A stretch of DNA of 64,000 bases from an uncultured Parachlamydiaceae bacterium (GTDB lineage: Bacteria; Chlamydiota; Chlamydiia; Chlamydiales; Parachlamydiaceae): the NCBI GenBank assembly GCA_963752155.1, contig CAVVXH010000015.1, positions 1 through 64,000 on the forward strand. The letters are read 5' to 3'. Position 1 is the stretch's first letter; the number at the start of each line of letters is the position of its first letter. The translations under genes and the position numbers were made by a program. The notes under the pieces are model-generated. The model did no database searches. It was given only the letters and a program-made list of their open reading frames with translations, and had not been told where the DNA came from. Positions 1-64,000 of the stretch are shown here, in pieces.

Positions 1-2
1 TT

Positions 3-581
3 ATCAAAGATTGTTCAAAAGAATTGAATCAAATGACTGACATGTTAATGAAATTACAAGAATTAGAATTGCTGATTAATAAGCGAGAAGATCTCGACCG
101 AGCATTCGACTCTGTGCACATTTCCTTGGACTCAAAAGAAAGATTTATAAGAACTATAGAAGAAAAGATCAATAAGGTCAGGTTGATCTATGGAGCAGAT
201 GATTGGAATAGACGTATTGAATTTTTGGCTGGTCGTTTAACTAATAAATCTGAGTATTTCCGCCATTATCTTCTGACTGAAGAAGATGCTAAAAAGCTAC
301 ACGAAGCAGAGGCATTAACTTTAGCTTTTAATATACTACAAGCTCCATTTTTAGATATGAGTCGTACAAGGGAATGGCTTATTTCAAATTCTTCTAGAGA
401 GTTAAGTTCATTCTTTCTTGATGTTCCGAGTGAGACTTTTACCATTTTTGATCCAAAATTCACATTTTTTGATGTAGAAGATTTAAAAGGAACATTTAAA
501 ATTCATCATGGAAAAGTAAATCAAGCTCTCATGGCAGCCACTTTGCTATTTAAGTATAAAATTGGATCAACAGGAAGATAA
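3..581 (+). CDS. Tandem GTPase paralog copy 1 (C-terminal part only; gene begins upstream of window)
   Basis: Frame is open from the window edge (IKDCSKELNQM...) and aligns with the last ~190 aa of the downstream paralogs, ending GKVNQALMAATLLFKYKI. Confidence 0.9.
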   Translation: MKDCSKELNQMTDMLMKLQELELLINKREDLDRAFDSVHISLDSKERFIRTIEEKINKVRLIYGADDWNRRIEFLAGRLTNKSEYFRHYLLTEEDAKKLHEAEALTLAFNILQAPFLDMSRTREWLISNSSRELSSFFLDVPSETFTIFDPKFTFFDVEDLKGTFKIHHGKVNQALMAATLLFKYKIGSTGR

Positions 582-591
582 AAGGAACTTT

Positions 592-3396
592 ATGGAACCA
601 ATTACTCAATATAGTATGCCTATACAGCAAGATTGCTGTTCTAGAAAAATTAAAAAATCGTTGGAGCCTTTATCCAATAGTGGAGAAGGGGTGAAAATCA
701 TCCAAGAAATCTTGATGAGGGATCTTCTTTGCCTGCACGATGTTGATCAGATAGATAAGACCTATCAACAAATATGCCTACTTGAAAGACAAGTAGAGCA
801 CATGCCAAAATGTAATACTCAACATGCTCTTAATAGTATTAACGAAAAGGTGACTTTTTGTGTGAAGGATTTCGGTAAAGATCCAGTTAAAGCCGCGAAA
901 AGCTTGATTTCGTTGTATTATTTGAAGAATTTTTCCTACAAAGATTTATCTCTCGAAAATGTCGTTTACGCATTACTTCGTGGATCGAAATGTGATGCGC
1001 GAATAATGACATGGGTTGCTCGTTACCTTCCTACATGTGGTTCAGAAGCAAAGCTTGATGAAGATATTAAATTTCTAATGAAATCTTATTCAAGTGATCA
1101 GGTAACAAAAATTTTGAATCAAAAGAAAGAGACAATACAACTCATTGACGCTAAAAAACGAGAACTAGAGAATTGGAGAGAAGGTGACCCAAAAGATTTT
1201 CCCGTCTATTTTGATGAATTGCTAGAGGATGCATGCTTTCATCTCTATGATCACATCATGGAGATGCGAAAATGGAATACCCGTAATGATCGGCAAGCTG
1301 CAATTGAGAAAAAGTCCTTTTCTCTACTCTCCCATATTGTAATTGAGACCAAACAAGCGATCATCAGGAAGATAGAAAGCTCTATCCCTAATAAATATCC
1401 CAATATTTTATTTCTATTAGGTGGTTCTGGAGCAGGTAAATCCACTACTTTCTGTTTTCTTCGCGGAGATGAAATGGTTTTGAAAGGTTTCCACTATGAA
1501 TCGAGAAAGGATAAAAATTCTCTTATCGGCCATGAACAAGCCACCTCTTGTACATTTCTGCCTACGGTTGAATTAATCAATGATTGGTTGATTGTAGATT
1601 TTCCGGGATTTGATGATAGTAATGGACCCTTTATCTCTTTGGGAATGGAATGTGCTCTAAAAGCACTGATCAGAAAACATCGACCTAAAGTTTTGATCAT
1701 TGAGTCGATCACAAATACAGAAGGTAGATTTGCAGCGGCCGCCCATCTGGGATCTCGTTTGAAACGTTTGCTGGACAAGAAAGAGGAGTGTGTATTAGGC
1801 ATTACAAAATATTCTAAGGATCCCGATTTTGGAAGAATTAGAGCCATAGAAGAGCAACAAAAAAGAGAACGATCGCTTCCAACACCTGAAGAGAATCAAC
1901 TCACAACAGAAATTAACTTGCTTTCTTCTCTAAATCAAGAAAGTTTTCAACCCATGATAAGACAAAAACAACAGCGACTTGAAGAGATACAAGAAGAAAA
2001 AGCACGGCAGCACCAAGTTCCATTGCCTGAAAATGATGAAAAAATCAACAGTAAGAAAAATCTCCAGGAAAGAGAAAATGAACTATTAAAACAAATTGGA
2101 TTAGCAAAAATTATCCGATTTGATGATTTACAAAACTCTGCGTGTTTACCTTCCTATTTTGCAGATCTCTCTCAAGGAAAAGCTCTTAACGCAAATCCCG
2201 AACATCCTTTGGATCCAGATCATGAAAAATTAATAGATCATCTATTTGAAAATAATCTGTTGGATGAATTGAAAAGGGTGAGGTATGGTGATTTTGAATT
2301 CGAGAATTTTGAACAGAGCGTGAAAGAGTCCAGCTTAATCAGCACACTTTTTTCTCAATCCCATCCAGAAATTGGAACGTTTCTCCATTTGCCAGAAATC
2401 GATCGCCGCATTGTACAAAATTATGACAAAAAAATTGTAGGAGAATGTCTCGACAAATACAAGAGATCGGTGATTCTTAATCTCGATATCTCTCTTATCA
2501 AAGTCGCACTAAAGGAAATGATAGGAATAGCAGATCCAATGTCAATTTTAGATCTTCAAAACAAATTTACTAAATTGGAAAAATATGTGATGGGCTTATT
2601 AGGAGTTGAACTGAGTGGAGATGAAAACACTGAAGAGATTGAAGCAAAATGGATTGAAAAACGAAAAGATATCGCAGCTGCTATTTCAGCCGTAGAAAAA
2701 GACTATACTTTACCTGATTGGGTAAATGTTTTGATCTCAATTCCACTTGGAATACCTAAAGGGATTCATACATTAGTTAAATGGTACGCACAAAAACAAG
2801 TGGAGAAAAAAACTATCAAAAAAATTATCAAAGATTGTTCAAAAGAATTGAATCAAATGACTGACATGTTAATGAAATTACAAGAATTAGAATTGCTCAT
2901 TAAAAAGCGAGATGATCTCGACCAAGCATTCGACTCTGTGCACATTTCTTTGGACTCAATAGAAACATTTAAAAGAACTATAGAAGAAAAGATAAATAAG
3001 GTCAGGTTGATCTATGGAGGAGATGATTGGGATAGACGTATTGAATTTTTGGCTGACAGTCTAACCAATAAATCTAAATATTTCTATTCTTGTCAGTTTG
3101 AAAGTGTGATTAAAATACTAAACGAAGCAGATATATTAATTTTAGCTTTTAATATACTAGAAGCTCCATCTGTAGATATGAGTGATGCAAGGTATATGCT
3201 TATGTTCAATTCTTCTAGAGAGTTAAGTTCATTCATAACCGATGTTTCAAGTGCTTCTAACTTTCTTTATCCAACATCCTCACTTTTTGATGATGGTTTA
3301 AAAACGGAATTTGAAGTTTATCGTGGAAAAGTAAATCAAGCTCTCATGGCAGCCACTTTGCTACTTAAGTATAAAATTAGATCAGCCGGAAGATAA
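592..3396 (+). CDS. Large P-loop GTPase (TRAFAC-like), array copy 2, ~934 aa
   Basis: G1 GGSGAGKST, candidate G2 TSCT, G3 DFPG, G4-like ITKY. Coiled coils and a hydrophobic segment WVNVLISIPLGIPKG follow. Start placed at ATG 592 (MEPITQY) after the AAGGA RBS, matching other copies. Confidence 0.85.
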   Translation: MEPITQYSMPIQQDCCSRKIKKSLEPLSNSGEGVKIIQEILMRDLLCLHDVDQIDKTYQQICLLERQVEHMPKCNTQHALNSINEKVTFCVKDFGKDPVKAAKSLISLYYLKNFSYKDLSLENVVYALLRGSKCDARIMTWVARYLPTCGSEAKLDEDIKFLMKSYSSDQVTKILNQKKETIQLIDAKKRELENWREGDPKDFPVYFDELLEDACFHLYDHIMEMRKWNTRNDRQAAIEKKSFSLLSHIVIETKQAIIRKIESSIPNKYPNILFLLGGSGAGKSTTFCFLRGDEMVLKGFHYESRKDKNSLIGHEQATSCTFLPTVELINDWLIVDFPGFDDSNGPFISLGMECALKALIRKHRPKVLIIESITNTEGRFAAAAHLGSRLKRLLDKKEECVLGITKYSKDPDFGRIRAIEEQQKRERSLPTPEENQLTTEINLLSSLNQESFQPMIRQKQQRLEEIQEEKARQHQVPLPENDEKINSKKNLQERENELLKQIGLAKIIRFDDLQNSACLPSYFADLSQGKALNANPEHPLDPDHEKLIDHLFENNLLDELKRVRYGDFEFENFEQSVKESSLISTLFSQSHPEIGTFLHLPEIDRRIVQNYDKKIVGECLDKYKRSVILNLDISLIKVALKEMIGIADPMSILDLQNKFTKLEKYVMGLLGVELSGDENTEEIEAKWIEKRKDIAAAISAVEKDYTLPDWVNVLISIPLGIPKGIHTLVKWYAQKQVEKKTIKKIIKDCSKELNQMTDMLMKLQELELLIKKRDDLDQAFDSVHISLDSIETFKRTIEEKINKVRLIYGGDDWDRRIEFLADSLTNKSKYFYSCQFESVIKILNEADILILAFNILEAPSVDMSDARYMLMFNSSRELSSFITDVSSASNFLYPTSSLFDDGLKTEFEVYRGKVNQALMAATLLLKYKIRSAGR

Positions 3397-3406
3397 AAGG
3401 AACTTT

Positions 3407-6235
3407 ATGGAACCAATTACTCAGTATAGTATACCGATACAGCAAGATTGCTGTCCTAGAAATAAAAAATCGTTGGAGCCTTTATCCAATAGTGAAGAAG
3501 GGGTGAAAATCATCCAAGAAATCTTGATGAGGGATCTTCTTTGCCTGCACGATGTTGATCAGATAGATAAGATCTGCCAACAAATAAACCTACTTGAAAG
3601 ACAAATAGAGCACATCCCAAAGTCTAATACTCAACATGTTCTTAATAGTATTAACGAAAGGGTGATTTTTTGTGTGAAGGATTTCGGTAAAGATCCAGTT
3701 AAAGACGCTAAAAGCTTGATTTCGTTGTATTATTTGAAGAATTTTTCCTACAAAAATTTATCTATCGAGAATGACTTTCACAGTATATTTGGCAAATCGA
3801 AAAGTGATTCGGAAATAATGACATGGGTTGCTCATTACCTTCCTATATGTGGTTCAGAAGCAAAGCTTGATGAAGATATTAAATTTCTAATGAACTCTTA
3901 TTTAAGTGATGACGAGGTGACAGAAATTTTGAATCAAAAAAAAGAGACAATACAAATCATTGAACCTAAAAGACTAGAACTAGAGAATTGGAGAAAAAGT
4001 AATAACCCAAAAGATTTTCCCGATTATTTTGATGAATTACTAGAAGGGACATACTTTCATCTCTATGATCACCTCATTGAAATGCGAAAATGGAGTACAC
4101 GTAATGATCGGCAAGCTGCAATCGAGAAAAAGTCCTTTTCTCTACTCTCTCATGTTGTAATCGAGACCAAGGAAGCGATCATTAGGAAGATAGAAAGCTA
4201 TATTGAAAAGATGGAAAGCTATATTCCTAATAATTATCCCAATATTTTATTTCTATTAGGTGGTTCTGGAGCAGGTAAATCCACTACTTTCTGTTTTCTT
4301 CGCGGAGATGAAATGATTTTGAAAGATTTCCACTATGAATCGAGAAAGGATAAAAATTCTCTTATCGGCCATGAGCAAGCAACCTCTTGTACATTTCTGC
4401 CTACGGTTGAACTAATCAATGATTGGTTGATTGTAGATTTTCCTGGTTTTGATGATAGCAATGGCCCCTTTATCTCTTTGGGAATGGAATGTGCTCTAAA
4501 AGAACTTATCAGAAGACATCGACCTAAAGTTTTGATCATTGAGTCGATCACAAATACAGAAGGTAGATTTGCAGCGGCAGCCCATCTGGGATCTCGTTTG
4601 AAACGTTTGCTGCGCAAGAAAGAGGAGTGTATATTAGGCATTACAAAATATTCTAAGGATTCCGATTTTGGGAAAATTAGAGCAATAGAAGAGCAACAAA
4701 AAAGGGAGCGATCGCTTCCAACACCAGAAGAAATTCAACTCACAGCAGAAATTAACTTGCTTTCTTCTCTGAATCAAGAAAGTTTGCAACCAATGATACA
4801 ACAAAAACAACAACAACTTGAGAAGATACAAAATGAAAAAGCGAGACAGCAGCAACTTCCATTACCTGAAAATGATGAAAAAATCAAAAGTAAGAAAAAT
4901 CTCCAGGAAAGAGAAAATGAACTATTAAAACAGATTGGATTAGCAAAAATTATCCGATTTGACGATTTACATGATTCTGCGTGTTTACCTTCCTATTTTG
5001 CAGATCTTTCTCAAGGAAATGCTCTTAACGCAAATCGCGAAAACCCTTTGGATCCAGATCATGAAAAATTAATAGATCATCTATTTGTAAATGATCTGTT
5101 GGATGAAATGAAAAGGTTGAAGTATGGTGATTTTAAATTCAAGAATTTTGGACAGAGGGTGAAAGAGTCCAGCTTAATTAGCACACTATTTTCTCAATCC
5201 CATCCAGAAATTGGAACGTTTCTCCATTTGAAAGAAATCGATCCTCGCATTGTACGAAATTATGACATAAAAATTGTAGGAGAATGCCTCGACAAATACA
5301 AGAGATCGGTAATTCTTAATCTCGATATCTCTTTTATGAAAGTCGCACTAAAGGAAATGAAAGGAATAGCAGATCCAATGGTAGTTTTAGATCTTCAAAA
5401 CAAATTTACTAAATTGGAAAAATATGTGATGGGCTTATTAGGAGTTGAACTGAATGGAAATGAAAACACTGAAGAGATTGACGCAAAATGGATTGAGAAA
5501 CGAAAAGATATCGCAGCTGCTGTTTCAGCTGTAGAAAGAAAGTATACTTTACCTGATTGGGTCAATGTTTTGATCACAATTCCACTTGGAATACCTAAAG
5601 CGATTCATACATTAGTTAAATGGCGCGCACAAAAACAAGTGGAGAAAGAAACTATCGAGAAAATTATTAAAGATTGTTCAAAAGAATTAAATCAAATGTA
5701 TGTCATGTTAATGAAATTACAAGAAGTAGAGTTGGTGATTAAAAAGCGAGAAGATCTCGACCAGGCATTCGAATCTGTGCATATTTCTTTGGTCTCAATA
5801 GAAACATTTATAGGAACTATAGAAGAAAAGATCAATAAGGTCAGGTTGATCTATGGAGCAGAAGATTGGGATAGACGCATTGAATTTTTGGCTGGTATTT
5901 TAACTACATCTAAACGTATCAATCGTTTTTTTGATAATTTAGAAGAGGCTAAAAAGCTAAACAAAGCAGAGACATTAACTTTAGTTTTTAATATACTAGA
6001 AAATCCATTAAATAAAATGATTCATGTAAGAAGACAGCTTATTTTAGACTCTTGTCCAGAGTTAAGTTCATTCATTCAGGATGGTTCGAGAAAGCCTTCC
6101 AACCTTCTCAATTTAAAAGCCACGTATTCCATTTTCTTAAAACATAAATTTAACTTTGATCATGGAAAAGTAAATCAAGCTCTCGTGGCAGCAGCTTTGC
6201 TATTTAAGTATAAAATTGAATCAACGGGAAGGTAA
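3407..6235 (+). CDS. Large P-loop GTPase, array copy 3, 942 aa
   Basis: Same motifs as copy 2; 10-nt spacer aaggaacttt after the previous stop; small 7-aa duplication (RKIESYI/EKMESYI). Confidence 0.85.
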   Translation: MEPITQYSIPIQQDCCPRNKKSLEPLSNSEEGVKIIQEILMRDLLCLHDVDQIDKICQQINLLERQIEHIPKSNTQHVLNSINERVIFCVKDFGKDPVKDAKSLISLYYLKNFSYKNLSIENDFHSIFGKSKSDSEIMTWVAHYLPICGSEAKLDEDIKFLMNSYLSDDEVTEILNQKKETIQIIEPKRLELENWRKSNNPKDFPDYFDELLEGTYFHLYDHLIEMRKWSTRNDRQAAIEKKSFSLLSHVVIETKEAIIRKIESYIEKMESYIPNNYPNILFLLGGSGAGKSTTFCFLRGDEMILKDFHYESRKDKNSLIGHEQATSCTFLPTVELINDWLIVDFPGFDDSNGPFISLGMECALKELIRRHRPKVLIIESITNTEGRFAAAAHLGSRLKRLLRKKEECILGITKYSKDSDFGKIRAIEEQQKRERSLPTPEEIQLTAEINLLSSLNQESLQPMIQQKQQQLEKIQNEKARQQQLPLPENDEKIKSKKNLQERENELLKQIGLAKIIRFDDLHDSACLPSYFADLSQGNALNANRENPLDPDHEKLIDHLFVNDLLDEMKRLKYGDFKFKNFGQRVKESSLISTLFSQSHPEIGTFLHLKEIDPRIVRNYDIKIVGECLDKYKRSVILNLDISFMKVALKEMKGIADPMVVLDLQNKFTKLEKYVMGLLGVELNGNENTEEIDAKWIEKRKDIAAAVSAVERKYTLPDWVNVLITIPLGIPKAIHTLVKWRAQKQVEKETIEKIIKDCSKELNQMYVMLMKLQEVELVIKKREDLDQAFESVHISLVSIETFIGTIEEKINKVRLIYGAEDWDRRIEFLAGILTTSKRINRFFDNLEEAKKLNKAETLTLVFNILENPLNKMIHVRRQLILDSCPELSSFIQDGSRKPSNLLNLKATYSIFLKHKFNFDHGKVNQALVAAALLFKYKIESTGR

Positions 6236-6245
6236 AGGGAATTTT

Positions 6246-9068
6246 ATGGAACCAATTATGCCGATACAGCAAGATTGCTTTTCTAGAAATAAAAAATCGT
6301 GGGTGCCTTTTTCCAATATTGAAGAAGGGGTGAAAATCATCCAAGAAATCTTGATGAGAGACCTTCTTTGCCTCCACGATGTTGATCAGATGGATAAGAT
6401 CTGTCAACAAATAAACCTACTTGAAAGACAAATAGAGCACGTCCCTAAGTCTAATACTCAACATGTTCTTAATAGTATTAACGAAAGGGTGATTTCTTGT
6501 GTGAAGGATTTCGGTAAAGATCCAGCTAAAGACGCGAAAAGCTTGATTTCGTTGTATTATTTGAAGAATTTTTCCTACAAAAATTTATTTATTGAGAATG
6601 ACTTTCACAGTTTATTTTGTGAATCGAAAAATAATCCGCAAATTATGACAAATATTGCTCTTTACCTTCCTACATGTGGCTCAGAAGCAAATCTTGATGA
6701 AGATATTAAATTTCTAATGAGCTCTTATTCAAGTGATCAAGTAACAAAAATTTTGAATCAAAAGAAAGAGACAATACGAATCATTGAAGCAAAAAAACTA
6801 GAACTAGAGAATTGGAGAAAAAGTAACCCAAAAGATTTTCCCGTCTATTTTGATGAATTACTAGAAGGAGCATGCTTTCATCTCTATGATCACATCATTG
6901 AGATGCGAAAATGGAGCACCCGTAATGATCGGCAAGCTGCAATCGAGAAAAAGTCTTTTTCTCTACTCTCCCATATTGTAATTGAGACCAAACAAGCGAT
7001 CATTGAGAAGATAGAAAGCTCTATTCCTAATAATTGTCCTAACATTTTATTTTTATTAGGTGGCTCTGGAGCAGGTAAATCCACTACTTTCTGTTTTCTT
7101 CGCGGAGATGAAATGATTTTGAAAGATTTCCACTATGAATCGAGAAAAGATAAAAATTCTCTTATCGGCCATGAGCAAGCAACCTCTTGTAAATTTCTGC
7201 CTACGGTTGAATTAATCAATGATTGGTTGATTGTAGATTTTCCTGGTTTTGATGATAGTAATGGCCCCTTTATCTCTTTGGGAATGGAATGTGCTCTGAA
7301 AGCACTTATCTCAAGACATAAACCTAAAGTTTTGATCATTGAATCGATCACCAATATAGAGGGTAGATTTGCAGCGGCAGCCCAACTGGGATCTCGTTTG
7401 AAACGTTTGCTGGACAAGAAAGAGGAGTGTGTATTAGGCATTACAAAATATTCTAGGGACCCAGATGTTGGGAAAATTAGAGCAATAGAGGAGCAACAAA
7501 AAAGAGAGCGATCGCTTCCAACACCAGAAGAAAATCAACTCACAACAGAAATTAACTTGCTTTCTTCTCTAAATCAAGAAAGTTTTCAACCAATGATAAG
7601 ACAAAAACAACAGCGACTTCAGGAGATACAAGAAGAAAAAGCGCGGCAGCACCAAGTTCCATTGCTGGAAAATGATGAGAAGGTCGAGAGTAGGAAAAAT
7701 CTCCAGGACAGAGAAAATGAACTATTAAAACAGATTGGATTAACAAAAATTATCCGATTTGATGATTTACAAAACTCTGCGTGTTTACCTTCCTATTTTG
7801 CAGATCTCTCTCAAGGAAAAGCTCTTAACGCGAATCCTGAACATCCTTTGGATCCAGATCATGAAAAATTAATAGATCATTTATTTGAAAATAATCTGTT
7901 GGATGAATTGAAAAGGGTGAAGTATGGTGATTTTAAATTCGAGAATTTTGAACAGAGCGTGAAAGAGTCCAGCTTAATCAGCACACTTTTTTCTCAATCC
8001 CATCCAGAAATTGGAACGTTTCTCCATTTGCCAGAAATCGATCGCCGCATTGTACGAAATTATGACAAAAAAATTGTAGGAGAATGTCTCGAAAAATACA
8101 AGAGATCGGTGATTCTCAATCTCGATATCTCTCTTATCAAAGTCGCACTAAAGGAAATGAAAGAAATAGCAGATCCGATGGAAATTTCAAAGCTTCACAG
8201 CCAATTTACTAAATTGGAAAGATATGTAATGGGCTTATTAGGAGTTGAACTGAATGGAAATGAAAACACTGAGGAGATTGAAGTAAAATGGATTGAGAAA
8301 CGAAAAGATATCGCAGCTGCGGTTTCAACTGTAGAAAAAGAGTATACTTTACCTAATTGGGTAAATGTCTTGATCACAATTCCACTTGGAATACCTAAAG
8401 GAATTCATACATTAGTTAAATGGTACGCACAAAAACAAGTGGAGAAAAAAACTATCAAAGAAATTATCAAAGATTGTTCAAAAGAATTGAATCAAATGTA
8501 TCATATGTTAATGAAATTACAAGAATTAGAATTGCTGATTAAAAAGCGAGAAGATCTCGACCAAGCATTCGACTCTGTGCACATTTCTTTGGACTCATTA
8601 GAAACATTTAAAAGAACTATAGAAGAAAAGATCAATAAGGTCAGGTTGATCTATGGAGGAGATGATTGGGATAGACGTATTGAATTTTTGGCTGACAGTC
8701 TTAATAAATTTAAATATATCAGTCCTCTTTTTCAGACCGAAAGAATGATTAAAATGAACGAAGCAGATACATTAACTTTAGCTTTTAATATACTAGAAGC
8801 TCCATCTGTAGATATGAATAGTGCAAGGGAAATGCTTATTTTAATTTCTTCTAGAGAGTTAAGTTCATTCATGATCGATGTTTCAAGTAAGGCTTTTACC
8901 TATCTTAATCCAAATTTCAAATATTTTGATGCAGCATTAAAAATGAAATTTAAAATTCATCATGGAAAAGTAAATCAAGCTCTCATGGCAGCCACTTTGC
9001 TACTTAAGTATAAAATTGGATCAATCGGAAAACAAAAGGAAATTTATGGAACCAATTACTCAATATAA
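6246..9068 (+). CDS. Large P-loop GTPase, array copy 4
   Basis: Same motifs; ATG at 6246. The ancestral stop TAA appears changed to CAA, so the ORF runs into the start of copy 5. Confidence 0.85.
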   Translation: MEPIMPIQQDCFSRNKKSWVPFSNIEEGVKIIQEILMRDLLCLHDVDQMDKICQQINLLERQIEHVPKSNTQHVLNSINERVISCVKDFGKDPAKDAKSLISLYYLKNFSYKNLFIENDFHSLFCESKNNPQIMTNIALYLPTCGSEANLDEDIKFLMSSYSSDQVTKILNQKKETIRIIEAKKLELENWRKSNPKDFPVYFDELLEGACFHLYDHIIEMRKWSTRNDRQAAIEKKSFSLLSHIVIETKQAIIEKIESSIPNNCPNILFLLGGSGAGKSTTFCFLRGDEMILKDFHYESRKDKNSLIGHEQATSCKFLPTVELINDWLIVDFPGFDDSNGPFISLGMECALKALISRHKPKVLIIESITNIEGRFAAAAQLGSRLKRLLDKKEECVLGITKYSRDPDVGKIRAIEEQQKRERSLPTPEENQLTTEINLLSSLNQESFQPMIRQKQQRLQEIQEEKARQHQVPLLENDEKVESRKNLQDRENELLKQIGLTKIIRFDDLQNSACLPSYFADLSQGKALNANPEHPLDPDHEKLIDHLFENNLLDELKRVKYGDFKFENFEQSVKESSLISTLFSQSHPEIGTFLHLPEIDRRIVRNYDKKIVGECLEKYKRSVILNLDISLIKVALKEMKEIADPMEISKLHSQFTKLERYVMGLLGVELNGNENTEEIEVKWIEKRKDIAAAVSTVEKEYTLPNWVNVLITIPLGIPKGIHTLVKWYAQKQVEKKTIKEIIKDCSKELNQMYHMLMKLQELELLIKKREDLDQAFDSVHISLDSLETFKRTIEEKINKVRLIYGGDDWDRRIEFLADSLNKFKYISPLFQTERMIKMNEADTLTLAFNILEAPSVDMNSAREMLILISSRELSSFMIDVSSKAFTYLNPNFKYFDAALKMKFKIHHGKVNQALMAATLLLKYKIGSIGKQKEIYGTNYSI

Positions 9069-11838
9069 TATGCCTATACAGCAAGATTGCTGTTCTAGAA
9101 AAATTAAAAAATCGTTGGAGCCTTTATCCAATAGTGGAGAAGGGGTGAAAATTATCCAAGAAATCTTGATGAGGGATCTTCTTTGCCTGCACGATGTTGA
9201 TCTGCTCGATAAGACCTATCAACAAATATGCCTACTTGAAAGACAAGTAGAGCACATACCAAGCTGTAACCCTCAACATGTTCTTGATAGTATCAAAGAA
9301 AGGATAGTTTCTTGTGCAGAGTATTTCGGTGAAGATTCAATTAAAGACGCAAAAAGCTTGATTTCGTTGTATTATTTGAAGAATTTTTCCTACAAAAATT
9401 TATCTATCGAGAATGACTTTTACGCATTAATTCGTAGATCGGAATGTAATGCGCGAATAATGACAAATATTGCTCGCTTCCTTCCTACATGTGGCTCAGA
9501 AGCAAATCTTGATGAAGATATTAAATTTCTAATGAGCTCTTATTCAAGTGATCAAGTAACAAAAATTTTGAATCAAAAGAAAGAGACAATACGAATCATT
9601 GAAGCAAAAAAACTAGAACTAGAGAATTGGAGAAAAAGTAACCCAAAAGATTTTCCCGTCTATTTTGATGAATTACTAGAAGGAGCATGCTTTCATCTCT
9701 ATGATCACATCATTGAGATGCGAAAATGGAGCACCCGTAATGATCGGCAAGCTGCAATCGAGAAAAAGTCTTTTTCTCTACTCTCCCATATTGTAATTGA
9801 GACCAAACAAGCGATCATTGAGAAGATAGAAAGCTCTATTCCTAATAATTGTCCTAACATTTTATTTTTATTAGGTGGCTCTGGAGCAGGTAAATCCACT
9901 ACTTTCTGTTTTCTTCGCGGAGATGAAATGATTTTGAAAGATTTCCACTATGAATCGAGAAAAGATAAAAATTCTCTTATCGGCCATGAGCAAGCAACCT
10001 CTTGTAAATTTCTGCCTACGGTTGAATTAATCAATGATTGGTTGATTGTAGATTTTCCTGGTTTTGATGATAGTAATGGCCCCTTTATCTCTTTGGGAAT
10101 GGAATGTGCTCTGAAAGCACTTATCTCAAGACATAAACCTAAAGTTTTGATCATTGAATCGATCACCAATATAGAGGGTAGATTTGCAGCGGCAGCCCAA
10201 CTGGGATCTCGTTTGAAACGTTTGCTGGACAAGAAAGAGGAGTGTGTATTAGGCATTACAAAATATTCTAGGGACCCAGATGTTGGGAAAATTAGAGCAA
10301 TAGAGGAGCAACAAAAAAGAGAGCGATCGCTTCCAACACCAGAAGAAAATCAACTCACAACAGAAATTAACTTGCTTTCTTCTCTAAATCAAGAAAGTTT
10401 TCAACCAATGATAAGACAAAAACAACAGCGACTTCAGGAGATACAAGAAGAAAAAGCGCGGCAGCACCAAGTTCCATTGCTGGAAAATGATGAGAAGGTC
10501 GAGAGTAGGAAAAATCTCCAGGACAGAGAAAATGAACTATTAAAACAGATTGGATTAACAAAAATTATCCGATTTGATGATTTACAAAACTCTGCGTGTT
10601 TACCTTCCTATTTTGCAGATCTCTCTCAAGGAAAAGCTCTTAACGCGAATCCTGAACATCCTTTGGATCCAGATCATGAAAAATTAATAGATCATTTATT
10701 TGAAAATAATCTGTTGGATGAATTGAAAAGGGTGAAGTATGGTGATTTTAAATTCGAGAATTTTGAACAGAGCGTGAAAGAGTCCAGCTTAATCAGCACA
10801 CTTTTTTCTCAATCCCATCCAGAAATTGGAACGTTTCTCCATTTGCCAGAAATCGATCGCCGCATTGTACGAAATTATGACAAAAAAATTGTAGGAGAAT
10901 GTCTCGAAAAATACAAGAGATCGGTGATTCTCAATCTCGATATCTCTCTTATCAAAGTCGCACTAAAGGAAATGAAAGAAATAGCAGATCCGATGGAAAT
11001 TTCAAAGCTTCACAGCCAATTTACTAAATTGGAAAGATATGTAATGGGCTTATTAGGAGTTGAACTGAATGGAAATGAAAACACTGAGGAGATTGAAGTA
11101 AAATGGATTGAGAAACGAAAAGATATCGCAGCTGCGGTTTCAGCTGTAGAAAAAGAGTATACTTTACCTAATTGGGCCAATGTTTTGATCTCAATTCCAC
11201 TTGGAATACCTAAAGCGATTCATACATTAGTTAAGTGGTACGCACAAAAACAAGTGGAGAAAAAAACTATCGAAAAAATTATCAAAGATTGTTCAGAAGA
11301 ATTGAATCAAATGTATGAGATGTTAATAAAATTACAAGAATTAGAATTGCTAGTTAAAAAACGAGAAGATCTGGACCAAGCTTTCGAATCTGTGAAAATT
11401 TCTTTGGACTCAATAGAAACATTTATAGGAACTATAGAAGAAAAGATCAACAAGGTCAGGTTGATCTATGGAGGAGATGATTGGGATAGACGTATTGAAT
11501 TTTTGGCAGATAATTTAACTAATAAATTTAAACATTTCAATTATTTTTTAAAGCTAAACAAAGCAGAGGCATTAATTTTAGCTTTTAATATACTAGTAAC
11601 TCCATACGTAAATATGAATTATGCAAAGAAATATATTATTTTAAATTCTTCTAGCGAGTTAAGTTCATTCATTCAAGATGTTCCGAGTAAGACTTTTGGC
11701 TTGCTTAATCCGGATATCATTGATCTTAATTTTAGCTTGTTTAATCCAGAATTCAAAATTCATGATGGAAAAGTAAATCAAGCTCTCATGGCAGCCACTT
11801 TCCTCCTTAAGTATAAAATTGGATCAACCAGAAGATAA
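9046..11838 (+). CDS. Large P-loop GTPase, array copy 5
   Basis: Same motifs; ATG at 9046 after AAGGA; central part apparently identical to copy 4. Confidence 0.85.
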   Translation: MEPITQYNMPIQQDCCSRKIKKSLEPLSNSGEGVKIIQEILMRDLLCLHDVDLLDKTYQQICLLERQVEHIPSCNPQHVLDSIKERIVSCAEYFGEDSIKDAKSLISLYYLKNFSYKNLSIENDFYALIRRSECNARIMTNIARFLPTCGSEANLDEDIKFLMSSYSSDQVTKILNQKKETIRIIEAKKLELENWRKSNPKDFPVYFDELLEGACFHLYDHIIEMRKWSTRNDRQAAIEKKSFSLLSHIVIETKQAIIEKIESSIPNNCPNILFLLGGSGAGKSTTFCFLRGDEMILKDFHYESRKDKNSLIGHEQATSCKFLPTVELINDWLIVDFPGFDDSNGPFISLGMECALKALISRHKPKVLIIESITNIEGRFAAAAQLGSRLKRLLDKKEECVLGITKYSRDPDVGKIRAIEEQQKRERSLPTPEENQLTTEINLLSSLNQESFQPMIRQKQQRLQEIQEEKARQHQVPLLENDEKVESRKNLQDRENELLKQIGLTKIIRFDDLQNSACLPSYFADLSQGKALNANPEHPLDPDHEKLIDHLFENNLLDELKRVKYGDFKFENFEQSVKESSLISTLFSQSHPEIGTFLHLPEIDRRIVRNYDKKIVGECLEKYKRSVILNLDISLIKVALKEMKEIADPMEISKLHSQFTKLERYVMGLLGVELNGNENTEEIEVKWIEKRKDIAAAVSAVEKEYTLPNWANVLISIPLGIPKAIHTLVKWYAQKQVEKKTIEKIIKDCSEELNQMYEMLIKLQELELLVKKREDLDQAFESVKISLDSIETFIGTIEEKINKVRLIYGGDDWDRRIEFLADNLTNKFKHFNYFLKLNKAEALILAFNILVTPYVNMNYAKKYIILNSSSELSSFIQDVPSKTFGLLNPDIIDLNFSLFNPEFKIHDGKVNQALMAATFLLKYKIGSTRR

Positions 11839-11847
11839 AGGAACTTT

Positions 11848-13068
11848 ATGGAACCAATTACTCAATATAGTATGCCGATACAGCAAGATTGCTGTTCAAG
11901 AAAAAGAAGAAGATCGTGGATGCCTTTTTCCAATATTGAAGAAGGGGTGAAAATCATCCAAAAAATCTTGATGAGAGACCTTCTTTGCCTGCACGATGTT
12001 GATCAGCTCGATAAGACTTATCAACAAATATGCCTGCTTGAAAGACAAGTAGAGCACATCCCAACATGTAATACTCAACATGTTCTTGATAGTATCAAAG
12101 AACGGGTGATTTCTTATTTGAAGGATTTCGGTAAAGATCCAGTTAAAGACGCGAAAAGCTTGATCTCGTTGTATTATTTGAAGAATTTTTCCTACAAAAA
12201 TTTACCTATCGAGAACGAATTTAACAAAGTATTTGGTAAATCGAAAAGTGATTCGGAAATAATGACATATACTGCTCTTTACCTTCCTACATGTGGTTCA
12301 AAAGCAAGGCTTGATGAAGATATTAAATTTCTAATTAATTCTTATTCAAGTGACGAGGTGACAAAAATTTTGAATCAAAAGAAAGAGACAATACAAATCA
12401 TTCAAGCTGAAAAACTAGAACTAGAGCATTGGAGAAAAAATAACCCAATAGATTTTCCCGAATATTTTGATGAATTACTGGAGGGTACATACTTTCATCT
12501 CTATGATCACATCATTGAGATGCGAAAATGGAGTACCCCTCATGATCGGCAAGCTGCAATCGAGAAAAAGTCCTTTTCTCTACTCTCTCATGTTGTAATT
12601 GAGACCAAACAAGCGATCATTAGGAAGATAGAAAACTCTATTCCTAATAATTGTCCTCACATTTTATTTCTATTAGGTGGCTCTGGAGCAGGTAAATCCA
12701 CTACTTTCTGTTTTCTTCGCGGAGATGAAATGGTTTTGAAAGGTTTCGACTATGAATCGAAAAGAGATAAAAATTCTCTTATCGGCCATGAACAAGCAAC
12801 CTCTTGTACATTTCTGCCTACGGTTGAATTAATCAATGATTGGTTGATTGTAGATTTTCCTGGTTTTGATGATAGTAATGGCTTCTTTATCTCTTTGGGA
12901 ATGGAATGTGCTCTAAAAGCACTGATCAGAAAACATCAACCTAAAGTTTTGATCATTGAATCGATCACAAATACAGAAGGTAGATTTGCAGCGGCAGCCC
13001 AACTGGGATCTCGTTTGAAACGTTTGCTGGACAAGAAAGAGGAGTGTGTATTAGGCATTACAAAATAA
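11848..13068 (+). pseudogene. Truncated GTPase paralog, copy 6 (406 aa, ends at the G4-like ITK)
   Basis: Homology to the other copies stops abruptly at ITK-stop. The downstream DNA is unrelated to the GTPase gene, so this is a deletion/rearrangement rather than a point nonsense change. Confidence 0.8.
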
Positions 13069-13105
13069 TCCTTATGATGCACAACCAGACATGAGCGATG
13101 ACAGT
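13066..13105 (+). pseudogene. Relic of the 3' part of the Gly/Tyr-rich secreted protein gene
   Basis: taatccttatgatgcacaaccagacatgagcgatgacagt (NPYDAQPDMSDDS) matches 20212-20260 (NPYPDAQSQPGMSDDS). Confidence 0.7.
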
Positions 13106-13131
13106 CAAATGCAAGATCAGACTCTGAACAT

Positions 13132-13214
13132 CAGCAATTCCCATGCCTGAAAAATTAGCGTAATTTAGGAAAATTATCACCTCTCTTGTAAAAATCCTTT
13201 AACGGGAATTGCTG
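13132..13214. repeat. 83-bp element bounded by 11-bp inverted repeats (MITE/REP-like)
   Basis: cagcaattccc (13132-13142) ... gggaattgctg (13204-13214). Confidence 0.5.
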
Positions 13215-13331
13215 GAAAACACCGAAAAATAAATTGCAAGAAAAAATAAAAAGTTATATGTATTCAGAGATTAAATAAATATTCATTCATATGAAATTCT
13301 TCCATTACAAAAGAACAAAGAAGGAAATTCC

Positions 13332-16130
13332 ATGGAACCAATTAGTATACCAACGCAGCAAGATGGCTGCTCTAGAAATAAAAAATTATTGGAGCCTTTA
13401 TCCAGTATTGAAGAAGGGGTAAAAATCATCCAAAGAATCTTGATGAGAGACCTTCTTTGCCGACACGATGTTGATCAGCTCGATAAAATCTATCAACAAA
13501 TATGCCTGCTTGAAAGGCAAGTAGAGCACATCTCTAAATCTAATACTCAACATGTTCTTAATAGTATCAAAGAAAGGGTGATTTCTTGTGTGAAGGATTT
13601 TGATAAAGATCCAGTTAAAGACGCGAAAAGCTTGATTTCGTTGTATCATTTGAAGAATCTTTCCTACGAAAATTTATCTATTGAGAATGATCTTGACACT
13701 TTATTTAATCAATTGAAAAATAATTCGCACATCATGACAAACATTGCTCTTCACCTTCCTACATGTGGTTCAGAAGCACAGTTTGATGAAGATATTCAAT
13801 TTCTAATTAATTTTTGTTCAAGTAATCAGGTAACAAAAATTTTGATTCAAAAGAAAAAAGCAATACAAATTATTAAAACTAAAAAACTAGAACTAGAGAA
13901 TTGGAGAAAAAGTAACCCAATAGATTTTCCCGATTATTTTGATGAATTACTAGAGGGTGAATACTTTCATCTCTATGATCACATCATTGAGATGCGAAAA
14001 TGGAGTACTCGTAATGATCGACAAGCTGCAATCGAGAAAAAGTCCTTTTCTCTACTCTCTCATGTTGTTATCGAGACTAGGGAAGCAATCTTTAGAAAGA
14101 TAGAAAACTCTATTCCTAATAACTGTCCTCAGATTTTATTTCTATTAGGAGGCTCCGGAGCAGGTAAATCGACTACTTTTTGTTTTCTTCGCGGAGATGA
14201 AATGGTTTTGCAAGGTTCCAACTATGCATCGAAAAGAGATAAAAATTCCCTTATCGGGCATGGGCAAGCAACCTCTTGTACATTTCTCCCCACGGTTGAA
14301 CTCGTCAAAGATTGGTTGATTGTAGATTTTCCTGGTTTTGATGATAGTCATGGCCCCCTTATCTCTTTGGGAATGGAGTGTGCTCTAAAAGCACTTATCA
14401 GAAAACATCAACCTAGAGTTTTGATCATTGAGTCGATCACAAATACAGAAGGTAGATTTGCAGCGGCAGCCCAACTAGGATCTCGTTTAAAACGTTTGCT
14501 GGCCAAGAAAGAGATGTGTGTATTAGGGATTACAAAATATTCTAAGGATCCCGATTTTGGAAAAATTAGGGCAATTGAAGAGCAACAAAAAAGGGAGCGA
14601 TCGCTTCCAACACCTGAAGAAAATCAACTCGCAACAGAAATTAACTTGCTTTCTTCTCTGAATCAAAAAAGTTTACAACCGATGATACAACAAAAACAAC
14701 AACAACTTGAGAAGATACAAAATGAAAAACCGCGACAGCAGCAACTTCCATTACCTGAAAATGATGAAAAAATCAAAAGTAAGAAAAATCTCCGGGAAAG
14801 AGAAAATGAACTACTCAAGCAAATTGGATTAACAAAAATTATCCGATTTGACGATTTGCAAAACTCTGCATGTTTATCTTCCTATTTTGCAAATCTCTCT
14901 CAAAGAGAAGCTCTTAACGCCAATCCCGAAGATCTTTTAGATCCAGACGATGAAAAATTAATAGATCATCTATTTGTAAATGATCTGTTGGATAAAATGA
15001 AAAAGGTGAAATATGGTGATTTTGAATTCGAGAATTTTGACCAGAGCGTGAAAGAGTCCAGCTTCATCAGCACACTATTTTCTCAATCTTATCCAGAAAT
15101 TGGAACGTTTCTCCATTTGCCAGGAATCGATCTCCGCATTGTACGAAACTATGACAAAATAATTGTAGGAGAATGTCTCGAAAAATACAAAAAATCGGTG
15201 ATTCTTAAACTCGATATCTCTCTTATCAAAGTCGCACTAAAAGAAATGAAAGAAATAGCACATCCAATCGCCATTTTAGATCTTCAAAACAAATTTACTA
15301 AATTAGAAAAATATGTGATGGGCTTATTAGGAGTTGAACTAAGTGGAAATGAAAATACAGAAGAGATTGAAGCAAAATGGATTGAGAAACGAAAAGAGAT
15401 CGGAGCTGCTGTTTCAGCTGTAGAAAAAGAGTATATTTTACCCGATTGGGCTAATGTTTTGATCACAATTCCACTTGGAATACCTAAAGCGATTCATACA
15501 TTAGTTAAATGGTACGCACAAAAACAAGTGGAGAAAAAAACTATCGAGAAAATTATCAACGATTGTTCAGAAGAATTGAAACAAATGTATGACATATTAA
15601 TGAAATTACAAGAATTAGAATTGCTGATTAAACAGCGAGAAAATTTCGACCAAGCATTCGAATCTATGCAAATTTCCTTGGTATCACAAGTAGCATTCTT
15701 AAAAAGCATAGAAGAGAGGATCAATAAGATCAGGTTAATCTATGGAGGAGATGATTGGGATAGACGAATTGAATTTTTAGATGATAATTTAACTAAGACT
15801 GAAGAATGGATTAAAAAGCTAAACGAAGTACAGATGTTAACTTTAATTTTTAATATACTAGAATTTCCATCTGAAGAAATGGGTCAGGTAAGGAGACGGC
15901 TCCTTTCAAATTCTTCTAGAAGTTTGAGGTCATTCTTTCAGCTTTCAGATCTGGGTGAATCTCTTGCCCTTTTTAATCTAACATTCTCATATCCTGAAGC
16001 AGAAAAATTAAAAATAAAATTTAAAGTTCATCAGGGAAAAGTAAATCAAGCTCTCCTGGCAGCCATTTTGTTTCATAAGTATAAAATTGGATTACCCAGA
16101 GCACTAAGGGAACTTTATGGAATCAAATAG
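13332..16130 (+). CDS. Large P-loop GTPase, array copy 7, 932 aa
   Basis: Same motifs; has its own AT-rich upstream region and AAGGA RBS; C-terminus reads through into the next start. Confidence 0.85.
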   Translation: MEPISIPTQQDGCSRNKKLLEPLSSIEEGVKIIQRILMRDLLCRHDVDQLDKIYQQICLLERQVEHISKSNTQHVLNSIKERVISCVKDFDKDPVKDAKSLISLYHLKNLSYENLSIENDLDTLFNQLKNNSHIMTNIALHLPTCGSEAQFDEDIQFLINFCSSNQVTKILIQKKKAIQIIKTKKLELENWRKSNPIDFPDYFDELLEGEYFHLYDHIIEMRKWSTRNDRQAAIEKKSFSLLSHVVIETREAIFRKIENSIPNNCPQILFLLGGSGAGKSTTFCFLRGDEMVLQGSNYASKRDKNSLIGHGQATSCTFLPTVELVKDWLIVDFPGFDDSHGPLISLGMECALKALIRKHQPRVLIIESITNTEGRFAAAAQLGSRLKRLLAKKEMCVLGITKYSKDPDFGKIRAIEEQQKRERSLPTPEENQLATEINLLSSLNQKSLQPMIQQKQQQLEKIQNEKPRQQQLPLPENDEKIKSKKNLRERENELLKQIGLTKIIRFDDLQNSACLSSYFANLSQREALNANPEDLLDPDDEKLIDHLFVNDLLDKMKKVKYGDFEFENFDQSVKESSFISTLFSQSYPEIGTFLHLPGIDLRIVRNYDKIIVGECLEKYKKSVILKLDISLIKVALKEMKEIAHPIAILDLQNKFTKLEKYVMGLLGVELSGNENTEEIEAKWIEKRKEIGAAVSAVEKEYILPDWANVLITIPLGIPKAIHTLVKWYAQKQVEKKTIEKIINDCSEELKQMYDILMKLQELELLIKQRENFDQAFESMQISLVSQVAFLKSIEERINKIRLIYGGDDWDRRIEFLDDNLTKTEEWIKKLNEVQMLTLIFNILEFPSEEMGQVRRRLLSNSSRSLRSFFQLSDLGESLALFNLTFSYPEAEKLKIKFKVHQGKVNQALLAAILFHKYKIGLPRALRELYGIK

Positions 16131-16566
16131 AATGCCGATACAGCAGGTCATAGAAATCTTTATAAGAACTATAAAAGAAAAGATCAATAAGGTAAAGTTG
16201 ATCTATGGAGCAGGTGATTGGGATAGACGTATTGAATTTTTGGCTGGTAATTTAACTGAAGAACAGACTAAAAAGCTAAACGAAGCAGAGGTATTAACTA
16301 TAGCTTTTAATATATTGGCATTTCCATTTAGTGGAATGAATGATACAAGGAAATGGCTGGTTTTAAATTCTTCTAGAGAGCTAATTTCATTCATTCTGAA
16401 TGCTCCGCATAGGACTGTTACCATTTTTAATCCATTTCGATTCACATATGATGTAGAAGAATTAAAAGAAAAATTCAAAGTTCATTATGGAAAAGTAAAT
16501 CAAGCTCTCATGGTAGCCACTTTGCTATTTAAGTATAAAACGGGCTCCCAATCGGAATACCTTTAG
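16117..16566 (+). CDS. Stand-alone C-terminal variable domain of the GTPase family (internally deleted paralog, 149 aa)
   Basis: Family-type start (aaggaactttATG, MESNRMPIQQ) fused in frame to IEIFIRTIKEKINKV...GKVNQALMVATLLFKYK. Confidence 0.75.
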   Translation: MESNRMPIQQVIEIFIRTIKEKINKVKLIYGAGDWDRRIEFLAGNLTEEQTKKLNEAEVLTIAFNILAFPFSGMNDTRKWLVLNSSRELISFILNAPHRTVTIFNPFRFTYDVEELKEKFKVHYGKVNQALMVATLLFKYKTGSQSEYL

Positions 16567-16680
16567 GTATCTATATGTTAAGAACATGGAAAGCACAAGG
16601 AAAAGTAGAAGAAGAAGCTATCGACAGAGTTAGAAGAAATACATTTCATTAATCAAAATAGAATTAGAACAATTGGTTAG

Positions 16681-16747
16681 AAATGAATATATTATAATTA
16701 CGGTGATCGTTATGGAGGATATGGTGGGTATGGAGGGTATGCTGGAT
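16681..16747 (+). pseudogene. Relic of the middle part of the Gly/Tyr-rich secreted protein gene
   Basis: Translates YYNYGDRYGGYGGYGGYAG versus YYNYGDHYGGYGGYGQYGG...YAG in 19979-20308; no start or signal peptide. Confidence 0.7.
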
Positions 16748-16940
16748 GCAGAAATTTTAACTTTGCTTTAACAGCTCATAGAATTTCGCTCGTAGAATTT
16801 TGCTTGCAAATAATTTACATTTGTTATAAGTTTCACCTAGGTGTTCGTGAGATTGACCGATCAAAATTTAACGGAATTTTGCCGTCATAGAATTTAAAGT
16901 TAAAGTAAGTAATACTTTTAACAAAATAATAGGTCTAATT

Positions 16941-25805: not shown

Positions 25806-27128
25806 TCACGTGAAAAAATCTATAAATTTACGTTTTTTTCTTTCCGGAAAGTCATCTTCTGAAATTTCAGGATAACGCACTTTCACTCGTTCCATTCCAT
25901 CTTGCTCTACTGTCTCTGAGAAGGCATCAAAAACAAGAGATGGAGGGCAATCAAAACCAATGAGTGGAATCTTTACCTCTAAATCTCGATCAAAACCTCG
26001 TTCTAAATGAGCGACCCAAACCCTAAATGGAATTAATCGAGGCATCGCAAGCGCTTCTTCTTTATCCACGATTGGTGTTATATCCGCTTCTGGAACAGAC
26101 CTTAACTTGCTATTGATGTCGATGTTTAAGTGCTTCAAAGAGGTAATCTTCTTCAATGAAACGAAATCGCAAAAAGAATGTAGTAAAATATTTTTGCATA
26201 CATCTAAACTTTCCAAATTAATTAATTTTGAAATATCACTTGAAAATCCTTTGATATAATTCGTCGATAAATTAAGCGCTCTTAAATTTTTCAACGAATA
26301 AATTCCAGAGGGAATCATTTTAAATTGATTATTTGCCAACACCAAAGTATTTAGGTTCGTTAGAGAAGAAATTGAAACTGGCAGTGTCTTTAAATTATTG
26401 TGAGAAAGATTCAACTGCGCTAAACTTGCCATCCTACAGAGTTCATGTGGAATAAATCTGATACCACACTCTAGCATAATAAATGTTGTTACTTTCTGCA
26501 TATACTTTACTTCAAGAGGGATAATCATGGGGTCTACAGATAAATCATCTTTACTCCTTACAATATTAATCTCTTCTAAATTACGAATCTCATTGAAGTG
26601 TTCTCGAATTTCTTTATCGATTTTTATTTCAGTATTATTTAGTTTTTCAACTGTATCCGTAGAAATGAAAAAAGAAATTGCATTATCTTTAGCCCATTCT
26701 CTGGCATAATTAAATAATGAATTCAAATTAAAATTATTTAGTTTTCGAAATTCACACATATCAAAGTTAATTCCAATGAAATTGCTTAAAGTCGAAAAAC
26801 TTAGAAACCGCACAATCAAACTATTTATTTTCATTTGTTTTAAACATAAGAAAGTTGATCTCGATTTAGTCGCAGAGGTTACACAATCAAAAAAATTTAT
26901 TAACACCTTCGCATTATATAAAATTCTTTTTTTCAAAGAATTTAAAGAACCTTCTCTATCTTTTAAATTGAAGTTTAAGAGGTAAGCTACTTTAGACCAA
27001 ATATTCGATAATTTTACGATATTATAACAATCAACATTTATTTGCCCTAATTTGACAATTAGATCCAAATCATCAGTTAGCCCATTGGCACAACAGTAAG
27101 TAAAATTTATGAATAGGTTTGATGACAT
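25806..27128 (-). CDS. Leucine-rich repeat protein, putative effector
   Basis: About 5-6 LRRs (e.g. LAQLNLSHNNLKTLP, LNTLVLANNQFKMIP); very AT-rich; orphan N-terminus. Confidence 0.85.
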   Translation of the reverse strand: MSSNLFINFTYCCANGLTDDLDLIVKLGQINVDCYNIVKLSNIWSKVAYLLNFNLKDREGSLNSLKKRILYNAKVLINFFDCVTSATKSRSTFLCLKQMKINSLIVRFLSFSTLSNFIGINFDMCEFRKLNNFNLNSLFNYAREWAKDNAISFFISTDTVEKLNNTEIKIDKEIREHFNEIRNLEEINIVRSKDDLSVDPMIIPLEVKYMQKVTTFIMLECGIRFIPHELCRMASLAQLNLSHNNLKTLPVSISSLTNLNTLVLANNQFKMIPSGIYSLKNLRALNLSTNYIKGFSSDISKLINLESLDVCKNILLHSFCDFVSLKKITSLKHLNIDINSKLRSVPEADITPIVDKEEALAMPRLIPFRVWVAHLERGFDRDLEVKIPLIGFDCPPSLVFDAFSETVEQDGMERVKVRYPEISEDDFPERKKRKFIDFFT

Positions 27129-27222
27129 CGATTCTCCTTTCTTTTATTCACATTTTTAAAGAGAGGATAGCACAAGGCTCATGAAAATAGAACGATTTTT
27201 TAAAAATTATTTCGTGCCCGAC

Positions 27223-27296
27223 CGCAAGGACAAATAAATCTCCTGTCATCCTCGTCATTCGTATATGCTTGCCTTGTCGTCCTTGCTGTCCTTGCG
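27223..27296. repeat. Short copy of the 9-bp aaggacrrc / gtccttgyy inverted repeat family
   Basis: cgcaaggaca ... ccttgtcgtccttgctgtccttgcg; same unit as 40190-40482. Confidence 0.65.
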
Positions 27297-27362
27297 CTTA
27301 CTTTTACTTGCCCTAAAATACGATTTGAAGTACGATTTAACCTTTAATAACATTGGAGGAAA

Positions 27363-28298
27363 ATGAAATTACTACTTTCTAAACCTCGTGGTTTTTGCGC
27401 AGGTGTCGATCGCGCCATTGAAACTGTCGAAAAAGCACTAGCCCTCTGGGGTGCACCCATCTACGTCAAACACGAAATCGTTCATAATAAACATGTCGTC
27501 AACGACCTAAAAGCTAAAGGTGCCATCTTTATTGAAGAAATCAAGGATGTTCCCGTTGGTGCTAGATTGATTTATTCTGCCCATGGCGTTTCCCCAGCTG
27601 TCAGAGAAGAAGCACAACAGCGACAACTCATCGAAATTGATGCTACCTGTGGTCTCGTTACGCGCGTACATTCTGCCGTTAAACGCTATGCGTCACAAGG
27701 TTATCAAATTCTTTTGATTGGCCATCGCAATCACGTTGAAATCATCGGCACAGCTGGGGAAGCACCAGAAGTGACGACCATCGTCGAATCTGTTAAGGAT
27801 GTAGAAAATCTTTCTTTCAGCCAAGAAGCTAAATTATTTTATATCACGCAAACAACACTTAGCTTAGATGATGTTAAAGAAATCACCGACGCCCTCATAG
27901 CCAAATATCCCTCCATCATAACTCTACCGAGTTCCTCTATCTGTTATGCGACAACAAATCGCCAACTTGCTTTACGTGAAATTACCGATGTCACAGAACT
28001 TGTACTTGTCGTTGGAGACCCCACTAGCTCAAATTCCAATCGATTACGCGAGGTGGCTTCTCGCAGAGGAATTCCTTCTTATCTGATTAATAACGAAGCT
28101 GAAATAGATCCAAAGTGGCTTGAAGGCGTTAAGACAATAGGGCTCACTGCAGGGGCATCTACACCGGAAGAGATCGTACAAAAATGTATTCAAAGACTCA
28201 TCGGTCTAGGCGTTCAAGAAGTCGAAGATGTTGTTTATGTCACCGAAGATGTCGTTTTCCAACTGCCCAAACCTATTGTAAATGCTTTATCGAACTAA
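27363..28298 (+). CDS. ispH: 4-hydroxy-3-methylbut-2-enyl diphosphate reductase
   Basis: PRGFCAGV, HEIVHN, SAHGV, DATC, ICYATTNRQ, SSNS, TAGASTP. Confidence 0.98.
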   Translation: MKLLLSKPRGFCAGVDRAIETVEKALALWGAPIYVKHEIVHNKHVVNDLKAKGAIFIEEIKDVPVGARLIYSAHGVSPAVREEAQQRQLIEIDATCGLVTRVHSAVKRYASQGYQILLIGHRNHVEIIGTAGEAPEVTTIVESVKDVENLSFSQEAKLFYITQTTLSLDDVKEITDALIAKYPSIITLPSSSICYATTNRQLALREITDVTELVLVVGDPTSSNSNRLREVASRRGIPSYLINNEAEIDPKWLEGVKTIGLTAGASTPEEIVQKCIQRLIGLGVQEVEDVVYVTEDVVFQLPKPIVNALSN

Positions 28299-28371
28299 GA
28301 AAGGAATAATTATTGTTTCAATTGTATGAGCTCTGATAATATCCTTTCTAAAGACTTAAGGAGCTTAAACC

Positions 28372-30765
28372 ATGTTAGGATTTTTTCGCAAATATCAACG
28401 TTATTTTTTTCTCTTCATCACTGTCATCATCGTGATCTCGTTTTCATTTTTTGGCACTTACAACACATTGCCAAGCGAAAATTCAAGAGAACTGCCTGCT
28501 TTTCGTGCTGTAGATGGTACTTATGTTTCTCGTGGAGAACTTGATAACATGGTCCAATTCCTCGCTACAGACATCAATGACAATGCCCTTTTAACTATCC
28601 GTGGATGGCCTAATTTCCTAAATGACGGAGCTATTAAAACTGATTTGCTTCAAGGGGGAATTGCTGAACTTTTAGCGACACAGTTTGCTGCAGATCTAAG
28701 TCCAGATTACGAAGCTCGTCACGATATTGAAAAGCGTTATAACCTTTATACTCATCCGCAGGTCAAATTTGTATCTACCGAACAAGCTTGGAACTATTAC
28801 GCCCCTTCAAAATTAGCTAATTTTCAAGCACTCCAACGTGCTGAAAAGCCTTTAGACCCATCAGCTTTTGCCGCACGGGTACGCCTTTATCTCGATGAAA
28901 AGACTTTTCCTCCTCAAACACTTTCCCAAGTGCTTAGATTCCAAGAAAGGCAATATTCATGGCTAACTCCTGATCAAAATCTTTCTCAGTCAGATCTATA
29001 TCTTTTCGGCTATCACACTACTGAAGATTGGTTTGGCCCCCGTTTCATGCGAATTGCGGCTCAATTTTACATTAACAGCGCAAAAATTGCTGAACAGCGA
29101 GGGTATCAAGTTTCCAAATCTGAAGCACTTGCAAGCTTAATTCACAATGCAAACTTAAGCTTTCAACAAAATCAACGTAATCCACAGCTGGGGGTGACCT
29201 CCAGTCAAGAATATTTTAGTGAACAGCTTCGACGTATGGGAATGGACCAAAATCGCGCAATCAAAGCATGGCAAAATGTTCTTCTAACACGTCGTTTATT
29301 CCAAGACGCTGGAAGCTCCGTATTCACTTCCCCTATCTTATTTTCCAACTTTATCCAACATGGAAAGGAATCTGTCACTGGCGATCTCTATCAGCTCCCC
29401 AAAGAACTTAAATTGAGCAGTTACCGAGCTTTACAAAAATTTGAACTCTATTTAGATAGCGTCGCAAAACGTACCCAAGAAGATAAAGCTGATCTCACAT
29501 TGCCGAGGAATTTCCTCACTCCTTCTGAAGTAGCTCAGAAATTCCCAGAACTGATCCAAAAGCGTTATTTGCTAGATATTGTTCATGTAGATAAAGAAGA
29601 TTTGCTCACTAAAGTAAGCATCAGAGACACATGGAATTGGGAAGCCAACGAAGCAAATTGGTCAAAACTAACCAATGAGTTCCCTGAGCTTGGTATAAAA
29701 AATGCAACCACTAACAACGAACGGCTCGCTGCTCTTGATAGCCTGAGTGAAAAAACGCGGATAAAAGTCGATAATTTTGCTCGGGCTCAAATTCTAGAGT
29801 TACATCCAGAATGGATTACAACTGCTCTTCAAACCGGTTCCCCTGTCCGAACCTCCGTCCAACTCCCTTTAAAAGGAGAACCTGGAGATCCCTTTGTAGG
29901 AGTAACAGATGCGGCCAACCTCATTTCGCTATTCGATGAAGCACCCATTGGCAATGAAGAACTTAATCCAAAACTCGCTTCTTTCACTTCCGATCAACGT
30001 CATTTTTATCGAATCAATGTGATCGAGCGTTTACCGGAAGAAGAGATTCTAACTTTCGCCGCAGCGAACAAACAAGGGATCCTAGACAAACTTTTAGACC
30101 GTGAACTACAAGCCCATTATTTAAAAATTCGCGAAGCAGAAGCTTTTCAAAAAAGTGACAAAACTTGGAAAGAATTTACGGATGTTAAGGAGCTCGTTGC
30201 CGACAACTATTTTGCGGATCTTTTAAAAGCCATTCAAGCTAAAGAAGGCAATGGGAAAATGCTTACTGGGGCTCTCTCTGCGCCTCTTAGGTTAAACGCC
30301 TATGTTTTAGCAGTTAAAAAGAATCTGCAAACATCTTCTTCCGATGCCCCAGATGAGATCAAAATAAAAGAAAACGATGCTTCCAAAGAAAGCTCCAACG
30401 AAAAATTAATGGCTGCAAAGCCTTTAAAGGATCAGTGGAAATTAGAAAAAGAATCTTTTCATATTGATCGTAGTGATAAAAACACGTTCATCAACCCTCA
30501 AGAAGCTTTTGCTCTAAAGATTGGCGCATGGTCTGAAATCAATCAATCGCCAAATGGAGCCCTCTCTTTTTATCATAAACTCGAAAATAAAAATGAGGGC
30601 GATGCAGCTCTTCTGTTAAAAAAGGATCAACAGGCTCACGAGTTACTTTCTGGAGAAATCCAACGGATTTTAGCTTCTCAACTGATTGCAGAATTCAAGT
30701 CTAAAAACGCCATTTCGTTAGATTATTTAAATACTGCCACCGAGATGACTTCCGATGAACAATAA
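28372..30765 (+). CDS. Large membrane-anchored hypothetical protein (SurA-N/PpiD-like N-terminus)
   Basis: MLGFFRKYQR plus a single TM helix resembles the PpiD-type anchor; 797-aa uninterrupted ORF. Confidence 0.6.
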   Translation: MLGFFRKYQRYFFLFITVIIVISFSFFGTYNTLPSENSRELPAFRAVDGTYVSRGELDNMVQFLATDINDNALLTIRGWPNFLNDGAIKTDLLQGGIAELLATQFAADLSPDYEARHDIEKRYNLYTHPQVKFVSTEQAWNYYAPSKLANFQALQRAEKPLDPSAFAARVRLYLDEKTFPPQTLSQVLRFQERQYSWLTPDQNLSQSDLYLFGYHTTEDWFGPRFMRIAAQFYINSAKIAEQRGYQVSKSEALASLIHNANLSFQQNQRNPQLGVTSSQEYFSEQLRRMGMDQNRAIKAWQNVLLTRRLFQDAGSSVFTSPILFSNFIQHGKESVTGDLYQLPKELKLSSYRALQKFELYLDSVAKRTQEDKADLTLPRNFLTPSEVAQKFPELIQKRYLLDIVHVDKEDLLTKVSIRDTWNWEANEANWSKLTNEFPELGIKNATTNNERLAALDSLSEKTRIKVDNFARAQILELHPEWITTALQTGSPVRTSVQLPLKGEPGDPFVGVTDAANLISLFDEAPIGNEELNPKLASFTSDQRHFYRINVIERLPEEEILTFAAANKQGILDKLLDRELQAHYLKIREAEAFQKSDKTWKEFTDVKELVADNYFADLLKAIQAKEGNGKMLTGALSAPLRLNAYVLAVKKNLQTSSSDAPDEIKIKENDASKESSNEKLMAAKPLKDQWKLEKESFHIDRSDKNTFINPQEAFALKIGAWSEINQSPNGALSFYHKLENKNEGDAALLLKKDQQAHELLSGEIQRILASQLIAEFKSKNAISLDYLNTATEMTSDEQ

Positions 30766-31609
30766 CTCAAAAGTTGCCGTAATCATTGTCACACACAATA
30801 GTGATAGACATCTCGACAAATGCATGGAATGCTTGGAGGCCCAGAAATCGAGGGCGGAGCAAATCATCATTGTCGACAGCGGCTCTTCCGATTGCAATTA
30901 TCTGCAAAAATATTCGAATAGACAAGGGATGAAAATCATTACGGGAAACCGCGACATAGGTTTTTGTCGCGGTAATAACCTAGGGCTTGCTCACGTAAAT
31001 GCAACTATTGAGTATGTTCTTTTCCTTAACCCAGATGCCTTTATCATGCCTTCCTTTATTCAAAAAGCTGTTGGATTTATGGAAGAAAATTCGAATAAAC
31101 AATGTGGAGCTCTCACAGGAACAACCTTAGGCTATTCTATTGAAAAAAATGCCCCTACAGGTCTCTACGACACGACCGGTGTTTTCCAATCTTGGTGGGG
31201 ACGTTGGTATGACCGGGGTCAGGGAGAAGTGCGCAATCCGCAAAAATACAGAACGACTGAACGCATTCCTGCGATCTGTGGAGCGGTCTTTTTCACGCGC
31301 CATTCAGCTTTAAAAGAAGTGATGCTTCCAAAAGGAGATTACGAACTTTTTGACACCCGTTTTTATATGTATAAGGAAGATATCGATCTTTCTTTACGTT
31401 TAAAAAAGCGTGGATGGAACCTGATGTTCGTGCCAGACGTCGTTGCCTTTCACTGCCGCGGATGGAATCCCGATCGCCAAACGATGCCCAAAAAAATGCG
31501 CATGCATTCAGCTACAAATGAGTTACGTATCCATTGGAAACTGAAATCCCCCATTCCATTGATCTATTCTTTTTTTAAATATTGTGCTGTCAAATACCTC
31601 AACATCTGA
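30755..31609 (+). CDS. Glycosyltransferase family 2
   Basis: VIIVTHNS, IVDSGSSD, GFCRGNNLG, LFLNPD, FYMYKEDIDL. Confidence 0.93.
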   Translation: MNNNSKVAVIIVTHNSDRHLDKCMECLEAQKSRAEQIIIVDSGSSDCNYLQKYSNRQGMKIITGNRDIGFCRGNNLGLAHVNATIEYVLFLNPDAFIMPSFIQKAVGFMEENSNKQCGALTGTTLGYSIEKNAPTGLYDTTGVFQSWWGRWYDRGQGEVRNPQKYRTTERIPAICGAVFFTRHSALKEVMLPKGDYELFDTRFYMYKEDIDLSLRLKKRGWNLMFVPDVVAFHCRGWNPDRQTMPKKMRMHSATNELRIHWKLKSPIPLIYSFFKYCAVKYLNI

Positions 31610-31621
31610 ACATTCCTATTT

Positions 31622-32911
31622 ATGCAACAAGTTTTAGAGAAACGTTCCGCATTTTTATTGCTCTTGTTTACTCTTCCACTCCTTTTTTTTCCTAAAATCA
31701 ATCTCATCAGTTTTGAGCAAGAAACTGCGGGATTAAGGCTTGACGATCTCATCCTGCTTAGCTTTAGTTTAGTTTGCTTCTGGGCAAATTTTGCGATGCG
31801 AAAGAAAATTTCATCTATTGAAGCTACCCTTTTTGCGATTGTTGGATTATCTCTTTTTTCCTTTTGCATGAACCGGCTATTCTTTGCAGCAGACATCCTA
31901 CCTGTCCGTGCTTCTTTTTTCTATTGTTTCCGCACTTTAGAATATTTTTTATTTTTCTACATCGGAGGACTCGCCTTTCGCTTTTGCCGTATTGAAACTA
32001 TTGTGAAGGCATTTTTTGTTTGGAATTTCATTCTTATGATTTTACAGAAATTACAAATCATTGGGATTTTCAGTGTCGAAGGATATATTGCTAAACCAGA
32101 TGATCGAATGCTTGGCATCGCCTCCTTTGGCTCAGAAATAGGCTTATTGCTCAATTTGCTTTTTTGCTTTCTCATTTACCAGCCAAAGACAAGCCATTCA
32201 CCCTTTTTCTTAATTCCATCGGAACTTAAAAGAGCTCTTAACATTGTCTATCCTTATGTTTTGTTGTTATTATTCATCTTTTTAGTGGTACTGTCAGGGG
32301 CTAGGATGGCAATCGTTGCGCTTTTCGTTTCATTTATACTGTTCCTCAAAGGGCATATCGACTGGAAAAAACCGACAACTTTTCTTTTACCGCTGATAAC
32401 ATTGTCAGGGGGCATTGGATTGATGATTTTTTTTCTCTACAATGCCTCTGGAATCGTTGAAAGAAGCGAAGGTTTGCTCTCTCTCGATAATTTTGGTCTT
32501 ATCTCTACAGTGTGGGATAACATCGCTTTAGAGTATGATCCGATTGGAAAGGAATCTGTCAGACAGGGTCTGCATGATACAAGCTGGTGGATGCGCATTC
32601 ATAAATGGTGCTATGTGCTAAAGATCTATTGGTTGCATCCGGAAAGCTGGCTGCAAGGAGTGGGTCCTGGCTTTGCGATGCCTGCATTGGATGGTGGATA
32701 CTTGCGGATTTTGACAGAGCTGGGTGTTATTGGTTGCCTCTTGTACGGACGTCTTTTTTATCTCATAGCGAAACAAACTCCTCAGCTCTATTGGATGATG
32801 ATTGCCTTCTTGCTGAACATGCTCTTTTTTGATGTGTACTTGGCCTACAAACCTATGAGCTTGCTATTCTTGATTGTAGGATATGCTTATGCCAGTGAGG
32901 AAAGATGCTAA
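31622..32911 (+). CDS. Polytopic membrane protein, O-antigen ligase/polymerase-like
   Basis: About 11 TM segments, LSGARMA, GVGPG...DGGYLRILTELG; downstream of a GT2 gene. Confidence 0.65.
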   Translation: MQQVLEKRSAFLLLLFTLPLLFFPKINLISFEQETAGLRLDDLILLSFSLVCFWANFAMRKKISSIEATLFAIVGLSLFSFCMNRLFFAADILPVRASFFYCFRTLEYFLFFYIGGLAFRFCRIETIVKAFFVWNFILMILQKLQIIGIFSVEGYIAKPDDRMLGIASFGSEIGLLLNLLFCFLIYQPKTSHSPFFLIPSELKRALNIVYPYVLLLLFIFLVVLSGARMAIVALFVSFILFLKGHIDWKKPTTFLLPLITLSGGIGLMIFFLYNASGIVERSEGLLSLDNFGLISTVWDNIALEYDPIGKESVRQGLHDTSWWMRIHKWCYVLKIYWLHPESWLQGVGPGFAMPALDGGYLRILTELGVIGCLLYGRLFYLIAKQTPQLYWMMIAFLLNMLFFDVYLAYKPMSLLFLIVGYAYASEERC

Positions 32912-32926
32912 GATATTTTTTTCCCG

Positions 32927-33640
32927 CTACCTTTGCTGAATACTCCCTTCCCAACACTTGATATACTCAAGAAAAGCTTCCTTCGAGGGATATTGCTTCA
33001 GCAAATCCATAGTTTCCGACTGGCTACAAAGCAACGCAATCTTTGCTAGCAAATGTAAATGACGCTTGTCTTCACACGCGAACAAAAAGAAAAGAGTATG
33101 CACAGGTTGACCATCCAAGGCTCCATATTCAATCGGTTCCTTCAGAAAAGCAACAAAAACCACATCCTGCGCTTTAATCAAAAAATCACGCGTATGAGGA
33201 ACTCCAATACCATTATTTAAAGCAGTAGGCTGTAATCGTTCACGATCCCACAACAGCTCAAAAAGCATCTCAGCATCGAGGTCTAAACTCGCTGCAATTT
33301 CATCCATCGCAGTCCTTAAAAGCTCTTCCTTGGTGCTTCCTTTGACGGATGTAAGTACTTTACCCTTATGCAAGGCTCGGTAAAGACCAAATTGTTTAAT
33401 TCCACCTTTAAATGTCATTGCCTCATCTTCAGCAGAAATAAGCTTTATTCCCTCTACTTTAGCTGTATTAAAGGGATGATCCATCTTATGATTCATCATC
33501 CAATTTTGAATTTCTCCACGAGAAAAACAATATTGCTCATTTAAGCGATAAGCGGGTATACTCCCTTCAGCAAGCCACTGATGGATTGTCGTTTCAGAAA
33601 CATTCAGTAAATCTGCAACATCTTTTACTTTAAAATCCAT
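32927..33640 (-). CDS. ptsN: HTH-fused PTS IIA (nitrogen-regulatory type)
   Basis: N-terminal excisionase-like HTH (VKDVADLLNVSETTI); IIA domain with GIGVPH. Confidence 0.9.
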   Translation of the reverse strand: MDFKVKDVADLLNVSETTIHQWLAEGSIPAYRLNEQYCFSRGEIQNWMMNHKMDHPFNTAKVEGIKLISAEDEAMTFKGGIKQFGLYRALHKGKVLTSVKGSTKEELLRTAMDEIAASLDLDAEMLFELLWDRERLQPTALNNGIGVPHTRDFLIKAQDVVFVAFLKEPIEYGALDGQPVHTLFFLFACEDKRHLHLLAKIALLCSQSETMDLLKQYPSKEAFLEYIKCWEGSIQQR

Positions 33641-33670
33641 ACTGCGCTCCTTTTGAAATTAATAATGCCC

Positions 33671-34117
33671 CTAACAGCTAAATAAATTAACAATAGCTTC
33701 TTTCGAATTTGATGTTAAGATTTTTTTTCTTCTCTCTTCATCCTTAACTGCAAACGTCAAAGAAGACAAAATTTGCAAATATTCTGTCTGTCTATCATCC
33801 GGACCGCCAATCATAAAAATAAGTCTAACAGGAGCATGATCCATCGATTTCCACTCCACACCACGTTTTAAAATAGCTATTGCAATAAAAAAATCGTTGC
33901 AATGTGGAAGCTTTGCATGTGGGATGGCGACCCCCATTCCTATACCTGTCGAGATAATTTTTTCCCGCTCCATTATTGCATCATAGAAACTCTTGCGATT
34001 ATGCAGTTTGTGATCATTTTCAAGGAGGTCGACAAGGGCATTTATAGCTTCATCCCGAGTATGGATATCTAAAAATGTCACTAACGATGGAGCCATATAT
34101 TTAGAAATGTGAATCAT
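33671..34117 (-). CDS. ptsN: PTS IIA (nitrogen-regulatory type)
   Basis: REKIISTGIGMGVAIPHAK. Confidence 0.92.
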   Translation of the reverse strand: MIHISKYMAPSLVTFLDIHTRDEAINALVDLLENDHKLHNRKSFYDAIMEREKIISTGIGMGVAIPHAKLPHCNDFFIAIAILKRGVEWKSMDHAPVRLIFMIGGPDDRQTEYLQILSSLTFAVKDEERRKKILTSNSKEAIVNLFSC

Positions 34118-34125
34118 AATTGCAC

Positions 34126-34626
34126 TTAATTATAAACGCCTGTATGGCCAAAGCCATTTTCTCCCCGCGCCGTATTTCCAAGCTCGGTGACTGAAACAAA
34201 AAGTGCTCGACAAACCGGTGCTAAAACTAGCTGTGCAATCCGCATCCCTCGTTTCACGACAAAATCCTTTTTGCCATGATTGATGAGTATGACTTTAATT
34301 TCACCTCGATAATCTGCATCAATCGTTCCTGGTGTATTCAAAACGGTCACTTGATCTTTCGCAGCAAGCCCGCTTCGAGGTCTCACCTGAATCTCATACC
34401 CTTTTGGAATCTCCACTCGCACTCCTGTCGGTACAGGCATCGAACTTCCTGATGGTATGATTAAATCAGCATCAATGCAAGCTTTTACATCTGCACCGGC
34501 AGCTAATTCTGTGGCATAAACCGGCACGAACTCTTGATTCTCAACACACAGAGAAACCTTAACTACATTTTCTTCAGCGCACATCATATGTCTAATGGAA
34601 CTCCTATTTTTTAAGCAATGATTCAA
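34126..34626 (-). CDS. dut: dUTP diphosphatase (true start probably ~13 codons downstream)
   Basis: [38 protein letters not shown]. Confidence 0.97.
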
Positions 34627-35471
34627 TTTTCATTACCGGATAAAATATCCAGTAACTCTACAAGTTTATTCTTCAGATCATGACGTCGGACAATACAATC
34701 GATCATCCCATGATCAAGTAAAAATTCTGATTTTTGTGCTCCTGCTGGCAATTTTTGTCCGATCACCTGTTCGATCACGCGAGGTCCTGCAAAACATATT
34801 AATGCATTAGGCTCGGCTATAATTATATCACCTAAGGAAGCAAAAGAGGCTGTCACGCCACCGGTAGTAGGATTTGTTAAGACGGAAATATAAGGGATTT
34901 TAGCTTTATCTAAACGTGCTAAAGCTGCTGATGTTTTTGCCATCTGCATTAAAGAAAGAAACGATTCTTGCATCCGTGCTCCGCCTGAACTAGAAACAAT
35001 CACCAAAGGCAAACGGTTAGCTAAAGCATGTTCGATGATTAAAGTGATTCTCTCCCCTACTGCAGTACCCATGGACCCACCCATAAAGTTAAAATCGAAA
35101 ATGGCAATGGCAATAGGCCTCTGAGCCAATTGACAACAACCTACGACCACAGCTTCATCATGCCCGGATTTTTCAATAGCATTTGCTAAACGATCTGTAT
35201 ATTTTTCAGTATCTTCGAATTCTAATACATCTTGAGATTGAACATCGGTAAACATTTCTTCAAAAGTATCCGGATCAGCAAGGCTGCTTAAACGTTCATC
35301 GACAGATAGGCGATAATGATAATCACATTTTGGACAACAGTTGCTATTGCGCTGCAATTCATTAGCATGAATGAGCTCCGTGCAATGTGTACATTTTAAC
35401 CATCCACTGAACCCATCTTTTTTTGTCGTAGAAATCTTTATTTTGGGTTTTTCTCTTGAAAACAACCTCAT
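34623..35471 (-). CDS. accD: Acetyl-CoA carboxylase carboxyltransferase beta subunit
   Basis: Zn finger CxxC...Cxx[27 protein letters not shown]. Confidence 0.98.
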
Positions 35472-35674
35472 GCCATCGTCCTTTAATAAAGTTTGATTTT
35501 TCTAGTTTTACAATCTCTCATAGATATCATTCTATGATAAATTTCACCTAATGACAAGGATTTTCCAAACGATGCGGCAAATGCTGCTTGCCATATTTTA
35601 ATTAAATGATTTAACCTTCGACCAAGGGTATCTTAAAAGAGACACAAATTTAACTGAATGATAGGAGAATTATT

Positions 35675-36280
35675 ATGTCATATGAACTTCCCCCTTTGCC
35701 CTATGCACTTGATGCATTAGAGCCAATCATAAGCGCAGAAATCATGTCTTTGCATTACAATAAGCATCATCAAGCTTATGTCACAAATCTCAATAAAGCA
35801 TTAGAGGCTTATGGAAAAGCTGAACAAAACAATGATCTAGCAAAAATGGTCGAATTGCAATCTGCCATCAAATTCAATGGCGGTGGGCATATAAACCATT
35901 CGATTTTCTGGACAAATTTGGCTCCAATAAATAAAGGTGGAGGCGTACCTCCCACGGGGGCGCTCCTCAAAGCAATTGAAGAAAAGTGGCATTCTTTTGA
36001 TAAATTTATCGAAGACTTTAATGCTGTGACTGGGGCTATTCAAGGATCAGGTTGGGGATGGCTTGGCTACCATAAAGAAAAAAAATGCTTACGTATTTTA
36101 ACCTGTCAGAATCAAGACCCTCTAAGCACATTGGGATACGTTCCATTGCTTGGGATCGATGTTTGGGAACATGCGTACTATTTGCAATACAAAAACGTGC
36201 GTCCGGATTATCTCAAAGCCATTTGGAAAATCGTGAACTGGAAGAATGTAGAAGAACGGTACGCAGAAGCCTCAAAATAG
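35675..36280 (+). CDS. sodA: Superoxide dismutase (Fe/Mn family, probably Mn)
   Basis: [27 protein letters not shown]. Confidence 0.95.
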
Positions 36281-36368
36281 TGAGGGCTGGTAAAGACTGC
36301 GATATTAGGGGATTTAAGCGAGACAGTTGCCTACGGCGCCCCCTAATGGGAAATAACAAATTTTTAAA

Positions 36369-36664
36369 GCGCCTTGCCATTGGTGCCTGACCTGATATTC
36401 TGACATTTGCCTACAATGATAACGTAACCTCCCAGGAGGGCAAATGTCAGAATGTCAGGTCTGGAACCAAGGCTAAACGTTACCTCTCAGAATTTAGTAT
36501 CTTGTTATTAATTGAAAACGACGCTTTTTTCAGTTGCGTAAATCTTGGGGGTAACGTTTCAGCCTTGGTTCCAGACCTGACATTCTGACATTTGCCCTTT
36601 AGGAAGCAATGTTATCGCATCGGCAAATGTCAGAATATCAGGTCAGGCACCAATGGCAAGGCGC
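36369..36664. repeat. 296-bp palindromic element (REP-doublet/MITE-like), copy 1
   Basis: 43-bp terminal IR gcgccttgccattggtgcctgacctgatattctgacatttgcc plus an internal IR pair; further copies at 49393 and 62740. Confidence 0.9.
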
Positions 36665-36680
36665 AAACTTGTTATTTAGG

Positions 36681-36769
36681 AGGCACGAAGGCGCAAAGAG
36701 CACAAAGAGATCTTACATGTAAAATTCTTCACGTAAGATCTCCTTTGTGCTCTTTGCGCCTTCGTGCCT
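36681..36769. repeat. Hairpin with ~36-bp stem built from 9-nt units (gcrcaaaga-type)
   Basis: aggcacgaaggcgcaaagagcacaaagagatcttac ... gtaagatctcctttgtgctctttgcgccttcgtgcct. Confidence 0.85.
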
Positions 36770-36879
36770 TTGCGTTTAACTTTTACTATATAGCTTCAAA
36801 CCTTCTTCAAAAAAACTAGCCTTCTATTAGAGAATATGATATTGTAAAGCAACACACTTAAAATTAAATAAGGTATATT

Positions 36880-37998
36880 ATGCAATCATTAAATGCACTA
36901 AGAGGCATATTTTTTCCAGTCAATGGTAACAAAGAAAATGAAAAAAATGGAAAATCATCAGATTCTTTAATGAATCGTATTTATAACATGGCAAAAACTA
37001 TTTTTGCTCTCTTTGTAACTGCCTACTGTGTATTGTTTACGTTTGAGGTTATAAAACTAATTGTAGGAGATAAATTTTACGAAAAATTAACCCATGGTAT
37101 CGGAATTGGCATAGGGATGTGTTTACCTTTAGTAATAGTTGCAAAACTAGGAAAATCACTTTTAAGTACTCCTGATAAATCAGAAAATACTGATAGATAT
37201 GTTGACTTACTTGTTCATGAAGAAAAACGAAATCCATCCAATCAAATCATTTTGGGACGTGAACTTGAAATTAACGAAGTCATCTCTATCCTCAATAGAA
37301 GAGAAAAAAACAATGTCATCTTGTTAGGGATTCCAGGTTGTGGAAAAACAGCTATTGTTAAGGGATTGGCTCAAAAAATCGCAAAAGGGGAACTGGGGGA
37401 TAAATGGAAAAATTATGAAATTATTTCTATGAATATGTTGCGTCTAACAGCCGGAACGAAATATCGAGGTGATTTAGAAGATCGTATGAATAAAATTCTA
37501 GAATGTTTGAAAAAATTTCCAAAAGCTATTCTATTTGTGGATGAAGCACATCTCCTAATGACTAATGTGGGGGGGGGTCAAAAAAGCTACCACCTTGGAA
37601 ATTTCTTAAAGCCGGCACTTGCCAATGGGTTACAAATGATCTGTGCTACCACTCCAATTGAATATGAACAATCAATTGCACTGGATGGTGCTATGTCTCG
37701 ACGACTCAACATTGTCAATGTCGAACCACTCGACAGCAGAAATACAGAAAAAGTGTTAATGAAAACAAAAAAAGAACGCTTTGAAGATGTATATCAGGTG
37801 ACCATTTCCGATAAAGCAATCAAATTCGCCATCGAATGTTCGCAAATGGAACAAAGCAAGACTCTTCTGGATGCAACCATCGATCTCTTAGATACTGCCT
37901 GCAGCAATGCTGAATTAAAAAATGTAAATGTCATTTCTAAAAATGATATACAAGAAATTGTCTTAGAAAAACTAAAAAATTTGAAACACACAGCCTAA
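36880..37998 (+). CDS. Membrane-anchored single-ring ClpA/ClpB-like AAA+ ATPase (NBD1 only)
   Basis: ILGRELEI, GIPGCGKT, pore loop AGTKYRGDLE, LFVDEAH, ICATT; two N-terminal hydrophobic helices; no NBD2. Confidence 0.85.
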   Translation: MQSLNALRGIFFPVNGNKENEKNGKSSDSLMNRIYNMAKTIFALFVTAYCVLFTFEVIKLIVGDKFYEKLTHGIGIGIGMCLPLVIVAKLGKSLLSTPDKSENTDRYVDLLVHEEKRNPSNQIILGRELEINEVISILNRREKNNVILLGIPGCGKTAIVKGLAQKIAKGELGDKWKNYEIISMNMLRLTAGTKYRGDLEDRMNKILECLKKFPKAILFVDEAHLLMTNVGGGQKSYHLGNFLKPALANGLQMICATTPIEYEQSIALDGAMSRRLNIVNVEPLDSRNTEKVLMKTKKERFEDVYQVTISDKAIKFAIECSQMEQSKTLLDATIDLLDTACSNAELKNVNVISKNDIQEIVLEKLKNLKHTA

Positions 37999-38012
37999 GA
38001 GGTTCAACTACT

Positions 38013-38768
38013 TCAAACAATTTTAACGGGGGTACATTCAATCGTATCACAAGCAACAAACATATACCGAACTCCATTTTTTACTCCAAATGGAAGGGTA
38101 CCAGGAACGACATTATGTAAATGGCCAAAAACGCAAATCGATATTTTATACTTTTCTAGAATGGCTGATGCCCTAGAGTCATGTAACTCGGCTCCAATTG
38201 GAGGATAATGAGTCATAGCGATCCGAATTTGACCCGAAGAAGCCTTAGTATTCAACATTTTAAGGCTAGCTTCTAGCCTTAAAAGTTCTCTTTGGAAAAT
38301 CCTTTCTCTTTCAGCCGTTGAAGGCTCTTTATCAGAAATGACTGCACGTGGATTTTCTTGATATTCTATATAGGAATCAAAACAAAATTCATCAGTATCC
38401 CACAGACGCGATCCTCCAATAGCAAATTCGTTCCAAAAGAAAACATTATTTTGAATCAGATGAATAGAAGGTGGAAGGATTTTTTCTAATTTTTTTAAAG
38501 AACCCCACCAATAGTCGTGGTTCCCTCTCAATAAAACTTTTGTTCCTGGAAGAGCCTCTATCCAGTCAAGGTCCACCTTAGCTTGTTCGGGCGTCATTCC
38601 CCATGAGATATCTCCGGGAATCAGTACCAAGTCTTCCGGAGAAATCAAATCTTGCCAATGTTCTTTGACTCTTTCGGCATGATTAACCCACCTAGGCCCA
38701 AAAATATCCATGGACTTATTAGGAATACCAAACGAAAGATGCAAATCTGCTATTGCCCACACTGACAT
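38013..38768 (-). CDS. Calcineurin-like metallophosphoesterase
   Basis: DLH, PGDISW, GNHDYW, HYPP, GHLH; adjacent to glgC as in chlamydiae. Confidence 0.92.
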   Translation of the reverse strand: MSVWAIADLHLSFGIPNKSMDIFGPRWVNHAERVKEHWQDLISPEDLVLIPGDISWGMTPEQAKVDLDWIEALPGTKVLLRGNHDYWWGSLKKLEKILPPSIHLIQNNVFFWNEFAIGGSRLWDTDEFCFDSYIEYQENPRAVISDKEPSTAERERIFQRELLRLEASLKMLNTKASSGQIRIAMTHYPPIGAELHDSRASAILEKYKISICVFGHLHNVVPGTLPFGVKNGVRYMFVACDTIECTPVKIV

Positions 38769-38782
38769 AAAAATTACAATTG

Positions 38783-40135
38783 TTAAAGTACAAACCCGCT
38801 TGGAAGTGTAGCCCCTCTTGGAACAACAATAATTCCATCGCGAATGTAGATATTATTCCCATCGTAATGAGAAAGATTATTTTTGTTGATCAAACGCACA
38901 TCATCGCCGATACAAACGTTTTTGTCAATAATGGCTTTTGTGATGATACAATTTTTTCCGATTTCCATTTGATGTGGGAGGATTTCAGATTCAATCGGAT
39001 GATTGTAATAATCATGACCCATGACATAGGAAGAAGTGATAACGCTTCCCTTTTTAACTACGGTACGTGGACCTAAAATGCTGTGATTGATTTCGTCTGC
39101 CTCTAAGATACATCCTTCACAAAGAATGCTATGATTGACGATGGTATTGTAAATTTTGGGTCCCATCAAACTATTGCGTGTGCAATGGATGGGAAGGTAT
39201 TCATTGTGACAGTCAAGCAGGGGTTCCTTAGCTGTTAAAGCTATGTTTGCATGATAAAACGACTCAATGGTTCCAATATCTTCCCAATACCCGTCGAAAA
39301 TATAAGCAGTAGCCTTTCCCCTTTCGACCATTGTTGGCAATAAATGTTTGCCAAAATCTTCACGCAGATCTTCCTTTAACAGATTAACGAGCGCTTTACG
39401 CTTAAACAGATAAATTCCCATGGAAGCTAAATATCTTGGCGAACTTTTTTCTGTGGAAGGAAGACGGAGAGCCTCAAGAAGTGAAGGATCCTTCGGTTTT
39501 TCAATGAAATGAGTGATTTTGCTTTGACTATCGGTTTTAAGAATTCCAAATCGGGAACATTCTTCTTCTTTAACCGGCAATGCTGCAACCACAAGATCGG
39601 CATCGGTCTGCATAGCGGCATGAATAATTTCTCGATAATCCATGGTATAGAGTTGATCGCCAGATAAAATTAAAAAATAATCTAGAGGAAGCTCTAGTAG
39701 ATATTCAATATTTTTTCTAACTGCATCAGCCGTACCTTGATACCATTCCTGCCCTGACGGTTTTTGCTCTGCGGATAGAAGTTTAAGAAAGCCTGTATTG
39801 AAATCATCTAGTCGATAGGTATCAAAGATATGTTGATGGAGGGATGCGGAAAGAAACTGAGTGACGATAAAAATTTTATAGCAGCCTGAATTAATCGAAT
39901 TAGAAATGGGGATATCGATCAGTTTATAACGACCACCGAAGCATATCGCGGGTTTGCACCGGCTCAAAGTCAGAGGAAATAACCGAGTCCCGACTCCGCC
40001 GCTTAAAATAACTGAAGCAACACGATCCATGTCTATGATTCGAGCCTGTTTGCTAGGCCTATATGGCTTAAATCCATGTTTTAATTGGGGGGCAAGTGTA
40101 ACCATAGTATTTATTAAACCTCTTATAATTTTCAT
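38783..40135 (-). CDS. glgC: Glucose-1-phosphate adenylyltransferase
   Basis: ILSGGVGTRLFPLT, KPA, YQGTADAV, LSGDQLY, FIEKP, YWEDIGT. Confidence 0.97.
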   Translation of the reverse strand: MKIIRGLINTMVTLAPQLKHGFKPYRPSKQARIIDMDRVASVILSGGVGTRLFPLTLSRCKPAICFGGRYKLIDIPISNSINSGCYKIFIVTQFLSASLHQHIFDTYRLDDFNTGFLKLLSAEQKPSGQEWYQGTADAVRKNIEYLLELPLDYFLILSGDQLYTMDYREIIHAAMQTDADLVVAALPVKEEECSRFGILKTDSQSKITHFIEKPKDPSLLEALRLPSTEKSSPRYLASMGIYLFKRKALVNLLKEDLREDFGKHLLPTMVERGKATAYIFDGYWEDIGTIESFYHANIALTAKEPLLDCHNEYLPIHCTRNSLMGPKIYNTIVNHSILCEGCILEADEINHSILGPRTVVKKGSVITSSYVMGHDYYNHPIESEILPHQMEIGKNCIITKAIIDKNVCIGDDVRLINKNNLSHYDGNNIYIRDGIIVVPRGATLPSGFVL

Positions 40136-40189
40136 CTAGGGGCGACATTTAGCGACTGCCAAGCTTTTTTTTTACATTACAAAATAAAG

Positions 40190-40482
40190 GCAAGGACGGC
40201 AAGGACAAAAAGGACAGCAAGGACGACAAAGCCAGAAAGGACAACAAGGACGGCAAGGACGACAGGGACGACAAGGACATGGATAAAGTACCTACTGTCA
40301 AATATATCCTTGTCGTCCTTGTTGTCCTTGTCGTCCTTGTTGTCCTTGCTGTCCTTGTTGTCCTTGCTGTCCTTGTCGTCCTTGCTGTCCTTGCTGTCCT
40401 TGCTGTCCTTGCTGTCCTTGCCGTCCTTGCTGTCCTTGCTGTCCTTGCCGTCCTTGCCGTCCTTGCCGTCCTTGCTGTCCTT
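40190..40482. repeat. Inverted blocks of 9-bp tandem repeats (about 10 x aaggacrrc, then about 19 x gtccttgyy)
   Basis: Directly visible at 40190-40278 and 40307-40482, in the divergent glgC/nhaD intergenic region. Confidence 0.95.
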
Positions 40483-40580
40483 TTACTTAATTTTAAGATT
40501 GCAATTTAATTTTTTTTAATGTAAACTGAAGATAGAAAAAATTTGAATTATAACTCAATTTCTCAAAACTAAGGATTAAC

Positions 40581-41855
40581 ATGGAAGTTATTAACTCATA
40601 TAATGTGTTGATGATGTTCACCTTTATCATCGGATATTTACTCATCACAATGGAACATTATACTAAAATTAATAAGGCTACGATTGCACTATTGATGGCA
40701 GTTTCTTGTTGGGCCATTCAATTTGCCAACACCCACTGGGTCATTGAAGCGAATAAAAATTATCTTGAAGAACATCTCGCAAGCATAAGTCAGACAATTT
40801 TTTTTCTTATCGGAGCCTTAACTGTTGTGGAAATGATTAATCAACACAAAGGTTTTTCGGTGATCTCAAAATGTCTCCATATCCACTCCAAAAAAATGAT
40901 GCTTTGGAGCATTGTGTTTATCACCTTCTTCTTATCTAGCATCTTAGATAATCTTACAACGACGATTGTGATGATTTCTTTGCTCAAGAAACTCGTCGAT
41001 GAAGGAGAAGAGCGTCTTTTAATTGGAGGAGCTATTGTCATAGCTGCTAATGCTGGAGGAGCTTGGACACCTATTGGAGATCTCACGACAACGATGCTAT
41101 GGATCGGTGAACAACTATCTACCTTCAATGTCATGAAAGTCCTATTTATACCAAGTCTAGTATGCACCATCGTTTCGACATTTTTAATCTCTCTTTCTCT
41201 CAAAGGGAATTTTAAAAATAAAAATTTTAACGATAACGATCAAGAAAAAGAACCTATGGGAGGCTTTATTTTTGTTCTTGGGATGTGCTTATTGGTCTTC
41301 GTACCTGTTTTCAAAATCGTTACAGGGCTCCCCCCATTTATGGGAATGCTACTAGCGTTGGGAGTTCTTTGGTTAGTCACAGACCTATTGCATGGAAAGT
41401 ATGAAGACCGTAACCATTTGCGTATCCCTTACGTTCTTACAAAAATTGACTTTTCCGGAGTTCTCTTTTTCCTTGGTATCTTATTATGCATAGGATCACT
41501 TTACAGTGCTGGATTGCTCACAGAGCTAGCTCAATGGCTCCAAGTACATATTGGTAATTTGCCACTGATCTCTGTAGTGATTGGCTTTGCTTCAGCTGTC
41601 ATCGATAATGTTCCTCTTGTCGCAGCTACCATTGGAATGTACAGCCTAGAGCAGTTCCCTACAGATCACTCCTTCTGGAACATGATTGCTTACTGTGCAG
41701 GTATTGGCGGTAGCATTTTAATTATTGGATCCGCTGCCGGAATCGCCTTGATGGCAATGGAAAAGATCGACTTTCTTTGGTACATGCGTAGGATTAGTTT
41801 ACCTGCAACTGCCGGATACCTTGCCGGCTTTATTTTGTACATGATTAGTGCCTAA
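40581..41855 (+). CDS. nhaD: Na+/H+ antiporter, NhaD family
   Basis: LDNLTTTI, ANAGGAWTPIGDLTT, IDNVPLVAA, GGSILIIGSAAG. Confidence 0.93.
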   Translation: MEVINSYNVLMMFTFIIGYLLITMEHYTKINKATIALLMAVSCWAIQFANTHWVIEANKNYLEEHLASISQTIFFLIGALTVVEMINQHKGFSVISKCLHIHSKKMMLWSIVFITFFLSSILDNLTTTIVMISLLKKLVDEGEERLLIGGAIVIAANAGGAWTPIGDLTTTMLWIGEQLSTFNVMKVLFIPSLVCTIVSTFLISLSLKGNFKNKNFNDNDQEKEPMGGFIFVLGMCLLVFVPVFKIVTGLPPFMGMLLALGVLWLVTDLLHGKYEDRNHLRIPYVLTKIDFSGVLFFLGILLCIGSLYSAGLLTELAQWLQVHIGNLPLISVVIGFASAVIDNVPLVAATIGMYSLEQFPTDHSFWNMIAYCAGIGGSILIIGSAAGIALMAMEKIDFLWYMRRISLPATAGYLAGFILYMISA

Positions 41856-41872
41856 CCTCAGACCACATGACC

Positions 41873-42790
41873 TCAATGTGTTAATCTACAAATGGCCTGA
41901 GCAATCATTGAAGCAACTGACAACGTTTTGATCTTTGTCAAGGCCGCATACCTCCCTAAATCGGGAATCGTGTTTGTAGTAAACATCGCCTCTAAGGAAC
42001 TAGAAGTGATTTTTTCTAAGGCACTTCCCACAAATAATCCATGTGTCACCATTCCAATGATCCTCTCTGCTTGAAGAGTGCGACAAAGATTCGCTGCCGC
42101 CACCAGAGTCCCTCCTGTCGAACACATGTCATCAGCAATCAACACATTTTTTCCTTTAACATCCCCAATCAAACTAACACTCACCTCAAAAGGGTTTTTA
42201 CGCTCCTTTTTCATGAAGGCAATTTCAATGCCTAAATATTTACTCATTTTTTCTGCAATTTTAAGACTCCCAACGTCCGGAGCAAGAATGACAGTATTTT
42301 CTCCCAACAACTTCATAGCTTCTCGACTCAAAAGCTCTTGACAATGAAGATGATCGACAGGAATCTCAAAAAAACCTTCAACTTGATCAGCATGCAAATC
42401 AAAAGTGATCAGATGATCGACACCGGCAATTGAAAGTATATTTGCAACAAGTTTAGCTGTAATCGGTTCCCCAGGTTTATTTTTACGATCTTGACGGCAG
42501 TAACCTAAATAGGGAGTAATCGCAATTATTTTTTTAGCCGATGCTCTTTTTAGCGCATCGATCATCACTAACATCTCCATTAAATACTGATTCGGATTAA
42601 TTGCTATAGTCTGCAATAAAAAAACGGTCTTTCCCCCAACATCTTCCTGTATCTCGACTGCCAGTTCTCCATCAGGAAACAGGCTTAAAGAAGCTCTTCC
42701 CAAAGAGCAAGCCAATTCTTCACAAATTTCATTTGCAAGTTTTGTATGTGAACTCCCAGCAAATAAATAAAACTCATTATTTTGATTCAC
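41873..42790 (-). CDS. prs: Ribose-phosphate pyrophosphokinase
   Basis: FPDGE, PYLGYCRQDRK, DLHADQ, APDVG, DDMCSTGGTL. Confidence 0.96.
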   Translation of the reverse strand: MNQNNEFYLFAGSSHTKLANEICEELACSLGRASLSLFPDGELAVEIQEDVGGKTVFLLQTIAINPNQYLMEMLVMIDALKRASAKKIIAITPYLGYCRQDRKNKPGEPITAKLVANILSIAGVDHLITFDLHADQVEGFFEIPVDHLHCQELLSREAMKLLGENTVILAPDVGSLKIAEKMSKYLGIEIAFMKKERKNPFEVSVSLIGDVKGKNVLIADDMCSTGGTLVAAANLCRTLQAERIIGMVTHGLFVGSALEKITSSSLEAMFTTNTIPDLGRYAALTKIKTLSVASMIAQAICRLTH

Positions 42791-42936
42791 GATATCTCCA
42801 ATATTTCACATTTCTCTTTTTGTTAAATTCATACCGCGTCAATGACAAATTACTCAAGAAATATATCCATAAAAAATAAATTTGACATAAAAACATATTT
42901 ATTAGATACAAAAAATAAGCTACAAAGGAGGCAATT

Positions 42937-43257
42937 ATGGACTTAGTATCACTTTTAATTAGTATAATTAGTGGAGCTTTGGGAGGCAATGCAACCGGAA
43001 AAGTCTCTGCTGAACATGACCTTGGACCTTTAGGAAATACGCTAGCAGGACTTGTTGGAGGAACTGCAGCAGGTTACATCTTAGCAGCTTTAAATCTCTT
43101 TGGACAAGTGACAGCAGCCACTGGAGCAACAGCAGCAGGAGCAGAAGCTGTTCACGGATTAAATCTTCCTGAAATTTTAGCCAATATAGGAAGTTCGGGT
43201 ATTGGGGGAGCTCTTTTGACATACATCGCAGCGATGATCAAAAACGCTTCAAAATAG
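42937..43257 (+). CDS. Small Gly/Ala-rich membrane protein
   Basis: AAGGAGG RBS; glycine-zipper-like hydrophobic helices. Confidence 0.75.
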   Translation: MDLVSLLISIISGALGGNATGKVSAEHDLGPLGNTLAGLVGGTAAGYILAALNLFGQVTAATGATAAGAEAVHGLNLPEILANIGSSGIGGALLTYIAAMIKNASK

Positions 43258-43278
43258 TCTCGAAATTTCGAGCACGTA

Positions 43279-43324
43279 CCTTGCCATTGGTGCCAGACCT
43301 GATATTCTGACACCAGTGGCAAGG
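43279..43324. repeat. Minimal hairpin derivative of the 296-bp element
   Basis: ccttgccattggtgccagacctgatattctgacaccagtggcaagg shares the terminal IR core. Confidence 0.7.
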
Positions 43325-43377
43325 GGTCTTGCCACCGCGCGAGAATCCATTTGGCTAAGTATACTCATCTACATACA

Positions 43378-43818
43378 CGTGAAAGCTACTATTGGCATCA
43401 CTACAATTTAATAATTAAATACTTTTTGGAGTTCGTGTGGCTTTGCCACCGCGCGATATTATTGAACCAAAAATCGGCTATGTTCACCTGTACACGAGAA
43501 ACCTTCGCTCAATTATTCCTCCTCTGTGTTCTCTGTGATCTCTGTGGTAAAAAAAATCTACCACAGAGATCACAGAGAACACAGAGGAGGAATAATTGAG
43601 CGAAGAAGTGAACAAGGCTCAAAAATCACTACATGATGATAAAAATTTTCCATAAATAACTTATTACTTACTCAAATATACTATCGCCGGTGGCAAAGCC
43701 ACACGCACTTCTGAGTAAGCTTTTGAGTTACTTCTTGATATTAGCACCCGCTGGTCGCTGGGGGCTCCAAAAAGTATTTTTTGGTTAAATTGTAATGGCG
43801 CCAATAATAATCTTTACG
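43378..43818. repeat. Nested inverted repeats with a central perfect 47-bp-stem hairpin (43503-43605)
   Basis: Three concentric IR pairs read by eye (details in findings). Confidence 0.85.
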
Positions 43819-43881
43819 TTTAACACTTGACTATTATTAACAGTAATGATAAATTAAATATTAATAAATTAGGAGATAAAA

Positions 43882-44892
43882 ATGGAACCAATAGGTTTTT
43901 TTACACCAGTATACGTGAATTCCAAAAATAATGACGCAACTTTTTTCCAAAAATTTGTTATTAATCCGGCAGAATTCATTTTTGACTTTGACAATATTCG
44001 TTTTTCGATCCCACCGAAAGAAAAAATGTATGCCACTATTTCTGATGAAAGTAGAACTTTCTGCCAAACTACTTTTCAATGCATCACTTTAGTAGCGGTC
44101 TCTATCTTCTTCCCCCTTGGAATGGCGTTATTTGGTGCAAAAATCTATCATAGATTTGATGAATATTTCCAACCTGATCCCCTTGAAGCAGACTATCCTG
44201 AATTAGCAGCTTCAGACTTAGAGAATTTGCAAACTAAAGGACGCGATTTTGGCTTTAGATCCCTTTCAGGATTTAGTTTTCGTCGAGAGAATGACTACAT
44301 TAGGGCTGATAAAATAGAAAGGGAAACTTCTAAAGTAAAAGAAAATGTAAGTCTGTTAGATTCTCTAATAAAAAATAAACAGAAAACAAATGAGCAAATT
44401 ATTGAGGAGCTGAAAGCTGAGCCAGATTTGATTAATGAATCTGCTAAAGAATATAAAATTCATTTTATGCCTAAAGTAGATTATGCTGAAGTTACATTAC
44501 AAAAAATCCTAAATCTTTTCAGAAATAACCCTAGACTAAAAAAATTGCTTAAACAATATAAAATATTATTAAAAAATCTTGAAACAAATGATTTTCCAAA
44601 TGATAAGAGTGCCAATGGAGGGGAATTTCCTAGAATTGTTTTGTATGTAGAAGGCAAAGTGGCTGCTCAATTAGTTCTTAATGCTGTATTTAATCTTTTC
44701 ACACAAGAAGAGGCTGCAACTTATGGATGTGATATTACTCCGAGGCTGAATGCAAAAGTAAATCCATTGATATTTTATGCTCAAGGAGCAGGCGGCTACA
44801 AAGAACGAGCTCTAAACCGAGGCTTGGATTATTTTTTAACAGCTGATGGAATACATTTTAAAGGTGATAATCATCCCCTAGTTATTCCTTAA
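43882..44892 (+). CDS. Hypothetical effector-like protein with DUF648-like hydrophobic N-terminus
   Basis: AGGAG RBS; GFFTPV start, hydrophobic hairpin ending AKIYHRF; C-terminal domain of unknown function. Confidence 0.6.
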   Translation: MEPIGFFTPVYVNSKNNDATFFQKFVINPAEFIFDFDNIRFSIPPKEKMYATISDESRTFCQTTFQCITLVAVSIFFPLGMALFGAKIYHRFDEYFQPDPLEADYPELAASDLENLQTKGRDFGFRSLSGFSFRRENDYIRADKIERETSKVKENVSLLDSLIKNKQKTNEQIIEELKAEPDLINESAKEYKIHFMPKVDYAEVTLQKILNLFRNNPRLKKLLKQYKILLKNLETNDFPNDKSANGGEFPRIVLYVEGKVAAQLVLNAVFNLFTQEEAATYGCDITPRLNAKVNPLIFYAQGAGGYKERALNRGLDYFLTADGIHFKGDNHPLVIP

Positions 44893-44906
44893 AACTAGGT
44901 AAATAT

Positions 44907-47900
44907 ATGGAAAGCAGTTCTTTTTATTTTAATCTAAACCCTTACTTACATTCCTCATCCTCAGAGGAAGAAAAAATTGATGAAAACTTACTTACGTCTG
45001 TGTCCGATGATTCAGAAAAAAAAGATCAATTACTCACTGAAGTTATACAAAACAGGACCCTGGAATTTCGAGAAGATTGCGCCATGTTAAATCTATGTAC
45101 ATTAGCCAAAGCGGAAAACCTTATTCAGCAACTCATAGAAGGTAAAGTTGTCCATTTCTTGAATCCACTCAATATTCTATTTATTGAAGTCATGAAGGTC
45201 ATGCAGCTGCTATCGCGTGATCGAACAATTCTATCCTTTAGGGGCGGAGTTTATTCTGCAGAAAAGGAAGGCAGTAAGATTCAAGAAGAGGTAATACATG
45301 GGGATCAAATCATTAATCATTTAACGATTGAGCTTCATCTTATTTTCAGAGTTTTTCGCGAATATGCCGATTTTCATCTAGGAAAAACATCTTCAAAAGT
45401 TGATCGAGAAAAAATTCTTCAAGCTCAGGAAGGATATAAAAAAATTGCTAACCTCTATCGTCGATTAGAAAAGATCATTAAAAAGACTGATAGCCCCAAC
45501 ATAAAGGTGTTTCACAAACTTAAGCAGTATTGTGATGTGCTTTATCACGCAAGTCAAAATGAAGATTTTCTTCAAAGATGCACAAAATCTCTCTCAAATG
45601 GTTTGAGCGTGATGTTGAGCATTGTCATTTACCCACAGACCCTGTCACATATGGAATTCTATATAGAATCCCTGGACATTTGTCTTTTTTCTTTGCTCTA
45701 TTTCCAAAAAAATGATCCTACTATTCCAATGCCACAAATGATAGAACAAATAAAAAAAATCCCAAAGGCTTGTTTTGATACACTTTCTTTAGATGCTTTT
45801 ATTCAATCTATAGGAAAATTTCATTTTGAGACAAGTAAACTCATTACAGAATATCTTGTTATAGTTAAGAAGATTATTATCGACTCAAAATTTCATTCAT
45901 CCAATTTGAAGCTTAAAGCTTGTTTCATTCGTTTAGCATTAGATGATATTTCTTTTGTGAAAATGCTCCAAGAAATGTTTCCTCTAGTAATGGATATATC
46001 AAATCCTTGGAAATCATTTAGAGATAATCATAATGTGATCCTCAAACGATTTGAAGTACAGATTCAATCGCTCCACATAGAATTTGAAAAAGCTGTCATT
46101 TCATTGAAAAAGGCATTGGACAAATCTAAAACTGTGAAAGGAAAAACTAGAAATGATATCTATAATTTAATCCATTCCGTTGAAAAGCAAACAGCAGTCC
46201 AATCCTTTCTTGATCAAATAAATTCTTTCATTGTTGAAAGTTGCCGTATACCACAAAATATCAATCAAGAGATGTTGTCTTTTTTTCTGGTTATGGGGAA
46301 TTGTAATCAGAAGGCAATCAATTTTCATCAATCACTGTTAATGCACGATTCTAAACTTCCTTGTGCTTCATTTACTTCGATTGATCTTTTAGTTCATCAG
46401 TTATTTCAACTTGCTGAAATTACAAAACATAGGGCGGAAGAAAATGATGTGATTAATCATACAATAGTAACAACTGCAATTCAAATGGTTAAAGATTCAA
46501 TAAAAATTATATGTGCAAAAGGCGAAACCAATATTTTAAAAATTTTTAATTTGAATGAGAAAAGTTATACTATAGCTTTTCATATTCAATTTAATGAAGC
46601 TCTTTCTTATTTGAATAACGCATTCAACCAAGAAATGTCCCAAGAAGAGGCTTTAAGGATCCAGCATTTAAAAGGATCTATTCAACTTTTAATTGAATAT
46701 TTAAAAGATTCTAAAAATAATGTCCCTATTTTTCAAAAACATCTCGCCTCTACATTGTTCAATTCTTTGGGTGGTTCATCTGAAATCTCTGATCGCGACC
46801 TTCCACTCATTAAACAACATCTACATTTGATTGCAACTTCAGTTTCTCATCAGGAATTTGAACAGCATCTAGTTCAATTAGAGCATGCTACGAAGAAAAG
46901 ATTAGATTTAGCAGCTCCAGCGGAAAAATTTTTCTGGAAGCTCAATTACAAGCATGTAATGTTGGGAAAGATACACATAAAGGAAATGCTAAAAGCCTCT
47001 CATCATTGTAATCAAAAAATCCAAGGTTGTGATGATACAAATACAGCTCTCCTTATCTTACATGAATTTTATAAAAAAACAAAATTTTTAGAAAAAAACT
47101 ATGCTGGATGGATGTTTCAACTTACTTTGCTGGGAAAGCTCGCCGAACAACAAGGTTATGAAGATATCTTTGAATCGATTTATTTCATGAGTTCATGGAA
47201 TTTGTGGACCGGTTTTCTACATACAGCGATTCATGAGATCGTAGATTTCAATCCAGTCTCTAAGAAAGCTCCTTTTCCTATTGGAAATTTGAAGATAAAT
47301 AGTATTCAAAATCTTGTAGATTCTTCTTCAGAAAATGATGCAACCGACTTGGACGAAACGGCAGTGGAAGAAGAGCCTTTACCAATGCTTCAAGAAACCT
47401 ATACCCCGTCCCCTTATGAAGAGGATTTTGGCCTTCTGAATACTCTTAAAGCAGAACCACTTCCTTTAATAATGGATGAGCCTATTCAATCTTTTATGGC
47501 ACGCAGAACTGCACAGAGTAATCTAATTCAAAATTGTTCTATCTACCGTACTTTAATTGAAGAAGCAAAAAAATGGGGTTGTATTGAGGCTCCTAAATCA
47601 TTGCAAATAAGGGGACAACTGAGTCATTTGCTTCTTCTGGAAGCTACGCAAAAAATTGCTCTTTCCAACTTGCGCATAGGAACACAAGAGGCCCCGAATA
47701 TCCATATCATCTCCTCAAATTACCAAGGACGTCCTCTCATCTACACCCATAATGGAGAGCTCTTAGTTAAACTTTTATTTTCTGCAAATAAGCAGTGGTT
47801 TGAACATCCAGATATCGAATCATCGATTAGATGTCAGGAGTTCCATCTCAAGAAAATTTATTGGTTTCAAGAGGATCCTCAGGCGGTGCCAGGCATTCAT

Positions 47901-48791
47901 TTAATCACTGCCTATTGCAATACGGTTTGGAAGGACCTTGTGCAACCTAAAAAAGAACATAAGCAAAATCATTTGCACGATCAGGCGGTGAATTTTCAAG
48001 ATTGCCGTTCTAAAATCCATAAATTTAAACGCAATCAGAATGTCGCTTTAACCCCTTTACCCTTGGTACAAGAGGTAGAGGCTCTTAAGGATAAAATCAC
48101 TCTTCTGATTTCTTCTTTACAGATCGATCCACAATGCAGAGAGCTGATCAAAAGTCATAGGGAGGCAATTAGACGTATTTTTGATTTTCATCAAACTCTT
48201 AACTCACACGAGAATAAAGGACAGATGGCTCTCTTTTTTGCGACACGTTCAGCAGACATTCAAGTATGCCTACTCTCGTTAATTTTGATTCTTGCTTTGA
48301 GCACTATAAAATTCCCTCCGGATCAGCCCCATCCACTTTTTTTGAATGAAAAAGGATTAAATGAAGGAAGACCTCTTTTCCATATCCATCGTGTAGATAA
48401 ACTCTGGAAGGTTTTAAAGAACCATCTTGCATTTGATAGTGATGTGTTAGACATGCTCGACACATATCTTCCCTTATTTGTTGGAGATCCAAGATATCCT
48501 TACCCTAATAAAACGGTCATGACGAATGAACTTGTCAATATGCACGAAAGGGTCTGCCTGCTTCAAAAAATAGAATCTGCATGGTTCGATAAGGAGGATC
48601 AAAAAGCCTTCACTAGACATCTGGGAAAGGGAGGTAGGCTTCTACCGATACAAGCTCAGAGGGAAATTTTGAACCTAGCGATTGAAAAAGGAATAGAAGA
48701 TCAAAAACAAAAGACTCTATTCGCATTTCATTTAGCAGAGAGTCTCCTTAGATCACTTGATTCAGTGGGAATTCCGGCAGAAATTTCATGA
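44907..48791 (+). CDS. Large hypothetical helical protein, 1294 aa
   Basis: Uninterrupted 3.9-kb ORF; Ser-rich N-terminus; no confidently recognised domain. Confidence 0.8.
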   Translation: MESSSFYFNLNPYLHSSSSEEEKIDENLLTSVSDDSEKKDQLLTEVIQNRTLEFREDCAMLNLCTLAKAENLIQQLIEGKVVHFLNPLNILFIEVMKVMQLLSRDRTILSFRGGVYSAEKEGSKIQEEVIHGDQIINHLTIELHLIFRVFREYADFHLGKTSSKVDREKILQAQEGYKKIANLYRRLEKIIKKTDSPNIKVFHKLKQYCDVLYHASQNEDFLQRCTKSLSNGLSVMLSIVIYPQTLSHMEFYIESLDICLFSLLYFQKNDPTIPMPQMIEQIKKIPKACFDTLSLDAFIQSIGKFHFETSKLITEYLVIVKKIIIDSKFHSSNLKLKACFIRLALDDISFVKMLQEMFPLVMDISNPWKSFRDNHNVILKRFEVQIQSLHIEFEKAVISLKKALDKSKTVKGKTRNDIYNLIHSVEKQTAVQSFLDQINSFIVESCRIPQNINQEMLSFFLVMGNCNQKAINFHQSLLMHDSKLPCASFTSIDLLVHQLFQLAEITKHRAEENDVINHTIVTTAIQMVKDSIKIICAKGETNILKIFNLNEKSYTIAFHIQFNEALSYLNNAFNQEMSQEEALRIQHLKGSIQLLIEYLKDSKNNVPIFQKHLASTLFNSLGGSSEISDRDLPLIKQHLHLIATSVSHQEFEQHLVQLEHATKKRLDLAAPAEKFFWKLNYKHVMLGKIHIKEMLKASHHCNQKIQGCDDTNTALLILHEFYKKTKFLEKNYAGWMFQLTLLGKLAEQQGYEDIFESIYFMSSWNLWTGFLHTAIHEIVDFNPVSKKAPFPIGNLKINSIQNLVDSSSENDATDLDETAVEEEPLPMLQETYTPSPYEEDFGLLNTLKAEPLPLIMDEPIQSFMARRTAQSNLIQNCSIYRTLIEEAKKWGCIEAPKSLQIRGQLSHLLLLEATQKIALSNLRIGTQEAPNIHIISSNYQGRPLIYTHNGELLVKLLFSANKQWFEHPDIESSIRCQEFHLKKIYWFQEDPQAVPGIHLITAYCNTVWKDLVQPKKEHKQNHLHDQAVNFQDCRSKIHKFKRNQNVALTPLPLVQEVEALKDKITLLISSLQIDPQCRELIKSHREAIRRIFDFHQTLNSHENKGQMALFFATRSADIQVCLLSLILILALSTIKFPPDQPHPLFLNEKGLNEGRPLFHIHRVDKLWKVLKNHLAFDSDVLDMLDTYLPLFVGDPRYPYPNKTVMTNELVNMHERVCLLQKIESAWFDKEDQKAFTRHLGKGGRLLPIQAQREILNLAIEKGIEDQKQKTLFAFHLAESLLRSLDSVGIPAEIS

Positions 48792-48802
48792 ATTTTTACC
48801 TA

Positions 48803-48825
48803 AATTCCCATTTTAAATAGGAATT
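48803..48825. promoter_or_regulatory. 23-bp palindrome, candidate autoregulatory operator of the AbiEi-like gene
   Basis: aattcccattttaaataggaatt, 40 bp upstream of the ATG at 48865. Confidence 0.45.
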
Positions 48826-48864
48826 CTGGTTGAATAAAGGAAAAGACCATCAGCATAGGAAGTT

Positions 48865-49278
48865 ATGAAAAATATACTAAAATCTATAGAAACTCCATAT
48901 ATAGGGACGGAGACGCTTCTTAGGCTTTTAGTTGACTATAAAAAGCCTCGAGAGGCAATTTTAAGAATGGTAAAAAATGAAGAATTAGTTCGCTTAAAAA
49001 ACGGTTTTTATCTAATCAATGAAAAAATTGCGGGCCCATCTTCTTTGGTCATTCCATTTGAGCAGTTAGCGAATCTTTTGTATGGGCCTTCCTATGTGAG
49101 CATGGAATGGGCATTATCCTTTTATGGAATGATACCTGAAAGAGTTCACACTATTACAAGTATGACATTAGGAAGAGATAAAGAGTATCGCACTTCTGTA
49201 GGAGATTTTTATGAAAATATTAAAAAACGAAAAGATGAAATCGAGGCAAAGCGAAAGCAAGCATTAACGCTCACGTAA
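48865..49278 (+). pseudogene. AbiEi-like (type IV toxin-antitoxin) antitoxin, C-terminally truncated
   Basis: LVRLKNGFY and LANLLYGPSYVSMEWALSFYGMIPE signatures; similarity stops after VGDFY; no AbiEii partner downstream. Confidence 0.7.
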
Positions 49279-49392
49279 AAATTGAAAAGTATTTTGCGGA
49301 ATTTGTACTTGAAGCACCAGAGCTAATTTTTCGTGCCTAAGTATACGTGCTTGCCCGTGGCACCCCCTATTGGGAAATAACAAATTTTTAAA

Positions 49393-49688
49393 GCGCCTTG
49401 CCATTGGTGCCTGACCTGATATTCTGACATTTGCCTAAAATGATGACGTAACCTCACAGGAGGGCAAATGTCAGAATGTCAGGTCTGGAACCAAGGCCAG
49501 AACGTTGCCTCTCAGAATTAAGTATTTTGTTATTAATTGAAAACGACGCTTCTTTCAGTTGCGTAAATCTTGGGGGTAATGTTCGGCCTTGGTTCCAGAC
49601 CTGACATTCTGACATTTGCCCTTTAGGAAGCAATGTTATCGCATCGGCAAATGTCAGAATATCAGGTCAGGCACCAATGGCAAGGCGC
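49393..49688. repeat. 296-bp palindromic element, copy 2
   Basis: Near-identical to 36369-36664. Confidence 0.9.
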
Positions 49689-49884
49689 GAAGTAGTGGAA
49701 GTGCCGGTAGATCCTCTAGTCGCTTTTACCTTTATGGTAAGGTATAATCGAATTAAACAAGGTTTTACTCAACAAGAAGCCGCTAACAAACTCGGATTTG
49801 ATAATATTTATAGTTATCAGAATTATTTCTCAGATTAGAAAATTATACCCTGATTTTTCTGTGGATTTCGCGCTTTGTTGCTAA
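49689..49884 (+). pseudogene. Remnant of an XRE-type HTH domain (resembles the C-terminus of HicB-HTH antitoxins)
   Basis: Manual translation EVVEVPVDPLVAFTFMVRYNRIKQGFTQQEAANKLGFDNIYSYQ, then a frameshift/deletion, then IISQIRKLYPDFSVDFAL; the 5' part is missing. Confidence 0.6.
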
Positions 49885-49910
49885 ATAAATAATATCACTT
49901 GATTCTATCC

Positions 49911-50822
49911 TTACTGACGATTTGGGATAAATTCTGAGTTGCCACCCGGGTTACGAGAATCATTTCTTGAAAGTCCTTCTAGGCCATGTCCATCGATGAA
50001 AGCTACAATTGCCCAACGCGATGGCAGATTGTCCAAGCGGATAACATCATGCCATCCAGGTAGAAGAGTTTCTGTTGTGATGAGTTGGCGGCAGTTTGCG
50101 CCAAGCATAAAGATGGCTCTACCTTCCTGATGAGGGACTAATTGTAAGTTTTCTTGATGACTTCCAATCCGTAAGCCTGGAACACTCTCCGCGATAGCAA
50201 GAGTGAATGAGCCTGCATCAAAATGAGGTTTAGCCCAAATTTCTTGTTTTTGATCAACTTGATAGTGAACTAAGCGTAAAACAATATGCGGTTCTTCTGT
50301 GTCAAATATTTTATTATAGAGGCCGGGGTATTTGCTATTTAAGCAAGTCAGAATTTTCTTTGTTGTATCCGCAACATAATTCCAAATAACATCGGTTTGA
50401 GTAATCAATCTATTTGCAATTGGATGTGTGGAAATATATTCCTCGTGACTTTTTTTCAAAAACGGATGGTAATGAAATAAATCTTTCGTGTCTTCATAAT
50501 TTTGATTAATTGCTTTTCGATGTGTAAAACCGAGTTCCCTGCGTCTATGATTTCCAGGAAGCTGACTTTGAAGATGATCTTTGACAGCTTGGTCTGTTTC
50601 AAGAAATGCTAAAAAAGCCTCTATAGTGTCGGTAATAACGGAATGAGGGACCTCATGAGGAATTGATACATAGAAGTCTTTTTCTAAAGCTTTACATATC
50701 TTATCTGGATCAAAGGCATCCACTCGGCTAGTCTCTTGAGTTAATGAGACTTCAGGTGGGGCACCGATCAAGGCTATCGTACTCAAACTGAGAAGGGAAA
50801 ATATTCGTTTGACTTTCAACAT
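49911..50822 (-). CDS. 2-oxoglutarate/Fe(II) oxygenase-like protein with signal-peptide-like N-terminus
   Basis: LRLVHY, HFD...H facial triad (KPHFDAG; GWHDV), PGLRI. Confidence 0.8.
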   Translation of the reverse strand: MLKVKRIFSLLSLSTIALIGAPPEVSLTQETSRVDAFDPDKICKALEKDFYVSIPHEVPHSVITDTIEAFLAFLETDQAVKDHLQSQLPGNHRRRELGFTHRKAINQNYEDTKDLFHYHPFLKKSHEEYISTHPIANRLITQTDVIWNYVADTTKKILTCLNSKYPGLYNKIFDTEEPHIVLRLVHYQVDQKQEIWAKPHFDAGSFTLAIAESVPGLRIGSHQENLQLVPHQEGRAIFMLGANCRQLITTETLLPGWHDVIRLDNLPSRWAIVAFIDGHGLEGLSRNDSRNPGGNSEFIPNRQ

Positions 50823-50982
50823 ATGTTACCTATGGTGTTTTGTTTTTTAAAATTGTAGTTAAGGTACATTTTCCCATCAAGCATATTTTGTTACATTCGT
50901 ATTTGTCTTTAATTGAGCCATTTGATAATCTTCTATTGAAAAGATAGCCAAAATCTTTAAACCCAACAAAGGAAAATATCAC

Positions 50983-51414
50983 ATGGCTCTAGAACGAACT
51001 CTTTCGATCATTAAACCCGATGCAGTCGCCAAAAATCACATTGGTGAAATCATTGCACGATTTGAAAAAAATGGTCTAAAAGTAAAAGGCGCTAAAATGC
51101 TTCATCTGAGTAAAACCCAAGCCGAAGGCTTCTATGCTGTACACAAAGCGCGCCCTTTCTTCAATGATCTCGTTTCTTTTATGATCACAGGTCCCGTTCT
51201 TGTAATGGTTCTTGAAGGCGAAGACGCTGTCCTAAAAAATCGTGAATTAATGGGAGCAACCGATCCCAAAAAAGCCGATGTCGGAACAATTAGAAAAGAC
51301 TTTGCAAGTAGCATTGAAGAAAATGCTGTACACGGATCCGATAGCGCAGAAAATGCCGAAATCGAAATCAGTTATTTCTTCAAACCTGAAGAAATTTATC
51401 CCCGCACTCGTTAA
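50983..51414 (+). CDS. ndk: Nucleoside diphosphate kinase
   Basis: [23 protein letters not shown]. Confidence 0.98.
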
Positions 51415-51429
51415 TTAGGAGATCTTATC

Positions 51430-51924
51430 ATGTGGAATTTTTTAGCTTCATTTCTAGTATGCTTAGCAACGACTTTGAATATTTTTGCAGCCAGTGAACA
51501 AACGCTCGCAATTATTAAGCCTGATGCTGTAGCAGCAAATCGCATTGGCGAGATCATATCTCGTTTAGAACACAATGGATTGCACGTCCAAGGATTAAAA
51601 ATGACTCGTCTGCAAAAAGCACAGGCAGAAAAGTTTTATGAAATCCATAAAGACCGTCCATTCTTCAATGAACTAGTCACTTTTATGAGTTCAGGACCCA
51701 TTGTTGCAATTGCTCTAGAGGGAGAAAATAGTGTCACAAAAAACCGACAAGTCATGGGAGCCACAAATCCCAAAGATGCCGTTAAAGGCACCATAAGAGG
51801 CGATTTAGGAACATCGATCACTCAAAATGCAATCCATGGTTCCGATTCGATCGAGAATGCGACAACTGAGATTTCTTTCTTCTTTAAACCAGAAGAACTT
51901 TTTGCCGAAACAGTCAAAAAGTAG
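51430..51924 (+). CDS. ndk: Second nucleoside diphosphate kinase with N-terminal signal peptide
   Basis: [20 protein letters not shown] leader, then [12 protein letters not shown]...NAIHGSD. Confidence 0.93.
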
Positions 51925-51927
51925 CCA

Positions 51928-53109
51928 TTGGAAATGATGCAGAACCTCAAACGCATTTGCCTAATTAGCAACTACAATTTATACGAATCAAAACGTCATT
52001 TTGCAAATAAATTTGGTGAAGCTTTTCAGCGCAAAGGGATTGAGGTTCTCCATGTAGATGTTCAAGAAGCCCCTTTGAAAGGTGACTCCATCTTATCTAT
52101 TGCTCGATTCAATCCAACTCTAACCTGTTCTTTCAATACATTAAACCCCCTTACACCAGGATTTTTCCTTTGGGATCATTTAGAAATCCCCCATTTATCA
52201 GTTCTGGTTGACCCCGCGGTGTATAGCATTAATCTTTTGCAAAGTCCCTATTCCATTATTTCTTGTGTTGATCGGGAAGATGTTGAATTAATCCAATCTG
52301 AAGGATTTGCGAATTGCTTCTTCTTTCCTCACGCTATAGAAAAGGAACTCATTGGAAGCGGTAGGGAACAAAAAATTTACGATGTTGTTTTCATTGGAAG
52401 TTGCTATGACTACGAAAGCTTAAGAGAACTTTGGAGAACTAAATATTCCCCTGAAGTTGACCAAATGATTCTTCAGGCAGTAGAAATGGTGCTCTCTGAT
52501 AAATCGACTTCGATTTTACAAGCTCTATCCAAGTCATGCTCAAAGATCTCTATCCAAGAATTGGGCATTAACTACTCTGAACTCTTTTACTATATTGACC
52601 GCTATTCTCGCGGTAAGGATCGGGTACAGCTAATCAAATCTATTAAAGATGCTCACGTCCATATTTTTGGCGCTGCTTCAGAGGACGATTTAGCTACTTT
52701 TAAAAGCTGGAATCACTATCTTGAGGGGCAAAGTAATGTAACTCTTCATCCTGCAATTAATTACAATGAAAGTCTTGAAATTCTAAAACAAAGTAAAATA
52801 GCTTTAAATAGCATGCCTTTTTTCAAAAGAGGATCTCATGAACGTGTTTTTAACGCCTTGGCTTGTGGAGCCTTACCGTTAACAACAGAAACAGTCTATT
52901 GGAGTGAAGCGTTTAATCCAGGACAAGATCTAATATGCTATTCATCAGGTAAATGGGATAAAGTGAATGACCTTGTCAATTGTTACCTATCAGATGTAAA
53001 TTTGCTCCGAGACATAGTCAATGAAGGAGCTCATAGGGTTGAGGAAAATCATACGTGGGATCAGCGAGTAGAACTTTTATTAAATACTCCTCTCGTCTTA
53101 ACATTTTAA
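51928..53109 (+). CDS. Glycosyltransferase (GT-B, CgeB/DUF3880-like)
   Basis: YDVVFIGS, SKIALN, HERVFNALACGA, HTWDQRV. Confidence 0.8.
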   Translation: MEMMQNLKRICLISNYNLYESKRHFANKFGEAFQRKGIEVLHVDVQEAPLKGDSILSIARFNPTLTCSFNTLNPLTPGFFLWDHLEIPHLSVLVDPAVYSINLLQSPYSIISCVDREDVELIQSEGFANCFFFPHAIEKELIGSGREQKIYDVVFIGSCYDYESLRELWRTKYSPEVDQMILQAVEMVLSDKSTSILQALSKSCSKISIQELGINYSELFYYIDRYSRGKDRVQLIKSIKDAHVHIFGAASEDDLATFKSWNHYLEGQSNVTLHPAINYNESLEILKQSKIALNSMPFFKRGSHERVFNALACGALPLTTETVYWSEAFNPGQDLICYSSGKWDKVNDLVNCYLSDVNLLRDIVNEGAHRVEENHTWDQRVELLLNTPLVLTF

Positions 53110-53116
53110 AGAGTGA

Positions 53117-53142
53117 AAAAGGGAAAAATTTTAGTCCCTTTT
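53117..53142. terminator. Candidate bidirectional terminator
   Basis: aaaaggga...tccctttt stem between convergent genes. Confidence 0.35.
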
Positions 53143-53155
53143 CTCCTATTTTCCA

Positions 53156-53374
53156 TCATTCTAAAGATTCATCTTCATCCGTTTTTTCGAATTCAAAATC
53201 AATCTCTCCATTTGTATAATAAAGTTCTGATGCTGTTGCTTTAAGTGCCACGAGTCCACCGGCAAAACCGATCATTTTCATGAGACGGTCTACATACCCT
53301 AATTCTGTGACAAGTTGATCATGTATAGATTCCAATTTAGCAAGTTTACGTTCTAATACTTTCTTAGTAGCCAT
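53156..53374 (-). CDS. Small coiled-coil hypothetical protein (72 aa)
   Basis: GGGAGG RBS before ATG 53374; KLAKLESIHDQL...GFAGGL. Confidence 0.7.
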   Translation of the reverse strand: MATKKVLERKLAKLESIHDQLVTELGYVDRLMKMIGFAGGLVALKATASELYYTNGEIDFEFEKTDEDESLE

Positions 53375-53533
53375 GATGCACCTCCCTTCAAGAAACACGT
53401 GGTTTACAAAAAGAAAGATGCATTTCACATGCCAAATCCTATTAAGCCACTAATTAAAAAAGGAATGCGTCTTGTTCACCATAGAAAATTGCGTTATAAG
53501 TCAACTGTTGAGAAACCCATGGATACCAAAAAG

Positions 53534-54862
53534 CTATTCCGCTTCCCTAATCTGGCCAGCAATATGCTCTAAAGAGTGAATTAAATAAAAGGGGATGGTT
53601 AGAATTTTTTTATGCCATGAAAGAGGCAATTCAGACAGACGAATTCCTAATGCGTTTGGCTTATCTTGAAGAAAGCTCTGTAGAGAACGCAAAGAACCCG
53701 TAGCACCAGCTTTAACCTCGATGGGTACAATTCTTGATTTTAACGAAGTGACGTAGTCAATTTCTGCCTGTCCACTATCTGTACGTTCCCAAAAAAGCAA
53801 GGGTTCTTTTTGATAAGGCGCCTGATAGGCTATAAGCTCTTGCCCTACAAATTGCTCTGCAAGCATCCCAGCATTTATTTGCATAATATCTTTATCAAAA
53901 AAGTCAGTGGCATCCACTTTTGTGGCGGTTTGTAGAAGGCCGATATCAAGGTAGAGTAATTTGAAACGATCGTGTTTAAGATGTGCGTGAAGGGGCAAGC
54001 CCGCAGCCGTAGTCGCAAAAACTCTTTGCACAAGTCCAGCATGGCAAAGAAGTTCCAACGCGGGTTTTAATTCACGCGATCTAATTTCTTCGTCAATACG
54101 ACGATATTTTAATATTTGACCGATTAGTCCTGGGACTCGCTGAAAAATAATCTGCAGATATTTGTGCTGGCTGTATTTTGCGTATTTTCCAAAATCGCTT
54201 TCATAAGCTTGAAGAATACGATAGTGGATGCGTTGCGATTCATATAAAGATTGTTCATTTATGCTAGCTTTAACTGCTGCAGGCATCCCACCAATATACA
54301 TATATCGGCGCACCCATTTTAAAAGCTCTTGGTGTTCGAATTGACTGGGAACGTTGTTAAGGTCATATTCTTTAATTCTTTGACAAATAAAAGACGAAGC
54401 AGCTTCTAAATATTCAATAAATGAAAGTGGATGAAGGTACAAGAATTCAATACGTCCTACTGGAAAACTGAAATTTTCATCATGTAATAAGAACTCCAAT
54501 AAAGATCCAGCTGCAATGACATGAAGTTTCGGCATTTGCTCTTTAAAATATCGCAAAGAGATTAATGCTTCCGGACAGAGCTGAATTTCATCAAGAAAAA
54601 GGAGCGTCTGATTTTCTTTGATTGGCTTACCTAGGGCAATTTCTAGCCTGGAGAGAATTTCTTTGGGCTCTCTCGTTGAAAATGCACTTTTTAGTTCAGG
54701 ACGATTTTCAAAATCAACGACAGCTAAAATCTCAAAATGAGATTTCCCAAATTCTTCAATAAGATAACTTTTTCCAACTTGACGGGCTCCTCTTAGAAGG
54801 ATTGGTAAGTGTTCTTCTTTGGATTTCCAAGCAATAAGTTCCGCTTCAAGTGCTCTTTTCAT
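53534..54862 (-). CDS. AAA_14/DUF4143 family ATPase
   Basis: GARQVGKS, LFLDEIQ, AAGSLL, GGMP, KLLYLDIGLL, C-terminal EIDY...PIEVKAG nuclease-like motif. Confidence 0.9.
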   Translation of the reverse strand: MKRALEAELIAWKSKEEHLPILLRGARQVGKSYLIEEFGKSHFEILAVVDFENRPELKSAFSTREPKEILSRLEIALGKPIKENQTLLFLDEIQLCPEALISLRYFKEQMPKLHVIAAGSLLEFLLHDENFSFPVGRIEFLYLHPLSFIEYLEAASSFICQRIKEYDLNNVPSQFEHQELLKWVRRYMYIGGMPAAVKASINEQSLYESQRIHYRILQAYESDFGKYAKYSQHKYLQIIFQRVPGLIGQILKYRRIDEEIRSRELKPALELLCHAGLVQRVFATTAAGLPLHAHLKHDRFKLLYLDIGLLQTATKVDATDFFDKDIMQINAGMLAEQFVGQELIAYQAPYQKEPLLFWERTDSGQAEIDYVTSLKSRIVPIEVKAGATGSLRSLQSFLQDKPNALGIRLSELPLSWHKKILTIPFYLIHSLEHIAGQIREAE

Positions 54863-55065
54863 AAATAAAGTCTCCAGATAATGGATAAAACATCTACCTA
54901 AAATTACCAAATTTCGGATATTTTTGGCACCAATTTTAACCATCCCTCAAATCAAAAAGCCTGGTCACTAAAAAATCGGAAAAAAATATGTATTGACCCA
55001 TCATCAAATTCCTGTTATGAGCAAAATAAATGCAACCATGAGACTCTGACTCAAAGGAGAGCAAT

Positions 55066-55431
55066 TTGGATACAATGAACGAATATTTCCCCGCCTATAT
55101 TTATCTTGGCGTGGTCATTATTGTCACTCTTTCCATCGTCGGTGTTTCCGAACTATTCTCCTCGAATAAATCTGATCCCGTAAAATTTATGCCCTATGAA
55201 TCCGGCATTCGTACGACAACTCATCTTTTACAAGATCGCTTTCCCCTCCGGCACTATCTTGTAGCCCTCATGTTTCTTATCTTCGACATTGAAATCATTT
55301 TCCTCTATCCTTGGGCTGTCGTTGCAAGAAGTTTGGGGCCTTTTGCCTATTTTGAAATGGCCTTTTTTATAATTGCTTTATTTGTTGCTTTCGCTTACCT
55401 CTGGAAAAAAGGTGGACTTCAATGGGATTAA
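55066..55431 (+). CDS. nuoA: NADH-quinone oxidoreductase subunit A
   Basis: [28 protein letters not shown]. Confidence 0.96.
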
Positions 55432-55895
55432 ATCAAAAAGAAAAACTTCCTTTTATGATCGGCCCCTTAGAAAAGCTCATTCAATGGGCTCGTGGGAACT
55501 CAATGTGGCCGGCACAATTTGGTTTAGCTTGTTGTGCTATCGAAATGATGTCCACTGCCGCTGCCCGATACGATGCTGCCCGATTCGGAATGGAAGTTTT
55601 CCGTGCTTCCCCTCGCCAAAGTGATGTGATGATTGTCGCTGGAAGAGTAAGTCAAAAGATGGCTCCTGTACTCGTGACAATCCATTCTCAGATGCTCGAT
55701 CCAAAATTTGTTGTTGCTATGGGCGATTGCGCCTCTTGTGGAGGGATCTATAACAATTACGCTGTCATTCAAGGGGTCGACAAACTAGTTCCGGTCGATG
55801 TCTATATTCCAGGATGCCCCCCACGACCAGAAGCTTTACTCGAAGGATTGCTCCTTCTCCGTAAAAAGATTCAAGAAACGAGAACGTCAAGATAG
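55422..55895 (+). CDS. nuoB: NADH-quinone oxidoreductase subunit B
   Basis: [25 protein letters not shown]. Confidence 0.97.
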
Positions 55896-55912
55896 AACTA
55901 TAGGCTGAAAAA

Positions 55913-56455
55913 ATGGATGCAACAAATACCTATCAAAAGATTAAAGAAAAGTTTGGCGATGCCATCCTACAGGAAGAGATCTGTTGCGATGAAAGAACTG
56001 TAGAAGTGGTCCCTTCAAACTTGAAGGAACTTCTAGCGTACCTAAAACAAACTCCTGAACCAGGATTTGACGCCTTAATCGATTTAACAGCTGTCGACTA
56101 TCTGGAACCAAAACTGCAGACTAAAGTACTGTACTTTTTATATAATCCAGTGACTCGGGAACGCCTTAACATCGCCACCAACGTTCCCCGTCTTTCTACA
56201 CTGGACTCAGTCACAGAACTCTGGGAAGGGGCTAACTGGTACGAACGAGAAATTTACGATTTTTTTGGTCTTCATTTTAATGGACATCCTAATCTAACGC
56301 GTATTCTCATGCCCGATGATTGGGAGGGTTATCCCTTGCTTAAAGATTATGCCTTAACAGAAGAAGTGGTCCAATTTAAAAATGGTGTCTGCCCAAAAGT
56401 TCCTTCTAAAATCATCCCTCACATTAAAGGAAACCATGACTCGACTGCCGAATGA
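55913..56455 (+). CDS. nuoC: NADH-quinone oxidoreductase subunit C
   Basis: DLTAVDY, ANWYEREIYDFFG, GHPNLTRILMP. Confidence 0.96.
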   Translation: MDATNTYQKIKEKFGDAILQEEICCDERTVEVVPSNLKELLAYLKQTPEPGFDALIDLTAVDYLEPKLQTKVLYFLYNPVTRERLNIATNVPRLSTLDSVTELWEGANWYEREIYDFFGLHFNGHPNLTRILMPDDWEGYPLLKDYALTEEVVQFKNGVCPKVPSKIIPHIKGNHDSTAE

Positions 56456-57641
56456 TGAAATCAATATAAGTAACTCCGATGAAATTATGGAGCTCAGCTT
56501 AGGCCCTCAACATCCATCAACGCATGGTGTCTTGCGGCTAAAGCTGCATTTGGATGGAGAAGTAGTCGTTTCCTGCGAACCTGTCATCGGATATTTGCAT
56601 ACTGGCATCGAAAAAGAGTGCGAAACACGCACCTATCATCAAGTCTTCACCTTAGTCGATCGAATCGATTACCTTTCAGGGCCTTCAGAAGAGCAAGCTT
56701 TTGCTGGAGCTGTCGAAAAGCTCATGAAAATTGAAGTCCCCGAACGTGCTCAAGTCATTCGTGTGATCTTATTGGAACTTTCGCGCATCCAAAGCCACCT
56801 CGTCTGGATCGGTACAAGCGCTCTTGAGCTCAATATGTCTTCCATTTACATGTATTGCTTTGCTTTAAGGGAAGACATCCTAGATATCTTTGAGGAGATT
56901 TCCGGAGCACGCATGTTTCCAAGCTATTGGCGGATTGGGGGCTTAGCTTGCGATCTAAATGAAGGTGCCACAGAGCACATTGCAGAATTTCTCAAAAAAT
57001 TTCCTGCCACTTGGAAAGATCTCGATAACTTATTGACCGAAAATTATGTCTGGCGCACGCGTCTTGAAGGGATTGCTATCATCGACCATAACTTATGTAA
57101 GCAATTTCTATGCACAGGACCTGTTTTGCGTGGGTGTGGTGTAGCTTTTGATGTACGCAAAGACCATCCGTATTTAGGATATGAAAATTACAATTTTGAA
57201 GTGCCAACTTGCGATGACGGAGACTGCTACGCACGCTATCTAGTTCGCTTAGAAGAAATGCGCCAAAGTGCTTCTATAGTGCAACAGGGTCTAAATCGTC
57301 TAAAGCCAGGCCCTATCATCTGTGATAATCGCAAAGTAGCGTTGCCTCCACGTGCTCAATTGGCCCGCAGCATGGAAGCTGTGATTCATCAATTTAAGCT
57401 TGTCAGCGAGGGAATTCATCCACCTATCGGAGCCGTAAGTTCATGGGTGGAGTCTGCCCGAGGAACCATTAATCACTACCTCGTTTCTGACGGAAGTAAT
57501 CGCCCTTATCGCTTGCGAGTGCGTTCCCCCTCTTTTGCCCACATTCAAGTCCTTAACAAAGTTCTCATTGGCCATTTACTTTCAGATGTTGTCGTAGGAA
57601 TTGCCAGTGTAGACCCCATTTTAGGAGATGTAGATCGCTAA
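56436..57641 (+). CDS. nuoD: NADH-quinone oxidoreductase subunit D
   Basis: GPQHPSTHGVLRL, GYLHTGIEK, C-terminal GDVDR; start placed at ATG 56436 after AAGGA. Confidence 0.96.
   Translation: MTRLPNDEINISNSDEIMELSLGPQHPSTHGVLRLKLHLDGEVVVSCEPVIGYLHTGIEKECETRTYHQVFTLVDRIDYLSGPSEEQAFAGAVEKLMKIEVPERAQVIRVILLELSRIQSHLVWIGTSALELNMSSIYMYCFALREDILDIFEEISGARMFPSYWRIGGLACDLNEGATEHIAEFLKKFPATWKDLDNLLTENYVWRTRLEGIAIIDHNLCKQFLCTGPVLRGCGVAFDVRKDHPYLGYENYNFEVPTCDDGDCYARYLVRLEEMRQSASIVQQGLNRLKPGPIICDNRKVALPPRAQLARSMEAVIHQFKLVSEGIHPPIGAVSSWVESARGTINHYLVSDGSNRPYRLRVRSPSFAHIQVLNKVLIGHLLSDVVVGIASVDPILGDVDR

Positions 57642-64000: not shown

Follow-up and report, generated by a model that had tools for sequence, protein, structure and literature searches.

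A tandem array of predicted GTPases in a Parachlamydiaceae genome, with diversifying selection on blocks of its C-terminal module

Amoeba-associated chlamydiae are marked by large gene families that are specific to single lineages. The four largest of these families showed purifying selection only, in the accessible part of Domman et al. 2014 (PMC4209131), and this left in doubt their explanation by an arms race. The locus described here, in which a localised signal of diversifying selection adjoins an actively homogenised gene body, raises the question of how a bacterium keeps the bodies of a gene family alike while the ends of the same genes are driven apart, and what such a family may be for. 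The window, meaning the whole stretch of 64,000 nucleotides that was analysed, covers positions 1 to 64,000 of the forward strand of contig CAVVXH010000015.1 from an uncultured Parachlamydiaceae bacterium (assembly GCA_963752155.1).

Layout of the array and exchange between its copies

The ORF listing and a MAFFT alignment show that a head-to-tail array of paralogs of ~935 amino acids fills the window from 1 to 19.6 kb on the + strand (Table 1). There are seven C-terminal domains in the window and nine in the genome, the other two lying on contig C10, and the family has 11 matches in the source genome. Since c0 is cut by the contig start, the array extends past the window. The gaps between copies measure ~10 bases and contain a ribosome-binding site only, small ORFs being absent; c5 is followed by 264 bases without relation to the family. 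In c3, the usual TAA stop is replaced by CAA, so that the frame continues for 11 amino acids into the start region of c4. The free-standing c6b is an internal-deletion derivative, because the ~10 residues with which the family begins (ME..MPIQQ) run directly into a complete C-terminal module, and c7 has a G domain and a middle region in common with the other copies. The truncated or rearranged copies c5, c6b and c7, with the fragments, are signs of birth and death in the array. A polymorphic toxin system was considered and rejected, since all modules have one frame and no small (immunity) ORF stands between copies.

Table 1. Positions of the copies in the window and of the parts of copy c1
Feature	Position	Strand	Description
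c0	3..581	+	C-terminal 192 aa only, at the contig edge; own V1-V3 present
c1	592..3396	+	Full copy, 934 aa counted from MEPITQ; listed ORF start is TTG at 562
c2	3407..6235	+	Full copy; C-terminal region 5666-6232, from IKDCS
c3	6246..9068	+	Full copy; C-terminal region 8466-9065
c4	9046..11838	+	Full copy; C-terminal region 11281-11835
c5	11848..13068	+	Truncated, 406 aa, stop inside the G domain
c6	13332..16130	+	Full copy; C-terminal region 15555-16127
c6b	16117..16566	+	149-aa open frame, free-standing C-terminal domain
c7	16941..19646	+	N-terminus differs (DUF4116); ends ahead of the C-terminal module
N-terminal variable patch of c1	934..1011	+	~Residues 115-140; weaker second region of amino-acid-change excess
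G domain of c1	1387..2211	+	~Residues 266-540; P-loop GGSGAGKST, DFPG, TKYS
C-terminal module of c1	3028..3393	+	WDRRIEFL to end; helical frame bearing V1-V3
V1 of c1	3052..3117	+	Residues 821-842; length 10-23 aa over 17 domains, variation chiefly indels
V2 of c1	3160..3207	+	Residues 857-872; selected sites 861, 865, 869
V3 of c1	3235..3324	+	Residues 882-911; length 11-36 aa; selected sites 883, 890, 895-897, 902, 905

Gene conversion acts on the gene bodies and also on the four frame segments of the C-terminal module, and makes them nearly uniform, synonymous sites included. Copies c3 and c4 are 100% identical over ~1.56 kb (c1-residues 161-680, thirteen consecutive 40-codon windows) and only 78-93% identical in their C-terminal part, and a mosaic of identity is also seen in other pairs of copies. 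The core had been described in the original prediction as almost invariant, which amounts to ~86-100% nucleotide identity between copies and an omega of 0.32. The tree topologies of three partitions differ, which makes recombination within the module likely. Recombination can inflate site tests; the equally recombining core is nevertheless without signal.

A fixed C-terminal frame and where selection acts on it

The frame RRIEFL / FNIL / S..L.SF / GKVNQAL recurs in each of the window's seven C-terminal domains, broken by three blocks (V1, V2 and V3) that are unlike in every copy, and the fixed scaffold with three hypervariable blocks proposed in the original prediction is thus borne out for all of them. 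By regular expression, RRIEFL and FNIL were each found in 7/7 window domains, SS.EL.SF in five of the seven (c2 and c6 deviate), GKVNQAL.A..L..KYK likewise in five (c4 and c6b deviate), and a relaxed pattern for the whole frame matched the seven. The five V1 strings quoted in that prediction were all recovered, one copy apiece, and the interval 3050-3330 that it gave encloses V1, V2 and V3 of c1. Its description of every block as differing in length was right for V1 and V3 and wrong for V2, which is ungapped among the window's seven domains and differs in sequence only. When the nine domains of this genome were pooled with eight from a close relative, each of the three blocks was distinct in 17/17 with a mean pair identity of 0.26-0.34, against 0.53-0.93 for the frame segments, a contrast far beyond chance. 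The open frame is kept in 9/9 modules despite many indels, every one of them in frame, and distant homologs keep the frame as YG..DWD.R..FL, LL.YAYLLIEP and L.RAL.AAALLK. Compensated frameshifts were discarded as a source of the blocks, the nucleotide alignment showing in-frame indels and point differences.

The module is modelled as an all-helical bundle of ~120 residues with nine helices (pLDDT 89.3), the least confident stretches falling on V1 and V3. The blocks had been called loops and likened to CDRs; being set in such a bundle they are partly helix and not pure loops, and in the model they take in short loops, the ends of helices and complete short helices. When the module model was compared with 48,161 chains in VIA-align, the best Z was 4.9, which is below the chance level for helical bundles, so that no fold is assigned; the ESM Atlas gave no usable match for the module, and Pfam and PADLOC no family above cut-off for it.

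Selection was analysed on trees built under GTR+F+G4, with codon models (M0, M1a, M2a) fitted by a custom script to nine sequences only, all from one genome. V2 and V3 are pushed apart in every copy by positive selection for amino-acid replacement. For the whole module, M0 gave an omega of 1.19 and the comparison of M2a with M1a an LRT of 78.7, with 11% of the sites (p2 0.11) at an omega2 of 9.3; on gap-free columns the LRT was 66.7 (8 copies, 118 codons) or 59.2 (9 copies, 102 codons). Null simulations under M1a gave an LRT of at most 1.6 in 5/5 cases. As controls, the NTPase core (omega 0.32) gave an LRT of 0 and the middle region of the same family one of 5.2. Fitted on their own trees, V2 (LRT 28.5, M0 omega 3.0) and V3 (LRT 49.1) were significant, and V1 was not (LRT 5.3, p 0.07), being compatible with neutrality. 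Diversifying selection on the C-terminal blocks, as originally predicted, is thus upheld for the module as a whole, for V2 and for V3, and not for V1.

The synonymous rates sharpen this picture. In V2, dS is 0.20 and dN 0.57, with a dS of ~0.17 in the core, so V2 combines core-like synonymous divergence with a dN tenfold above that of the core; a dN/dS at or below 1 with equally raised dS, which would have spoken against selection, is therefore not what V2 presents. In all 28 pairs of copies pN exceeded pS in V2, the pairs not being independent of each other. In V1 and V3, dS is ~0.37-0.39, twice that of the core, and part of their divergence is due to extra age or misalignment. The class at omega = 1 takes 57-68% of the module codons under M1a and M2a, and the estimates for the class above 1 span 5.8-15 over the whole-module and per-block fits. 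Eleven NEB sites were obtained (c1 residues 839, 861, 865, 869, 883, 890, 895-897, 902 and 905), and the residues at selected sites undergo radical changes of charge and size between copies. Between the closest pairs of modules the differences are scattered point substitutions, among which nonsynonymous ones are in excess. The N-terminal region gave an LRT of 20.6, with sliding-window ratios of 1.2-1.4 at the c1 patch. Helical periodicity of the variability, used as a proxy for a single exposed face such as the putative target-recognition surface of the original prediction, was significant in none of six helices (p 0.15-0.82). The sites 861, 865 and 869 have i, i+4, i+8 spacing, without statistical support.

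The protein body, its relatives and known systems

The array proteins are predicted to be TRAFAC GTPases with a GIMAP/Toc34-like fold. The G1 P-loop pattern GxxxxGK[ST] is present as GGSGAGKST in all copies, and over 78 sequences G282, K283, S284 and T285 are nearly invariant; at G3, DxxG takes the form DFPG, with D336 invariant and G339 nearly so in the same set. The canonical G4 motif for guanine specificity is [NT]KxD. The array has TKYS at this position, without Asp at the fourth place, so that guanine need not be the preferred base; over the 78 sequences T405 and Y407 never vary and K406 hardly does. In VIA-align the G-domain fold was closest to GIMAP2 (Z 14.6 and 14.1; 183 residues, rmsd 4.0), Toc34 (Z 14.0; 187 residues), GIMAP4 (Z 14.0) and GIMAP7 (Z 13.9), with Arf/Arl (Z 12.4-13.6) tied with these rows within ~1 Z. 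In Pfam, the full protein matched no family above cut-off, neither AIG1 nor another GTPase family, and gave only sub-threshold P-loop scores of 15.7 bits for RsgA_GTPase (cut-off 30) and 15.9 for ABC_tran (cut-off 25); neither the full protein nor the module reached a cut-off in NCBIfam, and a profile search of PDB sequences with the family alignment returned P-loop noise only (E 0.05 or worse). The name GTPase in the original prediction is thus backed by the similarity of the G-domain fold and not by any family model. Foldseek of the whole model gave no row at E <= 0.001. The GTPase family is undescribed: no model of it exists in Pfam, NCBIfam or PADLOC, and our literature search found no published description of it.

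The family is, as far as sequence searches reach, confined to Chlamydiota and rare there. It was found in 3/40 relatives and in 12/300 other genomes of the phylum, with at least 1-4 matches in each of the latter, for which up to four candidates per genome were scored with a 569-aa protein as query. One close relative carries at least 10 members on a single 32.7-kb contig; its cores are 85-92% identical to those of the source genome, and the best C-terminal match reaches only 59-74%. Among the homologs there are fusions to ankyrin+patatin, PARP, USP, LRR, TPR or DUF4116. Some homologs swap the module for LRR or other partner-binding domains, and others are without it. In the full copies of the window, no eukaryote-like Pfam domain was found, and no ubiquitin-related domain paired with LRR/TPR.

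Several known systems invite comparison. With GIMAP, AIG1 and Toc34 the array proteins share the G-domain fold, the P-loop and DxxG, and the setting of the G domain in helical extensions; they differ in lacking an AIG1 Pfam match, in having TKYS as G4, and in their length of ~935 amino acids with N-terminal, middle and C-terminal helical domains of their own, the module being without a fold match. GIMAP-like GTPase effectors have been noted in the amoeba symbiont Amoebophilus (PMC3417536, in the part of that article available to us), and the carrier of the array is likewise an intracellular bacterium of eukaryotes. IRG proteins (Irga6, Irgb6, GM4951) and a bacterial dynamin-like protein filled the top Foldseek rows, and they too combine a G domain with helical domains; these matches to the whole model are, however, weak (E 6e-3 to 5e-2, query-normalised TM 0.13-0.15), and there is no sequence relation. 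The nematode SPRYSEC proteins are reportedly an expanded effector family in which amino-acid diversification falls in few patches of a constant fold; they are an analogy only, as their fold, organism and delivery route are unrelated to the array family.

Closer to home are NEX1/2 and PEX1/2, the expanded effector families of Parachlamydiaceae (Domman et al. 2014, PMC4209131; we refer here to the accessible part of that article). Like the array, they form lineage-specific tandem arrays in amoeba-associated chlamydiae, with copy-number differences between relatives, truncated copies, a modular architecture and variable ends. They combine LRR or TPR repeats with a domain of the F-box, BTB or CHAT type, whereas the body of the array proteins is a GTPase; NTPase, GTPase and P-loop are terms absent from that part of the article. 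Their M0 dN/dS is 0.29-0.63, positive selection being unsupported, in contrast to the array module with its omega of 1.19 and a strongly supported class above 1 (PMC4209131, same part).

Possible readings of the array

The explanation that we favour, with somewhat more confidence than doubt, is a repertoire of host-directed GTPase effectors diversified in V2 and V3. The C-terminal module would be the partner-binding end, V2 and V3 would set its specificity, and the array would amount to a set of specificities encoded in the germline. Most likely the proteins would be delivered to the inside of the eukaryotic host cell, and their GTPase body may perform the same job at different targets there. 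The host-directed character is suggested by the restriction of the family to Chlamydiota, the homolog fusions, the GIMAP2/Toc34-like G domain and the effector precedent in Amoebophilus. The model shows the N-terminal ~23 residues as disordered, and the N-terminal start is retained in the deletion derivative c6b; a putative type III secretion signal at this disordered N-terminus is suggestive only. Rather unlikely in our view, on the same architecture, is a bacterial recognition repertoire comparable to an immune-receptor family, in which the copies would target different members of a polymorphic host protein family with a constant GIMAP/IRG-like body. That body would be uniform by conversion, and V2 and V3, carried by a helical fold that would be new, would be diverse by selection; the targets might be host immune or membrane-trafficking GTPases, mimicked or poisoned.

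Readings without a target need to be weighed against this. Under relaxed constraint and escape from conversion, blocks too diverged to convert would drift neutrally on a frame kept by the fold. Gene conversion is real in the array and fits this, as do the share of codons in the module that fall at omega = 1 (57-68%), the non-significance of V1, the doubled dS of V1 and V3, and the decay suggested by c5, c6b, c7 and the fragments. Neutral drift should nevertheless yield an omega of ~1 and not a class at 5.8-15; the tenfold dN of V2 at core-like dS and the M1a simulations, none of which went above 1.6, also argue against it, and all nine modules being open with every indel in frame argues against decay. 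We therefore give this reading a low probability. The GTPases whose folds are closest, namely GIMAP, Toc34 and those of the IRG type, act as dimers or oligomers. This lends some weight to the idea that the module mediates self-assembly of the GTPases and that its interface changed after duplication to stop paralogs from co-assembling, the patches recognising self; positive selection on an interface would fit self-recognition as well as target recognition. The homologs that carry LRR or other partner-binding domains in place of the module, or lack it, point rather to an exchangeable, outward-facing end, and we regard such insulation between paralogs as unlikely.

An array of bacterial immune sensors, with an NTPase switch, a variable C-terminal sensor of phage or invader proteins and in some homologs an N-terminal effector such as patatin, would match the architecture of an NTPase followed by a fast-evolving, sensor-like helical domain and the patatin or PARP domains of some homologs. 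We consider it very unlikely: neither of two proteins searched matched any of 5027 PADLOC models (library from 2023) at E up to 1, the NTPase fold is that of a TRAFAC GTPase and not of a STAND ATPase, and to our knowledge defence genes do not usually stand in ten-fold tandem arrays. The fusion partners moreover include ankyrin, USP, LRR, TPR and DUF4116, typical of host-directed chlamydial proteins (PMC4209131, accessible part). Programmed variation, in which a diversity-generating retroelement (DGR) or recombination with silent cassettes in the style of vls/pilS rewrites the three blocks, is the least credible explanation and in our judgement hardly tenable. What recalls it at the DNA level is the presence of invariant islands bordering the variable blocks, of the free-standing module c6b and fragments within the array, and of a soil-metagenome contig (depth ~2) on which two islands are joined by a different filling of 131 bases, against 152 bases in c1. 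Yet RVT_1 (PF00078) had no match in the source genome, which is 80% complete (a control search matched 3/14 named genomes), and a blastn search of the genome with the module DNA of c1 returned the nine known modules only, with no template repeat or silent cassette, in an incomplete assembly where the array runs off the contig and unassembled copies are possible. No block is shared between domains (0/17 for V1, V2 and V3), and the scattered, predominantly nonsynonymous substitutions between the closest pairs are also at odds with programmed rewriting.

If the repertoire of host-directed effectors is the right reading, the residues that should decide the binding of each copy form a small and testable set, namely the 11 sites within a V2 of ~16 and a V3 of ~30 residues. 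Being few and defined, they offer a tractable entry into the way in which host-directed specificities are diversified by an obligate intracellular bacterium, and the family may inform the relation of bacterial GIMAP-like GTPases to eukaryotic immune GTPases. Finally, a search of sequencing runs gave a soil-metagenome run as the sole match (contigs, with a word share of 0.05), RNA runs being absent; four short soil-metagenome contigs at depth 2-3 are 80-99% alike and thus come from relatives.

Organization of the paralog array

From the end of contig C15, where the window starts, to 19.6 kb, the + strand carries a head-to-tail array of paralogs of about 935 aa each, whose copies are spaced by about 10 bases containing only AAGGAA and the next ATG. 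Seven C-terminal modules, helical domains of about 120 aa, lie in the window, and with those of x1 and x2, the two copies on contig C10 which adjoin an ankyrin-patatin gene, the genome therefore has nine.

Features of the array and neighboring ORFs (positions in the window unless another contig is named)
Feature	Position	Strand	Remark
c0	3-581	+	final 192 aa of a copy interrupted by the contig edge
c1	592-3396	+	full copy
N-terminal variable patch of c1	934-1011		residues ~115-140, N-terminal helical domain
Soil-metagenome match	3010-3234		RRIEFL and S..L.SF islands
V1 of c1	3052-3117
V2 of c1	3160-3207
V3 of c1	3235-3324
c2	3407-6235	+	full copy
c3	6246-9068	+	full copy
Stop changed to CAA in c3	9030-9068
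c4	9046-11838	+	full copy
Tract identical in c3 and c4	~6.72-8.28 kb (c3); ~9.53-11.09 kb (c4)
c5	11848-13068	+	terminates after 406 aa
Spacer after c5	13069-13331
c6	13332-16130	+	full copy
c6b	16117-16566	+	intact 149-aa frame; first ~10 residues of the family fused directly to a complete module
Spacer after c6b	16567-16940
c7	16941-19646	+	different N-terminus bearing DUF4116; stops short of the module
Gly/Tyr-rich ORF	19955-20308
Leucine-rich-repeat protein	25806-27128	-	440 aa
ORF	43882-44892		336 aa
ORF	44907-48791		1294 aa
Ankyrin-repeat and patatin ORF	G000:C10:2-1687	-	beside x1 and x2; interrupted by the contig end

Several irregularities were observed along the array. The usual TAA stop is replaced by CAA in c3 and in x1, resulting in an 11-residue readthrough (…QKEIYGTNYSI) over the ribosome-binding site and start of the next copy. 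c6b overlaps the 3' end of c6 by 14 bases and may be an expressed free-standing module. With blastn, the spacers following c5 and c6b showed no kinship to the family; on visual inspection, they contain stretches similar to the Gly/Tyr-rich ORF as well as the decayed remnant of a copy end of the type found in c7 and in P0018, a 1346-aa protein of a close relative, which are signs of repeated rearrangement. The N-terminus of the C10 ankyrin-patatin ORF recurs in P0018, fused to a GTPase body without module.

For the protein, Pfam and NCBIfam gave nothing above cut-off, PADLOC returned nothing and the PDB sequence search yielded P-loop noise only. Structural comparison of the G domain (c1 residues ~266-540, counted from MEPITQ) aligned it with GIMAP2 (Z 14.6, 183 residues, rmsd 4.0), Toc34 (Z 14.0, 187 residues), GIMAP4 (Z 14.0) and GIMAP7 (Z 13.9), with which Arf/Arl proteins, at Z 12.4-13.6, are effectively tied; with the whole model, Foldseek ranked IRG proteins and BDLP at the top, weakly. 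The G1 (GGSGAGKST) and G3 (DFPG) motifs are present and the G4 position reads TKYS. The term GTPase in the original prediction thus holds, on these models, as a predicted assignment of the family at the level of the fold.

The array is lineage-specific, a large one being found only in this genome and in one close relative (at least 10 copies on a 32.7-kb contig). A word-indexed search of 5.8 billion proteins gave 77 homologs, of which the few named ones all belong to Chlamydiota (Parachlamydia sp. AcF125, 'Chlamydiota bacterium' and Candidatus Rhabdochlamydia), some homologs being fused to ankyrin+patatin, PARP, USP, LRR, TPR or DUF4116 domains. The family occurs in 3 of 40 relatives and, at E <= 1e-10, in 12 out of 300 further genomes from the phylum; these have 1-4 scored matches each, with up to four candidates scored per genome.

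Frame and variable blocks of the C-terminal module

The fixed frame proposed from sequence was borne out: RRIEFL and FNIL are present in all seven window modules, SS.EL.SF and GKVNQAL.A..L..KYK each in five, and the whole-frame pattern, once relaxed, in 7/7. All five V1 strings quoted by the original prediction were found. Adding eight modules from the close relative, available as protein sequence only, gave 17 domains, each with its own V1, V2 and V3; mean pair identity was 0.26-0.34 for the variable blocks versus 0.53-0.93 for the four frame segments. The blocks differ in sequence as announced, while the expected difference in length fails for V2, which is constant among the window copies.

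Distant homologs retain the frame (YG..DWD.R..FL, LL.YAYLLIEP, L.RAL.AAALLK) with unalignable fillings in between, and others stop before the module or have LRRs in its place. A profile of the nine modules matched 71 proteins among 1.84 billion representatives, and for 64 of them the best stretch extended no further than profile position 118, in most cases ending around 80-85, before or within V1. A 246-base contig of soil-metagenome run X1 (depth ~2) matches two islands of the frame, with 131 differing bases between them versus 152 in c1, and therefore represents an environmental relative with an identical island-and-block layout.

The frame is helical: the module-only model (189 aa; alignment A2, 47 rows; pLDDT 89.3, pTM 0.84) contains nine helices and zero strands. 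In the full-length model (alignment A1, 78 rows; mean pLDDT 81.8, pTM 0.80), two stretches have low confidence, 827-835 within V1 and 886-900 within V3. Variability of the predicted loops was confirmed, but they are not pure loops, the blocks being partly helix: V1 comprises the end of one helix, a short loop and a further short helix; V2 is made up of a loop and helix 863-873, and V3 of a helix end, a loop and helix 895-906. No convincing relative of the module fold was found among 48,161 chains (best Z 4.9).

Selection and gene conversion

Codon alignments were derived from protein alignments. In Nei-Gojobori sliding windows over the seven full copies, dN lay at about 0.03-0.10 and dS at about 0.06-0.34 along the gene body, versus dN 0.42-0.55, dS 0.25-0.41 and ratios of 1.35-1.89 in the module. 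Site models (GY94-type, our own M0/M1a/M2a script, validated by same-family controls and five simulations only; IQ-TREE GTR+F+G4 trees) were fitted to nine sequences, all from one incomplete assembly. For the whole module, M2a (lnL -2521.61) versus M1a (-2560.98) placed 11% of sites at omega2 9.3, and the GTPase-fold core is under purifying selection.

Site models for the module and control regions
Region	Codons	Copies	M0 omega	LRT, M2a vs M1a
Module	157	9	1.19	78.7
Module, gap-free	118	8	1.24	66.7
Module, gap-free	102	9	1.10	59.2
NTPase region (control)	232		0.32	0
Middle region (control)	344		0.585	5.2 (p 0.07)
N-terminal region (control)	192		0.89	20.6

Because recombination within the module is likely, three partitions were refitted, each with its own tree. 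V2 (LRT 28.5, M0 omega 3.0) and V3 (LRT 49.1) are under positive selection, as the original prediction had proposed, and their excess is not one of ratios at or below 1 with equally raised dS; for V1, the claim was not sustained (LRT 5.3, p 0.07). Over 28 non-independent pairs of eight copies, dS and dN were 0.37 and 0.45 for V1, 0.20 and 0.57 for V2 (pN > pS in 28/28 pairs), 0.39 and 0.58 for V3, and 0.18 and 0.12 for the pooled frame segments; some of what separates the copies in V1 and V3 is thus extra synonymous distance, due to greater age or alignment noise. The eleven sites with posterior >0.95 by NEB, which ignores parameter uncertainty (c1 residues 839, 861, 865, 869, 883, 890, 895, 896, 897, 902 and 905), all fall within window positions 3050-3330. 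Residues 861, 865 and 869 show i, i+4, i+8 spacing, but a variability-moment test for a putative exposed face was significant for 0/6 helices (p 0.15-0.82).

The gene body undergoes conversion. c3 and c4 are 100% identical in nucleotides over 13 consecutive 40-codon windows (c1 residues 161-680, ~1.56 kb), versus 84-91% upstream and 78-96% downstream, dropping toward the 3' end; toward their ends the two differ by 8-22%. The tract indicates recent gene conversion or partial duplication, although an assembly artefact (collapse) might also produce it. Since other copy pairs also show mosaic identity and the frame segments are conserved synonymously too (dS 0.06-0.15), conversion sweeps over the genes repeatedly while the variable blocks stay distinct. 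Between this genome and the relative, bodies are 85-92% identical versus 59-74% for the best module match.

The N-terminal helical domain contains a second variable patch, which reads ENVVYALLRGSKCDARIMTWVARY in c1 and is also present in other copies. Its local dN/dS is 1.2-1.4, and the LRT of the N-terminal region is 20.6. By eye, it exists as a few discrete types recurring among copies and in the relative, which the C-terminal blocks do not; that of c2 is identical to the patch of P0003, a protein of the relative.

A putative binding end and its alternatives

Because of the restriction to the phylum, the eukaryote-type fusion partners of homologs and published views, we infer that the module is a putative binding end, in which V2 and V3 would set specificity, and that the proteins would act on host components. 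A passage of PMC3417536 notes GIMAP-like GTPase effectors for an amoeba symbiont, and PMC4209131 reports on families that are expanded and type-III-secreted in Parachlamydiaceae. The weightiest alternative is that segments escaping conversion simply drift neutrally. Neutral change plus indels would suffice for V1; against drift as the general explanation, simulations from the fitted M1a that kept tree and gap pattern reached LRT <=1.6 in 5/5 data sets. Next in weight, what diversifies could be a self-assembly interface. A bacterial immune sensor would weigh less. Programmed hypervariation carries the least weight: no sign of a dedicated mutator, no reverse transcriptase (genome 80% complete) and no extra module cassettes were found in this genome, and no variable block is common to two domains.

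As for the putative binding end, fast-evolving, tandemly expanded effector families are of an already known kind; new here are that the body is a GTPase, the previously unseen helical module and a clear omega > 1 that is localised. The main text of PMC4209131 describes four families (F-box, BTB or CHAT with LRR or TPR) and, supplements aside, does not contain the words GTPase, NTPase or P-loop; full-text literature searches gave no description of this GTPase family. As far as that text goes, the known families have M0 values of 0.29-0.63 and are reported to lack support for positive selection, in contrast to the localised omega > 1 of the present module.

Elsewhere in the window, the 1294-aa ORF and the 336-aa ORF preceding it have zero Pfam matches at E <= 1e-5, and the leucine-rich-repeat protein, of a type expanded in Parachlamydiaceae, lies amid housekeeping genes (plsX-like, RNase E/G, LytB).
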